Shown in pieces: positions 1-64,000 of a stretch of DNA of 64,000 bases. Below the pieces are notes generated by a model. That model did not search any database and was not told the origin of the DNA. It saw only the letters and a program-made list of their open reading frames with translations. A program made the position numbers and the translations under genes. Location: assembly GCA_030704615.1 (NCBI GenBank), contig CM060734.1, positions 59,272,001-59,336,000 on the forward strand. The letters are read 5' to 3'. The stretch's first letter is position 1; each line of letters begins with the position of its first letter. This stretch comes from Takakia lepidozioides (taxonomy: Eukaryota > Plantae > Bryophyta).

Positions 1-1959
1 AGATAGAGTTGTTTTATGCTTGCATGGCCCTCCAAGTCATAGAGGTTCTTCGCCCATTTCTTTCATTTGCTGAATAGTTCATTGAGAACAAGGCACATAA
101 CATGCTAGCCTTAATGTTGGACCCACGGTTCAAAGGCTTATAGTGCATTGTTGATTACATTGGTAGGATGTCAACTGAACGTCTGGTGCAAGAATATGAT
201 TCAATTGTATTGCTGCCACTATTGACCACTGTGATTGAGCACTTGAACCCTAAAGGTGGCACAGCTCTGCATCCACCCATGGATTGTTTGGTAGGGCTGC
301 CTCCACTGAGGAGGCCAGTGAGTGCTTATTGAAGGCTGAGCTTTCTTTATTCCGATGCTTTCCCGTTGACAATGAGGAGAAACTGGATCCAATGAAATGG
401 TGGTTTGAGCATGAGACAAGGTTCCCTAATGTTGGGTGGTTGGCTCGTCAAATTCTTGGAATACCTGGTTCTCAGATTGAGATGGAGAGAATTTTCTCCG
501 TGGCAGGTGTGTTGACTGCTTTTAGACGATGTCGTCTGGGGGTGGATAATCTGGACAAATTGGTAATGGTTTACAAAAATTGGCCCAGTGTTGATTGTAA
601 GCTAGTCGAAGCAGGAAAGTTCAAGGACTTCTTGGAGGATGAGGACATACTAGTTGACGAGAACGAGGAGCTGATTGAGGAGGCAGGGCTGTTTGAGAAC
701 GACGAGTAGGGGTAGGCTTGTGAACTTTGAAAAAAAATAAAAAATTCTGCATTTTGGCTGAGTCTCCAGCTTTAAATGTATGTGGTTTTAATCTAGGATA
801 GCTTTCTTGCAGGTGTTGGAGTGGTTGCTGACATGGAGTTGTTGCAGTGCTGGAGTTTGGGCTGCATCAACAGATTTGATAAGTATTTTTAAACTGCTGA
901 TTGTTTATGTTTGATATTGACCAATGCTTATACTCCGCATCCACTTGACCTTCGAGGTCTAACTTGGGTGTTTTTGTTCTTCACAGGTGCGGAGTTTCAA
1001 GACATGGCACACCACCATCTATCATTTGAGGTGGAGATCAGCTACTGTACTTAGGCATTGCAAGAGTAGCCAACCAACGTACCAGTCACCTGCAAATTAG
1101 CCAGTGTTTGAGTGACCACAAATTTGCTTTTATTTTGGGATCCTCGGTTCCATTGCAATGTTGATTTTTTAGCCCTGTCATCTGGTTCTTAACTTTGCTC
1201 ATGCTGGTATTGGCGAGGACAAGAAATTGACAGCAAACCAAAGAGATTCTGGCATATAGTAGAGTAGATCATTTGATAAGCTTCACATATGCATAACTCA
1301 ACAGGAGAAATTTCATAAGCTCATGGCAGTTCCTAATTTCAATTGTTGTTTCTATTTGTATTAGTGCTCTGTCGCATTCAACATTAGTCTTTGTGGCTTG
1401 AAAGAAAAACAGTGGCAGTGAAATTAGTTATAAATGCAAGGCCAAAAATTTCCATATGTATGCTACAATATTCAGTGTGTGTTTCTCTCTAAAATGCAAA
1501 TTTTTGATATTTTACCCGAAGTTGATATCAACAGGTATCAAGGTTTTCATACCCTTGTTGATACCAGGTCGGCAAAAGTGAAATGCTACCATTATTGATA
1601 CCCTACAAGTAACAAAATCCGGGTTTATTATTATTATTGCATACCTGTGTTTGGGACATCTCTAAATTCTTATACTACCAGGACCCTCCTAGTATCTCCA
1701 AAACGCGATACCAAACCAACACTGATGTATACTCTACTTGTTTTCACTTGATATCTGCCATTTGATAAATCTATAACTCAAGATGGCTTTGGAATGATAC
1801 CAGAGTTGATATCTCAGACCAGCTGGTATTGGGGTCATGATACTCATATTCATACCAGTATCTGGAAATAAAATACATCCACCATTATATAGACCATACT
1901 GGTATGAAAGTTTTGTGATACGTCTGGTATGTAAAAAACTTGATACCAGTCCAACACTG
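1..1959 (+). mobile_element. 3' part of a degraded hAT DNA transposon (transposase C-terminus, subterminal repeats, probable right terminus)
   Basis: The 5' sequence reads AHNMLALMLDPRFKGL* (internal stop). ORF 284-709 has the hAT dimerisation signature DPMKWWFEHETRFPNVGWLARQILGIPGSQIEMERIFSVAG. Region 1520-1959 is dense in GATACC/GGTATC motifs and ends ...GATACCAGTCCAACACTG (reverse complement CAGTGTTGG, a hAT-like TIR start). Confidence 0.8.
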
Positions 1960-2335
1960 GTCCCGTCTCGAAATTGTTACAACATTGGGTGTAACAAAAC
2001 TTTTCCTAACCCAAGTCCAACGACTGGTGAAATACAATTCGGCCTCAAGATACTGATAAAGCGGGTATCGAGCATTGATGTGACCCCTACGAAGGGTCGG
2101 AGAATCTCTCAGGTTCTGAGTGGACCCGTCCGGGAATTGTTACAACATCGGCTGCAACAAAAACGAATGTAATATTTCTGGGACGACTGGATTACCGTGG
2201 CATCACGATAATGATAAAGTGGGTATCGTGCATTGATAGGACTGCGACAAAGGGAGTCTGAGAAAATCTGAGTTTGGGAGTGGGCCCGTCCGTCCGGGAA
2301 TTGTAGCAACATCGGGTGTACAAATAAAATGAATG
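1960..2335. repeat. Diverged ~160-bp tandem repeat, about 2.3 copies
   Basis: CCCGTC..GAATTGT(T/A)..CAACAT.GG.TG recurs at ~1962, ~2124 and ~2284. GATAAAG.GGGTATCG.GCATTGAT recurs at ~2055 and ~2213. Confidence 0.7.
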
Positions 2336-4439
2336 AAATAGTAGCGGTTGGTGGTACGATGAAGTATCCCCGAAAGATGCAACGAAATAATAGGGAACAG
2401 TGGAATATATAAACGGGAAAGCCTGCCGGCTTGCTCTTTCCGTTTTCTCGCGAAAAACCCGCGCACTTAGGCCTAGGCGTCTTCTTCTTCCCGTGTCTCT
2501 CGCTCTTTCACTAACCAAACAGCATCCTCATCTCGTCTTTTGTGCTTGATTGCGCACAATATCGTTTGGCTTACAGCATGGCATTACATTGCCAGAAGAC
2601 TGATAGCGATCCTGACGTCTGGTCTACCGTCCTCTTGCATTTAATGGCAAATCGAGTGCCTGAACATCCAGTCCCGAGTAGAAGCGGTATGTGGTGTACT
2701 TTATTGTGATCGTATTCTGTCATCATAGCATTCCTTTTCTTCGTGCACTCCTTTCTGCCAACTTTCTTCTCAGTTTGCTTCACCCTGCCGGAATATCAGA
2801 GGTCACTGTCGTGTCGATACTGAGTCTCTGTCCGTACAATGCCAGATTGCTTGCTCACTCTTTGTTCGCAGTTTTTGTGCTCTCTCTCTCTTTTCCTAGT
2901 CCTTGTTTCCGTCACCTCCTCACGGCACTCGGATAGATCAAGTCGAAAGCAGTATCTGGTTCCAATATTTGAAAAATAGAGGCCTCTCACTGGCCGACTT
3001 TGCAGAAATTCCCGGTTCTGAAACCTGCTCTCCTTTCATTTCGAAGCATTCGCGTCAGAGCCACCTGGCAGGCAATCAGATCCTGTCCGAAATTTCTGAC
3101 ATATTACACGATCAAGGAATTTTCGACCTACAGAGAGCTTTGTGCTCTTACTATTGGCATCCTGAGCTGCAGTAGTTTTTGTGGTCGGTCCTTCCCTCCA
3201 AGTCTGATCTACTTTCATTGTCGCTTCATCGCTTTAGCCCTAAGAGGCGCTGTGACTCCGAGGATAGTTTCAGTTGAGGGTTCTCTCTCCGGGCCTTGGA
3301 AAGCAACTTGGCTTATCTGGCCCTAACACATGCAAATCCATCCCATTCCACTACCCAGCAATCCAAAGAGGGTTCGCATTAGGCAACATCAAGAAGTCGG
3401 AGCCCTGTGGCTGGTTTCGGGCTTCTTGACATTGCCTGAAATAAGCAGGAGGAATGTAACCCGAATCGAAATTCAGCGTCATCGCTCCATTGTCACAGAC
3501 TCAGGTTCTTTTCGGACACTTCCATCATTACAAGCATGTCCTTTGTGTTTCTGTATAGGTGTGTCTGCGACAGAAAGAGAGAAAGTGATCAGCGCCAGTG
3601 TTTTCTTCCTTCTCACAATGGTTGACATGTGTAGAGCGGGGAAGGACGGCAAAACAATGACACGTTGGGTTTGTAGATTTTCTGGAAATTTGGGAAGAGA
3701 GATATTTGACCTTGTCAGTCAAATACAGATATTATACCATCAAATATCACCAAATTTGAAATGTCAGTTTGTTTAATTCTCATAAGCTGGGTCTTCACCT
3801 GGATTTCAGCATGGAGCAGAAAGATGAAGAGATGATACTTGCATGGAAGCACATTAAGTCAACTTGACCTGCGAGCCTTCAATGAGGTTGCATATGCTTT
3901 GAAAAAGACTGCACAAGCAAGCTGGCTCTTGGGCAGCATGTTACACAGAAACATTTACAAACTGATGAAGTTTGAGACAATGCTGGACTGCAGTCAACAG
4001 GAGCCTTCAAATCCTGTCTTGCTGCTACTCTGTGTATACAGATGTTCTGAGTTACCCTCTCTCGTGCCTCATATCCTTCTGATCACATTTGCATTAGTTT
4101 GTAATTTTATGTTTGGTTCATCCAGACATTTATTGTCTGACCCTCATTAAATACACATTGCAGGCATCTAGGGGTAATGGGCGACACTCCACCAGGAGGC
4201 TTTCGTGCCAGGGTTGTGTTGCTGGCACACCTGTGTTGACAATGACACCCTTGATCCATGACTGTTTGCGGCTCTTCACTGATGTGATTGGTACCACCTG
4301 ACCTATGTACGAGGCATGTGACCTCAAATGTCCTACAGACAAGATGTGGGTCTCTTGAGATGGATGGAAAGATGAACAAGCTGTGGCTCTCTTGAGCTAC
4401 TGTCTATAGTGCTGTAGTTTGAGGTGGTTGTGTAAAACG

Positions 4440-7400
4440 ATGATGCGGACTATACGGCCTCCTGAATCCAAGCAAGCAACGACTTTGCAGGTACTTTTCT
4501 GCCATTTACTTACTTCACACCTCTTTAGCAAATGAAGAGTTCACCTGCTGGAAAGTGTTTGAAGAGATTATCTATTCTCTGGACACTGGACCTGGCTTTC
4601 CTCCACAGCCTTTCATTGCTGTGGGCCTTTTATGGAGCCCTGCACCAACATCGCATGGGTGGGTTCCCATTGTGAATCTGAGCAACGTGCCATGGGTGTG
4701 CCTTCCCATGAAGCTTTGGTGCATCTGCCCCAGACCTGCACTTCAAAGTCAGCAATGCACATAGTTGAGAGTGGTTTCTGAGTATGTTTTGCAAATTTTG
4801 GCTTGTGTTCTTTTGGCTGGAATCTTAGAGCAGCTCTTTTCTGCTTCTGCAACGTTGAGAGAGAGAGAGAGAATGTACTCATACAACATTGTTTGCCGTA
4901 GCAGAGAGAGAGAGAGATGACTCGAAACAGCTGGTCACTGTTATAGAGGATGTAGTTGATTTATCTTCATACTCCTAGGTTGGCTTGTCAAGGCTATGAG
5001 GCAGCATTTTTCTGGTTTCCTTCCTCTTTTTCGATTTCTTCTTCTGTGTGTCTTTCCTTGATAGTTTGTCCTTGTGCCTCGTTTAATTTTTGAAGCACTT
5101 CTTTACCTTCAATGTGGCTACCTATCTCATTTTATCTTTGTTTCAAACCGGAGTTCAGACTTTAGTTGGCTCTCACATTGATATTTATATTTTCAGTGAG
5201 AGATTTGAAACTAAACTGAGGGACTTATCACCTGTTTCTGCTAAGTGTTCTAGTGCAAAATTCTCAACTGGTTTTGTTGTTGTGACCCATCCATCAGGTA
5301 GCAGTAAGATGCCGTCCTCTTACAGCTAAAGAAAAGCTCAAGAGTCGGGACATACTTCGAGTTGTGGATGACAAGGTTAGTCTAAAACTACTTCGAATTT
5401 CAAAAGGGTTCATAATATGCTTCTAGGTATCAGAAGATTCTGTCCTAAATATAGCAATTTCTATGAAGTCAAATTACGCTCATGATATTGACTCAGTGCG
5501 TTAGGTTGGACCACAGCATCTTTTGGCTAGACCTCCAGCAGCAATGTGGTTGCAAAGACTCATCAGTGGAAACTGTCATCTTATCGTGCACAGGTGGTAG
5601 TGGTGTTGGATCCAGATGTCTCCAAGGAGTACCTAGATCGAGTGCAGGGACGAAGCAAGGAAAAGAGATATGCATATGATGTTGCATTTGGTGCAGAGTC
5701 AACAAATGAGGTACTTACAAATACCGCCTGCGATGGTTCATTCAATGTTGAGACTGGATTGCTTCCTTGGTGTGCCTCCTCATGCCCTTGGCATGTAATC
5801 TTTGAGAGGTAAGCTCTAACTGTGTCTTCATTGACACCAAGTGTTTCAATCACATGCTCCTCATTCAATCACACTCTGGACATAACCCTCTCCTCTTTCC
5901 ATGTCGGTGTGTACGTCTCCAGCCTGTGGTGGAGAGCACAGGTTTGATCTTCCAAGGGATTGGCACAACCAATTGATTATTAATGTTTTGTCTCTTGTTC
6001 ATTTGTCAAAGGCAGTCTTTATCAGTCAACTTGACAGTCGCCTCCCAAAAGATCTGAAATCCTAACATAAACTCGTGCGCTAATTGGCAGGATGTTTACA
6101 AAGTTACAGTGGGCTCAATGGTTGAAGGGGTCGTGCGTGGTCTTAATGCAACCATATTTGCCTATGGAGCTACAGGAAGGTATTGATCTGAAATGCACCG
6201 GAGGAATTTAAATATGGACCAATGTATAGAACGTAATGAGTGAGGTGGGAGCCATCGTGAATGTAGGTTCTCATATATCTGTCCCGTTTCTTACTCTGGA
6301 ACAGCTGCAATCAGTGATAGGTGGTGATATTTGGGATTTGTCTAGAGAAGATGGTTGTTTGACCACATGCTATCCGGTCCATTGAGGAAATAACCAAGAG
6401 GGTTAAAGCTCTCAAGATATTGTCTCATTATAATTTGAGTTGGTCTTTACAATCTGTGCACCAACATTTCCTTTCTTCTGTATTGTAGTCTTACACTCAA
6501 CTACGGGGCTCTCCAGGAAACATATACATATACATTTCTTTGATATTTTGTGTGGCAGTGGGAAAACACACACCATGGCTGGGACACTGGAGGATCCAGG
6601 GCTTATGGTTCTCAGCTTGCAAGCCATATTTGCTCACATTTCCAAGCAGGAAACTGAGTATGAGTTTGAGGTTACTTGTTCCTATCTGGAAGTCTACAAT
6701 GAGGTACATGCTTGCCAATCTTACATGTCAGGTTTAGGGCATTTTACACTCTTCACTGGCTTAGTAGAAGTAAGCACTCCTCAGAGCAAGGGCATACAGT
6801 GCCTTGAAGACAAGTCCCCTGGCAGATTGAAGCTCCTCTCCACACGTGTGTAACACAGACACCTGTACTAATGACACTTTGTTTGCAGGACTTAATCGCC
6901 CTAGATCCCTTGTCTCAAGACAGTAAAATGGGAGACAGAAGAAACTAGGAGCCCCCAGTACCCATGGGAAAAAGTAGAACATGAAGAAAACCACATCAAA
7001 GGACTGCTCTGAGATAGGAAAAAAGAGATATTATGTATCTGTGAAATGGCAAGAGAAATGAAACTTTATGAGGGAGGAAGGGAGAAAGAAAAAGGGTATC
7101 TTAAATCTGTTCAAAGGTGACTTGATTAAATAGCATCCACCTTGCCTGCGTTTTGGTTCTTGTAGGTGATTTATGATTTACTTGAGAGATCATCCGGACA
7201 TTTGGAGCTACGAGAAGATCCAGATCAAGGCATCACTGTTGCTGGCCTCAAGCGCATCCAGGTCTGTCCTGTACTGCCTACAAGTAAACAAGAGGATCTG
7301 TGGGCCTCGTTATTTGAATAATGCTGGTTACTCTAAGTAGGAGAGAATATTTACATAACTTTCATGATGTTGCATCTTTGATGTGAGTCGGATTCAACTA

Positions 7401-10400
7401 CTTGTTTGACAACTGTCTCTTTGTCACAATAGTTAGGTTGCCTGAATCATGATATTAACATCCGTGACAGCTGACTTTCTCTTTTCTGACTGAAGCTGAG
7501 GTCCCACCTATTCGTTGGTCAACTTGCTTGCATGTGAATGTTAAGGGGTATCATGAAAATTCTGGAAGAGATTTGTGTTTATGGTGCCAATGAAATTTCT
7601 CCTTGGAGCTGGTTATGGTTTTTCTCCTTGAAGTGAGGAGAGATTTTAAACATGCTTTTGTTGGAGAATTGACAGTGCCTATTGAAGAAATCCTTGTGTT
7701 TTACATGCCAAGAAGCAGGCAAAATCTTGTGTCATAACCCTGCCCAGGCATTGGCAATCTTTTTTTATCCAATTGGGCCGTGAGTGAGAGACCTCAGTAG
7801 CTTTATTTATGGTACCCTGCTGAACAACGAGAGGTACAGTATGCTTACTGTATTGACAGGCTGTCCTTTTTTGATCGCAGACCTCTAAAGGTCTTTAACC
7901 TCAATTTATATGTGGTAGATGTTAAAGCCTCCGTGGGTCTGGTGGCATTTCAAAGAAAAAGCAACTGAACACTTCAAAGGTTTTGGAGTTGTGCAACCCC
8001 AAATCGGAGGAGGGGGAACCACAGCTAGCTCATTCTTTGCCACCTCTCGGAACAGGCCCCAGATCAATGCTTAGGAATCATGTGATCTATGGTTCCAAGG
8101 TCTTAGTGCCTGGACAGGGCCAGAGAGGGATGAGGTCACTCCAGCTTGAGAGAGTGTTGACTATATGTTAAGACTTCCTGAGTTGGGATAATTCATACTG
8201 CAGCCTGGTTATGGGAACAGGTAAGCTCTTCAGAGAAAATCCTTGAACTGCTCACTCAAGGAAATGCTCGGCGGAAGACGGAAAGTACTGATGCCAATGC
8301 CACCTCATCACGGTGAGTGACAGCTAACTTCAGCAGTAGGTTCAATATTATAATTTTTTCTAGCCTAACTTGTACTGATAAGCTTAGTCATCAGGTTGTT
8401 TAGAGAACATTCCTCTGTCCTTATTTTTTGCTTTAGTAGTGCAGAACCTGCTTAAGGTTATGCTTGTTCCCAAGAGAACCACTATTACAGCGGTGATGGC
8501 TGACAGTCTGCCAGAACATCAATTTTTAGTCTTCTTAGCTCCCTAAATGTAATAAAATTCTTACCATCTGTAATGCAAGTAGAATACAGTTGGGTTTCTG
8601 CATATCTCATCTTGCTAACATCTTGCTTTACTGTCGTATGGGGAACAGTTCTCATGCTGTTCTGGAGATTATTGTGAAAAGAAAGCAGCGGAATCAGTAT
8701 CGCTCCCAGATACTGCGCGGCAAGCTGGCTCTTGTGGACCTGGCTGGCAGGTTGTGTGATGACCATTATTTTCCCCTTCCTTGACTGTATTGAAGATCAG
8801 GCAAACTCAGTTCTCAATATGCAAGTCAAATGCACAAGGGAAGACATGTTGTCTGTTGGTCACTTGTGTCTCATCTAGCACATGGTCTTGGATTGATCTG
8901 CAGAAATTTGGGCTGTTCATATGTCCAGAATGGCAGTTGATATGGAGACTAAGTAGCTCACCAGCTTGATAAGTGTGTTTCCATCCATTCAGGCCTCTAG
9001 TCAGCAGTTATTAGGGGCCTATGATCTGGGTGATCCTTAGGGCTTCCTCTACTAATGCTTTGAGGGCAAGTCCAATGTGCTCTTGTAGAAGCTTGGAAGA
9101 AAAGGCCAGTATGCTTTATGGGTCCAGTATGTGGACTTCATACAAAACTAGCTTTCTATATTGGTTGATTGGCAGAAAACTCGTATGAATTGAAGGATCT
9201 TCTCTGACACTATGCACCAACATACTTGTTCTGATTCCTGCACTGCTACATTTTCCTAGGCTGTATAAAGGAATACCTCTCTGTCACAGCAGTAAACGTC
9301 CCTTGTTTCCCACTCAGAGTATTCCTGGTTTCGTTGGCATTCTGATGCACAGTGAAAGGGCTTCAGAGACAAATAATGCTGGCCAAAAACTAAGGGATGG
9401 TGCCAACATTAATCGCTCATTGCTGGCATTAGCCAACTGCATCAATGCTCTTGGCAAGCAACAGAAGAAAGGTCTTGCTTATGTTCCATATCGTAACAGG
9501 TTTGTGATCTTGGATCTTTTGTCTCCTCTTGTAGGGCATTCACTCTTCTCTTGTTTTTCTGTAGAAATATTTATAAGCCTACTGTCCTGCTTGACCATTG
9601 ATAGTACAATTGCATTATTAGCACCTAGAAGAGATGACTCTCTCTCTCCCCCTCTTTCTCTGTGATTCTGTCTTCCTGTGAGCACTTATTTGGCATTCAG
9701 GATCTTTCCTTCTTCAAATGTCCTCCTTTCTAGCAATTTCACTAGCTAAGGTATGTGCCACTAGTGCGATGGTTGCTGGAGCATTCTCTGCAGACTGAAG
9801 CACATTCCAAATTTGACATTCCAGAAGGTGGTGGGAGGAGGGGAAAACTCTTAGAAGTTAGAACCTAGCACTGTTTGTTGGGATAATTCTAAGGGCTTTT
9901 TATTGTATGTGCAGCAAACTGACAAGGCTTTTGAAGGATGGACTCAGCGGGAACTCACGTACTGTGATGGTAGCTACTGTATCATCCAGTGCTGACCAAT
10001 ACCATCACACTACCAACACTCTCAAGTATGCAGATAGGGCCAAGGAAATCAAGACCCACATTCAGGTAGTACACTCCCTCTCTTGTACAATCTGAAAAAG
10101 TGTGTGGCTGAACAGAGTTGAACTCGATACCTCAGCAGAATGTCTGCCTTGTGCTGATAGTACGAGAATTCTCCGGTTACGAAGGAGCACTCTGACTGCT
10201 ATGACCCTGCAGATCATCAGGATTCAGAAGTTGGGGTTCATGGAAAGATGCTCACCCAATTTTTTCAATTGATCTCCTTGAAGATCTTGGTACTTTGGGT
10301 TGCACTATTGCACCTCGACGATGTAAGTTAGTTGTAAAGGTGTTGTGCCATGACTACTGTTGTGCTATGACACCTTGAGCTCAGGTCAATCCTAATTCTG

Positions 10401-13400
10401 CCTGATGGCTGTTGGTATAACATGTGTCTTGCTTTGATTGCAGACAAATGTTGGGACTGTGGATGCTCATGTGGCAGACTACCAGCGAATGATAGACAAT
10501 CTCCAGGTACAAGTTATTTAAATGACATCATGTAGCCATCTGCATTGGCTTCATAGTCCAGAATCTTGCGGAAGTCTGGGGTGGTTATTATTCCTTGCCC
10601 GGTTATGTATGAAGTTCTCTGTCTCGGTCATCTGTGTGAAGAAGGTAAGGATATGTAATTTGATACCTGAGAATTGTAGAGAACTCGTGGTTATTACCAA
10701 CCTGATACCCCAAGTGCTACCCACTCTGGCAGTTCACTGCAATGGAGATAATGTGCCAGCTTCTACTGCACAATGTCTCATGCAGAGGCAGTGGCATACA
10801 GAAGGCAGAGCTGCATAATACTGATGTAACTGTCAGTTTACGCTGTTTTAGTGTTGAGGTGCACGCCTCATTTTCCAAATGAAGACTATTTAGAAAATCC
10901 AATACTCATATCATACCCAGAACATGAACATGAACAGTCTCTTGCCTGTGTCTCATTAGCTCCCTGATCCTCATTGGACAGTAACAAGTTTCTTCTCTTT
11001 CTCCTCCTCCACCCTAAATTGACTAATTCATATGATTAACTCAAGGTGCTTCATCCTTCACCGTCCACTGCATTGTCCAGATTTGGAGCCATGTTCTTGG
11101 CCCCTTTTGTACCACAATTTTAGAGGATGGATGCTTCACTGTGTGCATTCTCAGGATTACTGCCACACCACTATAGTCCAATTGCTGCCCATCGTAAATG
11201 GTAATCTATGGTCCAGGTGGAGGTGACTCAATTACGGAGGGAGCTGGCAGACAAAGACACACAGTTGAGTGCACGTACGCCTGGAAAGGAAAAGTCAGCT
11301 GATGATGAACTTTCATGGCTGGATGTGTTGAGTCATGACATAAACGAGAATGTTGAGGAAAGAATCAACTTGCAGAAAGCTCTGTTTGAAATAGAGGACA
11401 TGAATTTGCACAATCGAGCTGAGCTTCAACAACTAGATGATCTCATTGCTGATCCGGTACTTCCATCCTGACTTTCTAAGCAAGTCTGCTTCGAGGAGTT
11501 CCTTGTTCATTGGATTGCTGAGTCACAAGCACCTTTATGAAAACTCTTAGCTACCTTCTGAAATACTCTATCCAGAGCTCCATCAAAGAATTGCCTACCA
11601 GTGTCGGTTTGCAGTTTGTTTGTCAATTATTCAAAACTGAGGCAGGTTTTGGTATGTAGCCCTTGTGTAGTTTATGTGCTTGTGATTGGGGAACCTGCCT
11701 GTTACTGTGAGTATGCACTGGTGTCACCTGGTACCGTGCTACAAAGAAGATCAGATCTGGATCTAGAAGAGTCATAATTTATAATGTCTTAGCATGCTGC
11801 TGTCAAGTCCCTGAGAGTCCTCAGCAAGGATCAACAGATAATATTTCAAAATTAAGATAGTCTATACTGGATGGGATTAATGAGTATTAGGCTGCTGTAA
11901 GTCAAACCTTCAACATGAAAATTTAACAATGTTGCAATGGTGGTTTGCTATAGCAGCAGAGTTTACGCAAGGATGGGGAGAAGGATGAAGACCTTGTAGA
12001 AAGACGTCAGGTGGTTCTGGACAATATTCGGGACAATGATGAGGCTGGGGCTCATTATCGCCAGGTATGTATGCCGTCTCACGTAGTTTGGTTTGGATTT
12101 TCCTATGGATACTGAATTATAGGTAGACCCTGTCTTAATCAAAGTTAACAGCCTGTATTCATGACTGAGAATCAGCTGTTGACCAATATTAGACGTTGCT
12201 GTGTTTTCCTTACAGAGCCCAGCTTGGGCATAACCCTGAAGTTCGATCGATGATCTTCACGGAGAAGACTGGAAATTCCTGGGTTATGTAGACTTCTATT
12301 ACAGTTTTTTGTGTTCTTTTGGAATGTTAGGGACCTCAAATATCTCCCAAGAATGTGAGATGTTGAATCGGCTCAAGGAAATTTGTCTAATTGATGGATG
12401 ATGGGACAGGATATAGAACACAACGAAGCCCAGCGTAAGGAACTCCAACGACTTATTGATGAAGCTATTGACAGTGACCGTAACAAACAATTTCTGCGCA
12501 TTCTGAGCCAATACAGGCTGCTGGTAAGTCTTTTCCAAATGGCCTTCTGCTTGTTCTGATCTTACCAGATTTGATGGACCATTTGCAGATGGCATCTTAG
12601 ATGTGTGACAACAGTAGCATATTACTCTAATGGTAACATTGATGTGGTTGACAAAGGCATGGTGACTTTACTATGATGCTTCCATTTGTAATATGCACTC
12701 TCTGAGTAATACACCCTGGAAGAACAGGGTTCAAATATGAGGTCTATTAGTAGTTGATTCTTATCGAGCATGCCACAAGAAATTCAGTATTAATGTAGAG
12801 TAGGAAATGTAGAATTTATGCGTTTATGCTGATAGTCTCTTTGAGAAAAAGATCAAGCTATGCTCATGCAGATGGGCCTTTTATGACAAACAAGCTGGAA
12901 AAATCAAGGGTAAAAGAGCAACTTGATAGAATTGCTTCCCTGTAAGCAGGCTGAACAGTTGAAATTCGCTGGTTTAAATAATTTCAATTTTCTGCAATTT
13001 AACAGCAAATGCAACTATTCCTTGGGGAAAACCCCTTGTTTTGCAGGGTATGACAAATATGGAGCTGCAGTTTCAAATGGCCATAAGAGATCAGATAATA
13101 AATGATCAGAGAGAAGCACTCAGCAATCTGTGGTCAGTTCTTGAATGCTCGGGGCTGAATCATGAACAAATTCTAGAGATAGCTGCACAGCAAGGCATCA
13201 TGATAGAGGAGGGAATCATGCCTTCAGTTGTAGCAGGGCGAACACATATCCCGACTACTCCAATCCCAATCTTGCATAAACAGCCAGCCCTGGCCGCGGC
13301 TACTAGTGCGAGGTTTCCAACCTTGGGGCAGCTACAAAGCAGTCCAGATGCAATCCTCACCCCTGAGTACAGAAGCTGGGGGAATAGACATGGACGTGAA

Positions 13401-15305
13401 GAAAGCGATACAACTGCTTGCTCTCCAAAGACCCCCAATGGTGACTGGAAGAGTGTGTGTGCACAGGAGAATGGAGGGCACCCACAGGTAGGAGGCAGTC
13501 CATCTAGGGGCCAGCCTTTGGCATACCGAGCAGCCCAAGACTCTCTGCGAATTGATGGAGTAGGTCTCTGTCATACAAACGGTGACAGCATTGGGTCATA
13601 TTCTCCTGAGAAGCTCAGGGCTCCAAGAACCCAATGGTCTGGGGATAGTACCTGCTCAGGGAGGATAAGCTCCAGCAGCCAAGACCAGTCTACTTGTTGT
13701 GGGCATACAGTAACTGGTCCATCTCCGCCTGGGGTTCTGGGGCTCAAAAGTGCAACACCCTCGAGGCATAGACGGAGGCCCCGGTCGGCAGAGAGCCGGC
13801 AGCGCCAGTGGTCACGCGAAAAGGATGGGAGTACAACTGGAGTTGATGCCGGAAGTGAAGGGAGCGATAGTGCAGACTCTGACCACTGCTGGCATGAATC
13901 TCAAGAAAGTCATCATTTAGGCAGTGTCCAGGAAAGCTCTCATCAGGCAATCGACAATGAATTGCTTCGCAGGGTAAATCACCTAGGCTCACTGATTGCT
14001 GACTATTTGACCATTGTTTTGTGTTCTTTTCAAGGGAATTTTGCATTGTCCTTGCATTGGCATGCACATGATCATTTTCATCATTCTTCTGACTGCCTTT
14101 CACAGGCGTCCTTTGGGAGGAAATTCCTGACATGCAAGGCACACTAGACACTACATAATAGACCGTAATTGGACCCACCCCTCAACTAGGACTTCTTGCT
14201 AAGAGAGCAAATGTTGGGGGTGCAGTTATGGCAGCAAGCAACTTCTTATGGGGACTGGTTGTTTCTTAGTGCACCAACACAATTTAATAAAATAATCACC
14301 AGCTTTGTGGGGTGTCCTAACAGGTTGTATTTTGTTGTGCAAGCCAGACTCTGGTTTACCAATTCACCTTCTATTTGTATAGTTGACACCTTATCACACA
14401 CTAGGACCGGATGTCCTCTTAGTGGGCATTGATTGGGCACCAAGCATGCACTAGGAATGCTTGGAGACCTCTTTCACTGGATTTTCCTAGCATGTAGGGT
14501 TGATGACAGTTCTCTCCTTCAATTAAAACTGTAACTTTTCTCTTGTCAATCATATGTTGCAGATATTTGTCAGTTTTTGTATGTGAGTACAATATGTTGG
14601 ATACCTGTGCATAAGTCAGTCCTCTTGGAGCTCTTGGCATGTTTCAATTTTGCTCCCTTTCTGGAGTACATCTTGTTGGATGAACTGTTGGAGCTGCTGC
14701 ACCCAGAGATACTGAAGCTCCTGTTGTTGTTTGCATATCTGCAGGAATTATCACGTCTAGACAGTGAGCTCCAGGATCTCAAACGAGGTATTGACCGAAG
14801 CACTTCAACTTTGATCATCAACAGTGCCAAAGCACATACAGCACCTGCGGATATTATGGATTCAAAGGACTTGAGACACCAATCAGTGCCTGGCGACAAC
14901 ATGGATGCAAAGGATTTGAGACGTCCAGCTAATCGGAACAGCACTCCTTCATTCAATGGTACCAAAATGTTTTCAAATGGGTTCTCTGCCCCTGCTGCAA
15001 CCCTTATCAACAGCCCACATGGTAATGGAGGCAGTCATTGTCATACCCACCCCCTCCTCTCTGTGTCGGGCATGCCGCCAGTCCCTGAAGGCCGTCTATG
15101 GAAGCTCGGAACTTCTGAAACAGGATTCGTGTCGGCAGAGGTGACTCCATTGAAAGGGATTCTTGGTACAGCAGACTTAAACGATGGGCACAATGTTCTT
15201 GGTAGCGATTACAAGGGTTTGGTTGAGCGCCGCAGGTTGAAGTTTGATCATTCCCCAGGGGGCACAAGGCAACTGTGGCAAAAGAACATGACTGAGTGGA
15301 AGTAA
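4440..15305 (+). CDS. KIN8B: Kinesin-8 family motor protein (plant kinesin-8B type), 16 coding exons, ~1027 aa
   Basis: GT-AG exons 4440-4490, 5298-5375, 5594-5710, 6091-6179, 6559-6703, 7166-7261, 8221-8312, 8649-8750, 9353-9499, 9915-10065, 10444-10506, 11217-11456, 11954-12064, 12410-12523, 13047-13973 and 14745-15305 splice in frame (3084 nt). Motifs: VAVRCRPL, P-loop [18 protein letters not shown], switch I NATSSRSH, switch [34 protein letters not shown]. The N-terminus ([24 protein letters not shown]...[17 protein letters not shown]) resembles Arabidopsis KIN8B as I recall it. Confidence 0.93.
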
Positions 15306-16990
15306 CAGGGCTGTAGTGCAGCAAAATGAACTTATTTGGTGCTCACTTAACAAGCAATCTGGCTAGACACTTATTCACAGGGTTTGTGCATGGCCAGATC
15401 GTTGGAAGTGTCCCAAGTTCATCTCATTTAATTTTGTGGGCTCTGGTGGCATTGTGAGGTTGCATGAAGCTTGCTTCCAGATGGGAACATCCCAGTATCA
15501 TGAGGTTACTGGCTCGGACCATGCCAGTGTATGAGGAATGTTCAGTAATCTCAAATGCTACACCACTGATGTTTGTCCCCTGGACATCACAGAGGTTGCC
15601 TTTGGCAGAGAGTGGATCATCCTGATATACTCTGGGTGCAGCCAGCGGATGGGCCATGCTCCAACTTTTATACGGAGGATTGATTTTTCAAGGATGAACC
15701 TGCCCTCCTCAGCAGGGGGGAATGCTCGCAGATCTCTTGGAATGATGCCCACCTAAGGTCCACTGACGGAATAATCACAAGTGATCATGGGTGGGCAAGC
15801 CTTAGGATGCCTGATGGACTTTCTCAAGTGGATTAGTCAGTCCGCCAGTCAAGTTAATACTCAAGAAAGGGATCTGAGAACATTCACCACATGTAACAAT
15901 GTTCCAAGGCAAGTTGCCTCCAAAACCTTCGATGTGGATCCATGTGTGTTTATGGGTTTTTGTGCACTGATCACCTTGAAGCTACCAAACATATGATGAA
16001 TCCTATGTGATCCCAGCTAAATGATTCCTTACTGGGCTTGCCCAAACCTACCCACATCTGAACCAAAACATGGAAACCCCTTGTGTATGTGTGTGAGAAT
16101 ATCTATAACCATATATTGTCTATATTTCCTCTTGATAGAGCCCACCCCCGGCCAGGGCAGTAGTTGCAGGTTGAAGTGGCTCTTAGTTATGCAGGCTTTG
16201 TCCTCTCTCACCATTTCCTCTTCTCTCTCTTGAGAGAGAACAAGGCAGAACATAATTGTGTTGCAGTAAAACAAATTGGGGTTTGCGGTTTCCAATGGAA
16301 TGCCTGCGAAAGAGAGGTGGGCACTGAGTGCGCACCTCTCACGCCTCGGTGCCCCTGCTCACATGAGCAGAAGAGGATATGCCGCATATTTCAAAAGTAT
16401 TCTCAAAAAATACTTTAGCGAAATTAAAACGTGCTCATGCCAAACAAAATGCAAAACATTTGGAAATTTTTGCTCACATGAGTACAAGCCACACGAACTT
16501 GGGGCATATGGAATTTCCTGGCAGTACCATCTCCATCAACAATCTTCGTTGATTAATAGTTGCATATTTAATCATATGATATTGACGCTCGCAGGAATCA
16601 CCAATATGCGAAACTAGACACAATTCATTTCATTCCGCCCACGAAAGTGTGGGTAATGACCTACCGCACTAAGTGCGTAACAATTCGTTAGCGAACTAAA
16701 ACAACCTCACGTCATCTCATTATATGCAAAACCAAACACAACTCATTTTGTTTCACCCACGGAACCATTGGATAATGACCTACGCAACGATACCTTGAAA
16801 TTTCGCTGGCGCAACCTGTTGTTTGCCTCATTATATTATCAATTATTGTTTGGTATTTATGTGTTTTGGATGGTGTTGGTTATTGTGACTTTGTGTTTCC
16901 CTAATGTGTTATTCTGTTGTAGGATACCAACGCTGTAAATATTTGGAACTTTGAGCTTGTAGATATACATTAGGGGTGCCTATTTTGCAT

Positions 16991-17008
16991 TAGGGTTTAG
17001 GGTTTAGG
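16991..17008. repeat. Short interstitial plant telomere-type motif (TTTAGGG-like, ~2.5 units)
   Basis: TAGGGTTTAGGGTTTAGG, at the edge of an AT-rich repetitive tract (~16.3-17.1 kb) that also holds a ~118-bp duplication (~16608 and ~16726). Confidence 0.6.
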
Positions 17009-17829
17009 AACAGAATTAGGCACGGAAATAAGCACATAAACCCCTATTTCGCGTTTAGGAACCCTATTCGCGTGTATTCTATTTCCGTGGAAACATGGGT
17101 ATCCTATTGCCGTATTACCCCTTCTAAACTTTTGGATGAGAAACACCTTCTATTGTTGTGTCGACTGAGAGATGATAAGACCTAATTTCTATCCGTCATC
17201 GCTCTCTGCCATCAAGCAGTAGTTGCATAGAGAACCAACTAGAGGCGCCAGTCACTCCAAATTTATCCATGGCGGATCTAAACCGGACGCAGCAACGCAC
17301 GCTCGTGCCGGACACTCCCACTCCTCACACAACATGTGTGGTAGAGGAGGGCCCACCAGCATCATGGTGAGGGGTAGGGCAACCCTATGCTCCAAGGTGG
17401 TGGCCCTCTCCCTAACCATGGTATAACAAGGGGAAATATTAGTGGTGGGCCTTTCACTCTTTTCACTACAGCCCTAGAGAGTGGTGCAAAAGGAGCTAAC
17501 ACTAGTGGTGAACCCTCCCACTCTACCTACAGTAGCCTTAATCTTGGTAGAAGATAAAGCAATGCTGATGGTAGGCTTCCCACTCTACTCTAGGCCACAA
17601 CTCTAAAGGAGTAATGCCCGGTAGCCCTAAGCGAGGCACAACAACAACAAATCAGGGTGTTGGTGGGCTCTCCCACTCTCCCCAAAGCCACACCAACGGC
17701 AACGTCTACAATCGATTGTCCCCAAACCCTTCCCCAAATCGGCTTTCAAATACGCGGCGGCCTCCCACAGAGGCTTACCTCTCCACTTGGCTCGCCACCT
17801 CCTTCTCGACAGCGGACACGTTTACCTGA

Positions 17830-19887
17830 ACAGACAATTCGGTCTTTTGCCCCATCTCATCTCCCACCACCAGCACCACCATCGAAATATCAACCAAACC
17901 GAGTGCCTTGTCTAGGTTGTGGTCAGATGTTTGCCCGTATCAGTGGTTTTGCACGTCATCAACATATGTATTCTATGTCCCATCAGTCTTCTCCAGATGG
18001 TCATATACCTATCCCTTTAGCTGTTCCTTCTACTCATGCCTCATAGTGGATTGGGACTCGTGATGTTTTGGGAGCGTTTCATTTAGGTTTGTCCTGTCCC
18101 CGAACGGCTCTATATATACACGCATTCCAACTTCGAAGGGAGATACAACAAGTTGTTTGCTTACCTTTAATTTGGACCGCCTTGCTCTGGACCCTTACGA
18201 CATTGGTGCCAAGGCTGGAGCGACTAAGGCCCAACTACCCAAGAAGGCAGCAGGGCGATTTTTTACTGTGGATAATAAGCCCCCTCCTCCAAAAAATATA
18301 GGGATGATAGCTTGATGACATGCCAAGGAGCCCTGTCGAATACACCTGGTCCACCTAATAAACAACCAAAAATTCCCATGACAATTGTATCAAAAGAAGA
18401 TTGAAGCTCCAAAAATTGGGGACTAAGGAAGAAATTACAACTCAAGAGATATGAAGGTCGGTGTAAAAAGCATTTGGTGAGAAAGCCATGAGCTACCTAT
18501 ATATCCTCTAGTTGAGAAAGAAGTTCTATATTATGGCCGGTATCATGTAGCACGACGACTTGGAGGAAAGAGGTTGCCATAAGGGATAATACCAAAAGAA
18601 ACACCTAACACTCGAATACCGTCAAATGGTGCTAGAAAGCCAGTAGGGGGCACAAAATTTGAAGCCAGACTAGAGGGCACGACCAAACTGTGGATTTGCG
18701 GGGTTGAACAGTGAGCCCTAGGGAGTGGAGTTGGGTAGCAAAGTAATGGAAAGCCAAGATGAGGGCCGGTGATGTGAGATTCTCGGAAGTGGGCAAAAAC
18801 AAAAGGAGGTCCCCCTAATGGATCACCTTGATACGTTCCAGCTACTTCTGACTAAATTATTGAATTATTGTAAGCTCTCAAGTATGGGCATGATGACTGT
18901 GTATAGCAAAGGAGTGGATAAAGCATACAACATTGATCTCACAAAGGGAATGAGTTGATGGAATGTGCCGCCGGCTGATTGCAATTCCTAAAATATTGTT
19001 GTTCAGAAAATTGTTTTGAAGGCGTTGATAACATCCACCTAAATGACAACCCACTCTGGATGAAGGTCAAATGAAGCCCAAATCTCATGTACCACTGTTT
19101 CACAAGCTCCTAGGGTATCGCCCCCAAACTGATGCTGAGAGAAGTGAGAAGAAAAAACATCCCGCTGGGCGCGCGTCTCTCGATTGTCCGGATTCATCAC
19201 CACATGGAGGCAGAACTAGACATCATTGAGAGATAAACAGAAAAAGGTGGTGCCAAACGTGCCATTTCCTCATGGATTTGGACGTTGTAATGAACAAAGA
19301 GTGTAAGCACACAAAAAGATGCAATACATCTAAACCTATCCCCTCGTGATGCATGCAACCAGAGCCGCATCGCAGATTGCTTTGTGGGTAAGCTTGGGGC
19401 TGTTTTGCAAGAACACTAGCTGCTGTTGCAACACTTGGAGCTTTAAACTGAAACGATCTCTTGGGGAGGGGGCATGATAGAAATCGTAGGCTCAAACGTG
19501 CCATGTTGTCCACTAACTTCAAGGCCATCCATTGTGAGCTAACAAAAAGGTGAATATGCAGAGTATCAGTCATTTGATTACAGCTGTGCCATGTCAATCA
19601 TGTAAGTTCTCTTTGCCCTTCCAGCAACATCTCATTCAATGAGGGATCTCCTCCCAATACAAACACGAGCTTGTCTGCCACCTTTCGAACAGTTAGTCAC
19701 TCAAGGTCTGGAGCACTTACGGGATACCATCATGGAACGCGTGCATCGGCACTCCTTTTCCAACATGCTTTCCAATGCTCCTACAGATACAAATCGGCCC
19801 AGGCTATGTCATCTGCTGTATTTATCACCTCCCTTCGAGTTAGACTTGGTCTTCCGCATCCCTCTGTGCTAGGACTACAACGGTATG
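17830..19887 (+). mobile_element. 5' and central part of a decayed CRE-type (restriction-like endonuclease) non-LTR retrotransposon; RT core inverted
   Basis: A C2H2-like finger (CLGCGQMFARISGFARHQH) lies on + at ~17907. RT motifs lie on - at ~18210-19595 (HFSQHQFG, DLHPEWVVI*VDVINAF, QGDPLGGP, AAFLGSWALVAPA). The + strand resumes at ~19600 with PFQQHL..LPPFEQL..LRVRLGLPHPSVLGLQRY. The 5' boundary is uncertain. Confidence 0.75.
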
Positions 19888-20711
19888 GGTAAAAATCGCG
19901 AAACCGATGTGGGAGTCAGGGAGGGCGGAGCTCCGCTCTCCCACCACCAACCACAACTAAATCTGGCAGTCATGACTAATATTTAGGGATCTGCCATCTT
20001 ACCGGTCCTGTAGTCTCATTTTTCTCAATTTTTAGCAATGTCGCTACTCTAACCCTTACTTTCTTCTAGCTACGGCAGCCGCCATGGCGCGAGCTCCAGC
20101 TCGTCGCGCAGCTGCCTTGCTGCTCTTCTTCCTTCTACCTGCTCAGAAAGATCAACCTCTTTTCAAAGCTCCGTTTAAGCTATCTTTCCATAGTTCTCTC
20201 TTGTTGTTTTCTTATCCTCTTATTTTCAATGGTTGTTCACAATCGGCTGTCCACCCGTCTGCATGCTCAACCCACGTCCCAGGAGTCCTCTGTGTGCTAC
20301 GACACCAAGCTACTCAGTTGGGATATCTCCCATCCCCCCTCTCTGTATCAAGCTTGGAGCCCCGCTTCGATTGATCTCCCTAAGGCGACACATCTTTACC
20401 ATCGACCACTTCAAGCTGCCAGTGAGCGTGCTTAGCCTTCTTGCACCGAGTGCTACCTACTTTTTGGCTCACGACAGCGCCTTGGCGAGCTTGGAGGCTT
20501 CACCCCTATCTTTGGCGCCCTTCTGACCTTCAACCGACGAATCTGACTTCAGAGGCTACCTGCGTGAGGAGTTGGAGCTCGATCACCGTAGCTTCCCTCA
20601 CCTCACACCACCTCCAACTAGCTACATGTTGTAATACCAAGGCGACATCCCTTTGGGCGAGGCCTATGGCCGCGTATAGGGTAGAGTCGGCCAACGCGGC
20701 CCGTTCACTGG

Positions 20712-20997
20712 CGTTAAAAGCAGGTGTGGCGGATTCTCGCCGCTACGTGGCGCAATATGATTGAGGTTCGATTATCCCATATCGATTGCCCAGATTCAGA
20801 GCCCCCGAGAGGATATAAACGGGGCGAGCCTCAAGGGAAGATGGGTCGGTTAATGGCTGATGACATGGGCCTCGGTGGTAGGTCTGCCGTCGTCTGTGCT
20901 TTAATCGGCCATCCCTGCCGATTCTGCCCTGGGTGGCCGATTCGGCCTGAGAATTAGGCCGAAAAAGTGGCAGAATCCGCCACACCTGCTTTTAACG
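20712..20997. mobile_element. 286-bp MITE-like unit with 26-bp perfect terminal inverted repeats
   Basis: CGTTAAAAGCAGGTGTGGCGGATTCT (20712-20737) is the exact reverse complement of 20972-20997. Internal hairpin TTCGGCCT..AGGCCGAA at 20941-20963. No outer direct TSD seen. Confidence 0.6.
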
Positions 20998-21050
20998 GAT
21001 GTTTCAGGAGCTCCCCTACTTATAAACGACTCCTAATTACCAGGAACGTT

Positions 21051-22900
21051 GGAATTGTACCAACTTTCACTCTGAACAATACCCTGGTGGACTTGTATGC
21101 AAAATGTGGGTGCATTGAGGATGCACAGGGAATGTTTGACACTATGGCTAAACAAGATACGGTGTCGTGGAATGCGAGGCTTGAAGATTCTGCTGCAGCT
21201 GTACCAAATGTCATTCTGCAAACTACCCTGGCAGATTTGGACAAGGGCAATGAGGCCCATGGCGACATCTACAGAGCTGGAATTGTACCAACTGTCACTC
21301 TGAACAATACCCTGTCGGACATGTATGCAAAATGCGGGTGCATCGTGGATGCAAAGGGAGTGTTTGACACTATGGTTGAACGAGATATGGTATCGTGGAA
21401 TGTGATGCTTAAAGATTTTGCTATAGTTGTACCAAATGTCACTCTGCACACTGCCCTGGCAGACCTGGAAATGGGCAACGAGGTCCATGGAGACATCTTC
21501 AGAGCTGGAATTGTACCAACTGTCATGCTGAATAATACCCTGATGGACATGTATGCAAAATGTGGATGCATCGAGGATGCAAAGGGAATGTTTAAACTCT
21601 ATGGTTGAACATGATTTGGTGTCGTGGAATGCGAAGCCTGCAGGTGTTGCTGTAGTTGTACCAAATGTCACTCTACATCCTGCCCTAGCAGATCTGGGAA
21701 AGGGCAAAGAGGTCCATGGCGACATCTTCAGAGCTGAAATTGTACCAACTGTCACTCTGAACAATACCCTGGTGGACATGTATGCAAAATGTGGGTGCAT
21801 CGAGGATGCAAAGGGAGTGTTTGACACTATGGCTGAACGGATCTGGTGTCGTGGAATGCGGTGCCTGCAGGTGTTGCTGTCGTTGTACCAAATGTCACTC
21901 TACACACTGCCCTGGCCGATCTGGGAAAGGGCAAAGAGGCCCACGGCGACATCTTCAGAGCTGAAATTGTGCCAACTGTCACTCTGAACAATACCCTGGT
22001 GGACATGTATACAAAATGTGGGTGCATCGAGGATGCTAAGGGAGTGTTTGACACTATGGCTGAACGTGATTTGGTGCCGTGGAATGCCATGCCTGCAGGT
22101 GGTGCTGTAGTTGTTCCAAATGCCACTCTACACACTGCCCTGGCAGATCTGGGAAAGGGCAAGTGGTCCATGGTGACATCTTCAGAGCTGGACTCAGTAT
22201 GTGTACCACTCTTCCAGCCCTAGGAAAGGACAAATGTGTCCATGCTGACATAATCAAAGCTGGAATCTAACCTGATATCAGTCTGAAGACTGCCCTTGCT
22301 GATATGTATGCCAGTGATCATCAGCTCCACCTGGAGGCTCAACCTCTTGTCATTGATTCTCATTATGCTTATGGCCCTATAAGCAAAGATCTTCTTGCTG
22401 ATTTATCCTTGCCTCTGCACCAGAAGCGGCAGGCCAGGTTGAATGGCCATGTCAAAGCTGGAATTGTTGTGGAGACCTATGATCAAATGATGGGGGAAGG
22501 GGTGCAGCCCAACCACATCACGTGTGTGTGCATTTGCCATGCTTGTGCAAGCCTGGCAGCCCTGGAGAAGCGCAAAGATGTGCATGTTGACATCATCAAA
22601 GCTGGAGTGGTACCAAATGTTGTCTCCAGCCTCAAACTTGCACATAAGCTGCCAGGTATGTACACGTTCCCTGAATTATCAGGCATGGAGCTTCATGTTG
22701 TTATCATCAAAGTTGGCATTATGCAAATTGTCAATCTGAAGACTGCCCTCTCTACCATGTATGCCAAATGCGGGAACTTGAATGATGCAAGCCATGTGTT
22801 TGATGACACGCTTAAATGAGCTGGGTTCTCATGGAGTACAATGATAGCTGGATATGCTGAAAATGGATGCGGTACAGTGGCTTTCTGGAAGGCCCTTGAT
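21051..22900 (+). pseudogene. PLS-class pentatricopeptide repeat (PPR) gene fragments: five tandem 228-bp units followed by degenerate P-L-S motifs
   Basis: The unit [42 protein letters not shown]...LGKGKEVHGDIFRA starts at 21051, 21279, 21507, 21736 and 21963 (periods 228, 228, 229, 227, 227). Downstream: MMGEGVQPNHITCVCICHACASLAALEK and TALSTMYAKCGNLNDASHVFD..*..SWSTMIAGYAENG. Frameshifts and stops are present. Confidence 0.85.
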
Positions 22901-23619
22901 AGAATTTCTTACAACTTATGAGCTCGCTCACATGAAGCTGATGGGGCAGCTACTTGATCGTGGTGTTATATTGAGAGATCGCAATAACTCGGTTCTACTG
23001 TCTCCCATCCTGTTCCATGTATGTCCCTCCCCAAGTTCTCATTATGCTTATGGCCTCTTGCTATGCATAACTGATGCCTATACAATGCAACCTCCCCCTC
23101 CTCTGTTTTCTGCCCCAGAGACCTATGCCCTGAATGCTGGCAATGAGGCCCTTTTAAATGCACATAGCCAGGATTATGAACAGCCAGCAACATTACATAG
23201 CCATACAAGCCCTTACTGGGATATGACTCGACTAGTCTTGAACAAGCACATTCTTGCTGAGGTAGGCTCCTGACGAAATGAACCTGGACAGGTCATGGTC
23301 GCATGCCATGCTAGTGCAAAAGACTGTGATATGAGCGGGGTTTGTGTCATCAAAATCTGCCTCCACATTCGAGACACTATCTCCAGCATTTGTCAAGGCC
23401 TACCTAAACCCAAGGCTGCAAAAAGGTGGCCCAGCTTACTAAAGAAGGCCGGGGCCTGCACTGATCGGCCTTTGTCTATGATGAGAGCAAGGATTCAAGC
23501 AATGAAGCAGCAGCATAAAGATCAAATATGCCACAGATCCGGACTGGGAGAGGTAGTTTGGAGAAGTGGGAGGGTAATTGCCCTGATCACGGTGCCGGCC
23601 ATTTATGCCCCTATGTGCT

Positions 23620-24220
23620 GGATATATCAGCCAACACGTGACTACCTACATGTAACTCTCCATCATGCACCAACACCGCAAGTCAGACCATCCAGGGAAG
23701 TCCCCTTACATGCTCTGTGTGCTGCCAACTTTACCACCCACTCCTATTGTCGAATGCCACTGTATGTGCTTGATACTTATAACATGAAATCTCAAACTCC
23801 ACATTTCTATGTTCCAGGAGCCTATACCTCCAATGCTAACATTATCCTGTCGACATCTGATATGACAACTATTGTTGTTTATGCGTCTATGCAGTCAACC
23901 ATTTCTGCCACCAAGTGCTGCAAATATCCGCCAACAATCACCAATATGCCTACAACTCTCCAGCCTGCACCAACACCACAAGACATGCCATCCAGGGAAG
24001 TGACCTTACATGCTCCATTTGCTCCCTACACTGCCCCTAACTATAGATGTCAACTGTTGTTGTTCGTACTTAATACTGGTCCCATGAAATCTCAAACTGC
24101 ACATCTCTATGTCCCACGAACCTACACCCTCAATGCTGCCATTATCTTTGTCAACTACTGGCTCCCTTTCCCTTCGCCTGAGAGAAAGCTACAACACTGC
24201 CATCTACCCTAATTTCTGGT
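23620..24220. repeat. ~300-bp tandem duplication inside the Dualen-like insertion
   Basis: ACTCTCCA...TGCACCAACACC.CAAG...CCATCCAGGGAAGT..CCTTACATGCTC at ~23655 and ~23955. ATGAAATCTCAAACT.CACAT.TCTATGT at ~23783 and ~24083. Confidence 0.75.
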
Positions 24221-27200
24221 GCATTGTAAGGATGTACGTACTGCAGCCCGCATGTGGATCACAAACCCCGCCAACAATCAATTTCTATTGCAAGCTGCTA
24301 GTCCCCTTTGACTTTGCCGATTGGAGTCCCTGCCTACCACCTTGCTCGTGTACTTCCCCGACTCGCTGTGCTCCCTCACATGCGCCAACCTACTGCGAAG
24401 CCCCGCGGCTCAATTTTGCTGCACCGACCACCTGTCAGATCATAGGCTTGTTAGATATTGAGCTACTGTTATCACTAGCTTATGTTGTAATTCCTGAGCA
24501 CCCCCTCTGCTCACATTTATTCTTTAAATATGCCACAGCAAAGTCTTGGCCTCTCATCATATCACAACGCTATACCCTTATTGGCTTCACTCACAAATCT
24601 CCATCTCTCATCCTCCACAACTTCAGACTCATCTTGTACTATATTTTCTTCCAAATAAGCACCCCCAACAAGTTTCTCCATCTCATCACAAAACGCCCCC
24701 TCAGGTGTCATATATCTGCCATATCTACACCCTCACATTTTCAGCCCCCTACCTCATCAATTCTTGTGATATCAAATCAATCACACGATCTCTTCATCAC
24801 CCCCTCTAGCATCCTATTCTTGACAGCCATTTCTCCTCAACCTTCCCACCCTCTCAGCTGCCAAGCATCTACCACAATCCAGATCCACATACCATCACCC
24901 AACCCTGCCACCACTCCACACTGTACCTCTCTCCCACTATCTATATCAAGGCCCGCCGAACTCATTCATCCATGGATGTTGTCCTCTTATCCTCTTTCCC
25001 CCACTCTAGTTAATTATATAGTCTCTACCCACCATACACCCATATTCAATTTTTATCCCCATCATGAGAGCTCATGTACAACAAACCTCCTTCATGACCC
25101 CCAGACGAACCCACACACTAACCCACAGGCAATACCTTCCCCCACACACACACAAGCAACTAGCTCCACTAGTACCCACTATGCTAACACCAACTCTACC
25201 CCCCTCATACACTTTCTCCACAACTACCCCCCACGCACCCCCACCCCTCACCCCCTCAAAATCCAACTTATAACCCACTGCCCACATGGACGATATCACC
25301 AGAGACCCCTTGCATCCAAACACTCCTCTCACCACCCACCATCCCACTTTAAGTCCTATCTACTCACCTATGAAACGCTTACACTACTTCGCTCCGACGA
25401 CATCCACCCAAACCCAGGCCCCTATACCATCACTAGCATCATCAACAAGCTTCCAAAGGATCATAAAGACAGATATGAATTATACTTCCAAACAGACACT
25501 ATCACGCTCGTGCCTGCATATCAACACCTTAGTGACCACTTCTCTCCCTTTCTCCTTAACTCTCCTACCAATAACCGTAAACCCACGCACCCAATTGCCA
25601 CCTTTGGGCTCCCTACCTGCGAACACCCATCCCTAGTCACTGCCACCCATAAACTTAGCACATACCCCCCACAACAGCTACTACTCTCACTAATCGTTGT
25701 CATCTCTCCAATCCCCTCAATATGCAATGACTACTTTAGAACCCAACCAGACATACACATACGTTTGCTACTACACCAACTGCATGAGCTACCCACACTA
25801 CCTCATAGATACCTAGCACCCCCACACTACCTACACAATCTCCACGAATCCCTTGACCTACTACAAGCCAAGCCCAGAGTAGTTCACAAGATTCTTGGCG
25901 AACACCTAGCGCACCCAGCTACTACCATACATGAGCTAGATACTCTCACCAACAAATTCCCATTCCTTTCCAAAAATATTCTCACTGCAACCCTCCATGC
26001 CAAGACAGGCATCCCTGGATATCAACCCCCTCCCATGATGCCGCACCAGTCATCACACATTGTTTGTCCAGCCACACCAATGACCTATCTCCAACACCCC
26101 CTAGATCCAACAGTCCCCCACACGCCCTTCTCCTCCCAGTAAGCACACGCACTCAACATACTCACTTGGAATGTAGGGTCACTTGCTACCAACATTCAAA
26201 GCCTTATCCATCTAATGGACTCTACACCTCCGCATATCATTCTATTACAAGAAACTAAACTCAACACACACGGCCCTAACAACTCCTACATCAACAATCT
26301 CTTTCTAGCCTACTATTTGCTATATGGCAGTTCCTTCACAGCCGCACAATGCCTACTTAGACGCTCCGCGCCATATCATCCCACTCGGGGCGGAGTGGCT
26401 TTTGGTATCCTTCGCACACATCACTCCCCTAGCACCACGGTCAAAATACCTGTTGCTCTTTCCCTCTGATCACACCTTCAAATCATCAAACTACACCTCC
26501 CCGCTATCCCTCCCATTATCCTTATCCACTTGTACATGCCCTCACATGCCGAAGATCTCCCCCTGATCCCTGATATCCTACTCACCATCTCTAACACACT
26601 CACACAACCCTCCAACCAATCCCAACACTATATCCTAGCAGGCGATTTCAACAGGGACATTGCCCTCATGGGCCACACATACAATGGTGTTCACAAACCT
26701 CCATCCCCCGTTGACCATGAATGGGCAAAATTCACTCACTCACACCACCTCCGTTATATACCGGCCGATCACCATTACTCCAGACAAGGTGGACTTAACT
26801 ACTCATCCCTCAGTCTTCTTGATGGTTTCTACTTCAAGACACAAAATGACATCCCCTCATACCTCAACAGTCATGTACACATTAATAGTTTATGCAACTC
26901 AGACCATTATCCCGTCTCAGTCACCATCCCAGCATCCATCATCCCCTTTCGATGTATTCCACCCATACATGTTCCACCGCCACAATCTAGAATCTTATCC
27001 ACACTTTGTCGCGCACCTCACTTCAATAAGCTCCCCTTCAAGTCATAGTTACTCGCTTTGATGCGCGCGCCTGACTCCCAACCTGGCCGCCCGGGCCAAC
27101 TTGGAGCTTCGGCTGCTCACCGGGACATAACGGTCCCCCTTTGCTTCCCACTAAACCCTCCACCTATTTGGGACTAGGAGAATTCCCTTTGGTAGATGGC

Positions 27201-30200
27201 AGTCCGGAACAGCTCCCCACTCTTTGGTCGCTTTCCGGCTCGCTCGCTTACTCACTAGTTTTTGGTCACCAACGGGCTTGCACCGTTCTCGGGGTCACTA
27301 CTCCCCTTATATATACTTCTGTAGCTGTCCGCGGGGGTTTCACAACCAGCCATGCCATTTTATGGCGAACCACCACGAAAACCCTCGACTCTCGGTGATG
27401 AGTCGCGGTGAGTCTTGGCCCACTCACTACGGCCCCTATGGACAGTGATGAGTCCCAAGACTCCCCACGACTCCCACCACGAGGTCTCCGCCCCCATGGT
27501 GAGTCCTATGCCACCCCCACTAAGTCCCGCTAAGCTATCACCACCCCTTGTGGAGCCACCCCCACCGCAACTCGGTGTGCGGGGCTCCACCTAGTGAGCG
27601 CCTCCGCCTCCTTGGGTGCCTTGGGCACTCAAAGGGTGCTTCAGCCCCCCATACCTATCGCTGCCGCTGCCCCCACCACAGGGGCAACCCCTCATGTGTC
27701 CCGACCCCCTTGCCCTCAAGGCAAAGGGCCGCGACACACTTCCCCACAATAACATAATCACCTTTCTAAAACACTTCCAGCCAACATCCTTACACCTCAT
27801 GCTAAGACTCTTCGATATACTCTCCGAAGCAAACCTCGCGCAGTCCCCTGACAAAGCATGGAACGACGCCGAGACCATACTCACAACTTCAATGCAAGAA
27901 ATGACCAAAAGTGTGATTGTCACTTACTCTGCCCCCCTTGAAATCCCACAAACTGCACGCTCAAAACAAAATGGTGGCTACCTTACCCGTACTCAAAAAC
28001 GTATATGGACATCACATCTTAACACATACCACACGATCAGGCGTGCCCTCGCTATTATACCCACCACTACCCCCATTCACCAGGGGAACAACTGGACATC
28101 GGATCCACGTATCACTTGCCTAAATACCTTAACAATGTGTCAAGTACTAATGCCACCACCTGCCAATCTTCAAGATACTCCAAAATGGACAGCTGCTCTC
28201 TCCAAAGTTGGCAGAGATGCCAAAAAAGCCGCTTACAATATTACCAAACAAAAAGCCGTCGACAATCACAAAACATTCGTCTCCTCTTTTAACCAATTGC
28301 TACGCGACCACCCCAAAAAAACTCACAAAGCCATCTTTAACCTTGCCCTCAACCCACCCATTGACTGTCTCAAACACAGACACGACCACTTGCTAACCAA
28401 TCCAACGGACATCAACCAAGAAATATGGTCACAAGCATCCTCAACATACACACCTGCAGTTCCAAACTGCTTACATCCCCGTCTCCACTCTGCCAATTGC
28501 ATGTGTAAAGCTAAACACTATCCGTGGCATGATATAGATGGCTTCTCGATTGACAATAGAGGATCCCCAACGGATCGCATCATAGACCTATTCACAATTG
28601 ATCTTTACGAATCATGTCTCAAAAAACTATCAAAATCTAAAGCCCCGGGCCCCGATCTTATACCCAATGCTATACTTCAAGCATTAAACCCTCATCTTCA
28701 CTACCTCATTTTTAAATTCTTTCAACTCTGTTACAAACTAAAACGAATCCCACACTCCTGGAAACACAGCCGGACCATTCTACTCTTCAAAAAAGACGAT
28801 CCTACAGATCTCAGTAATTACAGACCCATAGCACTGGCCAACACCATATACAAGCTATTGACCAGTACGCTCACCACAATGCTATCAAGATATGGCGAGC
28901 AACACCAAATTCTCAGTGACCCTCAAGAAGGATTCCGAGCTACACATAGTACAACACGACAAATACAATATGTTTTCTCCGCACTTGAAGATGCTAAATT
29001 TACAAAGCAAGACATCTATCTTCTATATATCGATTTTAAAAATGTCTTTGGTTCCCTAGACCATGCCAGATTACTTGCTATTATGCTTGATCTTGGGTAC
29101 CCCACCGATGCCGTCCAACTAATATGAAACATCTACACAAACAACACTACTGAATACTTTGGCACACACTATGGCTCCACCCCGCCTATCCCCATCCTTC
29201 GTGGAACTATCCAGGGTGACACTTTAAGCCCCTACCTATTCATTATCTTCCTAGAACCCCTACTTCGCTGGCTAGCTCGAGGCAAGCTTGGCTATCACTA
29301 CAAAACATCCTCAAGTGACATCTCAGCTGCAGCATATGCAGACGACCTAGCCATTCTGGCACATAAACCACAACACCTCAACCGACAAGTTAATAAACTA
29401 CTCAGATTCAACCTATGGTCAGGCATGGAACTCAGCTTACACAAGTGCGCCATTACAGCCGCCACACATCATAGTCGGCTCACCAAAACTGCCATAGCCT
29501 CACATTGTAAACTCTATGTACACTACCAAAACACACCCTTCCCCTTCCTAGGACCAGACGAGCCATACACTTACTTAGGCATACAACTCGTTCCCTCCCT
29601 TACTTGGCATATCCAAAAAGAATCTACATCATCCAAACTCACTACCAAAAATATTGCTCTGCTCAAATCCCCAATCGCCATTCGACCAAAACTATCAATC
29701 ATTCAATCAGTACTACAAACACAAATTCAATACTCGTTCCACGCCGCACCCTTCTCCTTATCAGACATCAAAAAACTTGATAAAAGTATTATCCAGCTAA
29801 CAAAACGTGTATGTGGTCTACCAACTAGCACCCCTTATGCCCTCACACAACTACCTATGGACCACTACGGCATTGGTTCGAGCCCATTAATCATCTTATA
29901 TGCTCGCACATTAGGCACCCAATTAAAAGAAGCACTCAACGATCCTGGGCGTCTAGGTATCATTTATCAGGGACTTCTCAAATACCTTGCATCTAAATAC
30001 AATGGCCTATACTCATTATCATCCCTGCACCCACAAGCCTGACTACACTCCCCCACTGCACGCACACTACTCATTCTGCGCCAAATGAAAATTAGCATAC
30101 AAACTGATCTGCCTGACTATCCTAACACCTCATCATCCTTAGAACGCGCATGGCTTACAAGCCCTTCTCTACCACAATTTGATATTTCTTATCCCAAACA

Positions 30201-32909
30201 AAAGGTCCCTATCCTCACATATTTCAAAGAACGACACATCACCACCCTCACCCAACTTACTACCGCCATTGGCCATAGACTCTTAAAACCTAGCGAATTT
30301 CCTCTTAAATTCTCCCGAGCCACGATCAAAACCAATTGCTACCTACATCAACTTCGTACCCTCTTCTGTCATCCCTCAACCGCCTGCACTCTACAATGTG
30401 ACCTCCCATGCCTCTACTATCCGCATATGGCTCAAGACCTACTCCCCCAGTACCGTTCTACCTCTACTACCTCCATCTACCAAACACTCAAAATGGTATA
30501 TGCCACCAATACCCATACAGACATAGAATCTGATTTCCCCTCTCAAGTAACTAACACACAACACCCTGAACCTATCCGCCACTTGCATACGCCATCCAAT
30601 CCCTCACCTACAAGGCAAGGATCCCACACCCCCCTAACCACCGCACCATCCCTCCCATCTTCACCACAATACGTCGACAATAACAATGCTTACATCATTG
30701 AAGCTATACTAGGAGTTAAAACCCAAACGTCCATCGATGCCTTTGGAGCCACCTGCATTGATACATACTATCATTGTCAATGGGTTGGGTACTCTTCCGC
30801 AGACAACCCATGGCAGATAGAAGACGACCTCTTCGGCCTACATGACGATTGCGACCCCGAACACAATCTTGCCCTCCTCATCACCTTCCATAAACAAACC
30901 AACACCAACTCTAACACACATGCACCAACAACACACCACTCCCGCCCAACCTACAGATAACAGATATATACACCAACCACTCTATGCCCCCAACGTGCAC
31001 ACGAAGCTCTTCAATGGGCAAAATTTGTTGCGCACTCCTCTCCTACTGCATCCACAATCCTCATCCTCATACAACAAAACACTCCTAATATCTCTCACCC
31101 TCTTCTACAACTCCCAGAAGGGGTCAATCTACTCACCACAATTGACCCAAACCAGCTTAAGTATATTCACACCCCTCTTCTTCCCAAATATCTCAAACGG
31201 AAGGAACCCACCATAACTCTGATTCTACACATCCAAAACCCTCGGCATACAGCCATACCGCAATCTTTCTTTTCTCAGCTCGAACAATTGCTCACCATCA
31301 CTCATAAAATAAAGGCCACCATCCATCATCCAACCATCCTCTCCCACACCCATACACCCACCACATTGTCCCAGATCAAAACCAACAAAGCTTGGAACAT
31401 TGCGACACCACGCCCTTCCCAGGTCGCGCCAACAACACCTCTACCCCCAATCCCTGCAATATATCAACAAAACACCATCCCCAAATACCCACTGGCCAAT
31501 TCACATTACACTGACGGATCCCTCACCAAACCTAATGTAGGGTATGGAATCTATCACGCCGGCACCAGTCAAGGTGTTGCCCTCAGGCTCCCTGGCCCTG
31601 CCACCATCCTCCGGGCTGAACTCATGGCCATTTATGATGCCCTCTCTCTACTTGACACCTCCCCCCCCCCCCACACTACATCTTCACCGACAACCTTACC
31701 TCACTATTCCTCATTCGCAACCACATCTTCCACCCCTCTGCCCATCATCATCACCCCGACCGCAACCTCATTACCGCTATTGTTCAGAGGGCCATCTCCC
31801 TAGGCCACCCAGTCCATATACTCAAAGTCCGTTTGCATACTGGCATCCATGGTAATGAAGAAGCAGACCTACTCGCCCAACTCGGTGCCTCCCAACCCAT
31901 AGTTGAACCCTCGATCGACCCTATTCACATCGCCCACACCCATCCCTTTTGGTTCATACACCCCGTTCTGGACCCCCCTGTACCCAGACCAGTCCGAAAC
32001 CTCCTGACCACTCTGACCAGAGAAGCAAATAAACAAGCGGCAACCTCCATCAGCCATACCAAAGTACACATCCAAAAATGGACTCAATCCAATGTTCTGC
32101 ACCATAAACTCTCCAATCATTTCTGGCTAACCAAAGCCACCACCGACGCACAAATCTGACAAACACTCAAATTCCGATATGCCCAATACATGGGCCACCA
32201 GCGCAAACACATCTTCTGGCCACATCTGTTCCCATCCCCATACTGCCCGTTATGTGCAACCACCCACCAAGCTCATGACACTTGGCCACATCTCCTCAGC
32301 CAATGTACACACCCAGTTATACATGGCTTGCATATCACGCGTCATAACCAAGCAGTCTGGCACCTCCATAAGCTCTTTCTAAAACGTGCTGAAACCCGTT
32401 GGTTCTCGCTCATGAATGCAGGCACCTACCAGGGACGGCCACCCGACCACACAGTACCACCATGGCTACTACCATGCATATGTACTCGATCACCATGCTC
32501 GTGCCCCACTCGATTTTGCCCGGACATACTCCTCGTCCAAGGTCTACCTATCAACACTTTACCCCCCACCTCACCATCCCCACAACTCACCATCCATTTC
32601 ATTGAATTCACATTTTGCCATGATCGTTATCCAAACGATTCAATCTTAGAAAAACGTCAAAAATATGCCCCGCTTATCCTTGCATTCCGAAGTCGTGGCT
32701 GGAAAATCGGCCCATTAATCGTCATCACAGCCGACACTCGAGGTGACATTCATAACGCCAGTATCACGGACATACACGATAACTTTCAAATTCCCATTCT
32801 TCCTATCCACAAATGTTTCAAAGAAATCCATCTCACGGCACTCCGTTCACTCACAGCTATTATCACCAACAAACGCCAACTGGAATCCGGCACTTCAAAC
32901 GCACCTTAG
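24109..32909 (+). pseudogene. Disrupted single polyprotein ORF of the Dualen-like element (~2,700 aa reconstructed)
   Basis: ORF pieces at 24109, 26215 and 26530 share one frame, separated only by single stops. After removing the solo LTR the frame continues into 27616, 29425, 30085 and 31288; one frameshift at the poly-C run (~31660) leads to 31833 and 32190. APE: ILTWNVGS, LLQETKL, GGVAF, LAGDFN, LDGF, SDHYPV. RT: KAPGPD, YRPIAL, QEGFR, IDFKN, GTIQGDTLSP, YADD. RNase H: YTDGS, RAELMAI, FTDN, HTGIHGNEEAD. RLE: CPLC..H..C, RHN, PDIL, IEFTFC, KRQKY. Confidence 0.9.
27007..27736. mobile_element. Solo LTR (730 bp) inserted in the Dualen-like ORF
   Basis: Termini TGTCGCG...CGCGACA with a 5-bp TSD CACTT (27002-27006 and 27737-27741). 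Internal TATATATA at ~27307. Excision restores the frame SRILSTL|PHNNIITF. Confidence 0.92.
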
Positions 32910-33100
32910 GTCCCCCGGGATACCCCTGGGTACCTAGGGGTACCTTCGCCCCCTCTATTCTTAACGGTCACCTGGTGTCCCCCTGGACATTTTTTTGTTA
33001 TAGGGCCCACCCCCGAAAGGGAGCAATAGCCGCAAGGTGAAGTGACTCTTAGTTACGCCGGCCTTGGCCGGAGTCTTCTCTCTCTCTCTACAACGGTATG

Positions 33101-33895
33101 TTTGTCGCCATCCTATTGACTCACTCGGCGTACATCTTCTTCGTTGCCCTTTGCGGTGGCCGAGAACGCACTGCGATATCTCATGGCGTCGTCCGGGATG
33201 CAATAACTGCGGCTGCTCACGATGTCGGGGTTCATGTCTTTTGAGAGCATATGCATGTACTTCCATCCCACGATCACCATTCCATTCGAGGGTGAGTTGA
33301 CATTGTCATCTCTCACGATGGGGCTGCGTACATTGGGATGTTGTCATCGGTGATCCTACTAGGTCAGATCTCCTTCCATGCGTAGCCTTATCACAAGGAG
33401 TTGCTGCTTCAGTAGCTACGTAGGCAAAGGAGCGCGATTATCAGGAATGTCACCCCACATATACATTCCTCCTTTTGGTAGTCGAGATTTTTGGTTGTTT
33501 GCGTCATCAGTTCAATGACTTCCTTCGCACATATGCCCATCTTGCAGCAGAAAACAAATTTAACGTTGGAAGCCAAACGCCTCTGTTCTTGTAGCCTTCT
33601 ATAGACAACGAGATTTTGTTGCTTTACAAAAGTCTCAAGCTCTATCTATTTTAAGTTAGGCAGAGGTGCTAGGGCGGCTTCATCTCGTCTCCTGGCACTC
33701 TCAAACCCATCCACTTTCTGTTGTTTGACCTTCTTCAGGCAGTAGGTGGTACTAGAATAGTTTGATTTTTTTTGCTAATGTATCTATCCCTACGAGATTT
33801 TGTTTTTACTCTTGAGGACAATTTTATCCATTTGTACAGTCACCCACTTGGGCATTTTTATAAAACTATGCAACACTTATGCTTTAAATAAAAAT
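33101..33895 (+). mobile_element. 3' part of the CRE-type retrotransposon (zinc knuckle, restriction-like endonuclease, 3' UTR)
   Basis: CRHPIDSLGVHLLRC..GGERTA..H..VRDAI, VDIVI...DVVIGDPT, AKERDY, VVEIFGCL, FYRQR..VALQK, with stops and frameshifts. A-rich end near 33895. Confidence 0.75.
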
Positions 33896-33989
33896 GCATA
33901 TGGAATGCAAAGGGCTTTTGCAACATGTTTATTTTCTTTCGGAAACCAGGTTTACTTATAAGGTGGTGGGCCACTTTAAAGTATATGTA

Positions 33990-34559
33990 CCAAGGTAGCC
34001 TCTACCGTTGGCCCAAGTATCCAGTGTTATATGAGTCCAAGTGCAATTTCCTATGTCGAGGCCCAAGTGCGACGGTAGGCTCGTGTGTCGCTGGCCCATG
34101 TGTGAAGAATTAGAAAAAACACTTGATTTTGTACCTCGCTTCATATATTGAGACCAAATGAGTGCACTCCTTCTCATCGAGGGCTTTCCAACGGTACCAA
34201 GCACCAGGGCTGAGGCCCACGGTTTGGGCGATCTCAACTCTTATAACAAAACAATAGCAAGAGCCATCTTCATAGGAAATGTCTTCGAGTGAATTAAAAA
34301 TGTAGTAGGTTGTTTAGTAGGTTGTTCCAGAAAAGCCCACTTTGCTATTTTTCACGAATTTCCAGCGACCGAAAGTACTTGAAACTCCATATCTCCTACA
34401 CCGCACGTCCAGAAATTATGAGACCAAGTCGGTGCAGCCCTTCTCATCGAGGGCTTTCCAACAGTACCAAGCACCAGGGCTGGCCCCGCGGTTTGGGAGA
34501 TCTCAACGCTACAAAACAAAACAAAACAAACAAACAAACTACCTTGCTTCATATATTGA
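33990..34559 (-). mobile_element. Non-autonomous repeat, possibly Helitron 5' termini (two partial tandem copies)
   Basis: A ~90-bp block, CCTTCTCATCGAGGGCTTTCCAAC.GTACCAAGCACCAGGGCTG..CGGTTTGGG.GATCTCAAC, occurs at ~34169 and ~34439, followed by an (AAAC)n tract. On the - strand the unit starts A|TCAATATATGAAGC, which fits the Helitron 5'-TC rule. No clear 3' CTRR end found. Confidence 0.4.
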
Positions 34560-34569
34560 TAATATATGA

Positions 34570-34757
34570 AGTAACAAACTGGTATTACAAATTGGAATAC
34601 CTTTGGTTGATAGGAGTCGGCAAATTCAAATCCTGCATCTATGGAGAACAGATTAAAATTTTGTGAGTATTCTAGTACTAGTATGGAACTGGATGGTATT
34701 GAAAGTAATACCAGGACCTGACTGGTATTCAAAAAAAGCAATACCCGCCCAATACTG
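34570..34757. mobile_element. Isolated hAT-like terminus related to the element ending at 1959
   Basis: CTGGTATTCAAAAAAAGCAATACCCGCCCAATACTG resembles CTGGTATGTAAAAAACTTGATACCAGTCCAACACTG (1924-1959). Confidence 0.45.
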
Positions 34758-35895
34758 GTGTACAGTGTACACACTACAAACTCATCCAGGCTAAGTGCAA
34801 AGAGGTCCTAAGGCACCTGCCCAAATGATACCAATCAAATGACAAATGTTAAAAGATCTTCCCAGACAGTTTCACCTCATCTCAAAACATTCACAATCAA
34901 AACAATGGATTGAAGTGGTGTGAGAGTGCTCCATGCCCTTTAGCAAGATATGCGCTCGGCATTGTTTAATTTACATGAACAACAAACACACAGTAGAGGG
35001 GGATGCTTAACAACTTGTATCCAGTTGTTCAGAGCCCTTGAATGAGTGATGATATCAAAAGCAACCTGCATGCAGGTAATTCGTAGTGATGTATGTTTTC
35101 CTGCCGTTATGTTCTCAACAGAAAACGACCGTAGTCGTCCAAAATTCTGCCAGCCGCCTTGGTGGGAACACACTGGGAACGCGGCAATCAGGAGCCAACG
35201 GTCAACCGCCAGTCCTAGTCCCGGGACTCTCTTTTTCTCTCTCTCCTATCTTGTCCCTAAAGCTCTTTCGGACAAGCTTCGGTTATATCCTCTGGCTTTA
35301 CACTAGCTTGTGCAGGAGGCTTGTGTTGTTTAGTTTCTTCCATGCAACACCTTGCACTCTCTCTCACACAGTTTGTTGAGGGAAGAGATAGAGAGATGAG
35401 ATGTACTCATTCACAATTCCTGCATGTCCCTGTAAAGACCTCTCCTGGAGACAGTTGAGGGTTTCTAGTTTCTACCCAGCAGGGTATGGAAAAATCTGCC
35501 CGTAATGCTCACGCCCATGAGCCCACGACAATGCGGCTACAGGACATTTATTGCTGATGTAAGGGCTAGTGTACCTGGAAATATGCTGAAACCATAATGT
35601 TGAATCCAGCACTGATTCTCTGGACTCAATCTTCCACAGATGAGGCATATGTGCCTGCGATTTCTCTGCCTGCCACACTGTGCTTGGGATGTACCATTGA
35701 CCGTTCCCTGCCCTGTGCATGAGAGAGAGAAAGGGAGTAAATATTCATACGTAGGGGCTGCTGTTCGAAGAGCCGTGGCACCCCGAGACGCCACACTTTT
35801 AGTTTCTCCCGTCAAGGTGTGGTGTTGTGACTGCGATAGTTGGGGCTTTTGTGAGGTACAGATATGAGCTGACGAAGCCATGGCTTTGTTCCCAG

Positions 35896-38800
35896 CCGCA
35901 TTTGGCAAGGCCAATCTGTTTGAGGACTTCGAGGCCCATGTCGGGAACCTCTATGAAGATCTGGATGCCAAGGCACATTTGTCTGCCCTCTTCCCGTCTC
36001 TCTCGTTTCATTCAAGGTTCCGTACCGATGTTTAAAACTAGAAACAGTTAGCGTCCCTGAAGATTTTCAAATTTATCTTACGAACTGAAAGCATATTTGA
36101 GTTACAACTAGTGGCTTTACACAATAGGCATAGCTCAGTCTCTGAACACAGAACCAATACGTCTTGCCATGGAGATTTAAAATCTACGCTCAGTCTGTCG
36201 CAGAGAATTCTACTGAGGGTTGATGAATCATGACAGATACGAGCAACCGGCATGTTTCATAAGTTTTCCCGGCGGATCGAGTGGTTGGAAGCCCTCTACT
36301 CTCATGCCAGTGCCCTTGTAAGACTCTTTTTCATCTATGTATGTCTTATCTCTCTGTAGGAATCTACACTCCTTGAAAGGTTTTGATATTGACCTAATGT
36401 GGTCCGACAGTGCAAACTTCCTGCCTGCATCAAGTTATGCAAGGTTTCTTTTGGTTATGCACATACACGAGGGCATGGAATCAAATGGGTGGAAGTCGCA
36501 GGGGGCATTGGCAAGAATACTGCGGGAAGAGGGGCGCAAGAGCTTCAATCTACGGTTCAACATCATATCCATGTTCTTCATGTTCTCTCTGTTCCCAAAG
36601 TTCCATCAGGTATGGCATCTCCAATGTTACTCTCCAAGTTATGGAAGCATCTCCTGTAAGCCAGGTAGCATGACAGGTTCTATGCTTACTACAGACACAG
36701 GAACAAACAGCCCAAAAGGAACAAACAGCCCAAAATGACGTAAGAGGTGAAGAAGGCAAAGCCTCTATGGCATGAGTAATTCAGACTACTCTTAGTGCAA
36801 AATATCTGTGCATTCAGAAAAGAGCTCATGACAAAATATGCCTCGAGAGTTTTGACAGAGTCAGCTGCCAGTTGAGGTGCTGTGGCATGTCTACAGTTTC
36901 TTTTGGAACAAAAGATTGGGAAGACCACCCTGAGCATGCTGGTCCTTGAGATCCAATGCACGGAGACACAGCTTGTCGAAGTATGCCAATCTGTCTTCTT
37001 TTCCATCATTTCAACTGCAGTTGAGCTCAGATGAACGCAAATAGTTGTTCATAATTCCTGACAGTCTGTTCTGTCCAAATAATTCAAACAAGTTGAAGCT
37101 TTCACACTGTATAAAGTGTTTCTGTGCTCATCATCACACTAGTCTTCATCAGACTCATTTCGCTTTCACTTCGTTCTTGTCTAGATTTCAACTGTCATGT
37201 GATGTGTGGAACAATGTTCCCTTTTTGTTGTGAACTGTCTAAAGAAACACCCACCTTAACTCATTTAGTAGAAATGCTGATCATCACCCTTGGTACGTAT
37301 GACATGAAGAGGAAAACCGCAACACCACCCTTTTCAAGTGCATGCAAGGAGTGGAGCATTGCAGACATTGGCAGCACACTCCAAAACTCTAAGCAAGTAA
37401 GCTGGGCCTTGGTACAGTCACACGGACAGCAACCCATGTCAGGAGAAAGTGGGAACAGCAAACACTAGCACGAGAAGGCGTGAATCATTTAATTGAATCT
37501 GCCATGTCGCTGCGGGTGACTGACTTGCATGGATTATAGGAAATGTCGAAGGCATTCTTGAATTGTCTCTTTTTCCATCTCTTTCTCTGTCGCATAAGCT
37601 CTTTGAGCTTTCCAGGATGTTATTAAGTACCATTCATTTCATTTCTGTTCTAGTACTGTCTCCGCCTAGACCCTTGGCCTTCTGTGGACTAGCCATCTTC
37701 TCTATCCATTAGTATACCAGGCCAATAGGGAAAAGGAGATCTTGCTTGCAATCCGTGGAACTTAAATGAGCTATGTTACAGGAAATGTTGCTTTACATGG
37801 CCATCAGTTTGCTGCACAATATAGCTGAGAATGTCAGCGTGGAGAAGCGAATGCAGAAATGCAATCTTGTGGTTGGTTTCCCTTCCCATGGTGTGCTCTT
37901 GGGTATCCTTTTCAGTACGGCTCAAAATAAAGCAAGGCACACCTCGCATTGAATAATCCCATTGTCAACCCATTTTGCTGTTCACTTTCATGATATTGTT
38001 ATGAATATGAACTGACCTTAACAGAAGTAAGAAACAACAGATTTTATTACGTATGGGGGAGGCACATAGCTTGTACTTGGTGAGGATCTCTGAGACACCT
38101 GGGTGCATTCGTTCACCTATGCATCGGAAAGTGAATAAGAGCTAAGGCCAAGCACCCGGCCATCAATGGTCTAATTATGCATAACATAATCCAACTGTTT
38201 GGATTGCTGCTTTCTGTGACAGGAACATTTATGTAAGATACTCACCAGAAAGAGTGTCACTCTGCTGACCATGTAAGCTCCCAGTTTTGTACTCCTGTCT
38301 TCCTCCAAAATCTTCCATTATGAGGATCAGAAATGCTTGGCAGCTTACCTGCACGAGGCCTTGACCCTTAGACAATCCCTTGAGCAGTAGTTGCTTTTGG
38401 GCTGTTTTTTGGCTCTGGTTTTTCCCATTTTGTCCCATAAGCTCTTTGAGCTTTCCACGGACGTTATAAAGTACCACATCATTTGTTTCCTCGCTTGTAG
38501 TATGTCCATTCAAAAGCACTCTGAAGGGAAGTCTAGGAATCAGATGTCAGGAACAAGTTCTTTCTCAGGATGCTTGTGGTGTTCAGGTGGTCCTGGTTGG
38601 GTTGAAACAGAACAGTCTCGTTTTTGAAGAAGTTGAGTATCTTCAAGGAGAACAAGAATTCCATGAAAGAGAACGGCATCATTAACGGACTCTCTGTTCT
38701 CTTCCCTTGCCCAAATGAGGTTGGTGCTCTGGCTCCTTTTTCTCCCACAGTGCCGTACTATGTCCACAATGTATGCTCATGCTTTCTTGATGGGATACAC

Positions 38801-41800
38801 TCAAGTGGGGGCCATGGTTTGGATGATTGATAGTGTGTTGTTTACGTAGGCTTGTAACGGTTTGGCCACATCTGGGCTGCCATCGCTGTTGCTTGCTGTT
38901 TTGAGGCTACTCTGGAACCTGTCTTTTGACGCCAGCCTCAGGACTGATATGGTTCGTTTCTTCGTCTGATAACCCTCCATTGGACAGCTTTGAAGTAGTG
39001 AGTCCTTAGACATGAAGAAACAGAAGAAATAAAGCAATGAACTGTATAAAGAGAGGGCGATCGTATAAGGTGAGGTGAAGCAGTGGCCTCACACTGATTT
39101 TGTCGGTCACTGTGCTCTCATATCGACAAGAGGCTGCGGTTGGTGAGAGGGTGCAGGTGAGGTGTGATATGATACCCATGCTAGTCACTCTGGTGAAGGA
39201 GCACAAATTTGAACATTTGGTGTGTCACTCTTCTTATGTGCAATTGAGAGAAGTTCAAAGGTAGAATCTTGTTGAGGACGTCTGAAGGCTTTGAAGGTAA
39301 TACAGTGATTGTAACCCGCGAGAAATGAGATGAAATTTTACTATGTAATGTCCGCGGAAGGCTCAAAGAGCTTGAGGGACAAGACAAAGCAAGAAACAAG
39401 AAAGAAAGAGGGAGCAGCCCAAAACCAATTATGGAAGGGACTGTCTAAGAGTCTAAGAGTCATGCAGATATGTAATGGAACAACTCAGTGAGAGGATGGC
39501 TACCTCGGAATAGACTACAGCACCTTCCACGGATCTCATAACGAAAGGACAGTTGAAGTTGAAGTTTTACTGTCTAGCGGATTTTCAGAGCCTACTGCTC
39601 AACGCAAAGAAACGTTCTTCACTTTCGATTTCCCTCCCTTATCCCCGGCGCTAGTGGGGCACATCACCTTGTCGGTTGTCCCACACTCCCTAAACCGCCC
39701 CAATACTCTTAGATGAGAGGAGAAAGAGCTGCAGTCTGCAAGGTTCTAGTATCAAGGAGGACGAAGAACGTCTCCCGATAAACAGCACTTTTTTAAAAAA
39801 GATTGGCTGGTTTCCAAGCTCGTCTGACCTGAAGTTCCATCACGTTGGACGAATTTCCCACAGGTTTTTGAGTTTGAGAGAGATTGCGAGGGCCCCGGTC
39901 TGATAGCCATTTGGGCGATATGGCTTGCAATCGTAAGCCGGAAGATGGCCTCGGTTTGAAGCGGTACACATGCAAATTCCGCATATGAATTCTGTGATGG
40001 TGTTGTACCTCTAGCCCCAAGTATTCCTTGTAGGAAGACAATTGCAGGGGATCCAGATTAGGGATAGCACAATAGGAGCCCAAAACTTATGGCCCAAGTC
40101 GAAGATCCACCTTTGGGGTGTGGCGCATTTCGCCTGAAGGTGTATGGAGGCAGCCTTGTCAATCTGTAAGTAGCGGTTGATGCAAACGAAATTTGGAGTG
40201 GATAACCAGACCCAAGTATGGGTGTGATTTCAATCTCTTGCTCATATGAGGAATCCCCGATCAGCGTGGCCATCTACAACCATGAGTTCGGTTTTGCTGA
40301 GGTTGACCTGCAACACCATCGGCGTAGAGAAGTACCAATTGTGTTGGTCCCGCACCCAAAGGCATCCCCGCTCCATTCACAATGTAGCCTTCCAAAGCGT
40401 CTATGTAGATTCCAAACAGGGTAGGTGAGAAAGGGCAGCCCTGTTTCACCCCAATATTGCTGTGCACATGTACTGAGGGCTCCCCTGCCACCTTGACTGT
40501 GCCCATAACAGTCTCGTACATAGATAGAAGAAAGAGCGGGGTGAAGAAGTAAGAAGAAGGGGAAAGAGAGGATGCACATGAACTAGTTTTAAGCTCAGAC
40601 TTTCTGGATTGGTTCAATGACACATCTCATTACCAATGACATTGTACTTCGAAAGTGTTAAACTGAGGTGTGGGATCCAGGTATTTGGACTGCTCTACAA
40701 TCTTTCAATGGACAGTAATGGGCGCTTGAAGTTTGCAGAGACAGAGGTTGTATCGATCATCTTACAGGTTATAATGCCTTCCGCGTACCTGTAATTGATA
40801 ACCCTCAATTCCAGGGTCTCACTCTTAATTTCAACAAAGCAACTAGTGGTTTGAGTCCTGATGGCCTGCCAAGTATTCATAGGCAGGGGGGCTTTCAACA
40901 TATTGCACTGTCATTAGCTAAGAGAAAAGGTCTTCAAATTGGTGGTAGGAAAGGGACAAATATCTACCCAATACCTGCGAGAGCGATCCTTGAATCCTTG
41001 CATGCCCAACTTGAATGTGCAACGAGTCTCTCCAGTTCTTCAGAGTTCAAGTGCTTAATAGGTCTACCTAGTCTGTGGCTGGTTGATGATATTGGGAGGG
41101 CTTGGAGCCAGATGATTTTGGCAGAGCCAATGAAGCTTCTCACTGGCGAGTTGCTGGCCCTGGCAGTCAACCTTACTTGTGTTCCGGCCAATTCAGAGGT
41201 TGTCCTTTGCTCCCACATTACATATCTAAACACTTCGGTCACATAACTTGCTGCTTCATGAAGATTCTCCTTTTTTTACTACGATAGTTACCTAACCAAT
41301 TCAGCACCTGCACCACCTCAAAGATCAGGCTGCAGTTTCTTAAGATCCTTATTTTGGTAAAAGCTCAGAAACTTGTGTTGATCAAGCAGCATAGTCGAAA
41401 GTATCTATTCCACAATGTGTATCAACTCCCTATCCTGAAGACCTCATATGTGGGACAGCTTATGTGCAAACCCAGGGCAATGGAACAACTCATATCCCAG
41501 GCTGTACGGTTTCAAGATCCACTTCTCTTCAAGGTAGCTGATTCCTGGCAGAGTTGCAAGTCTGTGACATCCATCTTGCACTTTTACATGTGATCTGCAG
41601 CCCAACTCTGTATGTAGTTGTAAATAGATAGGTAGGATGATTAGAAGAGAGGCACTAGAAAGAATTTTCAGTGTTTTGTACCTTGTTTGTTGGTCAATAG
41701 GTCATTCGCAATATAAGCCAGCTTGACAGCGCGAAGCCTCAAATGTTATTGTAAGTATTCAAATGTAAGTACTGAAGATGGTATTAGAAGAGTTGGGATA

Positions 41801-44538
41801 TTTTCCTTTCAAACTGGGGGCACTTACAAATCCATAACGACCTAAGTCACATTCAATGTCTGCAGCTCTTGAATGTGATGGAAATACTTCTGAGTCTGCT
41901 GTACCAGTGGAACAGGAACTCAATTTGACAATCATTGTCTTCCTGTGCAATGTTGAGATCTATTTGGTGTGCAGCTCCTTACCAGGATTGGTGAATCTGC
42001 TGTTGGCATCTGAGACATGCCTTCGCCTCCAGGTCAGTTGATTGTAGTTTTGCTTCAAGTAATCCCTCTGCTATGATTCATGTGACTTCAGGAAGTAAAA
42101 AAGAAATAAACCTTGAAACATCCTCTGAAAGCTCGAACAGCTTAAGAAAGAAAGCACTTCATGGGAAGCCAAAGAGCTTATGAGGGGAACTGAAGAAGAG
42201 CCACAAGTACGACAGGGCCCATGGACACAGTAGGAAGGGAAATAGAAAATAGAAATGGTTCTCTTAGAAAAGGAGGAAGGGGCAAATGTAGGAAGATGCA
42301 TGGGCAATAAAAATAGCCAGTTCCATAGGTCAAAATCGACTCAGCTATATTTCTAGTTTCATGAATTTGTGAAGGTGGAGGTGATGGGGACGTTAAACAA
42401 CATGTCAAGTATAGAGGACAGTTTTGAGACGCTTTTGGTGGAAACGGACCTACTCCAGTTCCTGGTCACCCATGTGCAAGCAGGCATAATGGAGGACGAC
42501 GTCATTCTTGAGGTACACCACATTGATTTCCTTCACTGCAAAGGATTGAGAGAAGAAAACTAGATCCATATTGGATTCAGGGGAAAATTTATTACCAGCT
42601 TGGAACAGGCATACAACATATGTAGGGTTGAAGTGCTTAACAGCTCGTATCAGACATGTCCCTTCAATTGGCTGTGGTCATCCATCTACTTCTGTAGCGT
42701 ATATGTATGAGTGCTGCAACATTCAACATCATAGAGTCCACAGGAACTCATTGGTCTCATGTTGAAGAGCATCCTATAGAGCAGACTATTGAAGTAAGGA
42801 TATGTATATACTTGATGCAATGGCCAACCAATCCAGTAGACAAATGAAATGAAATGGTACTTTATAAGGTCCGCATGTAGTTCACAGAGAAAGAAAGGTA
42901 TATGCAGTTGCAAGAAAGGATGTCCAAAATCAAAAGTACCCACTTGTCCTTCCTTCATATTGTACAGCTCTTTGCTTATAGGTTCAAATGCCATTATCCA
43001 TGGGTACAAAGCAACATGACACGTCCAAGCAGAATCACAAAATTCACATTGTAGTATTGAATGAATGGTTGGAGTCGATCATCAAACTAGAATGTGGAAT
43101 ATGCAGGTCACAATGTTTATTGGCGGAATTTGTTCAAATCAAACTGCAAGCCTTCTCTCAGATGCAGGGTTGGTATGTGGGCTTCCTTCATACGAATAGA
43201 GGATTACTCTCCAAGAAATTCATAGACACATCAGCCTGCTGATTGCAGACTTACAATCACTCCACCTTCATTCTGTTTTTATGTCTGATGTGTGTAGCAA
43301 GAGTTGCAATGGCTTGGTAGTTCCAGCAACTGAAATGAAATGCTGGTAGATCACTGACTGTGGATATGTAGTTCTAACATCTCAGATGGATAACTCACTC
43401 ATCGCTGTGGCTTAAGTCTGTTATTCCGATTGTGCGTTAGCAGGTCAATAAGATGTGCACTTTGTTTCTTGACTCAAGGTTGGACAAAGAATTGACCACT
43501 CAGGTATTTGATCCTTCCCATTACCTTGAAATTACAATCTGCACTGCATTGATACATTCACTTCCTGTACTGTTAAGCCATTTTTAAGCCAATAACAGGA
43601 AGAAGGTAGAGCATGGCAAAAGATAGGAGGAAGCCTGTGACACTTGACTTTTTGCTTTTGGACAACACTCAAGTTTTAGTGACATACACTTTCATAGCAT
43701 CTGGTGCTAAATGACATGATAGGTGCTAGACAGGCACATGAGTGGTCTCTATCCATCGATTTCAGTTCTTTGATCTTCACCTGGCTGCCTTCTGAACAGT
43801 TACTGTACACATTCTGCCAGTTTTTGCTCTACGAAACCACAAGGAGCGACCTTCTTGGTTTTGATCCAAAGGTAATTGGCCTCAGTATTCCCTATGTTTA
43901 GTGAACATACTTTTGCCTACAGATACTTAGTTCTTGACCTGGAGCTTGAATGTGATTCAACTTGTTCCAAATGAAAGCATCAAATTACTTGACTTATGTT
44001 GAGATAAGTTGTGGGATGTGGTTGTCTGTATTACCAGGTGGTGGTTTCCATTTTGGAGTTATCTCAGGTTCTCTTTCAGTCTTCTTCCCATTCGATTTGC
44101 AGCCTCCTCTATTGTGTACATAGATTTGTGCTGTACCAGACTGCTTAGGAAACTGCAGCTTCCTCTGTGCAACACATGTAGAAATATTTTTGGTTTCAGG
44201 AGCCGAAGTAACTCGTCTCTCTGGACGAGGAAGAATTTGTCATTCTTTTGGGTTGATCCAGACCAACTCATTGTTGCGGACTTTATGTTCCCAATCTATA
44301 ATCTGACAAACTCAACAAACAAGTTGCCTCTATGTGTCACATGGCTACCTGATCGATCTACATCTATTCATGGAATTTTCGCAAATGGCATTCAAATCAG
44401 GGTAAGAAGACGACGAAACTGAGTGACATTGCAGACATCATGGTGAACACAATAGCAGAAGTGGACACACAATGGTGTGCAAAGCTGAAGTGGTTGAAGT
44501 TTGCCAGCCACAATCTGGATATACTTCCAATGCAACAG
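35896..44538 (+). CDS. KAP3: Kinesin-associated protein 3 (KAP3/KIFAP3/FLA3 homologue, kinesin-II accessory subunit); many short exons, true start and stop not resolved
   Basis: Colinear exon peptides: GNLYEDLDAK (35896-35972), IRATGMFHKFSRRIEWLEALYSHASAL (36237-36317), GALARILREEGRKSFNLRFNIISMFF (36502-36610), QKIGKTTLSML, LLYMAISLLHNIAEN, VSFLKKLSIFKENK, LRLLWNLSFDASLR, GLLYNLSMD, ELLALAVNL, QDPLLFK|VIRNISQ, VEVMGTLNNM..MEDDVILE, LLYTFCQFL, IAEVDTQWCAKLKWLKFASHN. These follow the order of the animal KAP3 armadillo region as I recall it. Confidence 0.85.
39320..40520 (-). mobile_element. 5'-truncated RTE/RTEX-like LINE fragment in a KAP3 intron
   Basis: SNIGVKQGCPFSPTLFGIYIDALE..LLYADGV (ORF 40261-40623). 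Its 3' end at ~39320-39385 matches the family tail (CCC.TAAGCTCTTTGAGC...CATTT-like repeats). Confidence 0.75.
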
Positions 44539-44819
44539 GTATGACTGCTTTTCAACTTTGAAGACATGTCAGACAAACCATATCTAAAGCTCCCATTCTC
44601 TGGGTATGATGCAGAAAATTTCTGGACCTTTCGATCTGGTGCAGAGAATGGGAAGGGATGGGAAGGGATTGATGAGTAGTCTTGTTGTTAGAGCTTGTCC
44701 CATATGTGCTTTGCCATTGTTGTTGAACAGTACAAAGTTCTTTTCTTTCCCTGTCACTCTCCCATCTACCTCCTCAACTTTCTCCACTCATATATATGCA
44801 CCATTTGGGTCGTGGCCAT

Positions 44820-46185
44820 GGAACTTGATGATTGGGCTGTAACCTCTCAGTTCCACACCACTGGACAAGCAGGCTTCCGGCGCAACTGGTCCACCCTTGA
44901 CCACAACTTCACTCTTCGAAGTATGGTAGAATGGGCAACCTGCGACAGAAAAATGGTATATGCTTGCTTCGCGGACTTCCGAAAGGCTTTCGATTCCGTC
45001 CCTCAGGCCCTACTTCTTGAAAGATTACATAGGATGCAGGTCTCTCCAGACCTCACATGGGCCATTTTATGCATGTATGAGACTGTCATTGGCATGGTGA
45101 AGGTTGCAGGGAAGATCTCCAAAGAGGTGCACAGCAACATTAGGGTCAAACAGGGCTGCCCTCTCTTACCTACCCTATCTGGCATCTATATAGATGCTTT
45201 GGAAGGATACATTGTGATTTCACGACTTCAAGCTCTTGCTGCTTGAAGAGGAAACTCCGATCTGCATGGCCATTGAAAACCATGATCTTAGTTGTGCTTA
45301 GGTTCACCTGCAACTAGTCTTTGGATAAGTCAACCAGGATGAAAAGGTGTAGTTGTAGGAAGACAAGAACTTGTACCAACAGAACAACATCATCAGTGTA
45401 CAAAAGTACTGATTGTGTTGGTCCCCCATCGAAAAGCACCCCACTCCATACCCATGCCTGGGGCTGGTTATCCACTCACCCAATTTTCAGTTTGCATCCA
45501 CTGCTATGGACGATTGACAAAGGGAAAGGCTGCCTCCATACGCCTTCAGGCTTAATGCAAACTGATGGCTGAGTTCTGGGTAGCTGGTGTCCCAGTTTCC
45601 TGGTGGGAAAAAAATCTAGAACCAATGCAATTGTCTTCCCTCCAGGAAATGCTTGGAGCTAGAGGGACAACACCATCACCAATTCTATGTGCAGTATTGC
45701 ATGTGTCCCACTTCAAACCGAGGCCACCTTCCGGCTTACCTCTTTCTTACAAGGTTGCAAGCCCTTCCGCCCAAAGGGTTGACATTCCGGGCCCTCACAA
45801 CATCTAGCAGGCTAAAACAGCTAGTTGCAAAAACCTCCTCAGGTCTCCAACTTCTTTGGGCACCATGGATTCTCCCTGGCTTCAAGACTGCCACAACATA
45901 CGGAGGGAGGTGGAACTTCGTCCAAGCGTGACCGCAACCTGAGGCATCAGACTTCATATCAGACAAACCTGCTAACCAGCCAATTTTACAACAAAACTGC
46001 AGTTCTATTGAGAGCCATTCTTGGTCCTCCATGATGGTAGAATCTTGCAGCCCAACTGCCTGTCTGCAACCTTGATCAAGGCTGTTTCCAGGCTGCTTGT
46101 GCAGGGTACCACTCTCTTTTCTTGTTTCATTATTTCCCTTGTCCCATAAGCTCTTGGAACGTTATGAAGTATCATTTCATTTCTT
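44820..46185 (+). mobile_element. Second copy of the same RTE/RTEX-like LINE family, with an internal inversion
   Basis: QAGFRRNWSTLDHNFTL, FADFRKAFDSVP, KQGCPLLPTLSGIYIDALE on +. The YTDD segment lies on - at ~45213-45430. Tail GTCCCATAAGCTCTT..CATTTCATTT at 46141-46185. Confidence 0.78.
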
Positions 46186-46718
46186 CCTTCTTTCTCTGGC
46201 ATGAAGCAGGTTTAGGGGTTAGAGCTTGCCTAGAACTGGTCTGTGACTGTGTTGTCAATTGCTGGAGATTCCCTTTCCTTTTCACTCCTGAGAGAGGGCA
46301 ACTTTCAGACGTTACAGAAACTTGAAAGCATTGAATTCTTAGGACAACTGTTATTGAAACTGTGAAGCTTCTGTGATTCGGCCACAATTTCTATCCCTGC
46401 TTGACAGTTCTATCCCCTTCCACTTGATTGTTACAGGAGCAGGAGGTATGAGTGCATAACATGCAATTTGGAATTGTATGAGGAACGAAATTTTCAACTT
46501 GGCAAGATGGATTGATTGAGATCCAAGAAACCATGTACAGTAACAAAAGGCAGGCTCCAGCAAGCACTTCCCTAGAAGAACATGATAATCATACTCCATA
46601 GAATCATACATAGTCCAGGTGGATTACGAGTCTAACATTGACCCAAGATTTTGGGTAGGTAAAATTACATTTATTCAAAACTTGATCTTCAATAATAACT
46701 CAGCCAGGGTAAACATCC

Positions 46719-48584
46719 CTATCTTTTCCGCCGCTTATGCTTCTTTCCCATATGTGTTGATCCCTTGGCTTTCCCAGCCACATTCCTTTCTACCTTTCTG
46801 CTATCGTTCCTTCGCTTGGAACCAACAGAGAAGGCACTCAGAGCATCATCATTGCGGGGTCTCTTGTTCTTCTTGCGCCTAAGTATATAGCTCGATTGTG
46901 AGAGCCCCATGGCTGCCCTTGCCAGATTGACTGCCCGACTTGCCGCCTCCGTAGTTGGGTCCCGCAGATATTCAGGGACAGTCTTCAGATGAGCTGTCGG
47001 CTGTTGCTTACTCAGCACCTTGTCATGTTTCAACAGCTCCAGATCAGTAGGATTGTCTTCAAAATGCGCTTTCAAGCGCTCAGAGTTCAGAATCTCCATC
47101 CGCAACTCCTTCGCTCGTGCCTCCCTCACCACAATCTTGGTGACTCCCCTCATCACATCCTCTGCCCTGTACCGTAGAGATTCTACTGCATTTGTTGTAA
47201 GTAAAGGGAAGGGGACAATTTGTGCTTTCGTATGACTATGGCTGTAATCCCCACCACTCAACTCTGACTTGATTTGACTCAGTACCTCTTCTTCTTCTGG
47301 ACACACAAGCGAAACTGATATGCCAGTGCTCCCTGCCCGTCCTGTCCTTCCAATCCGGTGAATGTACCCTGATACACTCACAGGCATGTCCTGGTTTATC
47401 ACTGTGCGAACATTCTTGAAATCAATGCCTCTAACTACTCCAAATTCAGCCTCAGCTAAGCTTTTCTTGCCTGCATGTTTGGAAGCTGCCGCCCCTGCCC
47501 CTGCCCCTGCCCCCTCTGCTTCGTGTTGCTCCTTGCCAGGCTCGCCAACTGTTTGATAGAGTTTTCCATCATCAGTGGCTATAAGGTACTCAAACAAACC
47601 CATGTTAAACTGCTGAAGGATGTGTTGGCGCGAATTTTGGGGCAACTCTGCATTAAGAACTGCGGATTTTATACCAAACTGCTCCAAAAAGAGTTTGAGT
47701 CGAAACCCACCATCGATTGAATTGACGAAGATGAGAGCTTTCTTCTGTATCAACTCATAGCGCAGAAGCGCCAAGGCATACAGCAACTTATCTTTAGGCT
47801 TGCACTGAATAACAAATTGTTGCACTGTCTTCGGCACGATGCTGGCATCATCCGAGCCATCAACCTCCGTGAGAGTCAGAGTAACAGGATTGTGGAGCAC
47901 TAGTTTTTTCAGCTTGTCAACATCCGGGCAGGAGGTGGCGGACATCAGCAGACACTGGCACCGACGAGGAATATGGAGGGCCAGACTCCGCAGATCGTCC
48001 TCATAACCATATGTCAGTAACAAATCTGCCTCGTCTAGCACTAGCACTGACATAGACTCCTGAAGCGCAGAAGGAGAAAATACGCTGTGGGTAATGCATG
48101 CAGCGATCCGCGCTGGAGTCGCTACCAAGATGTCAGGTATTCTAGCCAATGCCGACTTTAAAGTTGAGGCTGACATGGTGGTTGCTAACTGGACCACCGT
48201 CAGCGTTCTCCCACACTGCTCAGAAAGCGCCACCACCTCATCATACACCTGCTGGCAAAGCTCTCGAGTCGGCACAAGCACCATCGCTCTTGGACCCGTG
48301 GGGGCGGACTCCTCAGCCAGCAGCTTGTGCAACAAAGGTAACAGATATGCAAGCGTCTTCCCAGACCCAGTTCGTGCCCGAGCCACTACATCTTTTCCTT
48401 CCAGAATTAGAGGGATGGCCTTCACCTGAATAGGGGTAGGCACTGACACACCTCGCTTACTGAGCGCGCGCAGCAACCGCGCGTCCAGTCCCATCTCCTC
48501 GAACCCCACTTCTTCCTCCTCCTCTTCCCCCTCCTCCTCATCGTCGTTCCTCCCATCTCCAGCTGCTTGCTTCAAACCTGCCAT
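46719..48584 (-). CDS. RH16: DEAD-box ATP-dependent RNA helicase 16 (DDX56/Dbp9 orthologue, ribosome biogenesis), single coding exon, 621 aa
   Basis: Uninterrupted ORF from the first ATG at 48584. Q motif PTPIQ, ARTGSGKT, PTREL, LVLDEAD, MSAT, HRIGRTGR. Dbp9-type motifs NAELPQNSR, EFGVVRGIDF, LRYRAED and HFEDNP.DL; basic C-terminal tail. Confidence 0.95.
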   Translation of the reverse strand: MAGLKQAAGDGRNDDEEEGEEEEEEVGFEEMGLDARLLRALSKRGVSVPTPIQVKAIPLILEGKDVVARARTGSGKTLAYLLPLLHKLLAEESAPTGPRAMVLVPTRELCQQVYDEVVALSEQCGRTLTVVQLATTMSASTLKSALARIPDILVATPARIAACITHSVFSPSALQESMSVLVLDEADLLLTYGYEDDLRSLALHIPRRCQCLLMSATSCPDVDKLKKLVLHNPVTLTLTEVDGSDDASIVPKTVQQFVIQCKPKDKLLYALALLRYELIQKKALIFVNSIDGGFRLKLFLEQFGIKSAVLNAELPQNSRQHILQQFNMGLFEYLIATDDGKLYQTVGEPGKEQHEAEGAGAGAGAAASKHAGKKSLAEAEFGVVRGIDFKNVRTVINQDMPVSVSGYIHRIGRTGRAGSTGISVSLVCPEEEEVLSQIKSELSGGDYSHSHTKAQIVPFPLLTTNAVESLRYRAEDVMRGVTKIVVREARAKELRMEILNSERLKAHFEDNPTDLELLKHDKVLSKQQPTAHLKTVPEYLRDPTTEAASRAVNLARAAMGLSQSSYILRRKKNKRPRNDDALSAFSVGSKRRNDSRKVERNVAGKAKGSTHMGKKHKRRKR

Positions 48585-48666
48585 AGCTTTCTTCACCAAT
48601 ACAACAGCAATCTCCCCCTCCACCAACCTCCTCTTCTTCGTCTTCTCTCTGCCCTTCTCTCCTACT

Positions 48667-48838
48667 AAACCCTAAACCCTCAACCCTAGAAAAGTTTCAT
48701 CCATAATAATCAACATTTCATTTGTTCTGCAAGAATTTATTACATACTTGATGCCAGCCCTCAACCCTAGAAACATTTCATCCATAATAATCAACATTTC
48801 ATTCGTTCTGCAGGAATTCATTACATACTTGATGCCAG
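48667..48838. promoter_or_regulatory. Telo-box motifs and an 81-bp tandem duplication in the divergent promoter region
   Basis: AAACCCTAAACCCT at ~48668. The unit CCCTCAACCCTAGAAA...CATACTTGATGCCAG starts at 48677 and again at 48758. Telo-boxes are known near ribosome-biogenesis genes. Confidence 0.55.
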
Positions 48839-49279
48839 GCAACGGCTTTCTTCTATTCGCAACGAAACCCGACGTCGGTTGGACGTTTACGTTCGTCGAG
48901 TTCTCTCTTCTCGTCTCTCTTCTCTCTTGTCTCTTCTCTCTCCTTCCTTTCTTGGTTCGTGCTCCGTTGTTCTCGTGCTGTTTGCTGTTTGCTTCCCTCT
49001 GTCGATGCTTGCGTCTATGCGAGCTGGGTTCCGCAGAGATTTCTTGATGGTTGAAAAGTCTCTCGTTCTACCTTTCCTTGTCAAAGGAAGGTCTCTAGAT
49101 TTTTTACACTGCTTGCCTCAGAAAGTTTTCCGGTTGTATTTCTCATATGTGATCTCCCTTTACCAGTGGGCGCTTGCAGTTGTGGGCGTCTTGTGATCTT
49201 CACATCGTCTGTCCATCATTTTCCCGGAGAATTCTGGTGTCTGTCCCGTCATTTTGTGAGTCTGCATGCACGGACAGGT

Positions 49280-50125
49280 ATGGAACATGGAAATTCATCG
49301 CCAACAGATGAAGCTTTTCTGGACAAACATTCACCAGAAACGGAAGCTATGGTGGAGACACAAGTTGGAAGCCAGGGAGGCGTAGCTCCTCAGATTCCAG
49401 ACCGTTCTAACGAATGCAGGTTTTGGGATTCCACACAGCGGTCATTGGGTACGGGAGGGCAAACCAGCGCTGGTGTTCCGTCTTTCACTTCCCTTCTTGC
49501 AAGCACCCATAGTCCTCTGCAATTGGACTTGGCAAGTAACAAGTCCGCGGTGGAATCTGAAAGCCTTGTTTGTAATAGTAAGTCGGTGGACTCGGAGGGC
49601 AAGAAAGATGAAAGTGTGTGTGTGCACAATGAACCTGAATCTTCGATCTTGCCATCTGGTTCGCCTGGCTTGCTAGTGACTTGCGCTTCCCCAAGAGAGA
49701 AGTCTGAGGATTGCAAATCTTTGACCCAATTTGTGGAGATTACATTGAAGCATGTTTGTGCGCATGTTTCAGGCAGCACCGGTCAGACTTCGATCTGTAA
49801 ATGTGGAACCTCCCAGCAATTTGGAGGTGCTGGTAATGTAGAAACGCGATTGAGCCGTGAGTCTGGAAGTTCAAGTTATGAGATTGAGTCACTTAGAACT
49901 GTAGTTGACAAAGAAATTTGTGCACATGCTACACACCCTTCTTCAACAGCATCCCCCTTACCACCTGAGGTTACAAAGGGGTCTTGTTCACCGAAGACCC
50001 CTCCAGGAAGAAGCGCTGATCCACAAGATCCTGGAGCACCAGTGAAAGTACGCATTGAGAGGGGTCCTCCTACCACTCGGCTGCGAGGCCGTGCTCGCCG
50101 AAGACTGAACTTCGACAACTTGTAA
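49280..50125 (+). CDS. Hypothetical Ser/Pro-rich protein, 281 aa, C-terminal RARRRLNF motif
   Basis: Long open frame (49166-50125). The first ATG at 49280 follows a candidate acceptor (GGACAG|GTATG), with a CT-rich leader upstream. No recognisable folded domain. Confidence 0.55.
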   Translation: MEHGNSSPTDEAFLDKHSPETEAMVETQVGSQGGVAPQIPDRSNECRFWDSTQRSLGTGGQTSAGVPSFTSLLASTHSPLQLDLASNKSAVESESLVCNSKSVDSEGKKDESVCVHNEPESSILPSGSPGLLVTCASPREKSEDCKSLTQFVEITLKHVCAHVSGSTGQTSICKCGTSQQFGGAGNVETRLSRESGSSSYEIESLRTVVDKEICAHATHPSSTASPLPPEVTKGSCSPKTPPGRSADPQDPGAPVKVRIERGPPTTRLRGRARRRLNFDNL

Positions 50126-52036
50126 ATCTGCATCTAGTCACCAATCCGATATCTGCTTTGATGCTACAAGCAGATCTACAAAACCTGAAACTTTGGCTGC
50201 AGAAGAATTGAAGCAGTCGATGTCCTCAAAATCTTCTCCAGTTGTAAGTTCTTGCTGCTATGGGTCTTGCCAAATAGCAATGTAATTAAAATGTAGTGAT
50301 GATAAACATGGGCTTTGTACAGCTATGCATTGTCATTTGCCACTAGCTTGGTGGCGTCAATGTTCTTGGCCTTTGCTTGGTCTACTTGGATGTGCAGAGC
50401 TTCATCGGATGGGGTTGCTGTGAAGACCGTTTCCAACACTCATATCAGGAAGGATGCACGATGTCATGCATTGCATAAGATGATGACTTCGGTGAGCATT
50501 TCTGGGAGTTCCATGCAAATTCCAGTGGATATAGGATAGGTCACCCGTAATCTGCTTAGGAGTTTATGTGCTGGATCTTGCTTTTAGTTACCTGCAAAGT
50601 ATGAAACATGGGTCATGTCTGCAGCATGCCATCTGAGTATGTGCCTTGTCGCAGGGGGGTGGTCTTGACTGTATCTTTCTGAATTATGTGGAGGTGATGA
50701 AGTTCAAGCTGTGAGAAAGATGTGACCTACATCAGTTTCTTGCAGCATCATCTGCAGAGTAGGTGGAGAAGCAAAAGTTAGATTCATGGTTGGTGAAAAA
50801 AAATCAGACTGTTAATGAATAAGAGTGGCCTAGAATTGTACCGAAGTAGAGCAAAACTGATTAGAAGGTGTGCAACTGTTGGGTTGTGTCACTAAATCTA
50901 CTCATGAAGCACCCATCAATAGACTAGTGGTTGACAACAATGTGACCAATTATATGCGACCAACTCTTCATGAATTTCTCATAACCTTAGGTAGGTATGC
51001 ATCTGAACTTTCACTTTGTAAAGGCCAATTTTCATTGAAACTGAAGAAACCAGGCCCCCCTTGTCAGTGTTCTGCATCATAGGGTTTGGACCACCACAAT
51101 CTTTTGTGACAGGGCCTTTTTGGTGATTTTGGCCCCCCTCCCTTTCCATAAAGGAGAATCTGTTTGGTCCAATGAAATAAATAGCATGTGAGGTACATAG
51201 TTCACTACATAATGATTGAGAATCCTCTTGCAGCATTACAGGAGCTTGCATTTTTCGCAGAAGTGGAGGAGTTGTCTGTTAAGATACCCAGAATCAAGTC
51301 ATCCCATTCATCTGTTCATCAAGATGTGGGGGTGCCACAGAGATGAGCATGCAGTTCACTGGAAGGCCAAACTTTCAACTTCTTTACAAATGGTAGTCAT
51401 GTCATATCTTCCACCTTTTCACCAGAATAAGAATGCCAACAGCAAACACAAGCAGCCGATTAAACAGAGTCAGTACTTAACATCTTTTCCAGGTGGGTGA
51501 GAGTGAAATTCAAGACTGGGAAGGAATGCAAGATAGAAATGTCACTTACCTTGCCCATACCTTTATGAGAAGGTCATTGTCAGACATGGAGGACGAGTCA
51601 CTAAACAGGTCCACACCCCCAGCCCACCACACACCCCCCCCCCCCCCCCCCTCCTCTCTCCCCCACCACGTACAGTTTGCTCTTCTGCTCTTCACTACAA
51701 CAAACGAAATAACAAAGATGTGCAGAAGGCTCAGCATCATGTGCCATTTTCTTGCCCTTGCATTGGACATCTCTGCTATTTCATCTTGCTGCGTGAAGGA
51801 CATGGCATCATTTGGAAGGAGTCAGGTAGTGTGGATACTGAGGAAATAATGGCTCAAAAACCACGCCTTCGGTCAGACCTGTGTTTAAAGTAGAGGGCTC
51901 TCCCACCTCATGTTTTCTATTAGTCACGGCCCCATAAGCTACAGCTTTCAATTCAGTTCTTTGGCCTGCAAGTAAGATAAGAGCAAAGCAATAGATTCAT
52001 GTGGAAAATACCCTTCTCCTCTACTGAGCCTCTAAG

Positions 52037-52608
52037 TCAACGTTGAATGAGTCCATTGCATGAGTTCTGAGGTTCGGAGAGATCTGCAGCATCGGATTCA
52101 CTGCACTCATAGCATTTCCGAATTGATGTAGCAAACAAGGTATCACGTTGCTTCTTCCAGGCAATGCGCTCTGTCACAGTCGCATGAGTTTTTTTTTTAC
52201 ACACCATAAAGAGAGTTTTCACTCCTGCCTTGTAGATCTCTCCCATGCATGCGAGACCATTTCCGTCGTGGGTAGAATGCAGCCCCGCTCTGCCTATGGT
52301 GGGCGCAAGAACATAACTCACCCCATCCAGGGGCAACTGCAAACAAATGACAATGATAATCTCACAGATGCGAGACAGTTTGAAGGGGTAGAAGCCCTAG
52401 CTTGTCGCCACCCACCACATAGAGCCAAGGCCTTCACGCTCCCAATCTTGGAAATGGGTCTCGATGTGAGAAGGCACCGACAACGCTTGAAACTACACCG
52501 CATTTGAAATTGCTGGCGACATGGTAGCTCCCCCGCTAAACGGTGAAGTACATCACCCGGCAGCAACTCCGGCGAGACAGAGCAGCTGAGCTTCCTTCTC
52601 TTGCTCAT
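52037..52608 (-). pseudogene. F-box protein gene remnant
   Basis: MSKRRK..ELLPGDVLHRLAGELPCRQQFQMRCSFKRCRCLLTS resembles an F-box. A second frame gives NGLAC..TLFMVC, like the GLxC/VCNP motifs of plant F-box proteins. The frame is broken. Confidence 0.45.
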
Positions 52609-53572
52609 TTGTTGTGCGAGCTGTTGCCTGCCTCATGCTGTTACCTTCCTTGAAAAAAATTCGACGTCCCTTAGTGTATACCATGGGCGAGAGGCGGGAG
52701 GGAAATAGATGGTCGTGCAAAATTAGGAAGAGATAACAGAGTTATCGTGCAGGACTGAAGAGAAAGCTAAGAGCGCATGCAGGAACTGGGACACGGTGCC
52801 AGCACTTGAGCCCTAGAAACCAAACTGCGAGCATTGCCAGATTAAAGCCCTAGAAACCCTGAAGTATGCAGAAAGGGGGATCTGATTCTATCACATGCTG
52901 GTTACAGAAACTACGCGTGATGACTTACACAAAAATTTCAGTTGAGCAACCACATCAAGCATCTGCAACCAAGGAAATGAAACTCTTATTCTTATTCCCT
53001 CCAATCGACTGAAGTACATACATCTACATACTGATTCCTGCGCCTCTCACACATACCACAAACACACAAGAACATGTAAGTACTCACTCCACCGAGGAAA
53101 CAAGAAACCCAGAATCTAATTCCCTTCTCATTCAAGTTTTACAAAATCTTCCCGCGCCAGAATGGAATTTTGGGTCCCACAACAGAATCAAAGCGACGGA
53201 TGATGTACGATTGTTGTGTTGGTATATTCTTTTGGCTATCCATCTCAGATATCTTCTCTATGAGCAGTCCATCTGCAGAGAGTCTTGTAGCTCCGCCACG
53301 TCGTAGGTAGACTTATCAAGCATCCATGCAGCTGGACACTTGGCTTCAGGAAGGAATAGCGTAGTTTGTCTTCGCCCTTGAGGATCAATACCGATGTCTT
53401 TTGTTTGCGCGTAGTGTACGTCTCATAATATCTAGCTCTGCTCTCTTTCCCATCGATCTCAATCTCTCTCTCTCTCTCTCTTTACGCGCACACACTGTCA
53501 ATGTCGCTCGCACTTTCACTAGGGTTCTTTTCGTAATTTTGTGGACCAGAGGGATCGTAAGGGAGAGCACGA

Positions 53573-53797
53573 ATGGCAGAATCCGTTCAACAAACCAACA
53601 CTGACAGGGGTATTGGGCAACCTCAACAATTGCTGGATACCCGGGCTGAGATTGGTCATGGGGCAGGCGGACCTGGAGCTGCACCTACAGAGAGTAGAGA
53701 CCTAGACAACGCGAAGGGGACGCTGGGAGGCTTGTTCCGAGGTCAGAAACTAGAATATTCAGGCTCGTACTCATCGGCAGCAGAAGAAACAGAATGA
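53573..53797 (+). CDS. Possible small hydrophilic protein (74 aa)
   Basis: ATG in good context (CGAATGGCA) downstream of a (CT)n leader; Gly/Ala/Glu-rich composition; no homology recognised. Confidence 0.25.
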   Translation: MAESVQQTNTDRGIGQPQQLLDTRAEIGHGAGGPGAAPTESRDLDNAKGTLGGLFRGQKLEYSGSYSSAAEETE

Positions 53798-54169
53798 GCT
53801 CCAGCCCAAGCACTTCCAACTGTGTGACCTTGTCAAAGGAAAGTTGTCCCCACATGATCACCATTTTGGAATGAGTCCCCACCAGTATTGTCATGATCAC
53901 TCAGTGCTCAAGAGCTGCAGCTTTCTCCTGCAAAGCACATACGTCACAACTGTCAATATTGATGCTAGCTCCTCCTCACGCATGCAGCCGCCACCACCTC
54001 CCAACAATCCAATGGGATCCAATTTCACATGTGAATCACATGAATCGTTCCAGCACAGGATCACAATGCTATTTAACATGACATCCCTTTGATCTGCACA
54101 ACAATGCACATGAGAGCAGAATTCTTACTGCAAAGATCAGCAACGTAGAGTTTTGGTCCCCTTTTGGCG

Positions 54170-56045
54170 ATGGATCCGACTGCAGGCCAAGCGTTGGGAG
54201 CTTTGGTGATGGTGCTTGTCACCGCTGCAGTGCTATATGTCGCGGTGGTTTACCAGCGGCGGAGGGCGCTTCTGCCCGGTCCTTGGCCATGGCCAGTTGT
54301 TGGCAGCTTGTCTGTGCTTCTCACGCCTCTTCCACAAAAAACTTTGCAGAAGCTTGCGACCAAGTATGGCGGGCTTATGTATCTCCAATTGGGTATGTGC
54401 GTGTGGGATTGCGATGGTCGATGATCTCTTGTGGCAGTGATGATCTAGTTGTGCTTATAAACGAGGATTTCTAACTTCTGTGTTGTGGAGCAGGTCAAAA
54501 GCCGTGTCTGGTGGTGTCCACAGCTGCGGCGGCCAAGGAGGTGTTCCGGAAGCACGATGCGAGCTTCGCGTCGCGGCCCAAGGTGCTGGCCACCAACATC
54601 ATCACTGGGGGCACGTATCGGACCTTGTCGTTCGCACCTTACGGCCCGTTCTGGCGTCAGCTGCGTCGGGTGGCCAACACGCAACTGTTCTCGCCTGCTG
54701 TGCACTCCTCCCACGAGGGTATGCGGAGAGGAGAGATTCACCACATGATGCGCGTTCTCGTGGACGACTCGCAGAAGGGGAAGACCGTCAATCTCAAGGG
54801 CTGGCTGACCGGCGTGACGGCCAACAACATGACCATGATGTTCACCAACACTAGGTAACTGATCGAGCCTCCACAAATTTGCACAATCCGTTCGGTCATC
54901 CAGAGAACGTCACAGAGGAGCTTATGATCAATCTTCGTCTTGTTGAATTCAGGTACTTCGGAAGCACTGGTGTGGAAAATCAACAAAGGAAACAGGAATT
55001 CGAGGAGTTGATGCGTACCACCTTCGCTGCGCTTGGAGCCATCGTCATCAGCGACTTCGTCCCCTACTCGAGCTTCATTGCTAAACTGCAAGGCTGGGCG
55101 TCGGAGTTTCAGGCAGTTCGCGCAGCTGGAGTAGAACTCATAAGCAAGATTATTCAAGTGGAGAACCACAGGCAGCGAGCCAAAGAGAGGGACACGAAAG
55201 ATTCGGACTACGTGCCGGACTTCGTCGACGTGTTGTTGAAGGCGCCTCTGGAAGGAGACCTGCTCCCGGACAAAGACATCGTCACCCTCATTGTGGTAAG
55301 AGCTCTCTCTCTCTCTCACACACACACACTTGTTTTCGCGCAAGAGCTCACTTGGGTGTCCTCTGTAAGTCAGCACTAAACTGGTTGCGATCATTCGCAG
55401 TGCTTGATGAACGCCGGAACAGACACGAGCGCGCTGACGGTGGAATGGGCAATGGCGGAGCTCATGGGAAAGCCTAAGCTCAGGAAACAAGCGCAAGAAG
55501 AGATTGACGCCGTGGTGGGACAAGAGCGGCTGGTGCAGGAATCCGACCTCCCTAACCTTCCATTTCTGCGAGCCGTGGTCAAGGAGACGTACCGGATGCA
55601 CCCCTCGCTCCCCCTGGGCGTGCGCCGCGAATCGCACGAGCCCTGCGTGGTCTCAGGATGCAAGCTTCCCGCGCACACAGAGCTCATCGTCAACATCTTC
55701 GCCATTCACAGAGATCCTGCAGTATACGATAGTCCTGACGAGTTCAAGCCCAGCAGATTCCTGGAGCGCCCCGAGGTGGATCCCTTGTCGGGCCACGATC
55801 ACTACGAGCTGATGCCGTTCGGAGCCGGGCGGCGCATGTGCGCGGGATACAACCTGGGCAACGTCATGGTCACGTCCATGCTCGCCAATCTGCTGCAATG
55901 CTTCCACTGGTCGCTCCCCGCCGGCCAGACTGCCCAGTCGCTGGACATGTCCGAGTACTTCTCCTTCATGAGCTGCCGCGGACAGCCCCTGTGCTTGGTG
56001 GCGCAGCCCCGCAGAGCAGCCTCTCTGTTCCAGCTGCAGGTTTGA
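54170..56045 (+). CDS. Cytochrome P450, CYP71 clan (A-type), 4 exons, ~523 aa
   Basis: Exons 54170-54392, 54494-54854, 54953-55295 and 55401-56045 (1572 nt). N-terminal TM anchor, LPGPWPWPVVG, APYGPFWRQLRR, AGTDTS, KETYR, FKPSRF and heme motif PFGAGRRMCAG. Confidence 0.93.
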
Positions 56046-56405
56046 GACGTCCGCCATAGCTGAGTTGTTCCGTAGCTTGAGAAGGAAGAACTGGAAATAA
56101 GATCAGAATGAATGATGATTGAAACCTGTACAGCTTTATTTACAGGAAAACATGAGGTATTTGAACAGATCATAGAAAAACCCCAAAACCTGGGAAAGAA
56201 CAAAGAAGGGAGGAAAGGGAAGCAAGCTAAACTAAACTATTCAAACTTCAAAGTCATCCCATTCAACTGTGTGAAGTAGGTCGGAGGCCAACATGGGTGT
56301 AACGTTTGGGAGAGTTGGGAGGTGGGATGAAGTCGACCCAGCTATGTCTACCCGATGTAAAATGGCCATTGCTTGAGCTTGGCCATTTTTTTTGTCTGTG
56401 CAGGA

Positions 56406-59400
56406 TAGACCTCGTAGAAGCGACCGCCATTGCTCCATTTTTTTTAAAAAAATGACCGCCAATTAGGCGGTTGTTGCATTTTTAAAAATAACCATTACAT
56501 CGATCGCCAGAAATGGCGGTCGTAATATTTTGTAAAAACAAAAACTGTCAGTAATGGAAGTGAGGGGAAGAGCTTATATGCGTGCCTCGTTCCTCGCTCC
56601 ACACGAAGGGCAGACCTCGTAGAAGCGACCGCCACCTTGGCAGTCAATCCATTTAAAAACAATTTTTTTTTGGAAATGAAACGAGGTCGTTTTTGTTTTA
56701 ATTTTTTTGGAAATGAAGCGACCGTCGTTATTGACAATTGTTTTTTTTTTTTTTTGGAGGAAAATGGAGCGATTGCTATTAGAGGCGGTCGTCGCTATTG
56801 TTGTTTCTTGAAATTGCAACGATCGCCATTAGTGGCGGTCGTTTTTATTTAAATTGTGTTGGAAATGGAGCGACCGCCATTTGTGGCGGTCATTTTTATT
56901 TTAATTGTTTTGAAAATGAAATGAAATTGCAACAACCACCATTAGTGGCGGTCGTTTTTATTTAAATTGTGTTGGAAATGGAGCGACCGCCATTTGTGGC
57001 GGTCGCTTTTATTTTAATTGTTTTGAAAATAAAAATGGAGCGACCGCAAAGGTGGCGGTCGCTTTTACGAAGTGTGCCTTGCGCATGGAGCGAGGCGGGG
57101 GAGGAGGGCATATAAGCTCCGACTCATTCTCTTCTCACTTCCATTACAGGCGGTCGCTTGAAGTTTTTTTTTGTTTTTATAAATGGAGTGACCGTACTGG
57201 GGGTCGTTGTAATTGTTCTTTTTTAAAATGCGGGGACCGCCACCGCCATTACTGGCGGTCGTTTTTAGTTTTATTTTGGCGAAATGGAGCGACCTCCATT
57301 TTGGCGGTTCAAAGACCTGGACATATGAGGTCGGATAGGGATGACGATTCCAGCACTGATCATGGTAACGGTGGTGAAGTCGAGAATGACCCGGATTTGT
57401 AACCCATCGGAACATTAGGATTATAATCTTCTTCGTCCCGCCGTCGAAGCAGTAGAATGAATTGAAGCAAAACAGATGTAGGCATGCATCGGCACATTTT
57501 AGACATGTTTATATTTCTGTAGTGAAGTAATATTAGTGTCGTGTTTGTGGGCTGATCGCCTATAAAAGGTTGGACTGTTCTCTGTCGTTTATGGACTTGG
57601 GACGCAATCGAAGGTGGTCTCGAAGGAGGTACCGGAGAGGAGTCTGTCCGAGATGGACCGACATTAGATGGTCCGGCATGTGAGGAGCCACGGGTCTGCT
57701 GCGCAACACGTTGGTTAAGGTGGAATTGTAGTGGTAGGTTGTCATCATCCGAGGCTTCAACTTCCGCCCGGTCCAATGCAACATAATGATGCGTGCATGT
57801 GGAAACAGATCAACCTTGTTGCTTTTTAATGCCCGTTGTGTTGATGAGGAGCTGGATCGGTTTTGGCATTGAGGTGGAGCTGGTCGTATCGGTGAGGCAT
57901 GATTGCGTCCCATCGACTGTACAATGGGTTAAGGTCATCAAAGGTCGGTTGGATATAAACATCATCCTCTGTGAATGTAAACGGGTCATACGTATTTTTG
58001 GGAACATTATTGGATCCATCTTCACTATCGAAGGCAGATGATTTCATCTGAGATGATCTGAGATGATTTTTTCTGAGGCTCAGTATTGTCACTCATCGAA
58101 TCAACCTCAAAAGCAGAGTCTTCGGAATGCAAATTCCTCTCATACCATGCTGCAGCATCATCCGCTGCCCTCTCACGTAGCAGTCGGCAATTGGTATACA
58201 CTTACACCAATTTGTCAGCCCTCGCAAGATTCAACCTGTTGCAAATCTTGTTGTGAACAAATGAGTAACTGCTCCAATTGCGTTCGCAAGATGAGGCAGA
58301 GCACACTTGAGCAAGAATACGCTTCGCAATGGGAACGAATGTTCTTGCTCCAGCTCCAATCAAATCCCACCATGCATGTGGCAACATATTGAGCTCTTTT
58401 GGATCCGGCATGTCCTCAAAAGGGTCGCGGCGATCTGAGAAGCACTGATACTCGGATATAGCTCTCCCTGCATGGTTCGGCGGAGGCAGTCGCATGAGCA
58501 CTCGCACGAGGCCGACCTTGGCATTAGCGTCGTCTCGGAGCATGGTATTGTCTAGCAAGAATAAATTGAGCAAAGCCCCGCATAATGCAAGTCCGTTCGA
58601 ACCATCGAACGACAGTCGTAAAATGCATCCTCAGCACTGTCCGCAAGTTCAGGTTCTAAGGAGAAGAGATGATGCCTCAAGGATTGGACGTGCTTCTCAA
58701 GATTTTGCATTAGTAATCATGTCTTGTCCATTACTGGTTGCTTTCCATCAAACTCCCGCAAGACGATTAACACCGGCTCTACCATATAAACAAAGTTTTC
58801 ACATTTATTCCAGAAATCATCGCTGCGAATGCTATTTCAAACTTTTCGACTTTTGCCCAATGACTTGGTTTTTCTGGAGCCCCATAATGTCCGTGTGTAC
58901 GCATTCCATTGATGATCGATGATGGTATGCTCCAGACTGCTCTTCACCGTCACCAACCGATCCATCATCAAGAAGTTAGTGGCAAAACGAGTTTCGCCTG
59001 GATTGCGGAGGCTGTATTTGGGTTCGTGCCTCCTATATATTGCCAAAGGGATGTGGTGTGTGCGGATAAACGACACAACACTCTTCGCTCGTTTGATAAG
59101 TTGTTTCACCCACTGTTCTTTTCTCCAATATTTCAAAAGGAGGTCAAAGATATGAGCAGCACAACCTTGATAGTACATATGGGGATAACGTGCTAATAAC
59201 ATGTCTGCAGTGTTTCTCATGTTAGCGGCATTGTCTGTGCATATTTGCACGATTCTATCACTTCCGACCTGTTCAATGAAGTCCGTCAATAGTTGGCATT
59301 GATAACGTCCATCTTTTTTCTCGCCGCTAGTGTTGATCGATCTCAAGAATTATTCCCAGCTGGACATACGAGCATGACATTGAACAACGGTCTGTTTGTA

Positions 59401-61097
59401 ACAGAACTCCAACCATCGACACATATAGTGCTTCCATATTTTTTTTGATGCACTTGCCCGTCCTATCGTTGACCTTTTGGGTAAGCTCGGTCATGACATC
59501 TTCTAGCAATCATGTGCGGAGATTGTGATAAGTCGGAGGCACATACGTGCATCTGGACTCCGAGGTTGCTCTAACGGCAGAAACAAATGTCGGAAGCCTT
59601 GTCACATTAAATGATATATTGGCCTCGAAAAAAAACTGCGCCCATTTTTTATTCAACTGTTTTTCGCAGACAAGTTAAGACCTTCCTGCATGGATTGCTG
59701 TCGTAATCCTCTACTCCGTTGACGTGTAGGGGTACAAAAAGGTGTTGAAGCAGGTGTTGCTCCGGCACAACCCACTTGTCCAAGGACACCCGAAGCCTCA
59801 CAAGAGTCGCCTTGGGTACTAATCGGGGCATCTTGACGAGAAGATGAAGTGTTCTGCTCAAAGGTCATGTCCAGATTCAAAGACATTGGAATATTGCTTC
59901 CACACTGGGCAAAGTGGCTTTTTATCCGCATAGATGCTTTAGGGCATAAACCCACCCCAGCGCTCTTCACACCTTTATAGCCGAGGTGAGCGAGCAAGCA
60001 ACCGATCCTTACGATAAGAAAGCTTTAATCCACATATGTTGCACTCAACACTATCGGTGGCACTAACAGTGTTCGGGATTGCCGTATACCAAGGGCTCCA
60101 TTCCTCCCTCATCTTCACCCAATATCCACTCCCCTGGGACCTAGTGATGTAAGCAACAAAAAACAGTCACCTATAAATGAACGTGTTGTAGAGTGCAATG
60201 CGATAGCCCAACACTTCTACACCTGTCAGCAACCCAAGTGGGTCGATGTGGGTTGTAGTATTGAGCTTATACACAATCTTCTGAAGTGGCTTTGGTGAAA
60301 GCCACAACGGTAAAAGGTGCGCACCCTCCTCTTGGGCTACACTTTCATTCAATGGAAGAGAACATCCAAAGCAACCTCAAGTGTTTGCGCCAAAAGAAGT
60401 GATGAGCTTGGTGACCCTCCTCCTTTATATATGATCCAAGAAGGATGAAAGTGAAATAAAAGTGAAATAAAAGTGAAATGAGTAAATGACGAACCAATAG
60501 CGCCCACCCGAAAAAGGCTGTAAAACCATATTTGTTGTAATTTTGAAATTAAGCGACCGCTAATATTACGATCGTTATTTTTATTTTTTATGAAAAACAA
60601 GCGACCGCCACTACTACAGTCGCTTTTATTTCCTTTCATTTTGTGTAATTTTCCAGTCACTTGTATTTTGTATATTTTTGAATTTAAGCGACCACCCGTA
60701 TGGCGGTCGCTATTTTTTTATTTCAAAATATAATACGAGTACCGGTATGGAGGTCGCTTCATTTGTTAATATATTTAAAATAAAGCGACCGCCAATATGG
60801 TGGTCGCTTTTATTTTTAATATTTAAAAAAAAATGTGACAGCCAGTAAGGCGGTCGCTTTTAATCTTTATATAAGTCTAACCGACCTCCAGGCTGGTGGT
60901 CGCTTAAACTTAATATATATTTTAAAATTGACGCGACCGCCGGTTTGGTGGTCACAAATATTGTATTGTTTTAAAACAAGCGACCACTTGTGTAGTGGTC
61001 GCTTTTATTTTCATATGTCGCTTGTTTTTTTTTAATATAATTTTAAATTTATCGACCGCCATATGGCGGTCGTTTGTTTTTCTATCAGAGAGGTGTG
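56406..61097 (-). mobile_element. Degraded hAT transposon (BED finger, DUF659-type transposase, dimerisation domain) with long GCGACCGCC subterminal arrays
   Basis: Minus-strand pieces: ECNICG..LLAHLG, RSINTSGEKKDG, QICTDNAANM, CAAHIFDLLL, GETRFATNF, HAWWDL..AKRILAQVCSASSCERNWSSY. Many GCGACCGCC/GGCGGTCG motifs at 56410-57310 and 60550-61075. Termini are approximate and no TSD was found. Confidence 0.85.
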
Positions 61098-61527
61098 AAA
61101 ATCAGCTTTAATGCCAATGCCATCCCTTGAATCAATGCAGTCCCTTGTGCCCAAATTGCACAGTGGTTACATGGTCCCGAGTTCTATCCTAAAGGAAATT
61201 TCTGAAAAAACATAGTCATCCTCTTTTTTTTCTGCCCCTTGGGTTGCAGCTGCTCCAACAAATTCCCTTCACAAGGTCTTCTCGCGCTACTCTCAAATGT
61301 AGCCTGCAAAAAATGAATCCTTCAGAGCATTAATAGAGCCTTCCTCCATTAGGATTGTCTACCTCTGTACAACTATAATCTGGACATACCCCCACCTTCC
61401 ATATTGAAGAGGTCATGATATACTTACTTGCAATTCAGGGATTGAGGTTCTTGGAAATGACAGCCACAAAACTTGCAAGATTACTGATGGCGGTTGCAAC
61501 AGAGTCAAATCTTGTACATAGCCGTTC

Positions 61528-62233
61528 TGTCGTGCGCATACATATCGCTACACAACTACATCGCTGTCCAAAACCACACAACACATGTGCACACCACACA
61601 CTAGTATACCACTAGTCCACCACTAGTCCAACCACTAGTCCAACCACTAGGCTACAACTAGTCAGTCACTAGGCTGCCACTATGCTGCCCACTATGGCAG
61701 TCACTAGTCCACACAATGATAAAGAAGAAGAATACAAGTACAAGCTCATGCGAGCTCACAAAGCTGAAGCATAAACTCAGGCATATATAACCTCATCACT
61801 CAAATACAAGTCAAGCCAAGTGCACCCCACGCCATGGGGAATCCACACTACGGCGCCATAGCTAGGCGCGGTGAGGCACAACTCGAGAAAGATGAGCCTC
61901 CCGCGCTTGCCGTGAAGATAACCACTCCAGGGCCTAAATCTGCCTTGACCCCTGGATTGACACTTGGGCCAATCCCAAATGTCAATATGTAAAAGCTAGC
62001 TATTTCCTAGCTAGTTTCACACTAGTGGTAAAATAACTTGACAGCTGTCATGCGCATACATATCGCTACACAACTACATCGCTGTCCAAAACCACACAAC
62101 ACATGTGCACACCACACACTAGTATACCACTAGTCCACCACTAGTCCAACCACTAGTCCAACCACTAGGCTACAACTAGTCAGTCACTAGGCTGCCACTA
62201 TGCTGCCCACTATGGCAGTCACTAGTCCACACA
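61528..62233 (-). mobile_element. 3' LTR of a Ty3/gypsy element (706 bp) with duplicated terminal segments
   Basis: TG...CA ends. A polypurine tract (AGGGGGGCG on -) lies at ~62236-62244. TATATA at ~61784. 61528-61717 is repeated at 62046-62235. Confidence 0.75.
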
Positions 62234-62493
62234 ATCGCCCCCCTAGCTGGTGCATAGGTCCCTCTAAGTCCAGGTAGCCACAAGATATGATAGTGACCAT
62301 AGCCTCACTAAGTCCTCCACCACTATCCCTACTACACTCAAACTCGATAGATCAAGAGGCCGGGTGCAAGAGTTGCCCCATCGTTAGTCGTCATCTTGCA
62401 ACCTGTGAACTTGAGCTTGGGATCTCATGTATTGACTCCTATGAGCTTGGCCTACCATGTCTTGTTAGCTGCCTCCAGTCATGTCCACTGCCA

Positions 62494-64000
62494 CTATCCC
62501 AAGCAGTGTGGACACAACCAATCTCCGTCAGGAACCTTCTCAAGAGGTGGTGTCAAGCATCCCATATGCCAACCCCTTGAGCATCGATCACACACCAGCA
62601 TGGTGGCTGCCCCTTTGGCAGACCCACAGAGCATGCACCTCAAACCTGCAAGTACCACTGCCAAGTTTGGGTCAACTCTGCCATCGACATTGGGAAGGTG
62701 ACATGACGCACAATTACGCACATGGTCCTTCCAAGTCATGCCATCCGGACCCTCTAAGATCAGGACCCCTGAGGGCAACACCTCTCGAACCCTCAGAATA
62801 ACACGCCCTGCAGTAACATCCAGAGTCGTAGGAGCAGTCTGCTGCAAATAAACATAGTCACCAGGGCTAAACCTCCGAACCCCAGGACGATATCCTCCAC
62901 CACGTATAGTGGCATACCTCAATGTATCACGGTGCTGTGCAATGGCAAGGTTCTCAAAAGCCATGGGCATGACTTTCTTGAACAACTCTGCACGCTGATC
63001 ACATGCACGTACCCACACGTCCGGATCGTCAAGGTTAAGGACTTGAGCAGTGTCCCTACGAATGGCTGCAGGCAAATCCGGCTCTCGGCCAAAGAGAAGG
63101 AAATATGGTGAGAAGGAGGCAAGTGATGCTTGTTTGCTGAACCTGTAGCCCATGGCTAACCAAGGAACCTGAAGATCCCAATCTCCTAGGTGTCCTTTCT
63201 GCAAGCCATACTTGCGCAAACCCCTCTTCACCGTCTGAACAACTCTCTCTGCTAAGCCATCGGCCTCAGGATGATCCCGAGAAGTGGTGCGGTGGTCTAT
63301 CAAGGCTTTATCACACAAAGCCTGAAACTCCCCCAAAAACTCTCTCCCTTGGTCCGTGAGTACCTCAGCTGGAGCACCAAATCGGCTAAGCACACGATCC
63401 AAGAATGCATACGCAGCCCCCTCACTAGCTTGTCAGGCAATGGAACCAACTCAATCCACTTGGAGAAGTGTTCCACCATCACCAACACATATCTGTGGTG
63501 GCGCATAGTCAGTGGCAACGGTCCTGCGAAGTCAAGACTCCACTTGTAGCCCAATCCCATGATTGGTAAAGGATGCAACTGTGGTGTAGGGGCGTTGAAT
63601 GAAGCACGCACCCTGTCACACACCATGCACCTAGCCACGAACTGTTGCACCTCTGTATACATACCACGCCACCAATACTGCCCCTGCAGTAAACTGTGAG
63701 TGCGTCGCACTCCAAAATGCCCCAACTCCTCATGGGCATGCCGCACTAACCGTGCACGTGTGTGGGGTGAGGCACAATCCTCACCCGACCATCCTCCCAC
63801 ACTCGAAGTAGGTGTATCCCCTCCCACTTGAACCTCTTGGCTCGTTGCAGGATCCGATCCCTCTCCCTGGCAGTCACAATGGCTGTCGTGTCTCCCGTGC
63901 GGAGGTAGTCCAACACAGCCGAATCCTCATGTATATCTCTGGCACCACCTAGCTCATCACTAGCCTCAGGGTCCTCAGACACTCCGTCTACAGTCATCCC
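62494..64000 (-). pseudogene. Ty3/gypsy pol 3' end: integrase (HHCC, DDE core) with C-terminal PHD finger; two frameshifts; runs off the window
   Basis: AHEELGHFG..YWWRGM..CMVC, WSLDFAGPLP, VEHFSKW, LTDQGREF, DGLAERVVQT. Ends in CMLC..MLVCDRCSRGWHMGCLTPPLEKVPDGDWLCPHC (C4HC3). Confidence 0.9.

Follow-up and report, generated by a model that had tools for sequence, protein, structure and literature searches.

LINEs of the Dualen/RandI clade are defined by the pairing of an APE-type endonuclease (APE) with a restriction-like endonuclease (RLE), and the original prediction for the locus described here used this published definition (PMC5029228, PMC9977147). The clade has been placed between the RLE and the APE clades (PMC4640811) and is regarded as a peculiarity of algae and protists that represents the transition from RLE to APE (PMC4438587, PMC4640811); descriptions of dual-endonuclease LINEs have until now come from green algae and cryptophytes. 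The elements of Chlamydomonas reinhardtii comprise DualenCr and RandI-1 to -5 (Kojima and Fujiwara 2005, as cited in PMC9977147 and PMC4640811), and a Josephin-like protease has been reported for Chlamydomonas Dualen as an accessory, non-defining domain (PMC8557442). In Haematococcus lacustris, the Dualen/RandI ORF2p has a 2A peptide, and some of the 2A-bearing ORF2ps have an N-terminal PPR or Josephin domain (bioRxiv 10.64898/2026.06.17.732966). The cryptophyte element Dualen-1_GCr encodes a protein of 5,287 aa (PMC5029228). In Repbase 16.10, all eight RandI families end in simple repeats and none in poly(A), and the sole LINE clades entered there for land plants, most of them flowering, are L1 and RTE (PMC3472496). 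No report of Dualen in land plants was found in the literature searched.

According to our analysis, positions 19888-33087 of the window (the whole 64-kb stretch of DNA that was analysed) represent one dead, full-length non-LTR retrotransposon insertion of the Dualen/RandI type in a bryophyte genome, a reading to which we assign a probability of about 85% (Table 1). The sequence entered as a single unit and left behind a 13-bp target duplication and a (CT)n tail. The 13-bp repeat occurs in the window twice and no more, where 0.03 copies would be expected, and none of 100 shuffled sequences reached two. The unit is 13.2 kb long, or 12.5 kb after subtraction of a solo LTR inserted later. The original prediction had delimited the element at 24109-32909; these limits hold for the LINE frame but not for the start of the unit, which the duplication sets at 19888, so that 4.2 kb at the 5' end had been missed.

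Table 1. Features of the inserted unit and its flanking duplications, in window coordinates.
Feature	Position	Strand	Basis or remarks
Left copy of the 13-bp target-site duplication, CTACAACGGTATG	19875..19887	+	sequence read directly
5' end of inserted unit	19888..20957	+	host-like composition, G 23%; no Pfam match
Degenerate PLS-type PPR array	20958..22816	+	Pfam PPR E 4.6e-15, also PPR_1, PPR_2, PPR_3; G 26%
Open stretch, 453 codons, one stop, no known domain	22848..24209	+	Pfam, frame reading
Pre-2A part, start of long LINE frame	24109..25359	+	P/S/T/H-rich low complexity, G 10.6%
2A-like ribosome-skipping motif (..LLRSDDIHPNPGP)	25360..25422	+	motif conserved in relatives
Post-2A domain, ~220 aa, predicted helical	25423..26139	+	conserved; tblastn matches to relatives
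APE-type endonuclease	26143..26916	+	stops at 26140, 26467; motifs WN, QET, GDFN, SDH
Nested solo-LTR-like insertion	27007..27736 (730 bp)	.	TG..CA, 7-bp terminal inverted repeats
Reverse transcriptase (RT): fingers, palm, thumb	28640..30039	+	stop at 29125; YADD and flanking motifs intact
RT-RNase H linker	30043..30957	+	initial ~120 aa conserved in relatives; BLASTP to P0418
RNase H	31504..31889	+	split by frameshift near 31671; tblastn junction
CCHC zinc knuckle	32244..32306	+	C29, C32, H44, C49 of piece; RHN next, 32340-32348
PD-(D/E)xK restriction-like endonuclease	32490..32906	+	PD 32520, E 32604, K 32652, KY 32661 (K..KY 32652-32666)
3' UTR	32910..33073	+	GNRA-capped hairpin CCCCC-GAAA-GGG 33010-33021, then AGUAG-like motif (AAUAG here)
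Simple-repeat (CT)n tail	33074..33089	+	no poly(A)
Right copy of the 13-bp target-site duplication	33088..33100	+	first two bases assignable equally to tail

That the host is a land plant and contamination is unlikely, as had been supposed, is borne out by the neighbouring DEAD-box helicase 16 gene, which is moss-like, with 72% identity to the Physcomitrium and Ceratodon proteins and 63-68% to those of liverworts. The closest annotated genes are moss genes, and the contig of a related element carries a FRIGIDA-family gene. The reconstructed empty site is spanned by an ORF of 169 codons, an open frame that lends weak support only. A by-eye reading of this ORF as a zinc-knuckle motif split by the insertion was dropped, as neither a comparison of profiles between the RLE family and the two flanks nor a Pfam search yielded anything.

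The 5' 4.2 kb most likely stem from a PPR locus of the host, were acquired through read-in transcription or template switching and then carried along, and are probably not a working part of the window copy. This region contains a perfect 26-bp inverted repeat (20712-20737 and 20972-20997), five tandem 228-bp units within the PPR array (21050-22192), and a 250-bp direct repeat whose copies (23599-23846 and 23899-24146) share 73% identity and which extends into the beginning of the LINE frame; the PPR array is split over three frames by several frameshifts. A different reading, which we consider unlikely, takes the PPR-bearing part for a working module, in which the 2A site sets free an N-terminal PPR RNA-binding protein that plays an ORF1-like role in a PPR-spreading subfamily. 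The array does lie within the target duplication on the same strand as the LINE, with long open stretches running from it into the LINE frame, and a 2A-bearing ORF2p with an N-terminal PPR domain has been reported from Haematococcus (bioRxiv 10.64898/2026.06.17.732966); however, about five frameshifts within 3 kb distribute it over three frames, versus one frameshift in the 8-kb LINE body, it is built of recent 228-bp tandem duplications, and its G content is host-like (26%) rather than LINE-like (12%). Moreover, PPR sequence upstream of the 2A site was absent in all relatives examined. It is similarly doubtful that a bryophyte Dualen subfamily carries a PLS-class PPR upstream of 2A as a heritable part, in the intact masters of which the 2A-released PPR protein may be the element's own RNA-binding partner. 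If this were true, LINE retrotransposition would copy and scatter PPR modules and would offer a concrete way in which PPR genes could have expanded by retroposition in land plants.

Downstream of this sequence, which we thus regard as host-derived, the LINE frame extends on the forward strand from 24109 to 32909. The frame with nucleotide position mod 3 = 1 is open from 24088 to 31800, with the first ATG at 24109 and stops at 26140, 26467, 29125, 30040, and 30958; the frame then resumes in mod 3 = 0, with one stop at 32157 and the terminal stop at 32907-32909. The sole frameshift of the LINE body is located near 31671, within RNase H. Frame reading therefore bears out the predicted lesions, namely six in-frame stops, one frameshift, and one solo LTR. 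The latter, which confirms the expected nesting with another transposable element, is flanked by a 5-bp duplication, CACTT (27002-27006 and 27737-27741), and no second copy of it was found within the window. The proposed excision of 27007-27741 (735 nt, a multiple of three) does leave the frame intact. The sense strand is G-poor (~12%), uniformly through the whole LINE body and alike in both halves, and a G-poor sense strand is also a trait of the family. The original prediction had described a frame of ~2,700 aa carrying APE, RT, RNase H, CCHC, and PD-(D/E)xK, and all of these features were recovered at their predicted places; the catalytic signatures of APE, RLE, and RT are still legible in the broken copy.

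The element was compared with relatives consisting of loci from ENA assemblies (L numbers), some of which were found via RT alignment, and of cluster representatives (P numbers); a locus search with P0002 as the query found no relative. The pre-2A part (24109..25359) is not conserved among the relatives. The 2A consensus GDI(E/H)xNPGP occurs at the same position in L002, L009, L011, and L012, with a degenerate form in L007 and L010, and the post-2A domain has tblastn matches in L002, L007, and L009-L012. An AlphaFold model of this domain from a five-sequence alignment reached a pLDDT of only 55, too low for a fold search, and a comparison with the ESM Atlas gave no match.

In line with the original prediction, Pfam models matched the APE, RT, and RNase H regions as Exo_endo_phos, RVT_1, and RNase_H. 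The APE scores were modest (Exo_endo_phos at 26161-26403, 27.4 bits against a cut-off of 24.5; Exo_endo_phos_2 at 26518-26916, 25.7 bits), and phmmer found no solved APE structure for this domain; an APE domain N-terminal to the RT is also present in L002, L010, L012, and L032. The RT, which was aligned with those of the relatives as well, matched RVT_1 at 28792-29109 (40.6 bits) and 29185-29586 (57.4 bits). Among solved structures, its matches to R2 proteins (1e-13 and 9e-12) were better than those to L1 ORF2p (2e-4 and 3e-5); with the RT of an intact relative, R2Bm (70 bits) scored about the same as L1 ORF2p (73 bits), and only vertebrate R2s scored higher (100-115 bits). By these similarities R2 rather than L1 appears to be the closer counterpart of the RT among the solved structures, which would fit the published position of Dualen between the clades (PMC4640811).

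The linker contains a weak chromodomain-like stretch (30691-30834) that reaches 19.7 bits with Chromo, under the cut-off of 25.1, and the PCIF1-like domain (PCIF1_WW) of the relatives' linker is absent from the window copy. RNase H, located between RT and RLE, was matched in two frames, at 31504-31653 (18.3 bits) and 31770-31889 (21.2 bits); the RNase_H scores of the relatives P0001, P0002, and P0418 were 54-57 bits. A Josephin-like protease had no Pfam match (E<=1) in the whole frame or in the relatives' upstream ORFs, and no N-terminal zinc-finger or Myb domain was found in the window copy.

The expectation that profile searches would also recognize the RLE was answered only in part: the C-terminal piece matched no Pfam model and, by sequence, nothing among solved structures, and it was identified solely by a fold search, which did reveal an R2-type nuclease fold. 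Its AlphaFold model has a pLDDT of 91.9, and the top seven Foldseek hits were all R2 proteins (E 5e-6 to 5e-4), with VIA Z values of 15.9 for R2Tg (1027-1390) and 14.7 for R2Bm (776-1107), the next best being 8.5. None of the signature residues (C, C, H, C, RHN, PD, E, K, and KY) is missing. Judged by this predicted fold, the piece is a real R2-type nuclease module. Its matches in the ESM Atlas were unnamed animal clusters, some with zf-RVT, and 846 cluster representatives matched it at E<=1e-3, the longer ones always with RNase H just upstream. In the distant relative L032 the signature is incomplete, with GD instead of PD and the lysines substituted; therefore, the RLE may be inactive in some lineages.

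In Repbase, clades are assigned from RT-domain trees. The assignment to Dualen/RandI is here made on architecture and indirect similarity, and from these we infer monophyly with the algal Dualen. The features found do not agree with other clades: an APE is present and an N-terminal zinc-finger/Myb region was not found, which differs from R2, and an RLE is present and the RT matches L1 ORF2p worse than R2, which differs from L1 and RTE. It is improbable, to a greater degree than the working PPR module, that the element is a true dual-endonuclease LINE unrelated to the algal Dualen, in which a streptophyte R2-like (RLE) lineage gained an APE, or an APE lineage an RLE, by convergence. Its accessory domains do differ from those of the Chlamydomonas and cryptophyte Dualen, with no Josephin, SET, or C48 (PMC5029228, PMC8557442) and instead a 2A site and a chromo-like stretch, to which the relatives add a PCIF1-like domain, and the top RT scores are those of vertebrate R2. 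Yet the domain order is that reported for Dualen, namely APE, RT, RNase H, CCHC zinc finger, and RLE (PMC5029228), and a chlorophyte protein, CHLNCDRAFT_144235 of Chlorella variabilis, shares RNase H and the same CCHC-RLE module (hhalign 97%). In addition, simple-repeat tails are common to RandI (PMC3472496), the Dualen/RandI ORF2p of a chlorophyte is known with 2A and with PPR or Josephin N-termini (bioRxiv 10.64898/2026.06.17.732966), and L031 and L032, with ordinary base composition, are distant relatives that bridge the gap.

The two endonucleases are parts of a single element rather than of two that were joined. The order post-2A domain, APE, RT, RNase H, and RLE was found on one strand in L007, L010, L011, and L012, which have 25-65% protein identity to the window element, and in L032 APE, RT, RNase H, and the CCHC/RLE fold lie in one intact ORF of 2,965 aa. 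Of the RT-seeded loci, L019 and L026 contain the post-2A domain, APE, and RT, and L031 and L033 contain RT, the PCIF1-like domain, RNase H, and RLE. The intact relatives that had been foreseen thus exist in L011, L012, and L032. That an APE-type LINE was joined to, or lies beside, an RLE-type LINE and that the long frame is accidental is hardly credible: the RNase H-RLE part of L002-L006 does lie on the strand opposite to APE-RT, the two parts meeting at a (TA)n run, and rearranged copies therefore exist, but both halves of L002 are of the same family, which indicates an inversion rather than two families, and this chimera, which the original prediction had named as its own test, is contradicted by the single frame through all domains of the window copy, the four collinear loci, the uninterrupted L032 ORF, the equally G-poor halves, and the one target duplication around the whole unit.

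The 3' UTR hairpin and the AGUAG-like motif were also found in L002, L007, and L011, and across four 3' UTR sequences just one hairpin is clearly conserved; when folded as a single sequence, the 3' UTR is not more stable than its shuffles (z -0.79). The copies end in simple repeats, (CT)n in the window and (TA)n in L002, a trait that is typical of RandI but not defining. Such a hairpin together with a simple-repeat tail resembles the "stringent" LINEs and the algal RandI.

The families involved suggest the following mechanism. The element RNA would be translated into one polyprotein, which the 2A site would separate into an upstream and an enzymatic product. The enzymatic one would bind the 3' UTR of its own RNA, with its conserved hairpin and simple-repeat tail; one nuclease would nick the target and thereby prime reverse transcription, the other may help to cut the second strand, and the template would be removed by RNase H. 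The split of roles between the two Dualen nucleases is speculative in the literature as well (PMC9977147).

Overall, there is a large Dualen-type family in bryophytes, which has been recently active and extends Dualen/RandI into embryophytes. Near-intact copies lie in organisms open to culture and transformation, and the family provides material for asking what role each nuclease plays. The 2A skip site, the weak chromodomain-like stretch, and the cap-methyltransferase-like domain of the relatives are of separate interest, and the window copy adds co-mobilised PPR sequence to these features.

In comparison with the known systems, the window element shares with the Dualen/RandI of Chlamydomonas one giant ORF in which an N-terminal APE is followed by RT, RNase H, CCHC, and a C-terminal RLE, an RT that stands between the RLE and APE clades, and, as in RandI, a 3' end in simple repeats rather than poly(A) (PMC3472496, PMC3747384). 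It differs from them in its host, a bryophyte and not a chlorophyte, in the 2A-like site and the conserved helical domain ahead of APE, in its strongly G-poor sense strand, in the host-derived PPR sequence at the 5' end of the window copy, and in that a Josephin-like protease was not detected in it. Its target duplication is 13 bp, whereas those of Dualen-4b_cRei are very long (PMC9977147). With the Haematococcus ORF2p, compared by description only, it shares a 2A-like peptide ahead of the endonuclease. Some Haematococcus copies also have PPR N-terminal of the endonuclease, but the PPR of the window copy is degenerate and compositionally foreign; the Haematococcus elements are those of a chlorophyte, some with Josephin domains. 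Like Dualen-1_GCr, the element combines APE, RT, RNase H, CCHC, and RLE in one very large protein with added accessory domains, which are SET and C48 peptidase in the cryptophyte, a chromo-like stretch in the window element, and a PCIF1-like domain in its relatives.

R2 elements have N-terminal zinc-finger/Myb DNA-binding domains and target the rDNA, and to our knowledge they have neither an APE nor an RNase H. The window element resembles R2 (R2Bm, R2Tg, and R2Pm; PDB 8gh6, 8ibw, 9dou, 9nl2, 9nl3) in its zinc knuckle and PD-(D/E)xK fold, at Z values of 14.7-15.9, and R2 is the nearest to its RT among solved structures. With the L1 and RTE elements of land plants it shares an APE-type endonuclease and an RT. 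RNase H is carried by some plant L1s, and L1 ends in poly(A); we know of no restriction-like endonuclease in land-plant L1 or RTE. The RT of the window element matches R2 far better than L1 ORF2p.

Our analysis supports reading the element in the window as a dual-endonuclease LINE of the Dualen type that was once active in the bryophyte genome in which it resides, with the clade assigned by architecture. The original prediction had proposed a dual-endonuclease LINE in a land plant, and this proposal is supported by an APE and an R2-type RLE in one frame, by collinear relatives and by the bryophyte host. On the + strand, the block of approximately 24,000–33,000 contains strikingly little G (A 29%, C 35%, G 12%, T 24%), and the regions flanking it have a balanced base composition. 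The frame reading returned exactly the predicted lesions (six stops, one frameshift and one solo LTR); the frameshift lies at ~31671, where the alignment to an intact relative changes frame. The insertion within the frame fits a solo LTR, and no second copy of it was found within the window. Together with one duplication it amounts to 735 nt; the LINE frame is back in register afterwards, and it stays in register when 27007–27741 is left out.

Features of the LINE, its mobile unit and the neighbouring host genes (window coordinates)
Feature	Position	Strand	Evidence or remark
13-bp direct repeat CTACAACGGTATG	19875-19887, and directly after the (CT)n run		target-site duplication reading
PPR motifs, PLS type	20958-22816	+	Pfam PPR E 4.6e-15
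LINE frame, nt mod 3 = 1	24088-31800, first ATG 24109	+	ORF reading
In-frame stops, mod 3 = 1 frame	26140, 26467, 29125, 30040, 30958	+	
Exo_endo_phos	26161-26403	+	Pfam 27.4 bits, curated cut-off 24.5
Exo_endo_phos_2	26518-26916	+	Pfam 25.7 bits
Insertion interrupting the LINE frame	27007-27736		starts TGTCGCG, ends CGCGACA; 5-bp duplication CACTT either side
RVT_1, two pieces	28792-29109 and 29185-29586	+	Pfam 40.6 and 57.4 bits
RNase_H, split over two frames	31504-31653 and 31770-31889	+	Pfam 18-21 bits
LINE frame continued, mod 3 = 0	ends at stop 32907-32909, one further internal stop 32157	+	
Kinesin-associated-protein (KAP) exon	36337-36735	+	
DEAD-box helicase 16 orthologue, intronless	46722-48626	-	identity to Physcomitrium and Ceratodon
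Cytochrome P450 exon	55404-56042	+	
PHD-finger protein gene	62497-63402	-	

The APE, RT and RNase H claimed for this frame were all recovered by Pfam (Exo_endo_phos, RVT_1 and RNase_H). The APE motifs WN, QET, GDFN and SDH are legible in the window translation; the RT motifs, including YADD, are unbroken in the window copy and, in the alignment, very similar to those of relatives. Among solved structures, R2 is a far better match than L1 for the window RT pieces, and the RT of an intact relative scores 100–115 bits with vertebrate R2, 73 with L1 and 70 with R2Bm. This order of similarity agrees with the published placement of Dualen as an intermediate clade (PMC4640811), without being proof of it. 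In two of the loci around relatives of the LINE, which come from different samples, a frame switch occurs at the same point in RT motif B, after QGDTLSPYL (L012, 3050–3057; L008, 10252–10261); the shared switch may go back to a lesion in an RT-defective master copy, or it may be a deliberate frameshift. A separate RT fragment, foreign to the Dualen-type LINE, is located at window 44695–45243 (RVT_1, E 3.6e-9).

The RLE piece, i.e., the last 249 codons of the frame (32160–32906), had no sequence match in Pfam or PDB; a CxxC..H..C knuckle, RHN, PD, an IEFTF strand and K..KY were read in it. A search of all 1.84 billion cluster representatives with this piece yielded 846 matches at E ≤ 1e-3 (307 at E ≤ 1e-10), and an alignment of 59 of the scan matches was used to build an AlphaFold model, which is confident (pLDDT 91.9, pTM 0.88). 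The seven best Foldseek matches of this model were R2 retrotransposon proteins, all with probability 1.00 and E of 5e-6 to 5e-4, with Prp8 and viral cap-snatching nucleases ranked below them. With an independent structure aligner, Z was 15.9 for R2Tg residues 1027–1390 and 14.7 for R2Bm residues 776–1107, which are the C-terminal knuckle-plus-RLE regions of the R2 proteins; the next match had Z 8.5, followed by many PD-(D/E)xK nucleases. The best-kept columns of the RLE family alignment are the knuckle cysteines and histidine, RHN, PD, E and the lysines. Because the modelled fold matches R2 and the window copy keeps all of these residues, the predicted C-terminal CCHC and PD-(D/E)xK nuclease is borne out as a genuine R2-type restriction-like endonuclease.

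The same-strand series of the post-2A domain (the conserved region between the 2A-like site and the APE), APE, RT, RNase H and RLE was found in four loci at 25–65% protein identity, namely L007 and L010 (ENA assembly ERZ25073694), L011 (ERZ24794443) and L012 (ERZ24794430). As judged from their sequences, near-intact relatives occur in related assemblies, as the original prediction had thought possible: L011 and L012 are read as near intact since their ORFs reach 1,007–1,289 aa, and L032, a distant relative, has one unbroken ORF of 2,965 aa (positions 37–8934) with Exo_endo_phos (28.4 bits), RVT_1 (91 bits), an RNase H match and a CCHC-RLE module (hhalign 97.4%, E 1e-11). Further loci were obtained with an RT-only probe, and thus with no bias towards the RLE; L019 and L026, with the post-2A domain, APE and RT, agree as far as their contigs extend, and L031 and L033 carry RT, a PCIF1-like domain, RNase H and RLE. 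The sense strand has 9–15% G in every copy close to the window LINE, and the distant L031–L033 have an ordinary composition (G 20–22%). A chimera of two elements, for which other copies should lack one endonuclease, is rejected on the collinear loci, which carry both APE and RLE, the single ORF of L032 and the common G-poor composition.

Several other properties of these loci were observed. The G-poor sense strand covers window 24088–32906 and the LINE parts of L002, L007–L012 and L019, and the proteins of these copies are rich in H, P, T, N and Q. In the CCHC-RLE module of L032, PD has become GD and the lysines are substituted, so its RLE may be inactive; L032 also has no 2A site and bears a low-complexity tail of ~330 residues after the RLE-like module. 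In L002–L006, RNase H-RLE is inverted relative to the remainder, both halves being from the family of the window LINE. In L002 (3971–10952), as in L003–L006, RNase H-RLE with the 3' UTR is opposite in strand to post-2A-APE-RT, and in L002 a (TA)n run near 6500 marks the point where the tails of the two halves meet; this arrangement represents either an inversion or two truncated copies.

In the window, the 2A-like motif (LLRSDDIHPNPGP) stands immediately 5' of a conserved ~220-aa domain, for which structure prediction gave no confident fold and which precedes the APE; GDI(E/H)xNPGP is conserved in L002, L009, L011 and L012. Between RT and RNase H, relatives (L011, L012 and L031; proteins P0418, P0432 and P0443) carry the cap methyltransferase-like PCIF1_WW (35–41 bits, Pfam curated cut-off 31.1), a segment of ~190 aa that the window copy does not have. 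Window 30691–30834 is weakly chromodomain-like (Chromo 19.7 bits, below cut-off). A similarly weak chromodomain or Royal-family-like stretch occupies the same position in L031 (4449–4508) and P0418 (370–430), and the chromo-like stretches of distant copies (Chromo 19.7 and 15.5 bits, PWWP 13 bits) are all under the cut-offs.

The predicted coordinates 24109–32909 hold for the LINE frame but not for the inserted unit, which the 13-bp repeat widens to 19875–33100. Downstream of the ORF come a 3' UTR of 164 nt and then a (CT)n run whose last base is 33089; poly(A) is absent from the 3' end of the LINE. The repeat occurs twice in the window versus 0.03 expected copies, and 0/100 shuffles had two; because it brackets the mobile unit, this unit is 19888–33087 (13,200 bp, or 12,465 bp prior to the LTR insertion). 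When the flanks, which matched neither Pfam nor the RLE profile, were joined in silico, a 169-codon open frame spanned the junction, weakly backing these limits. A GNRA-capped hairpin and then an AGUAG-like motif in the 3' UTR are common to L002, L007, L011 and the window copy, and these shared features would tentatively fit an element that recognises its own 3' end.

The 5' 4.2 kb of the unit is host-like throughout (G 20–26%), and the region immediately 5' of the 2A site, at 10.6% G, already resembles the LINE. The PPR array, with five tandem units of 228 bp (88% alike) and approximately five frameshifts across three frames, is followed by an open stretch of 453 codons, interrupted by a single stop, in which no known domain was recognised; a 250-bp direct repeat within it extends into the first part of the LINE frame. 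No PPR was found upstream of the 2A site among the fetched relatives. We read the 5' 4.2 kb as host PPR sequence acquired at the 5' end and co-mobilised, non-working in the window copy. Less probably, the PPR sequence may be a working module in a subfamily of the element, since some Haematococcus 2A-bearing ORF2ps, in a set that includes Dualen/RandI, have N-terminal PPR domains (bioRxiv 10.64898/2026.06.17.732966, preprint). Directly before the array, a 26-bp perfect inverted repeat (20712–20737/20972–20997) encloses 286 bp and is a candidate small hairpin element or MITE.

The host genome is that of a bryophyte, most likely of a moss lineage for which no close relative is annotated. The helicase 16 is 72% identical to those of Physcomitrium and Ceratodon, 63–68% to liverworts, 64% to a fern and 59% to Selaginella, and a FRIGIDA-family gene is present on one contig related to the LINE family. 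With this helicase and further plant genes nearby, the LINE is resident and not contamination, which had already been considered unlikely.

Dualen (RandI in Repbase) is defined by APE and RLE, “uniquely present together” (PMC5029228, PMC9977147, PMC3708506); surveys listed it from green algae only (PMC4438587), and cryptophytes were a later addition to its hosts (PMC5029228). For land plants, mostly flowering, L1 and RTE were the sole LINE clades listed (PMC3472496), and none of the papers in the searchable literature connects a land plant with Dualen or RandI. The window LINE shares its C-terminal knuckle-plus-RLE fold with R2 retrotransposons (Z 15.9 and 14.7). Its (CT)n end resembles the simple-repeat 3' ends of RandI, found in 8/8 families surveyed (PMC3472496), and a Chlorella variabilis protein has an RNase H and CCHC-RLE module like that of the window LINE family.
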